Positions 1 to 42,377 are shown, counted from the first letter of the stretch. The stretch: DNA of 42,377 nt from an uncultured Candidatus Saccharibacteria bacterium (GCA_964357635.1 CAYHLZ010000003.1:1-42377), one strand, 5' to 3'. The notes: generated by a model from the sequence alone, not told the origin. Numbers and translations are program-made.

Positions 1-13
1 CACCAAAAGTTTT

Positions 14-796
14 TTACTGCTTCAGACCAAGTCCTGTGCGGATAAGATACCAGTTTAAAGCAATCAAAATCATAACAAAACTGAGAAGTACTCCAACAGA
101 GATAAATATAGAAACATCTGTTATGCCAAGAAAACCATATCTAAAACCATTTATAAGGTAAAAGAGCGGATTAGCGTAGGTTAGCGTCTGCCACCACTCA
201 GGTAAACTACTGACTGAATAAAAGATACCACCAAGATAAATGAGTGGGGTAAGAACAAATGTTGGCACGATGTTTATACCATCAACTGTTTTAGCATAAA
301 TACCATTAACCAACCCCGCAAGTGAAAAGACTAGTGCTGTTAAAACCGCAAAGCCAAAAATTATAAAAACACTGTGTATAGATAATTCTAATCCCGTAAA
401 GAAGACAGAGACCAACAAAACCAAGATTCCAACAATAACACCTCTCACAACTCCCCCGCCCACAAACCCAGCAATGAGAAGCCAAGGCGGAGTTGGTGAG
501 ACTAAAATCTCGTCAATTGAACGAGCAAAAAACTTGGAAGAAAAGAATGTAAAAGAGGTATTGGCATAAGCGCTGGTAACTATGGCAAGCATCACAAGTC
601 CAGGAACAACAAACTCCATATAACTTACACCCTGTATATCACCTATTTGAGAGCCGAGAATAGTTCCAAAAACAAGGAAATAGAGTATTGAGGTGATAAC
701 CGAGGGTAGAAAGGTTTGCACCCAGATGCGGAACATCCTGATAATGTCTTTGCGCACCATGGTATAGAAAGATGTCCAAAGTTTTTCTGGTGTCAT
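14..796 (-). CDS. ABC-2 type transporter permease
   Basis: 260-aa ORF with about six hydrophobic helices. Its start overlaps the stop of the upstream ABC ATPase gene by 4 nt (793-796), a typical exporter operon layout. Confidence 0.75.
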   Translation of the reverse strand: MTPEKLWTSFYTMVRKDIIRMFRIWVQTFLPSVITSILYFLVFGTILGSQIGDIQGVSYMEFVVPGLVMLAIVTSAYANTSFTFFSSKFFARSIDEILVSPTPPWLLIAGFVGGGVVRGVIVGILVLLVSVFFTGLELSIHSVFIIFGFAVLTALVFSLAGLVNGIYAKTVDGINIVPTFVLTPLIYLGGIFYSVSSLPEWWQTLTYANPLFYLINGFRYGFLGITDVSIFISVGVLLSFVMILIALNWYLIRTGLGLKQ

Positions 797-1557
797 TTTT
801 CTTTTGTTAGTTTAAGGAAAACTTCTTCCAACCTACCTCCACGGTAACCTTCTTTTTTCTCACCAGAATCTCCGTGCATAGAAATAAGTTCCTCAACACT
901 GCCGTTCGCCACGATTTCTCCTTTATTAATGATGGCAACATTTTTACAAAGTTGCTCTGCCTCTTCCAAGTAGTGTGTCGTGAGAAGTATTGTGAGCCCC
1001 TCTTTAGTAAGAGAGCGCAGATAATCCCACATACCACGACGAAGTTCCACATCTACACCAGCGGTTGGCTCATCAAGAATAAGAAACTCTGGTTCATGCA
1101 CCAAGGCTCTAGCAATCATAAGACGCCTCTTCATACCACCAGAAAGAGTCATGGCGCTTTGATTCATCTTGTCGGCAAGACCCAGGTCTTTAAGCACTTT
1201 CTCGGCTCTAGGCAGGGCCTCTCGCCTTTTTATACCGTAATAACCAGCCTGATTTACGACGATATCAATGGGCTTCTCAAATGGGTTGAAATTAACTTCT
1301 TGCCCAACAAGGCCAATCTTCGTCTTGGCAAGTTCTGTTTCTTCATCAATATCGTGACCAAAAATAGAAACTTTTCCAGAAGTTTTGTTTACCAAACCTG
1401 TAGCAATTCCTATTATCGTAGTTTTACCTGCGCCGTTTGGACCAAGTAGTCCAAAGAAATCTCCCACCGGCACATCTAGAGACACTCCCTTTAGCGCTTC
1501 TGTCCCGGTCTTGTATTTCTTTTTGAGATTTTCTATTTTAAGAGCGGGCGCGTTCAT
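793..1557 (-). CDS. ABC transporter ATP-binding protein
   Basis: Walker A GPNGAGKTT, ABC signature LSGGMKRR and Walker B FLILDEPTAGVD are all present. Confidence 0.9.
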   Translation of the reverse strand: MNAPALKIENLKKKYKTGTEALKGVSLDVPVGDFFGLLGPNGAGKTTIIGIATGLVNKTSGKVSIFGHDIDEETELAKTKIGLVGQEVNFNPFEKPIDIVVNQAGYYGIKRREALPRAEKVLKDLGLADKMNQSAMTLSGGMKRRLMIARALVHEPEFLILDEPTAGVDVELRRGMWDYLRSLTKEGLTILLTTHYLEEAEQLCKNVAIINKGEIVANGSVEELISMHGDSGEKKEGYRGGRLEEVFLKLTKEK

Positions 1558-1609
1558 TTTTTAAGTTTTTGCATTTTAACACAATTTAAGAGAGAATTAC
1601 CATTATCAA

Positions 1610-3541
1610 ATGCGGGAAGTAATAAAAGGAGAAAACAACACGCTTGAGGGTATAGTTCGCGTTACTGGTAAGGGCGTGGGCTATTTCCCTGTCCCAGACT
1701 CTGATGTGGATCTTGAAATACAGCCAGAATTTATAAAAACCGCCCTTAATAGAGACCGAGTAAAGATTGAGATACTTCCCAAAGAGGTCCTTGGAAGAAA
1801 ACAGGCAAAAGTGGTGGATATAGTTGAGAGGCACAAAACAGAGTTTGTTGGCACTCTAGAAAAAGCAAAAGATGGGTTTTTCCTGGTACCAGATGACAAA
1901 CGCATGTATCGAGACGTTTTTATTGTTGAAGGAAAAACAGCTGGAGCAAAAGAGGGAGAAAAGGTTCAAGCAAAGATTATTGAATGGTCTGACCCATTGA
2001 AAAGTCCTAAGGGTGAAATTATTAGGATTATTGGAAAAGCTGGAGAGCACAATGCTGAAATGCTTGGCATTGTATATGAGAGCGGATTTGAAGTAGACTT
2101 CCCCGCTGATGTAGAGAAAGAAGCAGAGGCTTGGAAAGAAAAATATAAAAAAGAGGACAAGCTCAAAGACCGCAAAGATTTTAGAGATAGAATTACTTTT
2201 ACTATAGATCCAGCTGATGCCAAAGATTTTGACGACGCTCTTTCTTTAAAGAAACTAGAAAATGGCGATTTTGAAGTGGGTATCCACATCGCTGATGTCT
2301 CTCATTTCGTAGTAGAAAAAACTGCCCTAGACCAAGAAGCCAAGAGGCGTGGCACCTCAATATATCTTGTTGACCGCACTATACCCATGCTCCCAGAGGT
2401 GCTATCAAACGACCTGTGTTCTCTTAACCCCAATGAGCCCAAATACGCCTTTTCTGCTGTCTTTGTAATGGATAAGGAGGCTAGAGTTAAAGAACGTTGG
2501 TTTGGTAAGACCCTTATTGAATCTAACAAACGCTTTGCCTACGAAGAAGCGCAAGAAATTTTAGAAAATGGTGAAGGCGTTTTGTTTGAAGAATTAAAGA
2601 TACTAAATGAGCTTGCAAAAAAACTTCGCAAAGAGAAGTTTGAAAAAGGTGCCATAGACTTTGAAACAGAAGAGGTTAAATTTGTACTTGATGACTTGGG
2701 TAAACCAGTGCGGGTTTACAAAAAAGAACGCAAGGATACCAACAAACTCATTGAGGACTTTATGCTACTTGCCAACCGAGAAGTGGCAACAGCAATGAAC
2801 ATTGCTAATGGGAAAAATAGTCGCGCCGCTTTTGTCTATAGAATACATGACGCTCCAGATAGAGAAAAGATTCTTAATCTTGCTACTTTTGTTAAGGCCC
2901 TTGGTTTTGAGTTAAAAAATAAGGATGGAGATACTACGGGAGAAAACATTGCAGCAATGCTCCGCTCGGTTCTAGGCACACCCGCGGAGATGCTTATTAA
3001 GACTGCTGCGGTAAGAGCGATGTCAAAAGCAGTCTACTCTACCTCAAACATTGGTCACTTTGGGTTAGCTTTTGAATATTACACCCACTTCACCTCCCCC
3101 ATACGCCGTTACCCAGATCTTATGGTGCACAGACTCCTACTGCGCTTTCTCTCCAACGGCAAGGTTGAGCAGGATGAGGTTATCAAGTATCAAAGACTTT
3201 GTGATGAGTCTAGTGAGCGTGAGGTAGAGGCGGCAGAAGCAGAACGAGCTTCTATAAAATACAAACAAGTTGAATACATGCAAGAACACATTGGTGAAGA
3301 ATTTGACGCTACTATATCTGGAGTTTCAGAGTGGGGTGTCTACGTTGAAGAGGTCAATACCAAAGCCGAAGGTATGGTAAAACTCCGAGACATGAAAGAT
3401 GATTTCTATGAACTTAATAAGAAACTTTACGCTATCATTGGTAAGAAAACTGGTAAAAAATATTCCTTAGGCGATAAAGCGCGGGTCAAACTCATAGCTT
3501 CTGACCCAGAGAGAAAAACTCTTGATTTCCAGTTTGTTTAA
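1610..3541 (+). CDS. rnr: Ribonuclease R (RNB-family 3'-5' exoribonuclease)
   Basis: RNB-domain motifs DPADAKDFDDALS and HFGLAFEYYTHFTSPIRRYPDLMVHR. The C-terminal region is S1-like (GVSEWGVYVEE...). Confidence 0.9.
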   Translation: MREVIKGENNTLEGIVRVTGKGVGYFPVPDSDVDLEIQPEFIKTALNRDRVKIEILPKEVLGRKQAKVVDIVERHKTEFVGTLEKAKDGFFLVPDDKRMYRDVFIVEGKTAGAKEGEKVQAKIIEWSDPLKSPKGEIIRIIGKAGEHNAEMLGIVYESGFEVDFPADVEKEAEAWKEKYKKEDKLKDRKDFRDRITFTIDPADAKDFDDALSLKKLENGDFEVGIHIADVSHFVVEKTALDQEAKRRGTSIYLVDRTIPMLPEVLSNDLCSLNPNEPKYAFSAVFVMDKEARVKERWFGKTLIESNKRFAYEEAQEILENGEGVLFEELKILNELAKKLRKEKFEKGAIDFETEEVKFVLDDLGKPVRVYKKERKDTNKLIEDFMLLANREVATAMNIANGKNSRAAFVYRIHDAPDREKILNLATFVKALGFELKNKDGDTTGENIAAMLRSVLGTPAEMLIKTAAVRAMSKAVYSTSNIGHFGLAFEYYTHFTSPIRRYPDLMVHRLLLRFLSNGKVEQDEVIKYQRLCDESSEREVEAAEAERASIKYKQVEYMQEHIGEEFDATISGVSEWGVYVEEVNTKAEGMVKLRDMKDDFYELNKKLYAIIGKKTGKKYSLGDKARVKLIASDPERKTLDFQFV

Positions 3542-5758
3542 CTACTTAGCTACCTCTACTGCTTCGTCAAAGGAGATGGAGAGAAGCTTAGAAATGCCGC
3601 TTGAACCCATGGTTACGCCGTATATAACACCAGCACGAGACATGGTTTCTCTATTGTGAGTAATCAAAATAAGTTGAGAATCCTTTGAGAGAATCTCAAC
3701 TAAATCTCCGTATTTCTTAGAATTAGATTCATCAAGTGCTGCATCTGTTTCGTCAAGAATTATAAAAGGTGGAGGATTGACTTGAGAAACCGCAAAAATA
3801 AGGGCGATAGAAGTAAGTGCTCTCTCACCGCCCGAGAGCATTATAAGAGAACGAATCTTTTTCTTTGGTAGATTAACTTTAATATCAAGACCTTCTTCGC
3901 TTTTCTCTTCTTCGACATCCACCTCCCCTTCTTCTAGGTCAGGTTTTTTAGGTTGTTCCTTGGTAAGAGTAAGATTTGCTTCTCCGCCACCAAACATAAC
4001 ATTAAAGAGCTTGTTAAATTCTTTATTAATCTTTTCTAATCCAGTACTAAATTCAACAGCCAAGCGTGTTTCAAGCTCTTTTATAAGCTCCGCAAGAGTT
4101 TCAGCAGATTTTTCTAGGTCTAGTAACTCTTTCTCAAGAAAGATGTCTCTTTCAGAAGTATCTTTGTATTCTTTAGCAACTTCTTCCATACCAGAAACAC
4201 TTGAATCTTCTAATCTAATCTTAAATTTCTCTATTTGATGTTTCTTTGCTTCCTGTGTCTTTCTGTCTTCTGGATTTACAGTTCGTGGCTTATCAGTAGA
4301 CGCCTTACTCTTATAGTTGGAAACCTCTGGTCCCGCCATGTGTTTCAACTCTTCCAGCTCGCGCCCAAACTCTTCTTCTTCTAAATTTAGTTTATCCTCT
4401 CGCATTTTCAAAAGATTAAGTTTGGAGAGAAGTTCGTTCTCTTCCGACATAATACGAAAGACTTCTTTCTCGGCATTGTGACCCGAATCCTTTTCGGTCT
4501 CTATCTCCTTCTTTAAGACCTCATATTTTTCTCGCAACTCTTTCTCTTTTTGGTCTGCTTCTTTAAACTTTTTATCCACCCCATCTCTATCTTTCAAATA
4601 ACCTTTCAGAGAAGTCTCTGCTTCTATTAAAACATTTGAATCTTGAGTTTCCCTCTTGCTCTTTAAAAACTCTGAGAATCTTCTCTTAATTCTCTCAAAA
4701 AGACCGTTGTCTTCTTTTTCTTTATTAATCTCGTTTGCTAGTTCCTCAACATCCTTAAGCCGAATCATCTTGTGCTCATCTGACAATACAAGCTCTTTTT
4801 GCTTGCGAATGATGCGTTCTTCGGCAGAGATTAAGCCCTCAACCTTACCAAGCTCTCGCGAGAGCGCATCTTTGCTCTCTCGGGTTTCAGCTAGCGCGCT
4901 TTCAAGCTCAAGGACGGCGTAGTCTCTCTTCTCTTTTTTGGCATTTTTCTCAAGAATTTTTTTGGCGAGGGATAATTCGTTTGCCAGTTTATCAAGTGCT
5001 GTTTTTATCGGTTTTTTTTCCGAAAGAATAGCTTCGCGGGAAAAAGTAATGTAAAAATCCTCATCTCTAAAATATTCTTTGGAAAGTGTGATGAGCTCTG
5101 TGCGCATGCCCTCCATTTTTTCAACCTTTTCAACCTGCTTTTTTAGAAATTTGAGATGTGGGGCAATCTCTTTTCTAAGAGCCTCAACTTGTGCAATATT
5201 TTCAAATGTCTTTTTTAACTTACGCTCGCTTTCAAGACGTTTGTATTGATAGAGCTTTAGCCCCAAAGCATCCTCAACCATACTTTTTCTCTCTTTTGGA
5301 TTGGCATTAAGAATTCTATCTGCTTCTCCTTGAGAGATGATGTGGTGGCCAGAGGCGCCAATATGGGCTCGACTAAGGAGCTCTAAAACATCTTTTAGAC
5401 GCACCACGGAACCATTTATAATATATTCGTTTAAACCATCACGATGAACGGTTCTCTCGATCGTTACTTCGGAAAAATCTATATCAAAAATCTTTTTAGT
5501 ATTATCAAAAACAACCTTAACTGATGCCCTATTGGCTCGCGGTTCACTCGTAGCACCATTCCAGATTAAATCCTCACCCCGCTTGCCACGCATACTTTTT
5601 ATAGATTGTTCTCCAAGTACAAAGCGAAAGGCTTCGGCCACGTTAGACTTACCAGAACCGTTTGGTCCCACGATGGCAGAAATCGGTGAGTTGAACTCAA
5701 AAGCATTCTTCTTGGCAAAAGATTTGAAGCCGGAGAGTTCTATTGATTTAAGATACAT
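3542..5758 (-). CDS. smc: SMC-family chromosome segregation ATPase, short form without a recognisable hinge
   Basis: N-terminus MYLKSIELSGFKSF with Walker A GPNGSGKSN. C-terminal head has LSGGERALT and Walker B FIILDETDAALD, with a long K/E-rich coiled coil between. It lies directly downstream of rnc, as in the Bacillus rnc-smc arrangement. Start placed at ATG 5758; the ORF extends to 5773. Confidence 0.8.
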   Translation of the reverse strand: MYLKSIELSGFKSFAKKNAFEFNSPISAIVGPNGSGKSNVAEAFRFVLGEQSIKSMRGKRGEDLIWNGATSEPRANRASVKVVFDNTKKIFDIDFSEVTIERTVHRDGLNEYIINGSVVRLKDVLELLSRAHIGASGHHIISQGEADRILNANPKERKSMVEDALGLKLYQYKRLESERKLKKTFENIAQVEALRKEIAPHLKFLKKQVEKVEKMEGMRTELITLSKEYFRDEDFYITFSREAILSEKKPIKTALDKLANELSLAKKILEKNAKKEKRDYAVLELESALAETRESKDALSRELGKVEGLISAEERIIRKQKELVLSDEHKMIRLKDVEELANEINKEKEDNGLFERIKRRFSEFLKSKRETQDSNVLIEAETSLKGYLKDRDGVDKKFKEADQKEKELREKYEVLKKEIETEKDSGHNAEKEVFRIMSEENELLSKLNLLKMREDKLNLEEEEFGRELEELKHMAGPEVSNYKSKASTDKPRTVNPEDRKTQEAKKHQIEKFKIRLEDSSVSGMEEVAKEYKDTSERDIFLEKELLDLEKSAETLAELIKELETRLAVEFSTGLEKINKEFNKLFNVMFGGGEANLTLTKEQPKKPDLEEGEVDVEEEKSEEGLDIKVNLPKKKIRSLIMLSGGERALTSIALIFAVSQVNPPPFIILDETDAALDESNSKKYGDLVEILSKDSQLILITHNRETMSRAGVIYGVTMGSSGISKLLSISFDEAVEVAK

Positions 5759-5763
5759 TTTCT

Positions 5764-6462
5764 TTATTTCCAACTCTTTGATTCAAGGGCGTCTTTCGCG
5801 GCTTCTTGTTCAGCATCTTGCTTGCTCTTACCCTCACCCTTACCAAACAATTCGCTACCCATATAAACTCCTACAGTAAAGTGTTTGTCGTGATCTGGCC
5901 CCGTCTCGCTCAAGGTTTTATAAACTGGTGTTGTGTTTAGGTGCTCTTGCGCCTTCTCTTGAAAAAGACTTTTAGAGTCTATCCAAGCACCTTTCTTTAG
6001 AATGTTACCAACTAGAGGCACTACATGAAGAATAATAAAATCCTTTGCACTCTCTAAACTTTGGTCAAGATAAATAGCGCCAATAATGGCTTCTAGGGTG
6101 TTGGCCAGAATGTATTGACGCGCTCTGCCAGTATCCTTTGACTCACCACGAGAAAGAAGTAGAAAGTCGTTAGTACCAAGCTTTTGCGCCACAAGACTAC
6201 AAGTATCGGCATTAACAAGCGCAGAGCGAAGAGAGGTTAGTTCTCCCTCATTTGAGTTCTTAAAGCTTTCATATAGATAGTCTGTAATAACTAATTCCAA
6301 GACAGCATCACCCAAGAATTCTAGTCTCTCGTTGTGTTCAAGTTTCAAGCCTCTATTTTCGTTTATATAAGAACGGTGCGTAAAAGCTTGTTTTAAAAGA
6401 GCTTTGTCTTTAAACGTTACGCCAGCAGTCTTTTCAAATTTTGAGAAGTCTATTTGATTCAT
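5764..6462 (-). CDS. rnc: Ribonuclease III
   Basis: RNase III signature ERLEFLGDAVLE plus a C-terminal dsRBD-like segment (GPDHDKHFTV...GEGKSKQDAEQEAA). Confidence 0.95.
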   Translation of the reverse strand: MNQIDFSKFEKTAGVTFKDKALLKQAFTHRSYINENRGLKLEHNERLEFLGDAVLELVITDYLYESFKNSNEGELTSLRSALVNADTCSLVAQKLGTNDFLLLSRGESKDTGRARQYILANTLEAIIGAIYLDQSLESAKDFIILHVVPLVGNILKKGAWIDSKSLFQEKAQEHLNTTPVYKTLSETGPDHDKHFTVGVYMGSELFGKGEGKSKQDAEQEAAKDALESKSWK

Positions 6463-7379
6463 TTGGATTCGGCTAGTTTTGTTATCGCTTTAGTGATGAT
6501 GGGCAAGATGTCGTCATAGAAGTTGAGGTCTAAAATGTCAGAGAGTTTAAACCACCTCACATCATCAAGTCCTCCTCCTTGTTCCTTATTTTCTAAAGAA
6601 AGTTCTTTAAACGGTGCTTCCGCAAGAAAATAACTAACTTGTTTTATTATTTTGCCATCTTCTGGGTGGTATGTTTGATATGAGTTCTCCCCCAATTTCT
6701 CAATAATCTTAACAGGAACCCCGAGCTCTTCTTCGGCTTCTCGACGCAGGCCCTCTTCTTCACTCTCATTACCTTCTAACTTGCCCTTGGTTAGAGTCCA
6801 GTGCCCAAAGACATCATGGACGAGGGCTAAATAAGTTTCTCCCTTGTGGTGAGCATACACAACAGCTCCCGCTAAGCGCTTAATAGGTAATTTGTCTAGA
6901 GGAATGTCACCGTATTTCTTTTTAGGTTTTGAGACATCAAACTTACCTGGTTCGCCCATCTCTTTATACACGGCACCTAAAACTCCGTTTACAAATCTGC
7001 CCGATGCTTCACCGCCAAAAGTTTTGGCAAGCTCTATGGCTTCGTTGATAGCCACCTTAGGTGGCACCTCCTTACGATCTGCAAAAAGTAGTTCGGCAAG
7101 ACCAATACGAAGAATGTTTCGGTCAACAACAGAAATTTTATCAAGTGGCCAATCAGGAGCTGCTTTCTCTATTAAAACATCCAAATCCTTCTTCTTCTCA
7201 AGCACTGTACGAAGCAGATTTTCTATAAAAGATTTGTCATTCGTACCTGGGGCGAATTCTTTTGTGACACGTTCAAGTATTGGAAATATTTCACCTTCTT
7301 TCTTGTTCTCAAAATCCCACTCAAATAGAGTCTGGAGAACGACTGACCTAGATAAATGCCGATTTGACATAAAGAACAA
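6459..7379 (-). CDS. nusB: NusB antitermination domain fused to a C-terminal Nudix hydrolase domain
   Basis: The first ~140 aa are NusB-like (AINEAIELAKTFGGEASGRFVNGVLG). The C-terminal ~140 aa carry a canonical Nudix box GKLEGNESEEEGLRREAEEELGV, encoded at 6717-6785. Confidence 0.8.
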   Translation of the reverse strand: MFFMSNRHLSRSVVLQTLFEWDFENKKEGEIFPILERVTKEFAPGTNDKSFIENLLRTVLEKKKDLDVLIEKAAPDWPLDKISVVDRNILRIGLAELLFADRKEVPPKVAINEAIELAKTFGGEASGRFVNGVLGAVYKEMGEPGKFDVSKPKKKYGDIPLDKLPIKRLAGAVVYAHHKGETYLALVHDVFGHWTLTKGKLEGNESEEEGLRREAEEELGVPVKIIEKLGENSYQTYHPEDGKIIKQVSYFLAEAPFKELSLENKEQGGGLDDVRWFKLSDILDLNFYDDILPIITKAITKLAESK

Positions 7380-7384
7380 AAGAA

Positions 7385-7594
7385 CTATTTTTTGTTGATT
7401 TTCTTGGCCTTCTTCTCAAGTTTAGCTGCTAAGTCAATAATCTTTTTTCCACGATACATGCCGGTAGTCTTAGAAAGCCTGTGTCTCAAATGAAAATTGC
7501 CTGACTCATCCTTGGATAGAGCGGGTCTGATTAGGGCGTGGTGAGATCTCCTGTTTTTGGTATGAGACCTCGTATGTCTCATTCGTACTGTCAT
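7385..7594 (-). CDS. rpmF: 50S ribosomal protein bL32
   Basis: 69-aa highly basic ORF. The N-terminus (RMRHTRSHTKNRRSHHAL...LRHRLSKTTGMYRGKKI) resembles bL32. Confidence 0.75.
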   Translation of the reverse strand: MTVRMRHTRSHTKNRRSHHALIRPALSKDESGNFHLRHRLSKTTGMYRGKKIIDLAAKLEKKAKKINKK

Positions 7595-7620
7595 ATAGTC
7601 ATTTTAACAGATAAATTAAC

Positions 7621-7667
7621 AAAAGGAAAGCCCCGCACCTCGTCCTTTTGGGATTTGGTGCGGGGCT
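7621..7667 (-). terminator. Rho-independent terminator downstream of the 7692-8135 gene
   Basis: 11-bp GC-rich stem (7629-7639 pairs with 7657-7667). On the minus strand it is followed by TTCCTTTT. Confidence 0.7.
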
Positions 7668-7691
7668 CAATGGGCTCGAGTGGATGGGTTA

Positions 7692-8135
7692 TCAGAAAAT
7701 ACCGAGAGTTCGACATGCTACCATATACATCTCCTGATGGCTATGGAACAGCGTGCGAGCCAAATCCTCGGCTCTAACCCAGTACGGCGCCGACAGTTCG
7801 TCGCCGTTGTCGTTCATGGGGGCCTCGCGAAGTTTGCCCCAGCAATCTTCGAAGTTCACCAGAAACCCATACTTGGTGTGCTCCGAGCTCACGTCTTTCT
7901 GCCAGATCCGTTCTGAGTTCAGGAAGATGAGTGACGATTCTTCCATGACCTCTCGGTCTCTCGTCGCGTCGACGGATTCATTCAGGTGCTCCTTGTTGGT
8001 GCCGCCGATGAACTTCGTCTGCAAATGGGTTTTCTTGCCCGTCCTCGGGTCGGTAGACTTGTAGTCAATCACGAGGAACTCCAGTTCTCCGTTCACACGG
8101 CGGTAAATCACGGTCCCTACGAAATGAGTGTGCAT
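7692..8135 (-). CDS. Divergent Nudix-like hydrolase in a high-GC single-gene cassette
   Basis: 147-aa ORF. It has a Nudix-box-like segment GGTNKEHLNESVDATRDREVMEESSL (7929-8006): E-x7-REVxEE is retained, the upstream G-x5-E spacing is off, and the box Gly is replaced by Ser. AGGAGG lies 6 nt before the ATG. Hand-counted G+C for 7741-7840 is 62/100. Confidence 0.5.
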   Translation of the reverse strand: MHTHFVGTVIYRRVNGELEFLVIDYKSTDPRTGKKTHLQTKFIGGTNKEHLNESVDATRDREVMEESSLIFLNSERIWQKDVSSEHTKYGFLVNFEDCWGKLREAPMNDNGDELSAPYWVRAEDLARTLFHSHQEMYMVACRTLGIF

Positions 8136-8187
8136 TACGCACCTCCTGTAAATGTACGAGATTCACCCTATGCGAACCTCTTTTTTA

Positions 8188-8217
8188 ATTATACCATAGA
8201 CAGTATTACTTTGTCAA
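8188..8217 (-). promoter_or_regulatory. Consensus sigma70-type promoter for the 7692-8135 gene
   Basis: The minus strand reads TTGACA-N18-TATAAT (-35 at 8212-8217, -10 at 8188-8193). The -35 overlaps the last codons of rnhB. Confidence 0.6.
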
Positions 8218-8790
8218 GTGTTTTAAAAAGGTCTGACGATGGGCTTCTGTTGAGCCATATTTTTGAATAGCCTTAAGATGCATGCTGGTGCCGTAACCTT
8301 TGTGAATATTGAAATCATATTTTGGGAACTTTTTTGAAAGTTTGACCATTTTGCGGTCGCGGGTAACCTTGGCCACGATAGAGGCAAGAGAAACAATAGG
8401 AATCTTCTCATCCCCTTTTATAACAGTTAGCTGGTGTCTAAATTCATGTGGTGCCTTTATGCCTCCGTCTAGAAAAACTTGGGAGTCAGTGGAAACCCTA
8501 AGTGCCTTTAGGGTCCTTTTAATACCAAGTCTAATAGCATAGGAAATGCCGTGTCTGTCTATCACTCTCTCCGAGACAAGTGAGACGGAGAAATCAAGCA
8601 TCTTTTTTTTCTTCGCCTCTAAAGCTAACTCAAACCACAGTTCCCTATCATTAGGAGAAAGTTTTTTTGAATCCTTAATACTTTTAAAAAAATTCTTATT
8701 GAAATCTAGTGGAACCGAGACCGCCCCCACTGCCACTGGTCCTGCAAGTGGTCCACGACCAGCCTCATCAATACCTATGACATAACTCAT
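8206..8790 (-). CDS. rnhB: Ribonuclease HII
   Basis: IGIDEAGRGPLAGPV catalytic motif near the N-terminus. Start placed at ATG 8790 (MSYVIGIDEAG); the ORF extends to 8826. Confidence 0.9.
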   Translation of the reverse strand: MSYVIGIDEAGRGPLAGPVAVGAVSVPLDFNKNFFKSIKDSKKLSPNDRELWFELALEAKKKKMLDFSVSLVSERVIDRHGISYAIRLGIKRTLKALRVSTDSQVFLDGGIKAPHEFRHQLTVIKGDEKIPIVSLASIVAKVTRDRKMVKLSKKFPKYDFNIHKGYGTSMHLKAIQKYGSTEAHRQTFLKHLTK

Positions 8791-8827
8791 GCGTTGTTTA
8801 AGATTATACATTATAATTGACGTCACA

Positions 8828-11800
8828 ATGAGTAAGTTTGTCCACCTCCATACACATAGCCACTACTCACTTCTTGAAGCTTTGCCGAAAATTAGTGATC
8901 TTGTAAAAAAGGCCAGTCTCTCCAATATGGATGTCCTTGCTTTGACTGACTCTGGGAATCTTTATGGTGCTATAGAGTTTTACAAAGAGTGCAAAAAACA
9001 GGATATAAAACCAATAATTGGAGTTGATTTCTATGTTGCTAGCCGAACGAGGCTTGATAAAGAAGCAAGGATAGACAACGAACGCTCTCGTTTGGTTCTT
9101 TTGGCTGAAAATGATAATGGCTACAAAAATCTTTTGAAACTAGTAACAGCTTCTTATTTAGAAGGCTTCTACTACAAACCGCGCATTGATAAAGAATTGA
9201 TTGAAAAATATCATGATGGACTCATTGCGATATTACCCGCACTTACAAAAGCAGATTTAGAAGAGAAAACTAAATACTATAAAAAAATCTTTGGAGAAAA
9301 CAATTTTTTTCTTGAAGTAACTAGACACAGAGAAATTAGAGGGCATGAAGATAGTATGAAAATGAGAATTGAATTTGCCCGTAAAGAGAATATTCCCCTA
9401 GTTGCCTGCCACGATGTCTATTATCTTGAGTTAGAGGACAAACCTGTCCGTGACACCATTCTTTCAATACAAGGACACCTACTTGGTGGTAGTGACAGCG
9501 GAGCCTTCGGTGAAGATGGTGAAGACCTTTCTTTTATCTCAAGTGAAGTGGCAAAAGATTATTTTAAGGACATCCCAGATGCCCTAGAAAATACCGCTAG
9601 GATTGCCGAGAGGTGCAATTTGGAACTTGAGCTCGGTACATGGGTTTTCCCGAACATTGAGACCCCAGAAGGAGTTACCCCAGATGAATTGTTGAAAAAA
9701 ATTGTCTATGAGGGTTTCAAATCAAGAAATAGTAAAAAAACTAAACAAGAAATTGAACGCGTGGAATATGAGCTTAAAATAATTAAAGATAAGGGTTATG
9801 CCAAATATTTTCTTGTGGTCTACGACCTACTAGATTACGCGCACAAAAACGGTATCTTAACAAATGTCCGAGGCTCCGCCGCAGGTTCTATGGTGACTTA
9901 CCTTGCCGGAATTACTGACATTCATCCACTTGAATACAACCTGCCGTTTGAGCGTTTCTTAAATCCTGACCGACCATCACCGCCAGATATTGACATGGAC
10001 TTTGCTGATGACAGGCGAGATGAGGTTATTGAATATGTCCGAAAAAAATATGGGGAAGATAAGGTGGCTCAAATAGGAACCTTCGGCACTATGATGGCTC
10101 GTGGAGCGGTGCGCGACGTAACACGAGCTCTTGGCTTCTCTTACACTCTTGGAGACCAAATAGCTAAACTTATCCCGCTTGGCGCCCAAGGCTTTCCCAT
10201 GACTCTTGACAGAGCCATGAAAGAAAATCCAGAGTTGAAGAAACTGTATAAAGAAGATTCTGACGCCAAAAGGATTATAGAAATGGCGCAAAAAATTGAA
10301 GGAAATGCCCGACACATCTCTGTCCATGCTGCTGGAGTGGTGATATCCCCCACACCCTTAACCGACTACACCCCACTTCAATATGACACTAAGGGTGAGA
10401 AAAAAGTTATTACTCAATACGACATGCATTCTGTTGAAGAAGCAGGTCTTCTTAAATTTGATTTTCTTGGTATTAGAAACCTGTCTATCATCGCAGAGGC
10501 ACTGGCTCGTATTGAAAAAATAGAGGGCAAAAAAATTGTTATGAAAGATATCCCGATTGATGATAAAAAAACATTTGAGATGCTTGCCCGAGGAGAAACA
10601 GAAGGAACATTCCAACTAAACGGAGATGGGATGACTCGTGCTCTCATGGAGCTGAAACCAAACACGATACACGACATTAACGTCATGGTGGCCCTATATC
10701 GCCCTGGGCCCATGGATAACATCAAGGAATATATCGCAAGAAAGCACGGTTTGAGCCCTATAAGTTACCTCCACCCGAAAATGAAGGGCTTCTTAGACAC
10801 AACCTACGGCGTGCTTGTTTATCAAGATGACCTCCTCATGACCGCCATTGAAGTGGCAGGTTATTCTTGGGGAGAAGTAGACAAGTTCCGTAAGGCGGTT
10901 GGTAAGAAAATTCCTGAAGAGATGAGGAAACAACATATTATCTTCGTAGAAGGATGCCAGAAACATGGCGGTATGAAAAAGGATAAGGCGGAAGAACTCT
11001 GGAAATTATTTGAGCCTTTCCAAGGATACGGGTTCAACAAAGCGCACGCAGCAAGTTATGGTTATGTCGCTTATATCACTGCGTACCTAAAAGCTCATTT
11101 CCCCGCTATTTATATGTCAGCAGTCCTTACAGCAGAATCTGGTGACGTAGATAAAATTGGGGTGATTATAAAAGAATGTAAGCGTATGGGTATAGAAGTT
11201 TTGCCTCCGTCTATAAACGAAAGTTTCTCACAATTCACTGTGGTAAATGAGAAGCCTTATAAGATACGATTTGGTTTAACCACTATTAAAAACTTTGGCC
11301 AAGGGGTTTCTAGTACTATCACTCTAGAAAGAAAACAAAATGGCGAGTATAAAGATTTGGCAGACTTCCTTGATCGTGTAAAAGATAAAAATTTAAATAA
11401 AAAATCTCTTGAATCGTTGATACAGTGCGGCGCATTAGATGAATTCGGAGAGCGCGGTATGCTCCTTGCGAACATTGATAATCTTCTTGAATACCACCGA
11501 GAGAGAGTGCGCGCGCCTAAAAATCAGGACTCCCTTTTTGCTCAAATGTCAGACACTTCTACCTTGCCGAGCTTACGTCTAATAAAGGCTCCGGAGGCCA
11601 CGCAGAAAAATAAATTACTCTGGGAAAAGGAATTATTGGGACTCTATATCTCTGGGCATCCGTTAGAAACCTATAAAGATAAGCTTCTTTCCGTTAAAAC
11701 TAGTGTTGATAAGCTTGGCGATTTAAAAGAAGGTAGCGAGGTGGTTATCGCTGGAATAGTGGAGAGTGTGCGCGACGTTTTAACCAAGAAAAATGAACGC

Positions 11801-11977
11801 ATGGTCTTTATGCGCTTGGCAGACCTCACGGGCACAATAGAAGTAGCAATTTTCCCAAGAGTGCTTAATGAGTTCCGTAGTTTTGTACAACCAGAAACTT
11901 GCGTTGCCATTAAAGGCAGGGTTTCTAAGAGAAAGGACGAGACTTCATTCATTGCCGAAAAGATTAAGGCCTTGTAG
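8828..11977 (+). CDS. dnaE: DNA polymerase III alpha subunit
   Basis: N-terminal PHP domain (FVHLHTHSHYSLL), a polymerase core and a C-terminal OB fold, about 1050 aa in all. Start placed at ATG 8828; the track ORF begins at 8789. Confidence 0.95.
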   Translation: MSKFVHLHTHSHYSLLEALPKISDLVKKASLSNMDVLALTDSGNLYGAIEFYKECKKQDIKPIIGVDFYVASRTRLDKEARIDNERSRLVLLAENDNGYKNLLKLVTASYLEGFYYKPRIDKELIEKYHDGLIAILPALTKADLEEKTKYYKKIFGENNFFLEVTRHREIRGHEDSMKMRIEFARKENIPLVACHDVYYLELEDKPVRDTILSIQGHLLGGSDSGAFGEDGEDLSFISSEVAKDYFKDIPDALENTARIAERCNLELELGTWVFPNIETPEGVTPDELLKKIVYEGFKSRNSKKTKQEIERVEYELKIIKDKGYAKYFLVVYDLLDYAHKNGILTNVRGSAAGSMVTYLAGITDIHPLEYNLPFERFLNPDRPSPPDIDMDFADDRRDEVIEYVRKKYGEDKVAQIGTFGTMMARGAVRDVTRALGFSYTLGDQIAKLIPLGAQGFPMTLDRAMKENPELKKLYKEDSDAKRIIEMAQKIEGNARHISVHAAGVVISPTPLTDYTPLQYDTKGEKKVITQYDMHSVEEAGLLKFDFLGIRNLSIIAEALARIEKIEGKKIVMKDIPIDDKKTFEMLARGETEGTFQLNGDGMTRALMELKPNTIHDINVMVALYRPGPMDNIKEYIARKHGLSPISYLHPKMKGFLDTTYGVLVYQDDLLMTAIEVAGYSWGEVDKFRKAVGKKIPEEMRKQHIIFVEGCQKHGGMKKDKAEELWKLFEPFQGYGFNKAHAASYGYVAYITAYLKAHFPAIYMSAVLTAESGDVDKIGVIIKECKRMGIEVLPPSINESFSQFTVVNEKPYKIRFGLTTIKNFGQGVSSTITLERKQNGEYKDLADFLDRVKDKNLNKKSLESLIQCGALDEFGERGMLLANIDNLLEYHRERVRAPKNQDSLFAQMSDTSTLPSLRLIKAPEATQKNKLLWEKELLGLYISGHPLETYKDKLLSVKTSVDKLGDLKEGSEVVIAGIVESVRDVLTKKNERMVFMRLADLTGTIEVAIFPRVLNEFRSFVQPETCVAIKGRVSKRKDETSFIAEKIKAL

Positions 11978-11987
11978 GATAGAGCTT

Positions 11988-13223
11988 ATGAGTGAGAAAG
12001 AAGACAGAGATCATAAAAAATTAGGCAAAGAACTTGGACTCTTTCATATAGATGAAACGGTCGGTAAGGGTCTACCGATGCTACTTCCCAAGGGTGCCAC
12101 GATTAGGAGAGAGCTTGAACGCTTTATTGTGGATGAGGAGATAAAAAGAGGATACAACCATGTCTATACTCCTGATATTGCTAGACTAGAACTTTATAAA
12201 AAATCAGGTCACTATCCGCATTACAAAGATTCCATGTATGCGCCTATCGTTATTGATGACGATGAGTTCATGCTTCGTCCAATGACGTGTCCGCATCATT
12301 TTCAACTGTATTTATCAAAACCACATAGTTACCGAGAGTTGCCAGTACGTATTGCTGAAGTAGCTAAACTTTACCGCTATGAACAGTCTGGTGAATTAAT
12401 GGGTCTTCAGAGGGTGCGCAGTTTCTGCCTTTCTGATGCTCATATTATCTGTGTTTCAGAAGAACAGGCAGTAGAGGAAATGGGAGAGGCGCTAGACCTT
12501 ATTGAGTACGCCACTGGAGTGCTTGGCTTAAAACTTGGTGTGGATTATAGATACAGACTCTCACAAGGAGATAGAAAAAATAAAGAAAAGTATCCCGGCA
12601 ATCAAGCAGACTGGGAAAAGTCTGAAGACCTGCTTCGCAAACTTATGAAAAAGCGTGGAAACGACTTTGAAGAAGCAGTTGGTGAAGCATCTTTCTATGG
12701 TCCAAAAATAGATATCCAGATGAAAAATGCTAATGGGAAAGAGGATACGGCCTTTACTGTTCAGTATGACTTCATAATGCCAGAGCGATTTAATCTAAAT
12801 TATATTGGAGAAGATGGTAAGGAACACAGGGCCTTTGTCGTACATCGCTCATCCATTGGGGCTATTGAGCGCATTATGGCGTTTCTAATAGAAAAGTATG
12901 CAGGCGCCTTCCCTCTCTGGCTCTCACCTGTTCAAGTAAAAGTTTTGTCTATTGGAGAAAATCATGTGAAATATGCTAAAGAAGTTTTTGAAAAATTAAA
13001 GACAGAAAATATTCGAGCAGAACTTGATGACTCAAATGAGAGCTTGGGGAAGAAGGTTAGAAATGCCAAAACCGAGAAAGTTCCTTATGTGGCTGTAATT
13101 GGAGACAAAGAAATTTCGGAAAAAAAGGTTACTTTAGAAAGTAGAGATAAAGGTAAACTTGGCGAATTTGAAATTAGTAAGCTTATTTCTAAGCTTCTAG
13201 AAGAAACAAAGAGTAAGGCTTAA
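11988..13223 (+). CDS. thrS: Threonyl-tRNA synthetase, catalytic core plus anticodon-binding domain only
   Basis: It begins at [13 protein letters not shown], which is the start of the class II core. The Zn-site context MTCPHH and SDAHI and motif 3 [17 protein letters not shown] are present. Start at ATG 11988; the track ORF extension to 11868 overlaps dnaE. Confidence 0.9.
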
Positions 13224-14581
13224 CCCTTGGGCTTTAGAGTTGGGAAGAGGATAACTTCTTTAATGTTTTTAACATCCGTGAGAAGCATTACTAGGCGGTC
13301 AATACCGATACCAATACCACCGTTTGGTGGCATGCCGTACTCCATGGCTTCTAGATATTCTTGGTCAGACGGCGATATTTCTTCTTCGCCAACTTTTCCT
13401 TTCTTATCTTCTTCAACATAACGTTCTCTTTGGTCTATAGGGTTATTGAGTTCAGAAAAGGCATTTACTAGCTCTATTCCGCCTACTACAAGTTGGAAGC
13501 GGTCAAGAAGTTTTGGATTATCTTCTTTTCTTTTTGCAAAAGGATTTGATGATACTGGATAGTCAACGATAAATGTCGGCTGAATTAAACTTGGACGAAG
13601 CTCTTTTTTGTATTCTTCATCCTTCATCTTCAGAGGATACGATATTACTTCAAAATTTTTCTCCATATTAATCTCCTGTCCTTGGTACTCAAACTTCAAT
13701 TTGCCAAAAATTCCTTTTACTACAAATTTAAAGAGTTTTTCTATAAACTCTCGCTGGTTAGCTGCGTTTACATAAGCCTCGTTAGATTCAAGCATTGTAA
13801 ACTCAGGATTGTGAGATGTGTCTATGCCTTCATTTCTAAACCGCTTCCCTATTTCAAACACCTTATTCATGCCGCCAGCAAGCAGTTTCTTTAGGTAGAG
13901 TTCCTGTGCTACGGGGAGAAAAAAGTCCATGTCCAAGGCATTGTGATGTGTCTTAAATGGGAGAGCAGTGGCTCCACCAACTAAGGGTTGAAGATTGGGT
14001 AAATCTACTTCAACAAATCCGGCGTCAATATAAAACTGCCTTATAAGTTCAATAATCTTGGCACGAGTTACGAATCTAGCTTTCACTTCTGGGTTAGAAA
14101 GAAGATCTAAATAGCGTTTTCTAAATCTTTCTTCAATATCCTGAAGACCGTGCCATTTTTCTGGCAGAGGGAGAAGTGACTTTGAAAGTATTTTAATCTC
14201 CTCAACCAGAAGTGTTTTCTCGTTTTTCTTTGTCAGGAAAAAAGTGCCCTTAACTTCCACAAAATCTCCGATATCAAACGCGCTTTCAAATAGTTCAAAC
14301 GATTCAGTGGAAAGTGGTTCACCTTTCTTAAGAAGTGCTTGGAAACGCCCAGTACCATCATCAAAATCAAAAAAAATTATTTTTCCCTGTGCCCGTAAAG
14401 ACAAAATACGGCCGACCAAATGCTTGCTTTCGCCGTTACTAACCAAACTTTCAAAACGAATACCTGCTTCAGAACAAGTGACATCCTGACGCGCCGTTGT
14501 CGGATAAGGATTAATACCCTTCTTGATAAGAAGATTAAGTTTTCCGAGTCTTGTTTTCTTAATCTCTTCTAATGATGCCAT
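13220..14581 (-). CDS. lysS: Lysyl-tRNA synthetase, class II
   Basis: Motif 2 [18 protein letters not shown], motif 3 [15 protein letters not shown] and an N-terminal OB anticodon-binding domain. Confidence 0.9.
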
Positions 14582-15048
14582 TACTTGATGTCTATAATCT
14601 TATACGACATCATACCACTTGGAGTTTCAAAAGAGAATGACTCTCCCTTTGATTTGCCCATAGCAGAGGAGCCCAAAGGAGAACGAATAGAAATTTTCCC
14701 CGCGGTGGCATCTGCTTCTTCAGAACCAACCATGGTGTAGTGCTTGCGAGATTTATCGGCTTCTTTCTCTACTGTTATAACAGAGCCCACTGCGACCACG
14801 CTAGCGCTTTGAATAGAAATAATCTTTGCCGACCTCAAAATATCTTCCAAACGACTTATTCGGTCTTCTAATACTGCCTGATTATCACGCGCTTCCTGAT
14901 ATTCCTGATTTTCAGACAAATCACCCAAGGATTTGGCATACTCAAGAGCTTCAGCAACTTCTTTGCGCTTGGTGGTCTTAAGAGACTCAAGTTCTCGATT
15001 TAATTCGTCAAACTTTTCTTTGGTTAAATATTCTTGGTCGGCTCTCAT
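14581..15048 (-). CDS. greA: Transcription elongation factor GreA
   Basis: 155 aa with the [14 protein letters not shown] coiled-coil tip motif and a C-terminal FKBP-like Gre domain. Confidence 0.9.
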
Positions 15049-15113
15049 TCTAGTTAATATTATGGAGAGACACTATACTCTAAAAACTTTATAAAATCAA
15101 ACGCGCTCTTAGC

Positions 15114-16835
15114 CTACTCAAAATACTCTGGAGAATTTATAGCCATCCAGTCAAAGAGCTTTCTGACTACAGATGTGGCCCCGAGTGTGTTTGAACTTGG
15201 TCCCTTTTCCATAACAGCTGCCCAAGCATACCTTGGGTTCTCATATGGAAAAAAGCCTACAGACCAAGAGTGCACATAACGCTTGGCAGACCCCACTTCT
15301 GCTGTACCAGTCTTTCCTGCCACCTTCACATATGGAACATTGAGTCCTACAGAGGTGCCGTAGATAACAGCATCCCTCATACCTTCGTGCACAACTTGCC
15401 AGTCCTCGTCATTTAACTTTATAGTACTCAAAACTTGATCTTTACTCCCTCCTATAAGAAGCGATGGGGTTAAAAGCTTGCCCTTATTGGCAATGGCGGC
15501 ATAAAATCTCGCCGCATTAATGGCCGTGATTTGAGTACCGTACTGCCCTATTGAAGTTATATAAGTATCGCCCAAGCGCCAAGTATCTCCGTCAAACTTC
15601 TCTTTCTTCCATTCCGGAGTTGGGATGACACCTTCCACCTCACCTGAAAGATCAATGCCAGTTTTTTCTGTCAGACCAAAAGTTTTAAAATATTTATCTA
15701 GTGTTGCTATCCCTAGACCTTCTTGGTCGCCGAAACCACCGCCCACAGAATAGAAATAAGTATCGGAAGAAACAGCAATAGCCCTTCTCATGTCTGTCCA
15801 GCCGTGAGCTTTCCAGTCTTTGAAGATAGATGGTTTGGTCTTATCGTATGGATTCTCAACTTTGATTGAACCGGTGCTTAAAATTTGTTTGTCTGGAGAA
15901 ATTATTTTTTCATTAAGAGCGGCAAGAGCTATTATTGGCTTTACAATAGAACCAGGAGTATAGAGTCCGCCTATGACGCGATTGAGAAATGGTTTTGAAC
16001 TACTATTAAGAAGCAAGTTAATCCTTGTCTGGTCAGAGCCACTGGTCAAAATATTTTGGTCATATTCTGGATAGCTTGTCATGGCAAGAATCTCACCTGT
16101 TGAAACATCCATTAAAACAGCTGCTCCGCCCACAAACCCTTTGTCTTTTGCAAGAGATTCCATGGCCGAGTAAAGAACCTCTGACAAACGTGAATCAATG
16201 GACAAAACGAGAGGTTCGCCATCAACTGGCGCCCTAACTACTGATTCAGAAGTCACCTCACCATAAACATCTGTCTCTTTTAGTTTCAACCCGTTTTTTC
16301 CTTTTAATAAATCGTCAAAACTACGCTCAACCCCATCTCTGCCACGATAATTTTCTTCATAATAGAAGCCTGTTTTATCAAAAAGAGGATACTTAATATA
16401 ACCAACCGTGTGGGAAAGACCCTTTATAGGAGCATAGATCCGCTTGGCAAAATCATTCCCCTCTTCTTTAATGGCATTAGTAGCAAGCTCGCGCATGTTT
16501 CTATCAAGAATAAGGCCGCGATTTGCAAATATTAGTGTTTGCTCGAGACGGTTGTTGTCAGAGATTTGAGAATAGATTTGACCTTGATTAATACCTAAAG
16601 ACCATAATTTTGAAACCATTGTTAGAACGATGAGCAACAAGATAATCTTTATAATAAGAAAAGTTTGCTCCACTATCGGTTTTTCCATTCTGCCTTCAAA
16701 ACGATATTCTTCAAAGCCTGGTAAATTCGTTGAGTCAAGAAAAATATCTTCTGGGTTGATATCCTGATACTTTAGACCCGCACGATGGGCGGGGTTAAAA
16801 GTTTTTTTGATTTGGCGGATAAGTCTTTTAAGCAT
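15114..16835 (-). CDS. mrdA: Penicillin-binding protein 2 (elongasome transpeptidase)
   Basis: N-terminal TM anchor, SxxK (GSIVKP), SxD/N (SSD) and KTG (AGKTGTAE) motifs. It sits immediately downstream of mreBCD. Confidence 0.9.
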   Translation of the reverse strand: MLKRLIRQIKKTFNPAHRAGLKYQDINPEDIFLDSTNLPGFEEYRFEGRMEKPIVEQTFLIIKIILLLIVLTMVSKLWSLGINQGQIYSQISDNNRLEQTLIFANRGLILDRNMRELATNAIKEEGNDFAKRIYAPIKGLSHTVGYIKYPLFDKTGFYYEENYRGRDGVERSFDDLLKGKNGLKLKETDVYGEVTSESVVRAPVDGEPLVLSIDSRLSEVLYSAMESLAKDKGFVGGAAVLMDVSTGEILAMTSYPEYDQNILTSGSDQTRINLLLNSSSKPFLNRVIGGLYTPGSIVKPIIALAALNEKIISPDKQILSTGSIKVENPYDKTKPSIFKDWKAHGWTDMRRAIAVSSDTYFYSVGGGFGDQEGLGIATLDKYFKTFGLTEKTGIDLSGEVEGVIPTPEWKKEKFDGDTWRLGDTYITSIGQYGTQITAINAARFYAAIANKGKLLTPSLLIGGSKDQVLSTIKLNDEDWQVVHEGMRDAVIYGTSVGLNVPYVKVAGKTGTAEVGSAKRYVHSWSVGFFPYENPRYAWAAVMEKGPSSNTLGATSVVRKLFDWMAINSPEYFE

Positions 16836-17091
16836 AAGTTCTGAGTCGCTCTCTAATAGGTAAAAGAATGATAAGCGAGATTAGGGCTGAGAAGCCAAAA
16901 GAAGTAAACAAAAGACTTGGACCCCATACTCCAGCACCATGGATAAAGTCAATAAGAAGTGCTAATAAAATCCCTTCCCAGAAAAACGGAAAGAAAATAA
17001 TGCCTAAAAAAAGAAATGGAACATAAACCCAATACGGAAGAAACAGTATTGATATGAGGATAATTAAAGATCCGAAGAGGCGACGAATCAT
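16828..17091 (-). CDS. mreD: Small polytopic membrane protein in the MreD position
   Basis: 87-aa, very hydrophobic ORF lying between mreC and the PBP2 gene with overlapping start and stop. Assigned by position only. Confidence 0.4.
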   Translation of the reverse strand: MIRRLFGSLIILISILFLPYWVYVPFLFLGIIFFPFFWEGILLALLIDFIHGAGVWGPSLLFTSFGFSALISLIILLPIRERLRTYA

Positions 17092-17864
17092 GGTGTTACA
17101 AAAACAAATCTTAGGCTAAAAATATTGGTCGGACTTTTTGCCAATACCTCCTTAAATGAATCAGTTGGAGAAACATTGACCTCTCCAACTACCGCCACAA
17201 GTCTTCCTGTTATATCTGCTGAAAGAATTCTATCTCCTTCCTCAATGGCCACATCCTGCGGTAAAGCAATTTTAAAATTCCCTCCGCCAGAACCAACAAG
17301 CGTGACTGGTACGTTACCCCTCTCAAGAATTGCGCTGGTCTCCTCGCCATTTGAAGAAAAAAGTTTTACCTTTGAGGATCTAGGCAAAACTTCAGAAACT
17401 AAGCCCAAAACCGGCCCTTCCGGTAAAGATACTTCAGCGCCTAGGGTTATAGAATCACGAAAGCCAACATCAATCACAATGCTGTCATATGGGCTCTGTG
17501 GTGGTCTGGTTAATACAGTTGAAATTACCGTGTCTGGCCTTTGTTTACGACCGGCAAGCTCAAGTAAAACTTCTTCTTGGGTTTTCCCTCCCGATAGAGC
17601 CAAAATTGTAAGCTCAAGAGAAGAAACTTTTTCTTTCAGAAATGTGTTTTCTTCCCAAAGTTTTTTCTGGGAATCAAAGATGGAGTTCCAGTTTTGAAAT
17701 TTCTTGATTACTATATTTTCTGTCTTCCAGAGAGGTGAGACTGACGAGATAATGACGGAATCAATCAGAGAAAAAACGATAGCACCTAGCACAAAAACTA
17801 TTATAAGAATAAGTATTCGATTGAAATACGAGTGCTTTAATTTATTTTTTGGGAGGTAATTCAC
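17088..17864 (-). CDS. mreC: Rod shape-determining protein MreC
   Basis: N-terminal TM segment, a coiled coil and beta-rich C-terminal domains. It is located between mreB and the mreD-like gene. Confidence 0.7.
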   Translation of the reverse strand: MNYLPKNKLKHSYFNRILILIIVFVLGAIVFSLIDSVIISSVSPLWKTENIVIKKFQNWNSIFDSQKKLWEENTFLKEKVSSLELTILALSGGKTQEEVLLELAGRKQRPDTVISTVLTRPPQSPYDSIVIDVGFRDSITLGAEVSLPEGPVLGLVSEVLPRSSKVKLFSSNGEETSAILERGNVPVTLVGSGGGNFKIALPQDVAIEEGDRILSADITGRLVAVVGEVNVSPTDSFKEVLAKSPTNIFSLRFVFVTP

Positions 17865-18906
17865 TTTCGTTCTCTATAAGTACGGACCTAAAGTTATCTA
17901 AGTCCTCCAAGATTATACCAGCACCCCTTGCTACGGTCGTTAGCGGGTCTGCGGTAATAAATACCGGCACATTGATTTCACTTTCAATAAGTTCGGCAAG
18001 TCCTTTTACGAGCGCTCCACCACCGGAAAGATAGACTCCTCTGTGCATAATATCACTAAGAATTTCAGGTGGTGTCGATTCAAGTACTTCTTTAATCCCC
18101 TCTATCAAGCTTTCAACAGATTGAGAAATTGCCTCGCGAATATGAGTGTCTGTGATAATCATTTCCTTTGGTAAACCTGTCACCAAATCACGCCCCTTAA
18201 CCGTCATCTCAAGTGGGGCATGTGTCGGCAAAACAGAACCAATAGAAATCTTGACAGCCTCTGCAGTCTTTTCTCCTAGAAGGATTTTAAATTGATTACG
18301 AACATAAGAGACAATATCGGAGTTAAATTTATCTCCAGCAATACGCAAATTCTTTGATCTAACCACACCTCCAAGTGAGATTATCGCTATATCAGAAGTA
18401 CCACCGCCAATGTCTATTACCATATTGCCGACTGGTTCATGAATCGGTAAACGCATACCGATAGCGGCGGCCATGGGTTCCTCAACAATATGGACCTCTC
18501 CCGCACCGGCATTACGGGTAGCGTCACGGACAGCACGAATCTCTACGTTGGTGATACCCGAAGGTACGCCCACCACTACTCTTGGACTAAGAATTTTGTT
18601 TAAACCTCTGGTAGCCTTTCCTAAAAGATAGCTAATCATCTCTTCAGTAATCTCAAAGTCAGAAATCACGCCGTCAACTAGAGGTTTTATAGCAAGAATG
18701 TGGCTGGGGGTACGACCAAGCATGGCTCTGGCTTCTGTTCCGATAGCAACAACTTGTCCAGTCTTTTGGTTGACTGCGACAACAGACGGTTCGTTGATGA
18801 CAATGCCCTTGCCACGTAGGTAAACAAGCGTGTTTGCGGTACCTAAATCAATACCAATGTCATGGGAAAAGAACTCACGAAAATTTTTTTTGCCGAAAAG
18901 TTTCAT
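17842..18906 (-). CDS. mreB: Rod shape-determining protein MreB
   Basis: Actin-fold motifs IGIDLGTANTLVY and DIGGGTSDIAI. Confidence 0.95.
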   Translation of the reverse strand: MKLFGKKNFREFFSHDIGIDLGTANTLVYLRGKGIVINEPSVVAVNQKTGQVVAIGTEARAMLGRTPSHILAIKPLVDGVISDFEITEEMISYLLGKATRGLNKILSPRVVVGVPSGITNVEIRAVRDATRNAGAGEVHIVEEPMAAAIGMRLPIHEPVGNMVIDIGGGTSDIAIISLGGVVRSKNLRIAGDKFNSDIVSYVRNQFKILLGEKTAEAVKISIGSVLPTHAPLEMTVKGRDLVTGLPKEMIITDTHIREAISQSVESLIEGIKEVLESTPPEILSDIMHRGVYLSGGGALVKGLAELIESEINVPVFITADPLTTVARGAGIILEDLDNFRSVLIENESELPPKK

Positions 18907-20117
18907 TACTTTTTAAGTTCTTTCAAAAGACTGGCAAGCGTCATCTCTTTTGACTCTAGAGTAGAGCGGTCTTTGACCTCAAATTTAGAACCAGAAGTTT
19001 TATCGCCAACCATTATTCTTTTAGGAATACCAATTAGGTCAGAATCTGCAAACTTTTCTCCAGCGCGCACATCTCTGTCGTCATAAAGAACCTCAATGCC
19101 TTTTGATATAAGAGATTTATATAATTTGTCTCCTATCTTTCTACCCTTATCTGACAAGCTTAAAAGATGAACCTGAAACGGAGCAATCTCTTTGGGCCAG
19201 ACAATACCCTTATCATCAGAAAGAACCTCAACTACAGTGCCCATAAGACGCCCCAGCCCTATACCATAACTACCCATAAATACGTTGTGTTCTCTACCTT
19301 CTTTGTCTTTAAACTTAAGATATGGTTTGGAAAAATTGGTACCTAATGTAAATATATTGCCCACCTCTATGGCCTTTTTTTCAGTTATACCGTCTGGCGT
19401 CTCTACCTCTTTGTTCACTGCCTCTTTCTTTTTCTCGTCTTTTATAAAAATCTTGTCTTCTCCGGCAGAGGTCAATGTTTGGAATTCGTGAGAAAATTTT
19501 GAGAAACTTCCACCAGAAGCAAGGGTTAGATATGTCATATCACCAATACCAACACGATTGAAAATGTTTCTGTAGGTGTTTTTTACTTTTTCGTAAAACT
19601 TGTTGTGTTCGTCCTCAGTCGAGAAGAAAGAATACAAGTCTTTCATTAAGAATTCCCTAGTTCTCAAGATACCAGATTTTGCTCGCTCTTCGTTTCTAAA
19701 TTTGGTTTGGAACTGATATACAGAAAACGGCAGGTCTTGGTATGAAGAAACAAATTGTTCCAACATGTTGGTAATTGGCTCTTCGTGGGTGGTTGCAAGA
19801 CCTAATTCATTGCCAGATTTTAATTTGGTCTTAAACCAAGGCAACTTATCATCCGCCCATCTGTTTTGTTCTCTTTCCCAGAGCTCACGTCTCTGTAATG
19901 CAGACATAGAAATTTCTTGAGCTCCTAGAGCATTCATCTCCTCTCGGATTATGTCTTCTATCTTTTTTAGAACTCTAAGACCTAGTGGCAGATAATCATA
20001 TATTCCCGCCATTTCTTTATTGATAAAACCTGCCCTTATAAGGAGTTTGGCGTTCTTTGCCTCTTCGTCTTTGGGGGCTTCCCTTCTTGTTTTAGTGAAT
20101 AGGGTGCTCTGTCGCAT
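18906..20117 (-). CDS. proS: Prolyl-tRNA synthetase, bacterial-type N-terminus, no INS editing domain
   Basis: N-terminus MRQSTLFTKTRREAP, motif 2 FRNEERAKSGILRTREFLMKDLYSF, motif 3 GSYGIGLGRLMG and a C-terminal anticodon-binding domain. It is only 403 aa. Confidence 0.85.
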   Translation of the reverse strand: MRQSTLFTKTRREAPKDEEAKNAKLLIRAGFINKEMAGIYDYLPLGLRVLKKIEDIIREEMNALGAQEISMSALQRRELWEREQNRWADDKLPWFKTKLKSGNELGLATTHEEPITNMLEQFVSSYQDLPFSVYQFQTKFRNEERAKSGILRTREFLMKDLYSFFSTEDEHNKFYEKVKNTYRNIFNRVGIGDMTYLTLASGGSFSKFSHEFQTLTSAGEDKIFIKDEKKKEAVNKEVETPDGITEKKAIEVGNIFTLGTNFSKPYLKFKDKEGREHNVFMGSYGIGLGRLMGTVVEVLSDDKGIVWPKEIAPFQVHLLSLSDKGRKIGDKLYKSLISKGIEVLYDDRDVRAGEKFADSDLIGIPKRIMVGDKTSGSKFEVKDRSTLESKEMTLASLLKELKK

Positions 20118-20157
20118 CGCACCATTATAGAGAAATCAAAGCCAAAAACAAAGTGTA

Positions 20158-20174
20158 CCCCGCCTTGGCGGTGG
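20158..20174. repeat. GC-rich hairpin motif CCCCGCCTTGGCGGTGG, copy 1 (intergenic, 3' of rseP)
   Basis: Exact 17-mer shared with 22258-22274. A related copy is at 31256-31272. Confidence 0.6.
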
Positions 20175-20179
20175 CCTCT

Positions 20180-21262
20180 TTAGAGAATATTTTTAACGTC
20201 TTGAACTGTGATAAATATCATTAAAAGAATAAGTAAGGCAAAACCAACTGTGTTTACAACATTGAAAAGTCGCGCTGGAACGGGTTTGCGGGTAAGAGTT
20301 TCTATTCCGACAAAAAGTAGTCGTCCGCCATCAAGTGCTGGAAATGGCAAGAGATTAATAATTGATAGATTGATAGAGATAAGAGCGGTAAAGGTTAGAA
20401 GATAAGCAAAACCAAGTTCTCGGACATCACCCACCATACCAACAATTCCTACTGGACCCGTGACACCAGAGAGATCTGCTTTACCAGTTACCGCTTGAGA
20501 AATAAAATTTATAATTGCTTTGCCGGTTTGCACTGTAAGTTCTCCAGTAGTTTTTAAACCATGCCATATAGCTTTATGGGGCGCTAACTTAACCGTACCA
20601 ATTATGTCCATGGAGATGCCCACTGCAGGTCGGTCACTAATAATCCCTTCTTCTGGTAAAACATTGTTCTTGCTCACTTTTCCACCTCTTTCTATCTCAA
20701 AGATTAGTGGTGTCCCTGCTTTAGCTATAAACTCCGAAACCTCTTCTGGAGAGAGTCCCGAATAAACTCCATCTCTTGAAAGTGAAATGATACTGTCGCC
20801 TGACTTAAGGCCTGCATCTGCCGCTGGAGAGCCCGGCAAAACAGTGGTAATAACAGTATGGGCATCTTCCACGGGTAAAGAAAGGCTTGCAGGTGCAGGA
20901 AGTCCTGTCATAAATCCGAGCGAGAATAGAAGCCAAGCAAATACAAAGTTCCCTACTACTCCAGCCACCAATACAGAAGCCTGAATACCGCGATTTTTAG
21001 AAGCAAAGCTTTCTGGGTCGGCTCTAACTCCTGTCTCTTGGTCAGTGGGATTCTCGCCAAAAATCTTTACAAAGCCGCCAAAAGGAAGCCAGTTTAGAGT
21101 AAAGGGTGTACCCTTCCAGCTAAAGAGTCTTTTGGCGCGAGGAGGAAATCCAAGACCAAACTCATCCACCCTAATACTAAAATATCGGGCAACCAAAAAG
21201 TGTCCAAGTTCATGAACAATGATGAGCGCACTTAAAATTATTAAAAATATAATTATTGACAC
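20180..21262 (-). CDS. rseP: Site-2 (M50) zinc metalloprotease, RseP family
   Basis: HELGHF zinc motif at the N-terminus, an internal PDZ-like segment and a C-terminal NLLPFPALDGG motif. Confidence 0.9.
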   Translation of the reverse strand: MSIIIFLIILSALIIVHELGHFLVARYFSIRVDEFGLGFPPRAKRLFSWKGTPFTLNWLPFGGFVKIFGENPTDQETGVRADPESFASKNRGIQASVLVAGVVGNFVFAWLLFSLGFMTGLPAPASLSLPVEDAHTVITTVLPGSPAADAGLKSGDSIISLSRDGVYSGLSPEEVSEFIAKAGTPLIFEIERGGKVSKNNVLPEEGIISDRPAVGISMDIIGTVKLAPHKAIWHGLKTTGELTVQTGKAIINFISQAVTGKADLSGVTGPVGIVGMVGDVRELGFAYLLTFTALISINLSIINLLPFPALDGGRLLFVGIETLTRKPVPARLFNVVNTVGFALLILLMIFITVQDVKNIL

Positions 21263-21269
21263 GTTGAGT

Positions 21270-21821
21270 TTATTCTAAGATTTCTTTCTCCTTTTTTGAA
21301 GCTGTTTCTTCAAGTTTTGAGTTTGTCTCGTCCACCAGTTTTTGCAGTTCATTCCTTAACCTGAATTTATCGTCTTTGTTTATGGTGCCTTCTTTTTCTT
21401 TTCTATCAAACTCGTTTAAGCACTTCTCGCGCTCCACCCGGGTCTTGATACGCGCTTCCTCTAGTTTTTCTTTCACAACTTTAACGAGAAGAGTGCGACG
21501 CTCGTTTGTCAGATCCGGAAAAGAAACTCTAATACCTGAAGCGTCAAGAGAAACAGAGAGTCCGAGATTTGATTCTCTAATGCTCTTGTCTATATTGGTG
21601 GCAATACTCTTGTCCCAAGGAGTGATTAAGAGAGACTTGGGTCCAGAGTTTAAGATGGACGAGACTTGTTTGATAGGCACCCTAGCACCATAAGACTCCA
21701 CCATAACGCCATCAAGCACTGTCGGACTTGCCTGCCCAGTACTTAGGTTTCCGTACTCCTTTTTGAGCCACGAAAGATTTACATCAGACGCCTGTTTAAA
21801 TCCGCTGAAATCAAATGCCAT
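21270..21821 (-). CDS. frr: Ribosome recycling factor
   Basis: 183 aa with typical RRF length and a charged helical C-terminus (ERRTLLVKVVKEKLEEARIKTRVER). Confidence 0.9.
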   Translation of the reverse strand: MAFDFSGFKQASDVNLSWLKKEYGNLSTGQASPTVLDGVMVESYGARVPIKQVSSILNSGPKSLLITPWDKSIATNIDKSIRESNLGLSVSLDASGIRVSFPDLTNERRTLLVKVVKEKLEEARIKTRVEREKCLNEFDRKEKEGTINKDDKFRLRNELQKLVDETNSKLEETASKKEKEILE

Positions 21822-21828
21822 GAGACGA

Positions 21829-22467
21829 TTATAACACTAAAGCCAAGTGCTCTAGGACTAAACGTGAGCCAATACCAGATTCTAGAATTTCGCGTCTCAA
21901 TTTATAAACTTTTTCTACAGATTTTTCTTTGCCACTCTCGCCTCTTAGGAAAATAAGTAGGTTATCAAGAAAAGCGGACAAATTTTCTTTTTTGTCGGCA
22001 AAACATTCGGCAAAGAGAAGTCGTTCCTTGAGAGATGCCTTGAAGAACTCTTCCGCCAAAGCATCGGTTGCAAACATCTTAGAGATACGAGTCGTCTGCA
22101 TGCGAGAGCGTAGGGTGGGCAGGAGAAGTCCTTCTTCCCTTAGAACAAGGAAAAAATATGTGTCGGGAGTCGGATCTTCAAAAGTTTTTAGCAGAGCATT
22201 TTGTGCTTCTGGCGTGAGCTTGGTAGGTAGAATCAGAAAAATTTTTCTTCCAGCTTGCCCCGCCTTGGCGGTGGTAACTGGCTTCCTTAGGGAAAGTAGT
22301 CTTAATTCTCTTGCTTCATCTACGCCAAAAGTTTCTGTCCTAAAAACAGTAAAATCTGGATTATTCTTCGGCTCAATACCAAGATTACTACAGAGCGAGC
22401 GTAGATATGATTCCCCTTCTTCTGGTGTACCTATGAGAAGATTAGAGTGATGAAGGTTTCTTAACAT
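21829..22467 (-). CDS. holB: DNA polymerase III delta'-like clamp-loader subunit (short)
   Basis: Contains ...KIFLILPTKLTPEAQNALLKTFEDPTPDTYFFLV, the sensor region typical of delta'/tau-family AAA+ proteins. There is no Walker A, and it is only 212 aa. Confidence 0.5.
   Translation of the reverse strand: MLRNLHHSNLLIGTPEEGESYLRSLCSNLGIEPKNNPDFTVFRTETFGVDEARELRLLSLRKPVTTAKAGQAGRKIFLILPTKLTPEAQNALLKTFEDPTPDTYFFLVLREEGLLLPTLRSRMQTTRISKMFATDALAEEFFKASLKERLLFAECFADKKENLSAFLDNLLIFLRGESGKEKSVEKVYKLRREILESGIGSRLVLEHLALVL
22258..22274. repeat. GC-rich hairpin motif CCCCGCCTTGGCGGTGG, copy 2 (inside the holB-like CDS)
   Basis: Exact 17-mer copy of 20158-20174. It encodes TTAKAGQAG in frame. Its 5' flank AGCTTG is shared with the 31256 copy. 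Confidence 0.6.
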
Positions 22468-22909
22468 CTAGAAGTTCTACCTCAAAGATAAGAGTTGAGT
22501 CCGGCGGAATAGGTCCTGAACCTTGTGGACCATAAGCATAATCTGGAGCAATCACGAGAAGGCGCTTGCCTCCTACCTTCATGCCTAAAAGACCTTCGTC
22601 CCAACCACGGATAACTCCTCCGACACCGATAGTAAAGGTGAATGGTGTGTTTCTATCAAGAGAGCTGTCAAAGACTCTGCCATCTTGGAAAGTGCCGACA
22701 TAGTGGACGGTGACATTGTCACCTTTTCCAACTTCAAGGCCTTGTCCCACGACAACATCTTCCGATACGAAACCTGTTTGTGGTGTAGAGTTCAAATTAT
22801 TATTTTTTGGATTAAAGAAGTCCATTAAAGAATTTCCGAACAAGATGTATCCCAAAAACCCAAGACCCGCAAACACTGCAATCCACTGATTCCTGCTAAG
22901 ATTTTTCAT
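22442..22909 (-). CDS. FKBP-type peptidyl-prolyl cis-trans isomerase with N-terminal membrane anchor
   Basis: FKBP core GVGGVIRGWDEGLLGMKVGGKRLLVIAPDYAYG. Start placed at ATG 22909 (MKNLSRNQWIAVFAGL); the ORF extends to 23065. Confidence 0.9.
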   Translation of the reverse strand: MKNLSRNQWIAVFAGLGFLGYILFGNSLMDFFNPKNNNLNSTPQTGFVSEDVVVGQGLEVGKGDNVTVHYVGTFQDGRVFDSSLDRNTPFTFTIGVGGVIRGWDEGLLGMKVGGKRLLVIAPDYAYGPQGSGPIPPDSTLIFEVELLDVKKPSSL

Positions 22910-22958
22910 ATTTTTTATATACTTTATGCCAGTATTGTCTATATGATATGATAGCCAG

Positions 22959-23663
22959 ATGAAAGAATCAACTAAAAATATCCTGACACTGAGCCGAGAG
23001 CAAATGCACCTTCTCGCCCAGAAGCGAGTTACAGAAATCTCAAAAGAATTTACCGATGGATTCAAATTCTTGGAAAATTACCCCAAGTCAATCACCTTTT
23101 TTGGTGGAAACCAGTTTAGAGAAGATAGTCCCTACTATCAAAGCGCCCGTACCCTTGCCTCGCGCCTAGTCAAAGAGCTCGGGTTTTCGGTAATCTCCGG
23201 CGGGGGCCCTGGCATTATGGAAGCTGCCAACCGAGGAGCCTTTGAAGCGGGTGGAAGCTCACTTGGACTTCTGATAAAACTTCCTTTCGGACAGGTGACA
23301 AATAAATACATTACGGAAGAATTTTCTGCATACTACTTTTTTATACGAAAAGTTTGTCTCTCATTCTCGGCAGAGGCATTTATCTTCTTCCCTGGTGGCT
23401 TTGGTACTCTTGATGAATTTTTTGAAATCTTGACCCTAACACAGACCAAGAAAGTTGCCGGAGTTCCTATAATCTGTGTCGGTTCTGACTACTGGAACAA
23501 GTTGAAAGAGTTTATGAAAAAAGAGCTTATGAGCCGTGGCACTATTGGTGAAGAGGAGCTTGATCTATTCCACATCATTGACGACCATGACGAAATTATT
23601 AAAGTCATTAAGAATGTAAATATCCAGATTGGTGTACCTCTGCCAGAACAAGGTTTAGGATAA
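22959..23663 (+). CDS. LOG-family (TIGR00730-type) nucleotide phosphoribohydrolase
   Basis: GGGPGIMEAANRGA and PGGFGTLDE motifs. Confidence 0.8.
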   Translation: MKESTKNILTLSREQMHLLAQKRVTEISKEFTDGFKFLENYPKSITFFGGNQFREDSPYYQSARTLASRLVKELGFSVISGGGPGIMEAANRGAFEAGGSSLGLLIKLPFGQVTNKYITEEFSAYYFFIRKVCLSFSAEAFIFFPGGFGTLDEFFEILTLTQTKKVAGVPIICVGSDYWNKLKEFMKKELMSRGTIGEEELDLFHIIDDHDEIIKVIKNVNIQIGVPLPEQGLG

Positions 23664-23668
23664 ATCAA

Positions 23669-23992
23669 ATGAGTCTCAGTCAAAAACATTGCAAACCTTG
23701 TGAAGAGGGTGCTAAACCGCTCTCACGAGGAGAGGCCAATAAACTCGGAGAAGAAATTGGTCTCTGGCATATAGAAAATAATTCAAAGCTTGAAAGAATA
23801 TTTACCTTCAAAGACTTTAAAGAAGCACTTGAGTTTGTAAACAAAGTTGGAGAAATTGCCGAAAGAGAAGGGCATCACCCAAACATAACTCTTTTTGATT
23901 ATAAAAAAGTAAAGCTTGAACTCTACACGCATTCTATCGGCGGACTCTCCGAAAACGACTTCATCCTCGCCTCTCATATAAATAATATTTAG
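23669..23992 (+). CDS. Pterin-4a-carbinolamine dehydratase (PCD/DCoH family)
   Basis: 107 aa with the EGHHPNITLFDYKKVKLELYTHSIGGLSENDF core typical of PCD. Confidence 0.85.
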   Translation: MSLSQKHCKPCEEGAKPLSRGEANKLGEEIGLWHIENNSKLERIFTFKDFKEALEFVNKVGEIAEREGHHPNITLFDYKKVKLELYTHSIGGLSENDFILASHINNI

Positions 23993-24000
23993 TAGAAATG

Positions 24001-24028
24001 AAAAGACCAGCATCCGTAGATGCTGGTC
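24001..24028 (-). terminator. Rho-independent terminator at the left edge of the 24.0-27.3 kb island
   Basis: Perfect 10-bp stem GACCAGCATC / GATGCTGGTC with a CGTA loop, followed by TTTT on the minus strand. It may also stop the plus-strand PCD transcript. Confidence 0.7.
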
Positions 24029-24048
24029 CAGTGTTGACCCGTGGAGGA

Positions 24049-24567
24049 TCAGAATGGGTACTGCGCCCTCATCGTCGGACGAGGGTGTCGATAGAGCGGC
24101 TTGCGGTCACTCTTGTGGTTGATATTGGTGACGTTGAGTCCGCGAGACTTCTTGAGATGTGCGATGATCTCGTTCATTACCGCATGGTCTTTCTCCCAGC
24201 AGTCGACGAGACTCGGGCAGATGCCCACGAACGAGATCAGGGGAAACTTCAAAGTCGGGAAGTCGCGAGTCCACATGAGTGAAAACTCGCCAACCCACGA
24301 AGGAACTTCGCTGTCCCCTTGTTGGTATTCGAACCATAGGCGTCCTTTGAGTCCGGTACACTCCGAGTCAAAAAAGACGACCATCCCCGCTACTGGCTTC
24401 TCGATTTGAACGTCTCCCTTCAACCTCTTGTAAAGGCTTTCAGGCGACTTCAGGTTCCAGACACTGCAGTGCTTGTGCCTGGTTATCGAGGTGATTCCAT
24501 AGCTTCTGGGGCTTTCGAACCCATGGTCACCATGGAGTGTGAGTAATACCAGAGCGTTATTCTTCAT
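24049..24567 (-). CDS. Hypothetical protein (172 aa, no recognisable family)
   Basis: It is the longest frame in a stretch at about 50% GC. It has its own TTGACT-N17-TAAACT promoter, a GAAAGGG ribosome-binding site and a downstream terminator. Start placed at ATG 24567; the track ORF starts at a TTG at 24573. Confidence 0.6.
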   Translation of the reverse strand: MKNNALVLLTLHGDHGFESPRSYGITSITRHKHCSVWNLKSPESLYKRLKGDVQIEKPVAGMVVFFDSECTGLKGRLWFEYQQGDSEVPSWVGEFSLMWTRDFPTLKFPLISFVGICPSLVDCWEKDHAVMNEIIAHLKKSRGLNVTNINHKSDRKPLYRHPRPTMRAQYPF

Positions 24568-24622
24568 AGTCAACCCTTTCTTTGTTTCAAAACCGCCAAA
24601 AACAGCGGGTTAGTCCTTTGCA

Positions 24623-24651
24623 AGTTTACCTCTATCAGAGACAAAAGTCAA
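24623..24651 (-). promoter_or_regulatory. Sigma70-type promoter for the 24049-24567 gene
   Basis: The minus strand reads TTGACT (24646-24651) - N17 - TAAACT (24623-24628). Confidence 0.5.
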
Positions 24652-24681
24652 GTGAGTTTATGGTTAGTTTGGAAGTACCAC

Positions 24682-24710
24682 TTGCATTTTATAAACTCTT
24701 GTTGTATAAT
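24682..24710 (+). promoter_or_regulatory. Sigma70-type promoter for the SPFH-like gene
   Basis: TTGCAT (24682-24687) - N17 - TATAAT (24705-24710), divergent from the promoter at 24623-24651. Confidence 0.6.
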
Positions 24711-24763
24711 CTTGATTAGACAAGGTTTCAGCACCTTACATAGATTACTTCACTTCTTTTAGA

Positions 24764-24775
24764 GCGCCTAGGCGC
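24764..24775. promoter_or_regulatory. Perfect 12-bp palindrome GCGCCTAGGCGC abutting the SD of the SPFH-like gene
   Basis: It lies in the 5' UTR, directly 5' of GAGGAG (24776-24781) and 11 nt before the ATG at 24787. Confidence 0.4.
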
Positions 24776-24786
24776 GAGGAGTTCAC

Positions 24787-25866
24787 ATGTTTATCTTGAT
24801 TGGTTTCCTTCTGGCGACGGTCGTCGTCGTCGGACTGATCTTTTTCCTTCGTTGGTTTGCCGGCAAGGAAAATCCTACCATCATCACTTTTGTGCCTGCG
24901 CAGACACACGCCTTGGTTACGACCAAAGGCGTCTCATCTGACGAGGTTCGAAAAAACCCGAACAAAATAGAAGAACAAGGCAACGTCGTAGATGTTGTCC
25001 ATGCCATTCCGGGTAAGTGGTTCGACAAGTCAGCGAGTAACCCTTTTGACTGGTGTTACAAGAAGGAGGACGACGAACACAAGGAACCCAGAGGCCTCTT
25101 GTATCTTCTCTTTGGTATTGTTGTCGTCGGTTTCTTCCGTTATTTACGCCTCAACTTGGTGCGCACATTCCGATGGGGCAGGAAGAGCGCGGAAGAGAAA
25201 TACCACATGCAGGCCAAGGACTCACTTACCCGTTTCTCGTTCTTCTCTGGACAACATGACGTCCAGCTCCAGGATGTGGAAACATCTGATCTGCTTGGTG
25301 TCAATCTTCGGCTACAACTCCTTTACGAGGAGAAGTATCCCTTTAGGGTGAGACTGAAGACAGCGGATCCGTATGCCGTGATATCGGATAGGGCGTCCAA
25401 GTCTGCCATCGGCCTCATCGGCGCGCATGGTGCGAAGGCTATCGTCCTGGACAAGAAACTCCAAGATGAGCTGGCGCTGAGGGTTAAAGAAGTGATCGGC
25501 AAGGAGGTTGAGGACGATCTTGGCGTTGAGATCACCACAGCGACGCTCGCTGATGTTGATTACAACGAGGAAACGAAAGAGCTCCTCGAAAAGAAAGCCA
25601 AGGCAGAGTTTGAAGCCGAAGCGAACCTCATTACGGCTAAGAACGAGGCGGCACAGGCAATTGAACGCGCTGATGGGCAGATGAAAGCTCAGAAGCTTCT
25701 CAACGAAGGTGCCGCTGATCGAGTCACGACGGTGATCAAGCCGATTGTCGCGATGGGTGAACTTGGTGTAGAGGTACGCAAAGCCGAGGCATACGAAAAC
25801 AATCAGACCATGACGACACTCGTTATCGGCCAAGGCGCTTCGCCTGTAATTCCTATCGGGAAGTAA
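24787..25866 (+). CDS. SPFH/Band-7 (stomatin/prohibitin)-like membrane protein
   Basis: N-terminal TM (FILIGFLLATVVVVGLIFFL), a second hydrophobic segment (LLYLLFGIVVVGFF), an SPFH-like core (...LGVEITTATLADVDYNEE) and an A/E/K-rich coiled coil (KAKAEFEAEANLITAKNEAAQAIERADGQ). GAGGAG ribosome-binding site. Confidence 0.55.
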   Translation: MFILIGFLLATVVVVGLIFFLRWFAGKENPTIITFVPAQTHALVTTKGVSSDEVRKNPNKIEEQGNVVDVVHAIPGKWFDKSASNPFDWCYKKEDDEHKEPRGLLYLLFGIVVVGFFRYLRLNLVRTFRWGRKSAEEKYHMQAKDSLTRFSFFSGQHDVQLQDVETSDLLGVNLRLQLLYEEKYPFRVRLKTADPYAVISDRASKSAIGLIGAHGAKAIVLDKKLQDELALRVKEVIGKEVEDDLGVEITTATLADVDYNEETKELLEKKAKAEFEAEANLITAKNEAAQAIERADGQMKAQKLLNEGAADRVTTVIKPIVAMGELGVEVRKAEAYENNQTMTTLVIGQGASPVIPIGK

Positions 25867-25886
25867 TCGCGCACTATGCGCACACG

Positions 25887-25925
25887 TGCCACCGTTAGCC
25901 TAAAGGCTTTCGGTGGCATTTTTTT
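25887..25925 (+). terminator. Rho-independent terminator after the SPFH-like gene
   Basis: Stem TGCCACCG (25887-25894) pairs with CGGTGGCA (25911-25918), followed by T7. Confidence 0.75.
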
Positions 25926-25927
25926 AT

Positions 25928-25957
25928 TTGACAAATACAACTTAAATATGATATAAT
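25928..25957 (+). promoter_or_regulatory. Consensus sigma70-type promoter for the lytic transglycosylase gene
   Basis: TTGACA (25928-25933) - N18 - TATAAT (25952-25957). A GAGGTG ribosome-binding site lies 4 nt before the ATG at 26005. Confidence 0.6.
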
Positions 25958-26004
25958 GTTAGTAGGCTTAAATTAACGGATTGAACATTCACATGAGGTG
26001 ATTT

Positions 26005-27246
26005 ATGGAAAACGAAGAACCTGATCAGACTGATCAGTTCGCCGTTGAAGATATCGAAAGAGGTCTTGAAGCAGAAAAAGCCAAAGAAGAAGTGCCAATC
26101 GAGCTGAGGCTGGTCGAGGAAGAAGTCCCTGTCCAGAACAAGACAGAAATGGATACAGTTCTGGAAACGGATACTGCGCCGGTGGTTGAGGCAAAAACCG
26201 AAGCAACCGCTGGAAAAGTTCCGAACGGAAAGCTCAATAAGGTATGGAGATGGACGAAATCCAACTTCTGGATTCTTTTCTGGGCGACGATCGGACTCTC
26301 TGCCTTTATCCTTCTAGGCTTCTTGCTCAGCGGAGTCGTTGAAAAGACGGTCGGAGTCGACGGCGCTCTCCACCAGAACTTTTGGTGGTGGACGCTCGGC
26401 ATCGTGGTAGTGATCGTCGTCATCTGGCTTCTCCTGCGAAGCTCCAAGGCAAAACAATACCCTGATGGGACGGCCAAGCCTCTGAACCCAGAGATAGTTG
26501 CAGTGGCAGTTTCTTCGCCACCACAACCGGCCAGGAGAATGGGTACGAGTTGGCCCGTGAGCGCTCTTGCCATCTTTGGTGGCGTAATCCTCTTCGGTTT
26601 ACTGTTGGGAGTTCTCATGGATGATGGTCCGAATCTCTCAAAGCCTGTCGCTTCGGCAATGGTAACAGAGACGACTGAGAACGGTTGGAATCTACCAACC
26701 GAAATCGTTCTCTCTATAATCGCTGATTGCGAAAGTGGAGACAAATGCCAGCCCGGCACTGGACGCCAGTTCAACAAGGACGGTAGTGTTGTCACAAACA
26801 AGAATAAAGATGGCACCATTGACATCGGTAAGTGGCAGATCAACTCTCGGCACGAAGTCGAGGCGAAGGCAAACAATATCGACCTCACAACTGAGGAAGG
26901 TAATCAAGCTTTTACTATGAGACTCTACAAACGTGAAGGGCTCAACCCATGGAAGGCGTCGCGGAGTGGTTGGGAACCCTTGCTCCTTTCTTACGGAAGT
27001 GGGGTGAGCGTGGCCAACACATATGTAGCACGAGCCGGAGAGCCGGTCGTGATTAGCATACCGCCGGATTATCGCCGAAAAATGGTGGGTGAACTTCCCA
27101 CTGTTGGTCTCTACTCCGAGAAATACCTTGATGCAGACAGAAACCTCATCGAGACAATCGGGGTCGTACCTCCGGCAACGGAAGCGATAATGCATATTGC
27201 CATCACCAAGTGCCGTTCGCAGGCTGATTGTGCAAGTACAAGGTAG
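26005..27246 (+). CDS. Membrane-anchored lysozyme-like / lytic transglycosylase protein
   Basis: Acidic N-terminus and three predicted TM segments. These are followed by IIADCESGDKCQPG...DGTIDIGKWQINSRHEVEAKANNIDL...NQAFTMRLYKREGLNPW, which matches the catalytic-Glu 'CES' plus 'D.G..QIN' pattern of SLT/Rpf-like muramidases. The C-terminal ~150 aa are unassigned. Confidence 0.55.
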   Translation: MENEEPDQTDQFAVEDIERGLEAEKAKEEVPIELRLVEEEVPVQNKTEMDTVLETDTAPVVEAKTEATAGKVPNGKLNKVWRWTKSNFWILFWATIGLSAFILLGFLLSGVVEKTVGVDGALHQNFWWWTLGIVVVIVVIWLLLRSSKAKQYPDGTAKPLNPEIVAVAVSSPPQPARRMGTSWPVSALAIFGGVILFGLLLGVLMDDGPNLSKPVASAMVTETTENGWNLPTEIVLSIIADCESGDKCQPGTGRQFNKDGSVVTNKNKDGTIDIGKWQINSRHEVEAKANNIDLTTEEGNQAFTMRLYKREGLNPWKASRSGWEPLLLSYGSGVSVANTYVARAGEPVVISIPPDYRRKMVGELPTVGLYSEKYLDADRNLIETIGVVPPATEAIMHIAITKCRSQADCASTR

Positions 27247-27262
27247 TACCTGCAAACGCAAA

Positions 27263-27297
27263 GGCGTCCCGATCGCGAGATCGCGGACGCCTTTTTT
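27263..27297 (+). terminator. Strong rho-independent terminator between the convergent lytic transglycosylase gene and the pilin-like array
   Basis: GGCGTCCCGATC-GCGA-GATCGCGGACGCC forms a 12-bp stem with one bulge and a GNRA loop, followed by T6. Confidence 0.8.
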
Positions 27298-27326
27298 AAT
27301 GCGAGAAAAAGTTTTCTTACTCTGCG

Positions 27327-27683
27327 TTAGACACCAGGAATTGGAACTGACGGAACTTGCTCAAGAGATTCACCTTGTTCAATACCAAAGGCATCCCCGA
27401 TAAAGCCAACGAGTCCCCAAACAGAAACCATCACAAAGAGAGCAATGACACCCCAAACCATGGTTTTCTTAGCATCTGACTTTGACTCCTCATTGCCTTG
27501 AGCAAAGATGAACTTAACGAGACCCCAGAAGAATGCTAGAAGAGCGATACCCACCACTACAGGTAGAAGAGTGCCTACAAGACCGCCAATGGAAGTGGCG
27601 AAGGTTTCCAAGTTGCCAAACTCTTCTTGAGCAAAAGCAAATGAAGGAAGAAATGCTAAGAGTGTGAGAGTTGTTTTTTTCAT
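27327..27683 (-). CDS. VirB2/TrbC-like two-TM small protein, family 1, with signal peptide (P1)
   Basis: 118 aa. Signal peptide ...FAFA|QEE, TM1 ending FFWGLVKFIF, loop AQGNEESKSDAKK, TM2 WGVIALFVMVSVWG and a Pro-rich tail. Confidence 0.6.
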   Translation of the reverse strand: MKKTTLTLLAFLPSFAFAQEEFGNLETFATSIGGLVGTLLPVVVGIALLAFFWGLVKFIFAQGNEESKSDAKKTMVWGVIALFVMVSVWGLVGFIGDAFGIEQGESLEQVPSVPIPGV

Positions 27684-27692
27684 TTGTTTACT

Positions 27693-27959
27693 TTAGATGT
27701 TGAGATAGTCGGGAGGGTCAATACCGAAGGTGCTAAGAACCAAACGAATCAAACTAAAGGCAGAAATCATGATAAACATGCCGAAGAGTCCCCAAAAGAT
27801 TTTCTTTTTACCAGTTTCGCGCTTGTCATCGGATGTCTCGGAGAAAATGAACTGAAAAATTCCCCAGAAGAAGACTAAGGCGGCTATGGCGAAAGCAAGT
27901 ACAATCAGAGGGTTAAGAATGTAACGGTTAACCCCGTTGAGAAACTCGGATATGTCCAT
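27693..27959 (-). CDS. VirB2/TrbC-like two-TM small protein, family 1, leaderless (P2)
   Basis: 88 aa with no signal peptide. TM1 ending FFWGIFQFIF, a charged loop, and TM2 WGLFGMFIMISAFS. Confidence 0.55.
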   Translation of the reverse strand: MDISEFLNGVNRYILNPLIVLAFAIAALVFFWGIFQFIFSETSDDKRETGKKKIFWGLFGMFIMISAFSLIRLVLSTFGIDPPDYLNI

Positions 27960-27974
27960 CAGACGTTCTAGAAA

Positions 27975-28319
27975 CTAAATTCCAGGAACTGTTGGAGTGT
28001 CGGTAAGTTGGTCCTGGTTAATACCAAGTGCGCTACCAATGAATTCTACGAGACCCCAGACAGAAACCATCACGAAGAGGGCAATAAGACCCCAGAGCAT
28101 GATTTTCTTAGCTTCTGCCTTAGATTCCTCATTGCCTTGGGCAAAGATGAACTTAACAAGTCCCCAGAAGAAGACTAGAAGGGCGATAGCAACGACTATA
28201 GGTAGAGCTAGAGCTACCAATTCGCCGATATTTTCAACGAATGTGTCTATGTTGCCAAGGTCTTGAGCAAAGGCGAAAGCTGGAGCAAATGCCAAGAGGG
28301 CAAGGATAACTTTTTTCAT
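27975..28319 (-). CDS. VirB2/TrbC-like two-TM small protein, family 1, with signal peptide (P3)
   Basis: 114 aa and roughly 70% identical to P1 by eye. Signal peptide ...FAFA|QD, FFWGLVKFIFAQGNEESK and WGLIALFVMVSVWG. Confidence 0.6.
   Translation of the reverse strand: MKKVILALLAFAPAFAFAQDLGNIDTFVENIGELVALALPIVVAIALLVFFWGLVKFIFAQGNEESKAEAKKIMLWGLIALFVMVSVWGLVEFIGSALGINQDQLTDTPTVPGI
28054..28094. repeat. 41-nt exact repeat, copy 1 (inside P3)
   Basis: ccccagacagaaaccatcacgaagagggcaataagacccca is identical to 28541-28581. It encodes the WGLIALFVMVSVWG helix. Confidence 0.9.
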
Positions 28320-28434
28320 TTATTGTAACTTTTGAGGGCCTTTAAACGAGCCCTTTGTTATTTGTAATATACCTAAACGGTACCTCTATATCCTATCCCA
28401 GTGGGATATGAGGCGCAATCAAGTTATCCCCTGC

Positions 28435-28818
28435 CTACTGAAAGTCTCCAGAACGGGGCGGAATGTTGCCACTACCACCATTATCGGTAGGTGTGGGAGA
28501 CACCCCACCAAGAAGAGCATCTTGGAAGAACTCTATTATCCCCCAGACAGAAACCATCACGAAGAGGGCAATAAGACCCCACTTCATCAATCTCTTACCG
28601 TCATCTACCGCTTTCTCTCCGTCCCCGCCTAGGCGGAAGACAAATTTAACGAGACCCCAAAAGAAGACTAGCAGGGCCACGCCGACAAGTATTGCAATTA
28701 AGGGATTAATAAGACCCCCCGTTGCGGTGATAAGTTCTCCTAGACCCGTGAGTTGAGCAGAAGCTACTAGGGGTAATAGAGCGAGTGCGGGTATAAGAAG
28801 TTTTATATATTTTTTCAT
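28435..28818 (-). CDS. VirB2/TrbC-like two-TM small protein, family 1, with signal peptide (P4)
   Basis: 127 aa. Signal peptide ...VASA|QL, FFWGLVKFVF, loop RLGGDGEKAVDDGKR, WGLIALFVMVSVWG and a Gly/Pro-rich tail. Confidence 0.6.
   Translation of the reverse strand: MKKYIKLLIPALALLPLVASAQLTGLGELITATGGLINPLIAILVGVALLVFFWGLVKFVFRLGGDGEKAVDDGKRLMKWGLIALFVMVSVWGIIEFFQDALLGGVSPTPTDNGGSGNIPPRSGDFQ
28541..28581. repeat. 41-nt exact repeat, copy 2 (inside P4)
   Basis: Identical to 28054-28094. The flanking codons differ. Confidence 0.9.
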
Positions 28819-28823
28819 AGTTA

Positions 28824-29111
28824 TTAATTACCTTGTGGTAAAAGAGGCCAGCCGGAGCCGAACCCGGGAATTTCGTTACTGGCAAAGGCAAGGATAGACA
28901 TTAATGAGATTACTATAAAGAGCGCGATGAGACCCCAGACCATAAGTTTCTTTCCGTCTGAAATGGCCTTCTCATCTCCACCAACGCGGAAAATAAACTT
29001 AACCAAACCCCAAACAAAAACCAGAACAGAAAGACCAAAAATTACCGGCAAGGCCAGAGTTATCAAATCAACGATGACCATTACTACAGAGTTAAAATCG
29101 GTTGGTGCCAT
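28824..29111 (-). CDS. VirB2/TrbC-like two-TM small protein, family 1, leaderless (P5)
   Basis: 95 aa from ATG 29111 (the ORF extends to a TTG at 29126). It has VFVWGLVKFIF, loop RVGGDEKAISDGKK and WGLIALFIVISLMS. Its start lies 2 nt after the P6 stop. Confidence 0.55.
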   Translation of the reverse strand: MAPTDFNSVVMVIVDLITLALPVIFGLSVLVFVWGLVKFIFRVGGDEKAISDGKKLMVWGLIALFIVISLMSILAFASNEIPGFGSGWPLLPQGN

Positions 29112-29113
29112 GT

Positions 29114-29545
29114 TTATATTGGGCAAGATGGACCGCCTAAGGCTTCGATGGTCGTACAGACAACGTTAGCGATAACCCATGCCCCAAGAAGAACGGCAGT
29201 GCCAACGGAAGTGTAAAGAAGTGATTTGTGCGCTGTTTTAAGTTTCGTCTCATTGCCCGCTGCTGTGACATAAAGAAAGCCGGAGAAAACAAAGGCAAGC
29301 ACGGCGATGACCCCGCCGATGGGCAAGACGACATCGTTAATAATTGTTCTCACAAGACCAAAGAGGGATCTTTGGGCGCCAAAAGGATTATCGAGGGTAA
29401 CATTGATAGATGGGTTACCGACACCAGTGGGCACACAGTTTGGAGGAGAACCGGCTTGTCCGGGTGGACACTGGGCTAAAACTGAGGGAATACCGACAGC
29501 AAAGAAAAAAGAGAGAGATAAAAGAGTTATGGGTAATTTTTTCAT
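29114..29545 (-). CDS. VirB2/TrbC-like two-TM small protein, family 2, Cys-containing (P6)
   Basis: 143 aa from ATG 29545. Signal peptide ...VLA|Q, CPPGQAGSPPNC, TM1 ...FSGFLYVTAAGNETKLK loop, TM2 and a C-terminal C...C pair. Confidence 0.55.
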   Translation of the reverse strand: MKKLPITLLSLSFFFAVGIPSVLAQCPPGQAGSPPNCVPTGVGNPSINVTLDNPFGAQRSLFGLVRTIINDVVLPIGGVIAVLAFVFSGFLYVTAAGNETKLKTAHKSLLYTSVGTAVLLGAWVIANVVCTTIEALGGPSCPI

Positions 29546-29549
29546 ATTT

Positions 29550-29921
29550 TTATTGTGGTGGACCAAGAAGTGAGGTGCCAGTAGTTAGGCTAGTAATAGT
29601 GTAAACCAGAAGCCATGCTGCGAGTATCCACAGGTAACCTATTAAAACTTTAGTAAAAATTCCTTTTGCTTGAGTTTTCCTAGACTCACTGCCACCAGAT
29701 GTCATAAGAAGAAATCCAGAGTAAATGAAAGCGAGAACCGCAACGAAGGTTGAAAGAAGGACTAGAGCAGTTATAACATTCTGAGCAAGCTCAATAAGGT
29801 GGTCAAAGGTGCATTCTTCTGTCACGCCATCGCAGACTATTAGGTCAAAGCCTTGAGCAGAAACACTCTGCGCCAGAAAACTAAAGAGAAGAATGGGAAT
29901 TAATAATAAAAACTTATTCAT
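29550..29921 (-). CDS. VirB2/TrbC-like two-TM small protein, family 2, Cys-containing (P7)
   Basis: 123 aa. Signal peptide ...SVSA|QG, CDGVTEEC, TM1 ...YSGFLLMTSGGSESRK loop, and TM2. Its ATG shares one nucleotide with the stop of the upstream SBP-like gene (TAATG). Confidence 0.6.
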   Translation of the reverse strand: MNKFLLLIPILLFSFLAQSVSAQGFDLIVCDGVTEECTFDHLIELAQNVITALVLLSTFVAVLAFIYSGFLLMTSGGSESRKTQAKGIFTKVLIGYLWILAAWLLVYTITSLTTGTSLLGPPQ

Positions 29922-31210
29922 TATTGTTTTATTAGCGCATCAACCTCTTCACTAATTTCGTTAATTGCCTCTCCTGACCTTGCGCGACCGCTTGTAACTG
30001 ACTCTATGGCGTTTTTAAAGACTGTGTCGGTCTCTTCGGCATCTGGGTCAAGAAAACCTTTTGACTGAAGTGCTGCATCGTAGAAGGTGGAAAAGATGGC
30101 ATCTGTAGGCTTTGAAACAAGAAGGTCTCTACGGGCTGGTGGCAAGGCAAGGTTCTTGGAGAGGAAGGCGGATGATTCTTTTGAGGTAAGAGTAGTTGCC
30201 ACGGTAAAGGCAACTGCGGGGTTTCTGGAGCCTCGAGATATTGCAACACCTTTTATGTACCCAAAGGTTGTAACTCTACTTGAGACTCTTGATTGCGGAA
30301 CAGGCGCCACAGAAAAGTTAAGGGTTGGGTTCTTGTTCTTAAGTATAGAAAACTCTGAAGCAAAACCAAGGTAGTAGGCAGAGTCCCCGCTCGTAAAGTG
30401 CGTTTGGGCATCAACGAGAGAGCGGTTCCAGCTATAAAACACTTTTGTCGGATTTGAAAACTGGGTGTAGAAGTCTAGAGCCGCAACCCCTGGTGAAATC
30501 GGCAGACTGTTGGGGTTAGTGGCAATTTGTGATTGGAGCTTGCCACTAACTTTAGCCGTGATTGGCGTACCCGCTTGGAGAAAGAGTAGAGAAAGAATGT
30601 CCTTGGCATGAGGGATATTGCGTGCCTCTCCTAGAGCTATAACTGAAGAAAACAAATTTCCGGCAGTATCCTTTTTTGAAAGGTTGGCAGCAGAGGCATA
30701 TATCTCATCCCAATACGTAATGGGCCCTGCATGCCCGGCAGACGAGAGGAGGTCTCTGTTGTAATAGAGAACCATCGGGTCTATGGATATCGGTAGGGCA
30801 AAGATGCCACCAGCATCTAGAAAGAGTTCGGCCTCCTCAACGAAAATTGTTTTAAAGTCACGTTCAGTAAAACTTTCAAACGGGATGGCCAAAAGTTTTG
30901 GTTTATTTTTCCAGAGTCGGTCTTGAGTGAGCAAAATAAGGTCTGGACCTTGTCCCCGAGCAAGTGCTTCGGTAAATTCAGTATCAAGTGCATCGGCAGA
31001 TTTTTCCACATAGCTTACAGTTAATGTATCGTCTTGAGTAAGTGTTGGGGTATTGAGAAGAAGATTAAAATAATGTGATGGCACATCTCCCCAGACAACT
31101 ATATTGACATCGTTATTACCACCTCCACCACGATAAAGAGAGAAGACAGCTACTCCAATGACAACAAAGGCCCCGAAAACTGCCAAGAGAATAATCTGAA
31201 ACTTAGACAT
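29921..31210 (-). CDS. Membrane-anchored extracellular solute-binding-protein (family 1)-like protein
   Basis: N-terminal TM anchor (ILLAVFGAFVVIGVAVF) followed by an SBP_bac_1-like body, including ALPISIDPMVLYYNRDLLSSAG. No permease or ATPase gene is adjacent. Confidence 0.6.
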   Translation of the reverse strand: MSKFQIILLAVFGAFVVIGVAVFSLYRGGGGNNDVNIVVWGDVPSHYFNLLLNTPTLTQDDTLTVSYVEKSADALDTEFTEALARGQGPDLILLTQDRLWKNKPKLLAIPFESFTERDFKTIFVEEAELFLDAGGIFALPISIDPMVLYYNRDLLSSAGHAGPITYWDEIYASAANLSKKDTAGNLFSSVIALGEARNIPHAKDILSLLFLQAGTPITAKVSGKLQSQIATNPNSLPISPGVAALDFYTQFSNPTKVFYSWNRSLVDAQTHFTSGDSAYYLGFASEFSILKNKNPTLNFSVAPVPQSRVSSRVTTFGYIKGVAISRGSRNPAVAFTVATTLTSKESSAFLSKNLALPPARRDLLVSKPTDAIFSTFYDAALQSKGFLDPDAEETDTVFKNAIESVTSGRARSGEAINEISEEVDALIKQ

Positions 31211-31255
31211 ATCTATAGTGTATCAAAGAGGGAAAAACTCTCAACGAATAGCTTG

Positions 31256-31272
31256 CCCCGCCGTGGCGTGGG
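31256..31272. repeat. GC-rich hairpin motif, variant copy 3 (CCCCGCCGTGGCGTGGG, intergenic 3' of gyrA)
   Basis: It shares AGCTTGCCCCGCC-N-TGGCG with the copy at 22252-22274. Confidence 0.5.
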
Positions 31273-31275
31273 CTC

Positions 31276-33711
31276 TTACAAACAAATTAAGGAGGCCAAA
31301 CTATCTCCCTCTCTTAATTTCATGATGCGCACTCCTTGAGTCTGACGACCTAAGACCGGAATTTCTTTCAAATCTACGCGCACTACCTGACTCTTCTTGG
31401 AGATGGCAATCACTTCGTCTTGTTGGTCTGTAACTACCTGCGAGGCAATAACCTGCCCAGTTTTTGCTGTTACCTTTGAGGTAAGGATACCAGAACCACC
31501 TCTGCCTTGAACTTTGTATTCCGACAAATCGGTGCGTTTGCCGTATCCGTTGGCAGAAATTACTAAAAGGTGACTGGACTTCCACTCTGGTTTTATAACG
31601 TGAGCGCCCACCACCGTGTCTCCCTTATCAAGTTTAATCCCCCTCACTCCACCAGCACTTCTGCCCATTTCTCTGATAGCTGATTCTTTAAATCTTATGG
31701 ATTGACCTTTTTTGGTAACAATGGAAACATCATCTCCTTTTGTAACAAGTTCCACAGAAGTAAGTCGGTCTTTGGGTGCAAGCTTTACAGCGATGATACC
31801 CGAAGAGCGTACGTCCTGAAAACTTTTGGCAGAAACTTTTTTTGCAACACCATTTTCTGTTACCATAAACAGAGAGCTTACGGCGAGGTCAGCTTGTTTC
31901 GGCATAGCTAAAATAGAGGTGACTTTCTCATCATCAGAAAGGGAAATAAAGTTCATGACCGACTTACCACGCGTAGCTCGTTTACCTTCTGGGATGTCAA
32001 ACATTTTTATTTGATAGGCCTTGCCCTTGTCTGTAAAGAACAGGAGGCTCGCATGGGTGCTCGCCGTCAAAAAGTTTGTGACAAAGTCTTCTTCCTTGGT
32101 ATCAAGGTCCACCACGCCAACACCGCCACGCTTCTGTCGCTTGTACTCATCTGGATTGGTGCGTTTTATATAACCACCCGATGTAAGTACTAACGCATTT
32201 TCTTCTTCTGGGACAAGGTCCTCAACAGATAGGACCTTAACCCCGCCTTTAATAACTTTGGTGCGACGTTCATCACCAAATTTACTCTTCAAATCTTCAA
32301 GTTCGGTTCTAATTGTTTTTAAAATTTTGGCAGGGGATGCAAGTAGCGCTTTCATTTCTTTTATAAAGCCCTGCACTTCCTTAAGCTCATCTTCAACCTT
32401 CTGTCGTTCAAGGCCAGCAAGTTTTTGAAGCTTCATTTCAAGAATGGCGTTGGCTTGAAGTTGAGATAATTTAAACTCTTTCATCAATCCCGCGCGGGCA
32501 TCATCAACACTTTTAGAAGCGCGGATAAGTTTTATCACTTTGTCTATGTTTTCAAGCGCCTTAACTAGACCAAGTAAGATATGTTCACGCTCTTCTGCGC
32601 GGGCGATCTCAAATGCCGTGCGACGCTTGACCACAGACTCTCTGTGTTTGAGAAACTCAACGAGCATGCTCTTGAGCGAAAGTGTTTGTGGGACACCATC
32701 AACAAGCGCCACGAGATTCAGGTGGAAAGTATCTTCAAGTTGAGTGTGCTTGTAGAGAGAATTTAAAATCTTTTGTGGTTGCCCTCCTGCTTTCAGGTCA
32801 ATAACAATGCGAATATCTTTAGTGGATTCATCTCGCAAACCTTTTATACCCTCAATTTTCTTTTCCCGCACAAGGTCAGCAACCTTAGTAATCAAATCGG
32901 CCTTATTTACTCTAAAAGGGATAGCAGTAATAACAATCTGGAATTGCCCAGCCTTATTTTCAACAATGTCTGTTACTCCACGAGCAATAATGGGTCCACG
33001 ACCGGTGGCATAGGCATGCTGAATATCTTTTTCATTAAAAATAATGCCACCGGTAGGGAAATCGGGGCCCTTTATAAACTGGAGAAGATCTTCGGTGGTG
33101 GCTTCCCTCTTGTCGCTAAGAAAAATTGCCGCATCAACCACTTCAGAAAGATTGTGAGGAGGAATGTTGGTGGCCATACCGACAGCAATACCAAGGGTGC
33201 CGTTTAACAAAAGGTTTGGTGCAACAGACGGAAGAACTGTGGGTTCTGATTTAGTCCCATCATAGTTTGGTCTGAAGTTTACCGTGTCTTTATCAATATC
33301 TTTGAGCATCTCGCCGGCAATGCGAGACATTTTCGCCTCCGTGTATCTATATGCTGCGGCGCCGTCGCCATCTATTGAACCAAAGTTTCCTTGACCAATA
33401 ACTAATGGATAACGCATTGAGAAGTCTTGCGCCATCTTAACCATTGCGTCATAGACAGAGGTATCACCATGCGGATGGTATTTGCCCAACACATCTCCAA
33501 CGATGGTGGCAGACTTTTTGGTCTTAGCGCTCGCATTAAGACCAATTTCGTTCATGGCATATAAAATTCTTCTATGCACTGGCTTAAGACCATCTCTAAC
33601 ATCTGGCAGAGCGCGGTCGGTGATAACCGACATAGCGTAGTCAATAAACGACTCCTTCATCTCGCTCGTAATCGCTCGAGATACAATTCTCTGTTCGTCC
33701 TTATTGCTCAT
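31276..33711 (-). CDS. gyrA: DNA gyrase subunit A
   Basis: [26 protein letters not shown], active-site Tyr context [11 protein letters not shown] and C-terminal beta-pinwheel repeats. Confidence 0.95.
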
Positions 33712-34033
33712 AGGTATTGAGAGCTCCGTCTCTCATCTCTTCATATTCGGATTCAAAATCAATTGTGTTTAGATTATTTTTTATATCATTAAAACTATTT
33801 TTGAAAGCTTGAAGACTTGTTCCCAAATTAATACGTACGGATTCAAAAGGACTCACCTCTTCGTTCGCATTGTTAGAAAGATTAGCATCTGCGACTTGAC
33901 TACCGTCATTTCCAAAAAGTGTTAAAGACCAGATACCAAAGATAAAAAGAGTGACTGCTCCAGAAACTAGAAGCGCAAAACGGTTTTTGTGGTGGTCTGG
34001 TTTCTTATAAAGTTCGCTTAAGTACTTCCTCAT
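33701..34033 (-). CDS. Hypothetical single-pass membrane protein
   Basis: 110 aa with one TM segment ([22 protein letters not shown]). It overlaps the gyrA start by 11 nt. No family recognised. Confidence 0.45.
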
Positions 34034-34037
34034 ATAT

Positions 34038-34715
34038 TTATTCTTCTTTTAAAACAACTATTTCGCTTTCCTTTCCCTCAAGGTCTTTCTTTTTTACCAC
34101 AAATTTATCAATTGATTCCACCTTATCCCCACCTTCCTTTATAAATTTCTCTAAAGCTTGTTTGGTGTAATACATTGGAATAATAACACTTGGCTCAAGA
34201 GAAACAGCGAGTTTGTAACCAGAAACCGGGTCAAGAGTGCCAGAGACTCCAGCTGGCACAAAGAGAATATCTACATCCTCTATCGCTTCCAGAGTTTCAT
34301 CTGGTAACACAGGGTTTGAAAGTGCGCCGAGGAAACAAAGATTCATGCCTTCAAAGGATATGAGATATATTGTGTTTATTTTTTTGTCTGGTCCTTCAGA
34401 AAGAAAACCTTTTATAAAGACATCCTTAATCTCATACTCACCCGGACCTGTAATAACAAAAGATTCTTTGTCTCCACGAGAAGTCTGCTCTCGGCCGTTG
34501 AAATCAGGTAAGTTTGCCGTGATAAGAGTGATGTCGGCACCAAATCTTGGGGGTTTAAACTCGGAATCTTTTGATATTGGGTTAAGCGCCAAGGTGAGAT
34601 CGCCTTGAGAAATTTTAAAGCACTCAGCACCGTGATAACTGACTATCATTTCCCTCATTTTATCATAAATCACTTGCTTTTGCACGTGTTTTTTGTTAGC
34701 ATAATCCCCGTTCAT
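34038..34715 (-). CDS. MBL-fold (UPF0173-like) protein lacking the HxHxDH metal motif
   Basis: MIVSYHGAECFKISQGDLTLALNP resembles the N-terminus of MBL-fold hydrolases, but the expected HxHxDH position reads ITLITANLPDFNG. The true start may be Met20 or Met23 (34658 or 34649). Confidence 0.4.
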   Translation of the reverse strand: MNGDYANKKHVQKQVIYDKMREMIVSYHGAECFKISQGDLTLALNPISKDSEFKPPRFGADITLITANLPDFNGREQTSRGDKESFVITGPGEYEIKDVFIKGFLSEGPDKKINTIYLISFEGMNLCFLGALSNPVLPDETLEAIEDVDILFVPAGVSGTLDPVSGYKLAVSLEPSVIIPMYYTKQALEKFIKEGGDKVESIDKFVVKKKDLEGKESEIVVLKEE

Positions 34716-34766
34716 TATTAGTTCCCGTCTTCGTTATCCCTTACTCTCTGGCAAACATTCTTAAGA

Positions 34767-35864
34767 GTGAGGACCGAAAACGGCCAACACAATTTGACTA
34801 CAAACGACACCGAGGTTTTAACGTTCTTAACGAAGCTCCCCAACCCACCGTCCACGGACGACTTGGTGGAGGGGCCTGTTATAAGCATTGATAAAGGCGC
34901 AGTCTACATTGACCTGCCACCTTTTGGTACCGGTATTATCTACGGCCGAGAGTTTATAAACGCCCGAGACATTATTAAAAAGATTAATGTTGGCGACATT
35001 GTCGCTGGCAAGGTCGTTGGTATCGGAGGAAAAGAGGGTTATATAGAAATTTCGCTCAAGGAGGCTCGTCAAGCACTTATCTGGAGTGAGGCTGAAGTGG
35101 CGATACGAGAGAAAAGTGTTTTTGAGCTTCTAATCACAGACGCGAACAAGGGAGGACTTATCATCAACTGGCAAGGACTCTCTGGTTTTCTTCCAGCTTC
35201 TCAATTGAAGCCTGAACACTACCCACGCATTTCAGATGGTGATAAAGACAAGATTCTTGATGAATTGAAAAAACTGGTGGGGGAAAAGCTCCCAGTTACT
35301 ATTATTGGTGCTAATCCAAAAGAAGGTAAACTCATCTTCTCTGAAAAAAGTCCCGAAACAAAAGACAAAGAAAACATCGTGGCTAGATATGCTTTGGGTG
35401 ACGAGCTTTCTGGTGAAGTTACGGGTCTCGTAGACTTTGGAGTCTTCATAAAACTTGAAGAGGGACTAGAGGGCCTGGTGCACATTTCAGAAATTGATTG
35501 GGGACTGGTAGAGAATCCAAAAACTATGTTTAAGATAGGCGAGAAGGTGCGGGTAAAAGTCATTGAGATAAAAGACGACAAGATTTCCCTATCTATTAAA
35601 GCCTTGAAAGAAAACCCTTGGAGAGAGGCTGAAAAGAAATACAAGAAAGACGCCATTGTTGAAGGAGTTATCATCAAGTTCAACAAATATGGCGCTCTAG
35701 CTTCTATTGAAGAAGGTGTTGCTGGACTAGTTCATGTATCAGAATTCGGTTCGGAAGAGAAACTTCGAGAGAAATTAGAGATGGGTAAGGTTTACACCTT
35801 TAAGATAACTCTTTTTGATCCTAAGGAACAAAAGATGGCACTTGCATTCGTGGAGAAAAAGTAA
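34767..35864 (+). CDS. rpsA: 30S ribosomal protein S1 (four S1 domains)
   Basis: Repeated S1/OB motifs (G.V..I...G..V.L..G..G..H.SE). GTG start at 34767. Confidence 0.8.
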   Translation: MRTENGQHNLTTNDTEVLTFLTKLPNPPSTDDLVEGPVISIDKGAVYIDLPPFGTGIIYGREFINARDIIKKINVGDIVAGKVVGIGGKEGYIEISLKEARQALIWSEAEVAIREKSVFELLITDANKGGLIINWQGLSGFLPASQLKPEHYPRISDGDKDKILDELKKLVGEKLPVTIIGANPKEGKLIFSEKSPETKDKENIVARYALGDELSGEVTGLVDFGVFIKLEEGLEGLVHISEIDWGLVENPKTMFKIGEKVRVKVIEIKDDKISLSIKALKENPWREAEKKYKKDAIVEGVIIKFNKYGALASIEEGVAGLVHVSEFGSEEKLREKLEMGKVYTFKITLFDPKEQKMALAFVEKK

Positions 35865-35878
35865 CTCGTGCGAATTCG

Positions 35879-36403
35879 TTAGTTAAACTTATTCATCGCG
35901 ACATCTTTTCCTTCGGAAACTATCGTTTCTACTGCATCTAAAGCAGTTTTGAAAACTTTTTTTAAAGTTGCTTCTTCAGTAGCTCTAAATTTTCCTAAAA
36001 TAAAATCAAGGACTGCTTTCTCCCCTTTTGGTTTTCTAATTTTGCCGCCTGAAGTGGCTGGGGCAATGCCGATACGGAGACGAATGAAGTTTTCTGTCTT
36101 AAGGGCACGAATAATAGATTCGACTCCCCTGTGTCCGCCAGAGCTACGACTGTAAGATATTTTAAGAGAGCCCAATGGCAAATCTAAGTCGTCATAAATG
36201 ACAACCAATTTTTCTGCCTCCTTCTTACTTTTCACAAATTTAGCTACTCCGACCCCTGATTTGTTCATAAAGGTTGGAAGATATAAAAATTTTGCCTTTA
36301 TTTTTCCCGAGTCCTCAATGTAATCCTCCATCATCCGACCAACATTGTGTCGAGTGTGTGCGTACTCTGTTCCGGGATTGCCCAAACCTACAACGATATA
36401 CAT
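35879..36403 (-). CDS. pth: Peptidyl-tRNA hydrolase
   Basis: YIVVGLGNPGTEYAHTRHNVG N-terminal signature. Confidence 0.95.
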   Translation of the reverse strand: MYIVVGLGNPGTEYAHTRHNVGRMMEDYIEDSGKIKAKFLYLPTFMNKSGVGVAKFVKSKKEAEKLVVIYDDLDLPLGSLKISYSRSSGGHRGVESIIRALKTENFIRLRIGIAPATSGGKIRKPKGEKAVLDFILGKFRATEEATLKKVFKTALDAVETIVSEGKDVAMNKFN

Positions 36404-36450
36404 ATTGCTATTGTGTCAAATCAATTTAGATAATACAATCTTAGAAAATT

Positions 36451-37014
36451 ATGAATTCTAACTTTTGGAAAGAGCTCGTTAAACTAGTTTTCCTCTCCCT
36501 GGTCATTGTAGTGCCGTTCCGTCTATACGTAGCCCAGCCATTTGTCGTAGAAGGCGCTTCCATGGAGCCAACTTTTGATACTGGAGACTATTTAATCGTT
36601 GATGAACTTACTTATCACTGGAAAAGCCCAGAACGTGGCTCTGTTCTTATCTTTAAATACCCTAAAGATCCTAAGAAATCATTTATTAAACGCGTTATTG
36701 GCCTTCCCAATGAGACTGTTCTAATAACTAATGGTCAGGTTGTCATAGTAAACAACGAGAACCCAGAGGGTTTTGTTCTTGATGAGTCGTATGTAAAGTT
36801 TAGCAAAAAAGAAGATTTGAGTTATGTCCTAGGTGCAGATGAATACTTTGTGCTGGGAGATAACCGAGTGGCGTCTGCTGACTCGCGTGTCTGGGGTGCG
36901 GTGCCAGAGAAAAATATTATCGGCAGACCAGTTGTCCGTTTCTATCCCCCCGCATTACTTCCTGGAGATAGTTCCAATAACCCATTGTACGAAATAAATA
37001 TTATTACACGATGA
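36451..37014 (+). CDS. lepB: Signal peptidase I
   Basis: GASMEPTF (catalytic Ser), IKRVIGLPNE (catalytic Lys) and LGDNRVASADSR boxes. Confidence 0.95.
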   Translation: MNSNFWKELVKLVFLSLVIVVPFRLYVAQPFVVEGASMEPTFDTGDYLIVDELTYHWKSPERGSVLIFKYPKDPKKSFIKRVIGLPNETVLITNGQVVIVNNENPEGFVLDESYVKFSKKEDLSYVLGADEYFVLGDNRVASADSRVWGAVPEKNIIGRPVVRFYPPALLPGDSSNNPLYEINIITR

Positions 37015-38159
37015 TAAAACAAGGAGCTCAATTTGGTAAGTTGACTGAATTTGATAGAGCTCTTGTTATCGCATCTTACTTTGGCTTCATGCCGGTAGTC
37101 GCCCCAAAGATTACAAAAAATGATATTGAATTAACAAGAAACTGCGGAGACCACCCGCATTATGATGCGACAGAAAAAATGGCGGTTATGCGTAGCTATA
37201 TGGAACAAAATCTTCCTTCCACCACAGGCCCAGCTGCTCTTATCTACGAGAGACCCGCTTCAAGAAAAAAATTTGGTAGTCACGCGCTTCATTTTATTGG
37301 ATCAGTTTCTGGTATAGCAGAAGCGACGCTTATCAGAGCAACTCTTTCAATCCTTTCCGAAGAAGGATATAAAAATTTGAGAGTGGATCTTAATTGTATT
37401 GGCGACAGAGAATCAATAAATACTTATGAGCGAGAACTTCTAAACTATGTGCGCAAGTCGAGTGGCGACTTGTCAGATGAATTAAAGCAAAAAATAAAGG
37501 AAGATATTTTTAACTTGTTTAAATTAAATGAACCAGAAATTGTTCGTTTGGCTGAAACAGCCCCATCTTCAATTACATTTCTTTCTGCCCAGAGTCGTAC
37601 TTACTTCAAAGAAGTATTGGAATACATTGAGGCGTTAGGTATAGAGTTTCGACTTACACCAAAGCTTGTCGGTGAGAAAAATCATAGCTCCCACACTATT
37701 TTTGCTATCAAAAACATTGATAATGAGGACGAAAGTGCTCTGGCTGTTGGTTATCGTTATTCTCGCCTAGGACGCTACCTTGGACTAAGAAAGGAGGTTC
37801 CCATGGCTGGAGTAAACATTTTTGTGGCATCCCCAAGAGATGCCAAAAAACGTCTTTATAAAACTTTACCAAAACCAAAGTTTTACTTGATTCAACTCGG
37901 TAGAGAGGCAAAAATAAAAACCCTCACCCTTATAGAACTTCTACGCTCTCACCGAATACCCCTCCACCACTACCTTGGTAAAGATAAGATCGCAGCTCAA
38001 CTTGCCAATGCAGAAGCCTTGCGTGTTCCCTACCTCATTATCATTGGACAAAAAGAAGCTTTGGAAAACACTGCCACGGTCAGAAACATCTCTACACGTG
38101 CTCAAGACACCATAAGCATCGCCAATCTGCCCAACTATCTAAAAAATATTGCTCTCTAG
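37011..38159 (+). CDS. Histidyl-tRNA-synthetase-like protein with eroded catalytic motifs
   Basis: The C-terminal class IIa anticodon-binding domain is good (VPYLIIIGQKEALENTATVRN). The core motifs are degenerate: LIYERPASRKKFGSHALHFIG, GEKNHSS where RGLDYY is expected, and GYRYS where GGRYD is expected. Confidence 0.55.
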   Translation: MIKQGAQFGKLTEFDRALVIASYFGFMPVVAPKITKNDIELTRNCGDHPHYDATEKMAVMRSYMEQNLPSTTGPAALIYERPASRKKFGSHALHFIGSVSGIAEATLIRATLSILSEEGYKNLRVDLNCIGDRESINTYERELLNYVRKSSGDLSDELKQKIKEDIFNLFKLNEPEIVRLAETAPSSITFLSAQSRTYFKEVLEYIEALGIEFRLTPKLVGEKNHSSHTIFAIKNIDNEDESALAVGYRYSRLGRYLGLRKEVPMAGVNIFVASPRDAKKRLYKTLPKPKFYLIQLGREAKIKTLTLIELLRSHRIPLHHYLGKDKIAAQLANAEALRVPYLIIIGQKEALENTATVRNISTRAQDTISIANLPNYLKNIAL

Positions 38160-38219
38160 GATTTAAATAAAACTTTGGATTTGCCCAAGGCGGGCGTCTG
38201 TGTTAAAGTGCCATGCGTA

Positions 38220-38477
38220 ATGCAGTCATCAGTTAATATAGAAGTCGTTAAAGGAGCTAACGAAAACAACCTCAGCATCTTGAGGCGCTTTACCAAGCGT
38301 GTTCAGGCAGCTGGAGTCTTGCCTCGTGTCAGAGCCAAGCGCTACACTCAACGCACTCCTTCCAAAAACACCCGCCGAGCAAAAACTGTTGTTCATCTAA
38401 AAAAGAAGGCAGTAACTACAGAATTAATTCGTCTTGGCAAACTAAGTGAGGTCAGCAAATTTACTCGTCGTCGCTAA
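38220..38477 (+). CDS. rpsU: 30S ribosomal protein bS21
   Basis: Small basic protein; LRRFTKRVQAAGVLPRVRAKRYTQRTPSKNTRRAK resembles bS21. Start placed at ATG 38220. Confidence 0.7.
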   Translation: MQSSVNIEVVKGANENNLSILRRFTKRVQAAGVLPRVRAKRYTQRTPSKNTRRAKTVVHLKKKAVTTELIRLGKLSEVSKFTRRR

Positions 38478-38478
38478 A

Positions 38479-38880
38479 ATGAAAAGAGTTGGAGGCCACC
38501 TACCGAGAGGCAGGTTTTCTATACCGTTTACAAAATTGAAGAATCAAGTCTTCGGTAAAAGTTTTGAACTTTCTTTAGTTTTTGTTGACAGTAGTTTCTC
38601 GCGCCGTCTTAACAGAAAATATCGTGGGAAAAATAAACCTGCGAACATATTAAGTTTTCCTTTATCAAAAAAATCTGGAGAAATTTTTATTGACTTAGTC
38701 ACCGCAAAGAAAGATGCTAAAAAATTTCAAATGTCATTCAAAGATTTCGTTACACTCCTCTTTATCCACGGTTTACTCCATTTGAAAGGAATGAGACACG
38801 GGGATACAATGGAGCGGAGAGAGAAAAAATTATTACATGGCGCGTCAAATCTCGGTCGGTATAGACATAGGAACTTCTGA
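38479..38880 (+). CDS. ybeY: Endoribonuclease YbeY
   Basis: HGLLHLKGMRH zinc motif with H-x3-H-x5-H spacing. Start at ATG 38479. The 3' end overlaps ftsA by 44 nt. Confidence 0.85.
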   Translation: MKRVGGHLPRGRFSIPFTKLKNQVFGKSFELSLVFVDSSFSRRLNRKYRGKNKPANILSFPLSKKSGEIFIDLVTAKKDAKKFQMSFKDFVTLLFIHGLLHLKGMRHGDTMERREKKLLHGASNLGRYRHRNF

Positions 38881-40039
38881 AGTCAAGGTGGTTATCGCCG
38901 AAGAGGTTCTTGATGCAGGAAAAATGACAGCAAGGATTATTGGCACGGGTTCTTCTGAATCTAAGGGGGTTTACCGTGGCTACGTTACCAACACCAGCGA
39001 GGCCGCGAGAAGTGTAGAGATAGCCCTCCGAAAAGCAGAGAAGTTGGCTTCACTTAAGGTTAGACGGGCTTATGTCTCTTTTGACGGTATAGGGCTTGGT
39101 AGCGTGGTGGCAAACGGTTCTGTGATTATATCTAGAGCTGATCTTGAGATTACCGAGAAGGACCTTAGCTTGGCCCTTGAGGCAGCAGAGGCTCTTATCC
39201 CGCCCGCCTTTTCAATAAACAGAAGAATTATCAATACCATTCCTATTGAATACAAAATAGATGGCAAAACAGTCTGGGGACAAGCGCTCGGTCTAAAGGC
39301 TCAAAAACTTGAGGTAAAAGCCCTTTTTATTACTTGTCTTGAGAACCATTTGGCCGACCTCATTAGCACCATAGAAGAAACAGGGATAGAGGTCGCAGAC
39401 GTGGTGGCCGCACCCGTAGCAGCAAGTTTTGTGACCCTTTCAAAGAAGCAGAAACGAGCAGGATGCCTACTTGCCGACATTGGAGCAGAAACAACTTCAA
39501 TAGTTGTCTTTGAAAATAGTAACCTCATATCACTTGAAGTCTTTCCTATAGGTGGAAACGATATTACTAACGATATTGCCCTTGGTTTGAAGGTTTCTCC
39601 AGAAAACGCCGAGGAATTAAAAATTGGTAATGACAGAGGATTGACTTATCCAAGAAAAAAACTTGAAGAAATAGTGTCAGCGCGGCTCAAGGATTGTTTT
39701 GAACTCATTGAAACACATTTGAAATCAATTGGCAGGAATGCTCTCTTACCTGCGGGTATCATCATTGCAGGAGGTGGTGCTGCTACAACTGGTATAAAAA
39801 CTATTGCCGAAAATTCTCTCAAGCTTCCATCTCAAATTGCAGAAGTTTATTTTGGTGATGCTGCAGAGGGTAAAATAAAAAACAGAACATGGGCTGTAGC
39901 GTGCGGGCTCTCAATCGTTGGGTTCAATGCATCTGAAGAACAAAGCTCTGTGGGTATCCGAGGTAGCTCTCTTATCAGAGAGGGTGGTAAGCGCTGGGGG
40001 AAAAATTTGTCGCGCTGGTTTTCACAATTTTTACCCTAA
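38837..40039 (+). CDS. ftsA: Cell division protein FtsA
   Basis: Actin-fold phosphate motifs (VGIDIGTSEVKV, DIGAETTSIVVF) and a position immediately upstream of ftsZ. Confidence 0.85.
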   Translation: MARQISVGIDIGTSEVKVVIAEEVLDAGKMTARIIGTGSSESKGVYRGYVTNTSEAARSVEIALRKAEKLASLKVRRAYVSFDGIGLGSVVANGSVIISRADLEITEKDLSLALEAAEALIPPAFSINRRIINTIPIEYKIDGKTVWGQALGLKAQKLEVKALFITCLENHLADLISTIEETGIEVADVVAAPVAASFVTLSKKQKRAGCLLADIGAETTSIVVFENSNLISLEVFPIGGNDITNDIALGLKVSPENAEELKIGNDRGLTYPRKKLEEIVSARLKDCFELIETHLKSIGRNALLPAGIIIAGGGAATTGIKTIAENSLKLPSQIAEVYFGDAAEGKIKNRTWAVACGLSIVGFNASEEQSSVGIRGSSLIREGGKRWGKNLSRWFSQFLP

Positions 40040-40063
40040 AAAATTTGATACGTATCAAATTTT
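40040..40063. repeat. Perfect 24-bp palindrome AAAATTTGATAC|GTATCAAATTTT between ftsA and ftsZ
   Basis: It begins at the nucleotide after the ftsA stop codon and lies 115 nt upstream of the ftsZ ATG. Confidence 0.9.
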
Positions 40064-40178
40064 CGGACGAACTAAAAGTTTTAGCCATAAAACAAGGAAA
40101 CGTTCAGTAATCTAAGTCAACTACTTTTCTTTTCTGCGCCCTCTGGTAGTATGGGCGCATCTAATTTAATTTAAGAGC

Positions 40179-41372
40179 ATGCCACAAATAAAACCAGAGG
40201 TAGAATCCTTCGCCAGAATCAAGGTCATAGGTATCGGCGGTTCAGGGGGAAACACGGTTAACCATATGATTAATTCAAAGGTTAGGGGGGTTGATTTCGT
40301 CGCGACCAATACTGACGTCCAAGACCTTCACCATTCCCTCGCAAAAAAGAGGATTCATATAGGTAAAAACCTGACTCGTGGTCTTGGTACTGGCATGAAT
40401 CCAGAACTCGGTAAGCGCGCCGTTGAAGAGACAAAAGAGGAGATTCAAGAAGCTATCAAGGGTGCTGACATGGTCTTTCTCACTTGTGGTATGGGTGGTG
40501 GTACCGGTACTGGAGCTGCTCCCATCATAGCTAGAACCGCCAAAGAGAATGGCTGTCTTACCGTGGCAGTTGTCACTAAACCATTTTCCTTTGAAGGAGT
40601 GCAGAGAATGAAAATAGCGGAGGTTGGTATAGAAGAACTCAAACAAACAGTTGATGCTCTAATCATTATTCCCAACGACCGCCTACTTCAAACAGTTGAT
40701 AAAAGTATTACTGCTAAGAACGCTTTTGCAATTTGCGACAACATTCTTAAAGAAGCTGTTGAAGGTATTTCAGACATCATCACTACCCCAGGCATCATAA
40801 ACATAGACTTTGCTGACATCCGTTCTGTTATGGAAAATGCTGGTGCTGCCCTTATGGGCATCGGCTCTGCTTCTGGTGATAACCGCGCTGTAGAGGCTGC
40901 CAAGGCCGCCATTAGTTCTCCTCTTCTTGAAATCTCTATCAATGGTGCCAAGGGCGTTCTCTTCTCAATAGCTGGCGGAGATGATGTCACAATGTTTGAA
41001 ATCCAAGATGCAGCGAAGATTATTACAGAATCTGTTGATCCTAATGCCAAGATTATCTTCGGCACAGTTAGAAACGACAAACTCAAGAAAGGTGAACTCA
41101 AAATTACTGTTATTGCCGCAAACTTTTCCGACAATTACACAAGAAAAGGTGCTTCCCTCTTCCAAACTTTCGGCGGTGATGATGAACGAGAAAGTAAGGG
41201 CAAGATTTTCCATAGTCTATCTCCACAACACAAAGAGGCTTCAAAACCAGTTTCAATGGTAGGCAGTGAGAAGAAAATGGAAGGCAAGCAAACTCCTCCA
41301 CCACCCATAGAAGATAACGACGATGACTGGTCTGCTGTGCCCGCATTTCTCAGACGTTCAAAATTAAAGTAA
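40179..41372 (+). CDS. ftsZ: Cell division protein FtsZ
   Basis: Tubulin signature [10 protein letters not shown] and a C-terminal conserved peptide ([13 protein letters not shown]). Confidence 0.97.
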
Positions 41373-41381
41373 GATAACTAG

Positions 41382-42296
41382 ATGTTTGATTTGGTCATTA
41401 TCGGCGGTGGTCCCGCTGGCGTCTCTGCTGGTGTTTACGCAGCACGCAAACAACTTAAAACTCTTTTTATCACAGAAACCTTTGGTGGTCAGAGCACTGA
41501 CTCTATGGGTATTGAAAACTGGATTGGGACAAAAAAAATTACTGGTCCAGACTTTGGGAAAGTTCTAGAAGAGCACCTGCGCGCATATGCAGGCAAGTTC
41601 CTAGAAATAAAGACTGGAGAGAGAGTCACAAACATTTCAAAACCGGACAGCAATTTTAAAATAGAAACTGACCGCAATTCCTATACGAGTAAAACTGTTC
41701 TTATTACAACAGGTAGCACCAGAAAGAAACTTGATGTAAAAGGAGCTAAGGAGTTTGAAAACAAGGGTATAACCTATTGCGCTTCTTGTGACGGGCCTCT
41801 TTTTGCCGACCAAGATGTGGCGGTCATTGGCGGAGGTAACGCCGCTTTTGAGACTGCTGCCCAGCTCCTTGCTTATGCAAAATCAGTCACTCTTATAAAT
41901 AGGAGCAATGAATTTAAAGCTGATGAAATGACGGTTGAGAAAGTACTTTCTCATAAAAACATGAGTGTGATAAAGAACGCAACACTCAAAGAGATCAAAG
42001 GTGACAAGTTTGTGACTTCCTTGGTTTGTGAAGAAAATGGTAAAGAAAAAGAAGTGAAAGTATCAGGCATTTTTGTTGAGATTGGTCTAATGCCCACCAC
42101 AAGTTTTGTAAGTAAGTTAATTGATTTGAATAAATACGGGCAAGTTCCGGTTGATCCGAGAAATCAAAGGACCAAACTAGACGGTCTCTGGGCTGCAGGA
42201 GACTCAACCGATGGACTCTTCCATCAAAACAACATAGCCGCCGGAGATGCTGTTAAAGCACTTGAGGATATCTATCTATACCTACACGCCAAGTAA
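41382..42296 (+). CDS. trxB: Thioredoxin-disulfide reductase
   Basis: GGGPAG FAD motif, redox-active CASC and GGGNAA NADPH motif. Confidence 0.9.
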   Translation: MFDLVIIGGGPAGVSAGVYAARKQLKTLFITETFGGQSTDSMGIENWIGTKKITGPDFGKVLEEHLRAYAGKFLEIKTGERVTNISKPDSNFKIETDRNSYTSKTVLITTGSTRKKLDVKGAKEFENKGITYCASCDGPLFADQDVAVIGGGNAAFETAAQLLAYAKSVTLINRSNEFKADEMTVEKVLSHKNMSVIKNATLKEIKGDKFVTSLVCEENGKEKEVKVSGIFVEIGLMPTTSFVSKLIDLNKYGQVPVDPRNQRTKLDGLWAAGDSTDGLFHQNNIAAGDAVKALEDIYLYLHAK

Positions 42297-42302
42297 GCTC
42301 TC

Positions 42303-42377
42303 TGGTGCGCGATAGAGGACTTGAACCTCTGACCCTCCCCACGTCAAGGGGATGCTCTACCAACTGAGCTAACCGCG
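42303..42377 (-). tRNA. tRNA-Val (anticodon GAC), genomically encoded CCA, 5' end cut by window edge (1 nt missing)
   Basis: The reverse complement folds by hand into a cloverleaf. D arm GCTC/GAGC, anticodon stem TCCCC/GGGGA with loop TTGACGT, T arm AGAGG-TTCAAGT-CCTCT, and acceptor 3' ATCGCGC-A-CCA. Confidence 0.9.

Follow-up and report, generated by a model that had tools for sequence, protein, structure and literature searches.

Six PF18895 pilins (SEML1_0014-0019) are essential in a type IV secretion system (T4SS), that of Southlakia epibionticum, a member of the Saccharimonadia, where VirB4, VirB6, PrgI and a lysozyme-like protein are their neighbours (Wang et al. 2023, PMC10633639; reviewed in PMC12857230). 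Across the Patescibacteria, VirB2 arrays hold 2-11 pilins, pilins distant from virB4 are common and the pilins of an array have been taken for variable paralogues, perhaps of help in host-range adaptation (Quinonero-Coronel et al. 2025, PMC12102498). The latter survey used the same Pfam families as apply here, PF18895 and PF04956, and does not mention linkage to a solute-binding protein (SBP), to SPFH or to gyrA.

The present locus adjoins gyrA in the genome of a small groundwater bacterium, Candidatus Zambryskibacteria, of the Paceibacteria lineage. An ORF check of the window (the whole stretch of DNA analysed, 42,377 nucleotides) placed eleven genes at 24049-31210 and found their descriptions in an earlier, sequence-only reading correct; the envelope-type gene set which that reading had recognised between PCD and gyrA is upheld by domain and transmembrane (TM) evidence, and comprises a Band_7/SPFH protein, a lysozyme-like protein with three TM segments, a TM-anchored SBP, seven PF18895 pilins and one unassigned cytoplasmic protein. 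Likeness to Southlakia lies in the sequence-divergent tandem PF18895 pilins (six there), the monoderm patescibacterial organism and the associated lysozyme-like protein. Nevertheless, the Southlakia array is divergent from VirB4, VirB6 and PrgI within one locus, from which SBP and SPFH genes are absent, an absence that counts against the explanation favoured below, whereas the present array is led by a coupled SBP, stands beside gyrA and is without T4SS core genes in the window and in the examined flanks of 80 relatives, except for a T4CP-like gene in one genome (L079); essentiality is known for Southlakia only. While the six-pilin array, essential in Saccharibacteria, was already known, its coupling to an SBP, its separation from virB4 and its rapidly evolving SPFH/lysozyme partner are new. 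Most likely, the locus supplies pilus and wall-cutting parts to the known patescibacterial T4SS, the ATPase of which lies elsewhere in the genome; the reading in full, a detached T4SS pilin set with an SBP plus an SPFH/lysozyme wall-cutting unit, is held with a slight lean in its favour.

Two further systems bear on the SBP. Sugar-binding proteins of Sulfolobus are assembled with small pilin-like Bas proteins in the bindosome, and PrgZ/TraC are the pheromone-binding SBPs of enterococcal conjugative plasmids; in both, as here, there is a genetic link between an SBP and either pilin-like proteins or a transfer system of the MPF-FATA type. However, the bindosome pilins are type IV pilins with a class III signal peptide and an ATPase of their own and PrgZ is of the OppA family (family 5), whereas the present SBP is MalE-like (family 1) and its partners are VirB2-type. 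SPFH scaffolds are encoded in operons with a partner, as in HflK/C-FtsH, QmcA-YbbJ and stomatin-NfeD, and the Band_7 gene of this locus (g2) is likewise immediately upstream of a multi-TM partner (the g3 position), often with overlapping frames; in contrast to those operons, this partner is without an NfeD domain and, in some of the genomes, bears a lysozyme-like ectodomain.

The SBP-pilin operon and its ATPase

The first gene of the pilin operon (29921-31210, minus strand) encodes a family-1, MalE-like SBP that matches PF13416 (SBP_bac_8, E 1e-16) and PF01547 (SBP_bac_1, E 1e-14), has one N-terminal TM anchor at residues 6-24 and finds its closest solved relatives among MalE-type proteins. 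Its stop codon is overlapped by the ATG of the first pilin gene, p7 (junction TAATG), so that the earlier grouping of the SBP with the array can be put more firmly: the two are translationally coupled, and are so clade-wide. No ABC permease or ATPase partner for the SBP was found nearby or in the examined flanks of relatives. A gyrA terminator-like hairpin overlapping a promoter-like site (31217-31263, minus strand; pattern matches only) precedes the SBP gene and suggests that the operon forms a transcription unit of its own.

All seven pilins (27327-29921, minus strand) match PF18895 (T4SS_pilin), six of them above the gathering score; two TM helices are predicted in each and an AxA-type signal peptide in five. 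In order of transcription, these are p7 (29550-29921; 38.2 bits, TrbC E 1e-4), p6 (29114-29566; 34.6 bits), which has a Cys-containing N-terminal extension, p5 (28824-29126; 24.6 bits), with two TM segments and no signal peptide, p4 (28435-28818; 34 bits), p3 (27975-28319; 49.8 bits) and p2 (27693-27959; 32.4 bits), also without a signal peptide, which are the orthologues of positions 1 to 6 respectively, followed by p1 (27327-27683; 42.4 bits), with a signal peptide and two TM segments. Only p5 falls below the gathering score (26.6), and it is recovered by the array HMM at E 1.9e-34. The window's seventh pilin, p1, is a lineage-specific local duplicate of p3: the two genes share 81% nucleotide identity over 192 nt and have the same best match in L001 and in L002.

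Comparison across 80 species-level Paceibacteria genomes indicates that gyrA, the SBP gene and the pilin array form an almost invariant block, with SBP identities of 37-69% and pilin genes directly after the SBP gene in nearly all loci. Exactly six pilins are present in 54 loci, with fixed positional orthology: the best match is p7 for position 1 (53/54), p6 for position 2 (54/54), p3 or p1 for position 5 (54/54) and p2 for position 6 (54/54). Whereas the published arrays were taken for variable paralogues, each of the six paralogues here is conserved by position in 54 genomes, a pattern that speaks for a heteromeric set of fixed make-up.

A Pfam scan found no VirB4, VirB11, VirD4, VirB6/8/9/10, PilB or PilC in the 42-kb window, the remaining long ORFs of which are housekeeping genes only, and to this extent the earlier statement that a T4SS or type IV pilus ATPase is missing holds at window scale. 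VirB4 and VirB6 were not found among annotated flanking ORFs at the 80 loci, and the ~52 kb inspected of the 70-kb contig to which the window belongs showed none of the T4SS core genes, an observation that weighs against the favoured explanation. At the level of the genome, the claim of an apparatus without an ATPase nevertheless fails, on evidence from relatives and the literature and not from this genome itself. In a published table, VirB4 is listed for 2,417 of 3,035 Patescibacteria assemblies and for 22 of 25 Zambryskibacteria assemblies, and the listed genomes include five that carry the gyrA-side module (L014, L027, L059 and L069, together with L076, a complete Campbellbacteria genome). 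A published survey found pilins close to virB4 in only 1,135 of 1,948 assemblies. Furthermore, in L079 a T4CP/VirD4-like ATPase follows the array directly; it matches four related Pfam families, each at more than the gathering score. The absent ATPase is, on relatives and the published table, an artefact of the window, and given VirB4 in carriers of the module and the ATPase of L079, the most fitting view of the pilins is that they belong to the known patescibacterial T4SS and have become detached from the rest of it. This corresponds to the second of the two outcomes that the earlier reading had itself named as refuting it.

It could be argued that the SBP and the six two-TM proteins constitute a self-contained membrane or surface complex with no need of a T4SS, in which the VirB2-like fold is only a membrane anchor, either as a bindosome-like SBP display or as a split permease in which six hairpins supply 12 TM helices. 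The fixed six-member group with positional orthology, which is not a variable array, would suit such a complex, as would the translational coupling to an orphan SBP whose ABC partner was not seen in the examined flanks, the separation of the array from any VirB4 or VirB6 among the annotated flanking ORFs of the 80 loci, and a fusion in L079 of a pilin domain with Ig-like, fn3 and cadherin-like domains, where it serves to anchor an ectodomain. However, this is distinctly unlikely for several reasons: the genes share homology with VirB2/TrbC and with pilin-like proteins of Mollicutes ICEs, six is also the number of pilins in the essential Southlakia T4SS locus, a T4CP-like ATPase adjoins the array in L079 and carriers of the module have VirB4. 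The SBP and pilins are most likely the pilin set of a patescibacterial MPF-FATA-like T4SS, which in this Paceibacteria lineage would have been split from the virB4/virB6 core and parked beside gyrA, the core lying elsewhere, typically near dnaA in Paceibacteria. Sec would insert six distinct VirB2-like subunits, encoded in a fixed order, into the membrane, and from these subunits the distant VirB4 machinery would build a heteromeric pilus or stalk; the membrane-anchored MalE-type SBP may ride with or dock on this structure as a glycan or solute receptor, serving host recognition or the capture of host-derived compounds.

The SPFH/lysozyme-like pair

On the opposite strand, and convergent with the pilin operon as had been recognised from the sequence, lie g2 and g3. 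The product of g2 (24787-25866, plus strand) is a membrane-anchored SPFH/Band-7 scaffold protein that matches PF01145 (37 bits, gathering score 23.6, E 4.5e-9); its N-terminal TM segment spans residues 3-21, and a further hydrophobic segment lies at 104-122; a divergent homologue in L076 also matches Band_7. A match of g2 to PHROG is weak. The g2-g3 spacer holds a sigma-70-type promoter match (25928-25957, plus strand; TTGACA, 18 nt, TATAAT, with TG; 12/12, a consensus match only), and the 80 nt that separate the convergent genes g3 and p1 contain a terminator-like hairpin with a T-run (27273-27296, plus strand; pattern match only).

Predicted TM segments, motif, profile and model together describe g3 (26005-27246, plus strand) as an N-terminal tail of acidic character followed by three TM segments (residues 90-108, 126-144 and 185-203) and an ectodomain formed by an external lysozyme-like domain (approximately residues 225-330; nt 26677-26994) and a C-terminal beta-sandwich (approximately residues 337-402). 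Pfam support is weak (SLT_3 15.1 bits against 27; IagB E 0.02). A profile search of PDB sequences returned, among the 60 of 97 matches listed, lysozymes and the T3SS muramidase EtgA (best E 0.002). Full-length g3 was modelled, as was, with good confidence, the domain alone (AF2, pLDDT 88, pTM 0.81), for which the best 50 Foldseek matches were all C-type lysozymes, at TM-scores of 0.48 or less and E-values of only 0.1-0.5; each lysozyme match is thus weak singly, no sequence-profile match being better than E 0.002 and the fold matches lying at 0.1-0.5, which counts against the favoured explanation. Among 12 homologues, E243, S244, G275, W277, Q278, I279 and N280 (G275-x-W-Q-I-N) are invariant and D273 nearly so. 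The catalytic Glu-Ser and G-x-x-Q-I-N motifs are common to VirB1, IagB/IpgF, EtgA, C-type lysozyme and g3, and the beta-hairpin Asp to EtgA, hen lysozyme and g3. The domain, which carries equivalents of both E35 and D52 of hen lysozyme, is better called C-type-lysozyme/EtgA-like: the earlier assignment as a lysozyme-like enzyme stands, but its class, lytic transglycosylase, is not supported. In contrast to the secretion muramidases and C-type lysozyme, g3 has a three-TM anchor, an acidic cytoplasmic tail and the extra beta-sandwich; it also differs from them in falling below the Pfam SLT/SLT_3 thresholds, in its pairing with an SPFH gene and in its very fast evolution, being only 32-37% identical between genomes with GyrA 86% identical.

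In relatives, 43 of 51 informative loci have a convergent SPFH gene after the array, as a rule with a multi-TM protein coming before it, and where downstream synteny differs the SPFH gene still follows the array in 33 of 38. Many genomes show a 4-nt overlap between g2 and g3. The first outcome that the earlier reading had named as refuting it, absence of the pair beside the array in relatives, is thus not what is seen, and the two halves do not adjoin by accident in this genome alone. Nevertheless, gyrA, MBL, S1, Pth and LepB also stay linked; gene order in the clade is generally conserved, which makes lasting adjacency poor proof that the genes work together.

Given this, it is possible that two unrelated modules are involved: a T4SS pilin set, and in g2-g3 an autonomous SPFH-plus-partner pair for membrane quality or wall remodelling, like the SPFH/NfeD operons, held together in a slowly rearranging region. 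The units are convergent, their GC3 differs, the gyrA-side housekeeping genes are linked just as tightly, FtsW/RodA and MurG cell-wall genes are also near the locus in L076 and, at equal phylogenetic distance, g3 is 32-34%, g2 31-61% and the SBP 67-69% identical, the last being its identity in close relatives. No SPFH gene is detectable after the array in 8 of the 51 loci. However, this is considered unlikely: the pair is kept beside the array in the 33 of 38 loci with broken downstream synteny and sits amid the pilin genes in three genomes (L064, L074 and L079), an NfeD domain is absent from ten g3-position proteins examined, and Southlakia offers a precedent for a lysozyme beside T4SS genes. 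In the favoured explanation, a detached pilin set with a wall-cutting unit, the g2 scaffold would be co-expressed with g3 as a second unit, the external domain of g3 would cut peptidoglycan locally, a VirB1-type job, in its own or the host's wall, and an SPFH ring would confine the enzyme. Set against this explanation are the convergent halves, which are never co-transcribed, their sharply differing evolutionary rate and GC3, the eight loci in which the SPFH gene is undetected and the lysozyme-like domain itself, detectable in only ~20 loci, many g3-position proteins being short TM proteins without it.

Base composition and the adjoining stretch

The G+C contrast noted between the halves is real: g1-g3 have a G+C of 0.51-0.52 against a window mean of 0.42, and a GC3 of 0.54-0.67 against 0.38 (g2 0.59). 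The caveat drawn from it, that the difference marks an insertion, is not borne out, as the same offset recurs in nearly all pair-bearing genomes (mean +6.8 and +8.3 points for g2 and g3) and is mainly one of GC3, confined to coding sequence; intergenic DNA within the segment has the genome's own low G+C, 0.38-0.39. That the segment at 24.0-27.3 kb is a recent foreign island, a prophage remnant or lysis cassette beside the array by chance, is accordingly very improbable. Such an origin would fit the raised G+C and GC3, the few direct homologues (12 of g3 and 18 of g2 among 5.8 billion proteins) and the weak PHROG match of g2; however, flanking direct repeats, a tRNA and an integrase are all absent, there are zero PADLOC matches, all direct homologues checked occupy the same syntenic slot, and the recurrent GC3 offset together with retention of the SPFH gene beside the array across relatives contradicts it.

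The remaining gene, g1 (24049-24573, minus strand; GC3 0.67), is divergent from g2. As the sequence-only reading stated, it has no recognisable family (no match in Pfam, NCBIfam, PADLOC or PHROG, and none for its family profile in PDB or Pfam) and no TM segment, although the cytoplasmic protein is 174 aa long and not 172. It is part of a variable stretch between g2 and LOG/PCD, outside the conserved module, and has homologues in L001 and L002 that were never called as genes, in a family of eight members in total.

The pilin array and its solute-binding protein gene

The interval 24049-31210 contains the eleven open reading frames that a sequence-only reading had described. Seven of these, p1-p7 (27327-29921, minus strand), had been taken for small two-TM VirB2/TrbC-like proteins, and this is borne out by matches to PF18895 (T4SS_pilin) in all of them: six score 32-50 bits against the Pfam gathering score of 26.6, and p5 (28824-29126) falls just under it at 24.6 bits. 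Matches to TrbC (PF04956) are sub-threshold only, and the NCBIfam matches to the "Mbov_0395 pilin-like" family of Mollicutes ICEs also lie below threshold. Two TM helices are present in all seven and an AxA-type signal peptide in five, p2 and p5 being without one. On the basis of HMM matches and the two-helix build, the seven genes are assigned to the VirB2/TrbC-type pilin family, and polymerisation of their products into a pilus is predicted. The gene immediately ahead of the array (29921-31210, minus strand) encodes a family 1 solute-binding protein (SBP) of 429 aa with a single N-terminal TM anchor, which scores 61 and 56 bits against SBP_bac_8 and SBP_bac_1 (PF13416 and PF01547; thresholds 27 and 26) and has MalE-type proteins as its nearest solved relatives.

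A scan seeded with the SBP, taking one genome per species, identified 80 loci with SBP identities of 37-69%. In nearly all of these GyrA lies directly upstream of the SBP gene, and a few bases at most lie between the SBP stop codon and the start of the pilin run. Exactly six pilins are present in 54 loci. Counting from the SBP gene, the best match within these six-pilin loci is p7 at position 1 (53/54), p6 at position 2 (54/54), mostly p5 and p4 at positions 3 and 4, either p3 or p1 at position 5 (54/54) and p2 at position 6 (54/54). Given this position-specific orthology, the array is a long-standing, fixed set of six distinct subunits, and the strictness with which each position is kept argues for a heteromeric structure and not for antigenic variation. 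The seventh pilin of the window, p1, is a local copy of p3 and 81% identical to it at the nucleotide level. A gap of ~115 nt separates positions 4 and 5 (28320-28434, minus strand) and is found at the same place in most relatives examined; its RNA folds somewhat better than shuffled sequences (z = -2.1), and it is possibly a regulatory site within the array, dividing it into SBP+p7-p4 and p3-p1.

Three side observations come from the related public loci (L-numbers). In 55 of the 80 loci the SBP gene is directly preceded, on its own strand, by a SAM-dependent methyltransferase gene (Methyltransf_31/11/25), which often overlaps the SBP start (for example L046 3466-3993, 175 aa); neither the window nor its closest relatives have this gene. 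The syntenic block, otherwise rigid, contains IS200-like Y1 transposase genes in several places (L025 423-1085; the GyrA-SBP spacer of L019, L026 and L028; L002 19303-19980). The GyrA reading frame of L083 (2509-6261, plus strand) spans ~1,250 aa against the usual ~811 and may carry an intein or other insertion.

Relation to the type IV secretion core

The SBP-pilin operon is best read as supplying the pilins of the T4SS already known from Patescibacteria. In Southlakia epibionticum the essential T4SS locus comprises six PF18895 pilins together with VirB4, VirB6, PrgI and a lysozyme-like protein (PMC10633639), and differs from the locus in the window in having no SBP or SPFH gene. In the one genetically tested Patescibacterium, the T4SS is essential for epibiotic growth. 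Tandem VirB2-like arrays in Patescibacteria are already published; the literature searched makes no mention of SBP coupling, a gyrA-linked detached site or strict positional orthology, nor of a conserved GC3-anomalous SPFH/lysozyme partner.

The interval had been proposed to encode an envelope apparatus without an ATPase, and the lack of an ATPase holds for the window: in a Pfam scan, neither ATPase nor channel genes of a T4SS or T4P were found there, the remaining long ORFs being housekeeping genes (DnaE, SMC, MreBC, PBP2, RseP, RRF, GyrA, FtsA, FtsZ and others). The names carried by the SBP matches assign the window to Candidatus Zambryskibacteria (Paceibacteria/Parcubacteria), and its 70-kb contig derives from a 0.1-µm groundwater metagenome. 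The window lies at one end of this contig; on its opposite side the next 10 kb encode RbfA, IF-2, ClpB and an N_methyl pilin-like protein and likewise contain no T4SS gene. The neighbouring genes that were examined at the 80 loci include neither VirB4 nor VirB6. Beyond the window, the absence of an ATPase is not upheld. VirB4 was found in 2,417 of the 3,035 assemblies of Patescibacteria surveyed, its usual place in Paceibacteria being beside dnaA/dnaN, and pilin genes lie close to virB4 in just 1,135 of 1,948 assemblies (Quinonero-Coronel et al., PMC12102498). Table S1 of the same study records VirB4 in 22 of the 25 Zambryskibacteria listed and in five carriers of the SBP-pilin module (L014, L027, L059, L069 and the complete Campbellbacteria genome L076). 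Furthermore, in L079 (Ca. Paceibacterota SO_2017_GW1_169) a 552-aa protein encoded after the array matches TrwB_AAD_bind, T4SS-DNA_transf, TraG-D_C and DUF87, all above thresholds; sequence comparison yields no close relative of solved structure for this T4CP-like protein, and no homologue of it turned up in the other loci. Together, the published VirB4 lists for relatives and the L079 gene point to an ATPase for the module, and the idea of an ATPase-less apparatus is corrected even if the two halves of the interval are unrelated.

It is suggested that the pilin module became detached from the T4SS core in this lineage and would have gained a co-translated binding protein. A less likely alternative is that the SBP and the two-TM proteins form a complex independent of the T4SS. 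No cognate ABC permease or ATPase for the SBP was found in the window, where the sole ABC genes are an ABC-2 exporter pair (14-1557), nor did the flanking genes inspected across the 80 loci include one; in L076 the neighbouring multi-TM proteins proved to be FtsW/RodA and MurG. The translational coupling of an SBP to the conserved six-pilin set across dozens of Paceibacteria species provides a concrete, testable handle on what the T4SS transports or touches.

Two side observations concern pilin-like proteins. The N_methyl (type IV pilin-type) protein of 173 aa is encoded outside the window, ~2 kb beyond its start and near RbfA/IF-2 (12585-13106 of L091, the window's own contig), so that genes resembling type IV pilins are also part of this organism's repertoire. 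In L079 the first "pilin" (11252-13873, plus strand) is an 873-aa fusion of PF18895 with Ig-like (He_PIG, Big_9), fn3 and cadherin-like domains, and the region after the array (18128-21248, plus strand) encodes an LTD+PKD surface protein along with the T4CP/VirD4-like ATPase.

The convergent SPFH and lysozyme-like genes

The SPFH/Band-7-like scaffold suggested for g2 (24787-25866, plus strand) is confirmed by a Band_7/SPFH match above the Pfam threshold (PF01145, 37 bits against 23.6) and by a TM anchor at residues 3-21; its L076 orthologue scores 44 bits. In a synteny test run in reverse, starting from g2, a word-indexed protein search gave only 18 matches, all clade-internal. A diverse g2 alignment contained no stretch conserved enough to serve as a search query, and a narrower one, used as a search seed, returned a single metagenome locus. 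A phage origin was considered and rejected, the sole PHROG match being a weak one to a "lipoprotein" at the C-terminus of g2.

The protein encoded by g3 (26005-27246, plus strand) has three TM helices and an ectodomain, and in its full-length model a disordered, acidic N-terminus is followed by three long helices, with a beta-sandwich at the C-terminus. No curated-family match was reached in Pfam (SLT_3, PF18896, 15.1 bits against 27), nor is the match to IagB significant (NF011856, E 0.02, cut-off 208 bits); the L058 homologue matches SLT (PF01464) at E 0.0065. Just 12 homologues were found among 5.8 billion proteins, and across these E243, S244, G275, W277, Q278, I279 and N280 (E-S; G275-x-W-Q-I-N) are invariant, as are D293, T296, E297, G299 and N300, with D273 conserved in at least 90%. 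A profile of the g3 domain gave 97 matches against all PDB sequences, and the 60 listed are lysozymes and the T3SS muramidase EtgA; HMMER aligns D273 with D52 of hen lysozyme, and the E-S motif corresponds to its E35. In the AlphaFold model of residues 225-344 (pLDDT 88, pTM 0.81), E243 forms the C-terminal end of helix 232-243, which is followed by strands 264-274. All 50 of the 50 best Foldseek matches of this domain model in the PDB are C-type lysozymes, at TM-scores of at most 0.48 and E-values of just 0.1-0.5, and the full-length model returned Ig-like noise and no lysozyme match. Given the conserved motif, the PDB profile matches and the domain model, g3 is called a putative membrane-anchored lysozyme/EtgA-like enzyme, either a hydrolase or a lytic transglycosylase, with peptidoglycan cleavage as its predicted activity. 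The 3-TM lysozyme-like enzyme of the sequence-only reading is retained in its helices and its lysozyme-like motif and profile. The lysozyme-like domain is detectable in ~20 loci; elsewhere the g3 position is occupied by shorter TM proteins with no recognisable domain. An NfeD identity was rejected, since g3 and ten proteins encoded at its position in other loci matched neither NfeD nor another Pfam family.

Iterative searches showed that most loci have g2-like SPFH and g3-like multi-TM genes that converge on the array. Of the 51 loci whose sequence extends 3.5 kb or more past the array, 43 have an SPFH gene on the minus strand starting no more than 3.5 kb after it, and every readable context of g3 homologues has the order LOG/PCD, g1-like, g2-like, g3-like and convergent pilins. 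In L064, L074 and L079 the pair sits between pilin genes. The juxtaposition of the two halves is therefore not accidental to one genome, and it is suggested that g2 and g3 may act as an SPFH-confined muramidase of predicted activity in a VirB1-type role. However, regional synteny is generally high and the link between the halves is one of conserved neighbourhood, so that an independent SPFH/partner pair unrelated to the pilin operon is a serious rival. Against this rival, the pair persists after downstream synteny is lost, with the SPFH gene still present in 33 of the 38 loci without LOG/FKBP synteny. Within the 138-nt g2-g3 spacer there is a perfect sigma-70 consensus (25928-25957, plus strand; TTGACA, 18 nt, TATAAT, with TG), recognised by consensus match alone; given that the g2 and g3 reading frames of many relatives instead overlap by 4 nt, g3 may have gained its own promoter here.

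Divergence and composition of the island

In two relatives whose GyrA and MreB are 85-87% and 87-88% identical to those of the window, the SBP is 67-69% and the pilins 50-77% identical, g2 merely 61% and 31%, and g3 merely 34% and 32%. The divergence of g2 and g3 is thus fast, and it is partly incongruent. Both genes exceed the G+C content of their own locus, by a mean of 6.8 points for g2 (~55 genomes) and 8.3 points for g3 (~40 genomes), and in those genomes their GC3 is often 0.6-0.7 against 0.22-0.35 for gyrA. The G+C contrast noted earlier between the two halves is real, but it does not point to a recent insertion: the G+C/GC3 offset recurs across relatives and the intergenic DNA within the island has the genome's own low G+C, and a recent foreign origin of g1-g3 is essentially excluded. 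The GC3 excess and fast divergence are a conserved property of the g2/g3 pair; the excess might come from codon-level selection, from alleles imported repeatedly, or from biased gene conversion at a locus prone to recombination. Separately, a mobile-element origin of the island was rejected (no att-like repeats, tRNA or integrase found), as was a defence system (zero PADLOC matches).

The fast-evolving, GC3-anomalous SPFH/lysozyme pair is a candidate host-specificity determinant. In a broader and rather improbable scenario, the T4SS pilus of a large Paceibacteria clade would have been rebuilt from six fixed subunits to carry or dock the MalE-type SBP, making a host-contact "bindosome-pilus" that recognises or harvests host glycans or solutes; an SPFH-caged lysozyme, hyper-variable and prone to recombination, would be the partner that opens the wall in a host-specific way. 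If so, the GC3 excess and rapid divergence of g2/g3 would mark a diversifying exchange that sets host range.

As the sequence-only reading had stated, g1 (24049-24573, minus strand) has no recognisable family; Pfam, NCBIfam, PADLOC and PHROG gave no match, and its family profile is likewise without a match in PDB or Pfam. Alignment with relatives shows protein-level conservation on the minus strand, and g1 is thus coding. An ncRNA in the G+C-rich gap 23993-24786 was rejected, Rfam giving nothing at gathering score and a chance-level sbrA match (E 0.16). The g1 family has eight members, including homologues at L001 8092-8619 and L002 7744-8259 (both minus strand) that are uncalled as genes in those public assemblies; the copies in the window, L001 and L002 have GTG/TTG starts, and that of the window has a very high GC3. 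A second GC3-rich orphan gene beside g1-g3 is found at 7692-8135 (minus strand), a 147-aa ORF without a Pfam family that the public contig annotates as a gene and that deviates more in composition than any other in the window (G+C 0.53, GC3 0.71 against a gene mean of 0.38).

What the first reader, a model, noticed from the sequence alone, without database searches (positions are those of the whole stretch)
27327..29921. Seven tandem genes for VirB2/TrbC-like two-TM mini-proteins in two sequence families
Seven consecutive minus-strand ORFs of 88-143 aa are separated by 2-15 nt, apart from one 115-nt gap. Each encodes an optional signal peptide, TM1, a short charged loop, TM2 and a variable tail, which is the layout of T4SS pilins. 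Five of them (27327-29111) share a near-invariant core F(F/V)WG(L/I)(V/F)(K/Q)F(I/V)F ... WG(L/V)(I/F)(A/G)(L/M)F(V/I)(M/V)(V/I)S. The other two (29114-29921) form a second family, with Cys pairs before TM1 (CPPGQAGSPPNC and CDGVTEEC) and a shared (F/Y)SGFL..T..G.E(T/S)(K/R) loop. Their tails are variable and rich in Pro or Gly, as expected for exposed, diversifying surfaces. I recall that similar small CPR proteins are catalogued as putative T4SS pilins, but the function of such multi-paralogue arrays is not established to my knowledge.
Basis: partly seen in the sequence, partly recalled or inferred. Interest (0 to 1): 0.7.

Follow-up and report, generated by a model that had tools for sequence, protein, structure and literature searches.

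The report
Tandem T4SS-type pilin gene array
A groundwater candidate-phyla-radiation bacterium (Zambryskibacteria-like) carries an operon of seven small two-helix membrane proteins of the known "T4SS pilin" family; such arrays are already catalogued in these bacteria, but how the copies work together has not been tested.

Summary
Seven minus-strand genes (27327-29921) encode 88-143 aa proteins with two hydrophobic helices and a short basic loop; five have an A-x-A|Q signal peptide. All seven hit Pfam PF18895 (T4SS_pilin): six above the curated cut-off, one just below. They form two sequence families that are homologous to each other.

This kind of locus is published. Quinonero-Coronel et al. 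2025 report 441 VirB2-like arrays of 2-11 genes in Patescibacteria. Wang et al. 2023 show an essential pilin array in Southlakia. The finding is therefore a new member of a known kind.

What I add:
- The array is six ancient, positionally orthologous paralogues plus one lineage-specific duplicate (g1, a copy of g3). All are under purifying selection (dN/dS 0.09-0.37).
- In 63 related species, a MalE-like solute-binding-protein gene sits immediately upstream in 59, and gyrA is nearby. No VirB4/VirD4 lies within 10 kb of any array.
- A conserved promoter plus 5' stem-loop sits in the 115-nt gap before g3.
- Relatives include single polypeptides with 2-14 fused pilin units, one of them at the same locus. 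This argues that the paralogues co-assemble.

The link to solved VirB2 pilins is weak: fold and profile comparisons were not significant. No pilus has ever been seen.

The parts
29921..31210 (-). Membrane-anchored MalE-like solute-binding protein gene (SBP_bac_8 / SBP_bac_1). It is the first gene of the operon, and its stop codon overlaps the g7 ATG by 1 nt (TAATG).
   Evidence: Pfam. PDB phmmer hits to maltose-binding and sugar-binding proteins. Stop/start overlap. Immediately upstream of the array in 59 of 63 related species. A functional link to the pilins is inferred only.
29550..29921 (-). g7, array position 1, family B pilin-like protein. Signal peptide ...VSA|Q, conserved Cys pair, two TM helices.
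   Evidence: PF18895 38.2 bits and TrbC 23.0 bits (below cut-off). Orthologues 63-70% identical at position 1. C30 invariant and C37 nearly invariant in 43 homologues. AF2 hairpin, pLDDT 77.7.
29114..29545 (-). g6, position 2, family B. Signal peptide ...VLA|Q, Pro/Gly-rich N-terminal extension with a Cys pair, second Cys pair in the C-terminal tail.
   Evidence: PF18895 34.6 bits. Orthologues 59-66% identical. N-terminal region and tail poorly conserved (0.33 and 0.28).
28824..29111 (-). g5, position 3, family A, no signal peptide.
   Evidence: PF18895 24.6 bits, just under the 26.6 cut-off. Orthologues 54-62% identical. dN/dS 0.16-0.37.
28435..28818 (-). g4, position 4, family A. Signal peptide ...ASA|Q and the most variable Pro/Gly-rich tail.
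   Evidence: PF18895 34.0 bits. Orthologues 56-61% identical. Tail conservation 0.20 and tail length 5-92 aa across 51 arrays.
28390..28431 (-). Conserved internal promoter-like region in the 115-nt gap: GGGGATAAC box (28423-28431), -35 TTGCGC (28413-28418), 17-nt spacer, -10 TAGGAT (28390-28395; TATCAT in most relatives).
   Evidence: Sequence. Alignments. Hairpin-anchored consensus over 34 loci. Function as a promoter is inferred.
28369..28383 (-). Conserved stem-loop GTACC-GTTTA-GGTAT at the predicted 5' end of the g3 transcript.
   Evidence: Found upstream of the g3 orthologue in 34 of 81 loci against 0.013 expected per 130 nt. Closing pair A-T 26, G-T 7, G-C 1, A-C 0, which fits an RNA-level helix. 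Only one instance in the window.
27975..28319 (-). g3, position 5, family A. The best-conserved member and my candidate for the major subunit. Signal peptide AFA|Q, tail with a conserved P-x-V-P motif.
   Evidence: PF18895 49.8 bits. 983 homologues, all PF18895. Orthologues 70-79% identical. Nearly invariant P109, V111, P112. AF2 hairpin, pLDDT 76.8.
27693..27959 (-). g2, position 6, family A. No signal peptide; the most basic loop (5 K/R).
   Evidence: PF18895 32.4 bits. Orthologues 65-69% identical. Loop charge.
27327..27683 (-). g1, extra seventh gene: a lineage-specific duplicate of g3.
   Evidence: 70% aa and 72% nt identity to g3; dN/dS 0.25; dS 0.93. Its best match in relatives is always position 5 (63-73%), and most relatives have six genes.
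27253..27297 (.). Terminator-like hairpin (GGCGTCC ... GGACGCC) flanked by an A-run and a T-run. It lies between the end of g1 and the convergent 413-aa gene.
   Evidence: Sequence. The consensus scan flags the inner hairpin on the + strand. Bidirectional function is inferred.

Best explanation
The locus is an operon, SBP gene then g7-g6-g5-g4, then an internal promoter, then g3-g2-g1. It encodes seven members of the Patescibacterial 'T4SS pilin' family (PF18895).

Proposed mechanism:
1. Each protein inserts into the cytoplasmic membrane as a helical hairpin, with the basic loop in the cytoplasm and both ends outside.
2. Where a signal peptide is present, signal peptidase I removes it at A-x-A|Q. 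A signal peptidase I gene lies at 36451-37014.
3. The membrane pool of subunits is then used by the monoderm-type T4SS (VirB4, TrsD, VirB3, VirB6) that this lineage encodes elsewhere on the chromosome.
4. That machine builds a surface filament or conduit used in contact with a host cell.

The paralogues are not interchangeable variants. They are six ancient subunits with fixed positions, plus one recent copy of g3, that co-assemble. g3/g1 is the likely abundant major subunit, with its own promoter and a 5' stem-loop. The Cys-containing or long-tailed members (g7, g6, g4) are likely accessory or exposed subunits.

Shown here: family membership, topology signals, positional orthology, purifying selection, conserved operon architecture, and the existence of fused multi-unit relatives. 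Inferred: signal-peptide processing, dependence on the T4SS, filament formation, and the major/minor roles.
For: Family. All seven have PF18895 as best hit. 43/43 and 46/46 homologues of g7 and g3 hit PF18895. Families A and B are homologous (hhalign 96.5%, E 7.7e-10).

Link to conjugative pilins.
- TrbC/VirB2 is the second-ranked Pfam family for family B: 10 of 43 homologues at E<0.01, best 3.9e-6.
- All seven have sub-threshold hits to NF045849, 'Mbov_0395 family pilin-like conjugal transfer protein' (g1 scores 38.3 against a cut-off of 40).
- Real VirB2 proteins share the invariant A-x-A|Q cleavage motif.
- The A. pernix conjugation pilin is among the top 4 Foldseek hits for both models, although not significantly.

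Topology. All K/R residues sit in the inter-helix loop (3-5 per protein). The N-terminal regions and tails are acidic or neutral.

Real genes with distinct roles. Positional orthology is 54-79% against 15-50% between paralogues. dN/dS is 0.09-0.37. Array size is six in 45 of 63 species.

Co-assembly. Single polypeptides carry 2-14 fused units behind one signal peptide. One is a 7-unit fusion at the same gyrA-SBP-array-Band_7 locus.

Separate expression of g3. A conserved promoter-like block and 5' hairpin lie upstream of it.

Literature.
- PF18895/VirB2-like genes lie near virB4 in 1135 of 1948 assemblies, and 441 arrays of 2-11 genes are reported (PMC12102498).
- The Southlakia pilin array sits inside the T4SS cluster and is essential (PMC10633639; PMC12857230).
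- T4SS-pilin-domain genes are among the most highly expressed genes of unknown function in Patescibacteria enrichment cultures (PMC10936435).
- VirB4 is recorded in the syntenic relative GCA_001825315.1 and in 12 of the 16 Zambryskibacteria assemblies in the parts of Table S1 that I read.
Against: - No T4SS gene is in the 42-kb window, nor in the next 10 kb of the contig.
- No VirB4/VirD4-like ATPase lies within 10 kb of the array in any of 80 related species. The only recurrent Walker-A proteins there are IF-2 and ClpB.
- Two draft genomes that carry the array (L027, L058) are listed without VirB4. Both are incomplete MAGs.
- Homology to solved pilins is not demonstrated. The PDB profile search finds nothing. 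Foldseek E-values are all about 1 or higher, and ATP synthase c and ND4L match equally well. hhalign against eight real VirB2 proteins gives 8.5% (family B) and 1.9% (family A).
- Family A never reaches TrbC at E<0.01.
- No pilus of this type has been observed in any Patescibacterium (PMC12857230).
- Fused proteins with up to 14 hairpins are hard to reconcile with extracting single subunits into a filament.
Confidence: 0.6

Rival explanations
1. Interchangeable pilin variants. The paralogues are alternative major subunits of the same T4SS filament. They would be used one at a time, or in varying mixtures, to match different host strains or to evade host defences, as proposed for Bartonella and Anaplasma VirB2 paralogues and suggested for Patescibacteria.
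For: Quinonero-Coronel et al. propose this. Paralogues are highly divergent (15-50% identity). Tails of g4 and g6 vary strongly in length and sequence between species. Array size varies from 4 to 8, with a lineage-specific duplicate here.
Against: Each position has a clear orthologue in species down to about 43% identity, in the same order. dN/dS is 0.09-0.37 with no sign of diversifying turnover. Six genes is the mode, in 45 of 63 species. Fusion of several units into one polypeptide forces co-expression and proximity. No recombination cassettes or phase-variable repeats are evident in the gaps of 2-15 nt.
Confidence: 0.15
2. Membrane-resident hetero-oligomer working with the solute-binding protein. 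The six or seven hairpins (12-14 helices) stay in the cytoplasmic membrane. They form a channel or platform that functions with the co-transcribed MalE-like binding protein, for example in uptake of host-derived carbohydrate. This would be independent of the T4SS or only loosely coupled to it.
For: The SBP gene is translationally coupled to g7. It is adjacent to the array in 59 of 63 species and highly conserved (65-89% identity). No ABC permease or ATPase partner is nearby. No T4SS gene lies within 10 kb in 80 species. Fused proteins of 6-8 units would be 12-16-helix polytopic proteins. The fixed set of six distinct subunits suggests a defined complex.
Against: The same protein family lies next to virB4 in more than 1100 assemblies, and inside the essential T4SS cluster of Southlakia. 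The only profile similarities outside PF18895 are to conjugative pilin-like families. No energising component is encoded nearby. Gene adjacency to an SBP may only reflect a shared strong promoter. Very high transcript levels reported for relatives fit a structural polymer better than a transporter.
Confidence: 0.15
3. Unrelated small membrane proteins, such as holins, bacteriocin immunity proteins or toxin-like peptides, that only resemble pilins in being two-helix hairpins.
For: The hairpin fold is generic. Foldseek cannot separate it from ATP synthase c or complex I subunits.
Against: No PHROG family matches any of the seven at E<0.01. There is no phage or bacteriocin context: the neighbours are gyrA and housekeeping genes. 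The locus is vertically conserved across at least 80 species. The Pfam and NCBIfam similarities are specifically to conjugation pilin-like families.
Confidence: 0.03

Closest known systems
VirB2-like pilin arrays of Patescibacteria (Quinonero-Coronel et al. 2025, PMC12102498; essential pilin array in the Southlakia epibionticum ML1 T4SS cluster, Wang et al. 2023, PMC10633639; 'Sec-secreted array' of TM7x)
   Same: Same Pfam family (PF18895). Tandem array within the published range of 2-11 genes. Strongly divergent paralogues. Sec-type signal peptides on several members. Monoderm CPR host. The modal array size of six in this clade matches the six pilins described for Southlakia.
   Different: This array is not in or near a T4SS cluster: no virB4 within at least 12-37 kb here or within 10 kb in 80 relatives. 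It sits at a fixed gyrA-SBP-array site and is translationally coupled to a solute-binding-protein gene. The cited paper's main text does not mention solute- or substrate-binding proteins or gyrA (term search). g1/g3 identity (70%) exceeds the maximum within-array identity they report (54%). [quoted passage not shown]
TrbC/VirB2/TraA conjugative pilins of diderm T4SS (Pfam PF04956; Agrobacterium VirB2, RP4 TrbC, F TraA)
   Same: About 70-100-residue mature proteins. Long signal peptide cleaved at A-x-A|Q (invariant in my alignment of eight real VirB2 proteins). Two hydrophobic helices joined by a short basic loop. Weak profile similarity for family B.
   Different: Scores stay under the TrbC gathering cut-off. 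There is no significant sequence or fold match to solved pili. Canonical systems have one pilin gene next to virB1/virB3/virB4; here there are seven genes far from any T4SS gene. The organism has no outer membrane. Cyclisation, acetylation and lipid co-assembly are unknown here.
Multi-copy virB2 paralogues of Anaplasma, Bartonella and Rickettsiales T4SS
   Same: Several divergent virB2 copies in tandem, which can lie apart from the virB4 operon (as summarised in PMC12102498; the scattering in Rickettsiales is also from my own knowledge).
   Different: Those are thought to serve antigenic or host-surface variation in intracellular pathogens of animals. Here the copies are positionally orthologous across many species and under purifying selection, which points to division of labour.
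Mbov_0395 / ICE_MMCAP2_0565 pilin-like conjugal transfer protein of Mycoplasma ICEs (NCBIfam NF045849)
   Same: Second independent profile that all seven proteins touch (g1 E 7.6e-10, 38.3 bits). It covers the full two-helix core and comes from wall-less monoderms whose T4SS belongs to the MPF-FATA class (the class assignment is from PMC12102498).
   Different: All scores are below the curated cut-off of 40. That protein is a single-copy gene inside a mobile element.
Archaeal Ced/Ted conjugation-like pili (A. pernix pilin, PDB 8dfu)
   Same: Best-ranked pilin in the Foldseek searches (TM-score normalised to target 0.53 and 0.62). A hairpin pilin in an organism without an outer membrane. A 14-unit fused relative of the window proteins lies on a contig whose called genes include Ribosomal_L39 (PF00832), Cas4 and Csa1, which I read as archaeal (my inference).
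   Different: E-values of 1.7-1.8 are not significant. Sequence identity is 14-21%. No Ced/Ted machinery was identified here.

Membership tests
Pfam PF18895 T4SS_pilin | Score at or above the curated gathering cut-off (26.6 bits) of the family HMM | tested here: met
   g1 42.4, g2 32.4, g3 49.8, g4 34.0, g6 34.6, g7 38.2 bits. g5 scores 24.6, just below, but is 54-62% identical to positional orthologues annotated PF18895.
Pfam PF18895 T4SS_pilin | Small protein with two hydrophobic helices joined by a short charged loop covering the 71-position model | tested here: met
   Matches span model positions 3-11 to 65-71. Two hydrophobic segments per protein. AF2 shows two long helices.
TrbC/VirB2 pilin (Pfam PF04956) | Score at or above the gathering cut-off (27.9 bits) | tested here: not met
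   Best is g7 at 23.0 bits (E 9.6e-5), then g6 17.1 and g1 15.2. 10 of 43 family B homologues reach E<0.01, best 3.9e-6; 0 of 46 family A homologues do.
TrbC/VirB2 pilin (Pfam PF04956) | Signal peptide removed by signal peptidase I at A-x-A|Q, leaving a hairpin of about 70-100 residues | tested here: inconclusive
   The motif is present in g1, g3, g4, g6 and g7 (AFA|Q, AFA|Q, ASA|Q, VLA|Q, VSA|Q). It is invariant in eight real VirB2 proteins. g2 and g5 lack a signal peptide. Cleavage itself cannot be tested here.
TrbC/VirB2 pilin (Pfam PF04956) | Fold and sequence-profile similarity to experimentally solved conjugative pilins | tested here: inconclusive
   PDB profile search: no pilin hit. Foldseek: 8dfu at rank 3-4 with E 1.7-1.8, and other hairpins equally good. 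hhalign against real VirB2: 8.5% (in register over both helices, P 0.004) and 1.9%.
TrbC/VirB2 pilin (Pfam PF04956) | Encoded in a T4SS operon next to virB1/virB3/virB4 | tested here: not met
   No T4SS gene in the window or in the next 10 kb. None within 10 kb in 80 related loci. Real virB2 genes sit between virB1 and virB3.
TrbC/VirB2 pilin (Pfam PF04956) | Polymerises with phospholipid into an extracellular pilus, driven by VirB4 | not testable with these tools
   Needs microscopy or biochemistry. No such pilus has yet been reported for any Patescibacterium (PMC12857230).
Patescibacterial VirB2-like pilin array (Quinonero-Coronel et al. 2025) | Two or more PF18895/PF04956 genes in tandem, or separated by one non-pilin gene | tested here: met
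   Seven consecutive PF18895 genes. The definition is quoted.
Patescibacterial VirB2-like pilin array (Quinonero-Coronel et al. 2025) | The genome also encodes the Patescibacteria-clade VirB4 and partner proteins | not testable with these tools
   Only about 52 kb of the 70-kb contig could be examined. Table S1 of the paper lists VirB4 = Yes for the syntenic relatives GCA_001825315.1 and GCA_001825155.1, and No for two other array-carrying draft genomes.
NCBIfam NF045849 Mbov_0395 pilin-like conjugal transfer protein | Score at or above the curated cut-off (40 bits) | tested here: not met
   g1 38.3, g2 34.4, g3 30.5, g6 24.0, g7 21.1, g4 17.0, g5 13.1 bits.
Holins and other phage small membrane proteins (PHROGs) | Match to any PHROG family | tested here: not met
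   No family at E<=0.01 for any of the seven.

The most novel reading that the evidence does not exclude
In this Paceibacteria clade the six conserved hairpin paralogues and the translationally coupled MalE-like binding protein form one functional module. That module would be a defined hetero-oligomeric conduit, either a filament or a membrane channel and possibly T4SS-independent, through which the epibiont captures and imports host-derived carbohydrate. The fused 6-8-unit 'poly-pilins' would be single-chain versions of the same assembly.
Probability: 0.12. Interest if true: 0.75.

Novelty: new member of a known kind. Interest (0 to 1): 0.35.

Why it matters
Patescibacteria make up a large share of bacterial diversity and depend on host cells. 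Their T4SS with its pilin array is one of the few systems shown to be essential for that lifestyle (Wang et al. 2023), yet nobody knows what the multiple pilins do.

This locus adds no new kind of system. It does give a clean comparative case:
- six subunits with fixed positions, conserved across many species;
- a separately promoted candidate major subunit;
- a constant solute-binding-protein partner;
- natural fusion proteins.

Together these argue that the paralogues co-assemble rather than substitute for one another. They also point to concrete experiments, such as which subunit is abundant and whether the binding protein interacts with the pilins. The absence of T4SS genes near the array is a reminder that the family name 'T4SS pilin' is still an inference for most of its more than 55,000 sequence clusters.

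Tried and rejected
1. Sequence-profile search of the PDB with alignments of g3 and g7 homologues. Only chance-level hits (PscE E 0.38; NdhC E 0.77) and no pilin.
2. Foldseek of both AF2 models against the PDB. No hit with E<0.9; the hairpin fold is too simple to discriminate.
3. hhalign against eight genuine VirB2 proteins fetched from plasmids. Probabilities were 8.5% and 1.9%, partly because my alignments have low diversity (Neff 1.9-3.0).
4. Search for VirB4/VirD4 near the array, in the window, the contig extension and 80 related loci. None found; the recurrent Walker-A proteins are IF-2 and ClpB.
5. PHROGs scan for holin or phage families. Nothing.
6. Rfam scan of the window. Only a tRNA at the window edge; the gap element is not a known RNA family.
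7. Folding the whole 115-nt gap as RNA. Not more stable than shuffles (z -1.25); only the short conserved hairpin stands out comparatively.
8. Confirming the downstream 413-aa protein as a VirB1-like lysozyme. Only weak hints (SLT_3 E 0.031; IagB E 0.02; no PDB hit), and it is conserved in only 12 of 81 loci, so I do not count it as part of the system.
9. Testing whether SBP-pilin linkage extends beyond this clade through distant SBP homologues. The search lists only the best 120 hits, all at least 64% identical, so it was uninformative.
10. I could not walk further along the contig, because only window-encoded proteins can be looked up.

Full report
OBSERVATION

The seven minus-strand ORFs exist as described. 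They are g7 29550-29921 (123 aa), g6 29114-29545 (143), g5 28824-29111 (95), g4 28435-28818 (127), g3 27975-28319 (114), g2 27693-27959 (88) and g1 27327-27683 (118). The gaps between them are 4, 2, 5, 115, 15 and 9 nt. The quoted core motifs and Cys pairs are present.

Each protein has two strongly hydrophobic segments. g1, g3, g4, g6 and g7 also have an N-terminal signal-peptide-like segment ending A-x-A|Q. g2 and g5 start just before the first helix.

The proteins fall into two sequence groups: g1-g5 (32-70% identical) and g6/g7 (44%). Cross-group identity is 24-36%. Profile-profile comparison shows the two groups are homologous (hhalign 96.5%, E 7.7e-10).

WHAT THEY ARE

All seven have Pfam PF18895 'T4SS_pilin' as their best match. 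Six exceed the curated cut-off, and g5 misses it by 2 bits. The 983 homologues of g3 and 153 of g7 found in the 5.8-billion-protein set are almost all pre-annotated PF18895. The named ones come from Candidatus Zambryskibacteria and other Parcubacteria, and a few are named 'pilin' by NCBI.

The window comes from a 70,034-bp contig of ENA assembly ERZ1292625, named Hain_H41_01um. I read the name as Hainich groundwater, 0.1-um fraction; that is an inference from the record name.

Apart from the array, the window holds housekeeping genes and a few ORFs with no Pfam match. The housekeeping genes include gyrA, dnaE, SMC, mreBC, PBP2, ftsAZ, tRNA synthetases, RRF and signal peptidase I. It contains no T4SS component.

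HOW GOOD IS THE LINK TO REAL T4SS PILINS?

It is moderate at best.

For:
- TrbC/VirB2 (PF04956) is the second-ranked family for g7, g6 and g1, and for 10 of 43 g7 homologues (best E 3.9e-6). It always stays under its cut-off.
- All seven approach the NCBIfam model for a Mycoplasma ICE 'pilin-like conjugal transfer protein' (g1 scores 38.3 against a cut-off of 40).
- Eight genuine VirB2 proteins that I fetched from plasmids have the same invariant A-x-A|Q cleavage motif.
- All Lys/Arg residues lie in the inter-helix loop, and the termini are acidic or neutral. This predicts loop-in, ends-out, which to my knowledge is the membrane topology described for VirB2/TraA propilins.

Against, or neutral:
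- No PDB sequence match.
- The AlphaFold models (pLDDT 77-78) are plain helical hairpins. Foldseek gives no hit below E of about 1. The A. pernix conjugation pilin ranks 3rd-4th, beside ATP synthase c and complex I ND4L.
- hhalign against real VirB2 gives only 8.5% and 1.9%.
- Family A never reaches TrbC at E<0.01.
- No phage or holin family matches.

So membership of PF18895 is established. Homology to VirB2 is plausible for family B and reaches family A only through family B.

WHAT IS ALREADY KNOWN

- Quinonero-Coronel et al. 2025 (PMC12102498) searched 3,035 Patescibacteria genomes with PF18895 and PF04956. They found VirB2-like genes in 1,948 VirB4-containing assemblies, near virB4 in 1,135 of them. 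[quoted passage not shown]
- Wang et al. 2023 (PMC10633639) showed that a series of predicted pilins inside the Southlakia T4SS cluster is essential for epibiotic growth.
- A 2025 review counts six such pilins in Southlakia and stresses that a pilus is only a possibility (PMC12857230).
- T4SS-pilin-domain genes are among the most highly expressed genes of unknown function in Patescibacteria enrichment cultures (PMC10936435).
- PF18895 is the top Pfam domain of freshwater-specific structure clusters.

The finding is therefore a correct re-discovery of a published kind of locus.

WHAT THE COMPARATIVE ANALYSIS ADDS

1. Positional orthology. In three annotated relatives, each of g7-g2 has its best match at the same array position (54-79% identical, against 15-50% to other positions). 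g1 always matches position 5, the g3 orthologue, so g1 is a lineage-specific duplicate (72% nt identity, dS 0.93).

2. Purifying selection. dN/dS is 0.09-0.37 for every orthologous pair, although dS is near saturation.

3. Conservation across species. A scan of one genome per GTDB species returned 80 loci, named Zambryskibacteria, Campbellbacteria, Kaiserbacteria and Paceibacteria, down to 43% identity. Using HMMs built in-session:
- Of 63 loci with complete flanks, 45 have six pilin genes (range 4-8).
- A homologue of the window's solute-binding-protein gene lies directly upstream in 59 of 63, with gaps of -20 to +44 nt.
- gyrA is present in 59 of 61 loci with enough upstream sequence.
- An SPFH/Band_7 gene recurs downstream.

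4. No T4SS ATPase nearby. None of the 80 loci has a VirB4/VirD4-like protein within 10 kb. The two recurrent Walker-A clusters are IF-2 and ClpB. According to Table S1 of the 2025 paper, VirB4 is present in 12 of the 16 Zambryskibacteria assemblies I could read. These include two that carry this array (L020, L038), while two other array-carrying drafts are listed without it (L027, L058). The machine is therefore probably encoded elsewhere. The paper reports virB4 typically near dnaA.

5. Internal regulatory element. The largest gap in six-gene arrays follows gene 4 in 41 of 50 cases. Alignments of this gap show four blocks:
- a GGGGATAAC box;
- TTGYNN, a 16-17-nt spacer, then TATCAT (TAGGAT in the window), which is sigma-70-like;
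- six nucleotides further, a stem-loop RTACC-loop-GGTAY.
The stem-loop occurs upstream of the g3 orthologue in 34 of 81 loci, against 0.013 expected per 130 nt. Its closing pair is A-T in 26 loci, G-T in 7, G-C in 1 and never A-C. This fits an RNA helix at the 5' end of a g3-g2(-g1) transcript. I infer, without proof, that g3 is made in larger amounts than the upstream genes, as a major subunit would be.

6. Tails. Conservation by region shows the helices are best conserved (0.56-0.77). Tails of position 4 (0.20; 5-92 aa) and position 2 (0.28) are the most variable. The g3 tail is length-constrained (15-32 aa) and has a near-invariant P-x-V-P motif.

7. Fusion proteins. A profile of the seven proteins finds 55,346 cluster representatives at E<=1e-3 among 1.84 billion.
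- Of the 150 best-scoring hits, 119 are single polypeptides with 2-8 or more pilin units. This ranking favours multi-unit proteins.
- Their sequences show one N-terminal signal peptide followed by repeated helix-loop-helix units, with no signal-peptide-like segments between units.
- One 7-unit fusion lies at the same gyrA-SBP-array-Band_7 locus in another lineage.
- An 8-unit fusion is followed by a pilin-PKD fusion and a PKD-repeat protein.
- A 14-unit protein lies on a contig I read as archaeal, from its Ribosomal_L39, Cas4 and Csa1 genes.
By Rosetta-stone logic, array members act side by side.

MECHANISM

The best-supported reading (confidence about 0.6) runs as follows.
1. The operon supplies a set of membrane-inserted hairpin subunits.
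2. Signal peptidase I processes those that have a signal peptide.
3. The lineage's monoderm-type T4SS, encoded elsewhere, uses them to build a surface filament or conduit for host interaction.
4. The six conserved paralogues co-assemble in distinct roles rather than serving as interchangeable variants.

Family membership, topology signals, orthology, selection, architecture and fusions are shown. Processing, T4SS dependence, filament formation and subunit roles are inferred.

Rivals:
- Interchangeable variants for host range, the published suggestion (0.15). Positional orthology and the fusions argue against it.
- A membrane-resident hetero-oligomer working with the binding protein (0.15). It is favoured by the near-constant SBP coupling, the absence of T4SS neighbours and the polytopic fusions. 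It is disfavoured by the family's strong virB4 association elsewhere and its reported high expression.
- Unrelated small membrane proteins (0.03).

VERDICT

This is a new member of a known kind, of modest interest (0.35).

The points worth following up are the conserved SBP-pilin coupling at a T4SS-distant site, the six fixed paralogues with an internally promoted candidate major subunit, and the poly-pilin fusions. A term search of the main text of the 2025 survey found no mention of pilin fusions, of solute- or substrate-binding proteins, or of gyrA.

Noticed in passing
window 29921-31210 (-); L020-L099: A membrane-anchored MalE-like solute-binding-protein gene is translationally coupled to the first pilin gene (1-nt stop/start overlap). 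It is immediately upstream of the array in 59 of 63 related species. No ABC permease or ATPase is nearby, and the protein is more conserved (65-89% identical) than the pilins.
   Followed up: partly
P0361-P0510; L100 76-1743; L101 10001-11821; L102 9925-12387; L103 10001-15328: Many relatives are single polypeptides with 2-14 tandem pilin units behind one signal peptide ('poly-pilins'); 119 of the 150 best-scoring representatives are multi-unit. One 7-unit fusion lies at the same gyrA-SBP-array-Band_7 locus. A term search of the main text of the 2025 survey of Patescibacterial T4SS found no mention of pilin fusions.
   Followed up: partly
window 28369-28431 (-); upstream of the g3 orthologue in L020-L072: The 115-nt gap holds a conserved GGGGATAAC box, a sigma-70-like -35/-10 pair and a 5-bp stem-loop (RTACC-loop-GGTAY). 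The stem-loop is present in 34 of 81 loci, and its closing pair changes only in ways that keep RNA pairing. It matches no Rfam family.
   Followed up: partly
L102 13152-14303 and 14325-16481: Next to an 8-unit poly-pilin lie a 383-aa protein combining a PF18895 unit with a PKD domain and a 718-aa PKD-repeat protein. This would put an adhesin-like domain on a pilin unit.
   Followed up: no
L103 10001-15328: A 1775-aa protein with about 14 pilin-like units (PF18895 and TrbC hits) lies on a contig whose called genes include Ribosomal_L39, Cas4 and Csa1, which I read as archaeal. The family may extend beyond Patescibacteria.
   Followed up: no
window 26005-27246 (+): The convergent downstream gene encodes a 413-aa protein with an acidic N-terminus, hydrophobic segments and a C-terminal region with weak lysozyme-like signals (SLT_3 E 0.031; IagB E 0.02; an E-S ... 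GxWQIN motif by eye). There is no PDB match, and homologues occur in only 12 of 81 loci.
   Followed up: partly
window 24787-25866 (+); L058 12066-13523; L050 12029-13234; L101 14609-15784: An SPFH/Band_7 membrane-scaffold gene recurs a few kb downstream of the array in many related species.
   Followed up: partly
window 24001-27000: G+C content rises to 0.49-0.51 in the region just downstream of the array, against 0.38-0.45 over most of the rest of the window (up to 0.47 within the array region itself). This coincides with the part of the locus whose gene content varies between relatives.
   Followed up: no
window 29856-29921 (g7 N-terminus); alignment A3: The g7 signal peptide is a lineage-specific extension. 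Most position-1 orthologues are 98-112 aa and start about six residues before the conserved AQ, so they have no signal peptide. The signal peptide therefore seems dispensable for this subunit.
   Followed up: partly
L001 6347-7012; L004 17183-17839; L006 9019-10041: IS200-type (Y1_Tnp) and rve-type transposase genes are inserted at different points around the conserved block in relatives, including between gyrA and the SBP gene in L001. None is in the window.
   Followed up: no
L010 11824-12345 (contig beyond the window's left end): A type IV pilus-type prepilin (N_methyl domain) gene lies about 1 kb beyond the window's left end. This is a different pilus system in the same organism.
   Followed up: no
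window 42306-42377 (-): A tRNA gene is cut off by the right end of the window (Rfam RF00005, 58 bits).
   Followed up: no
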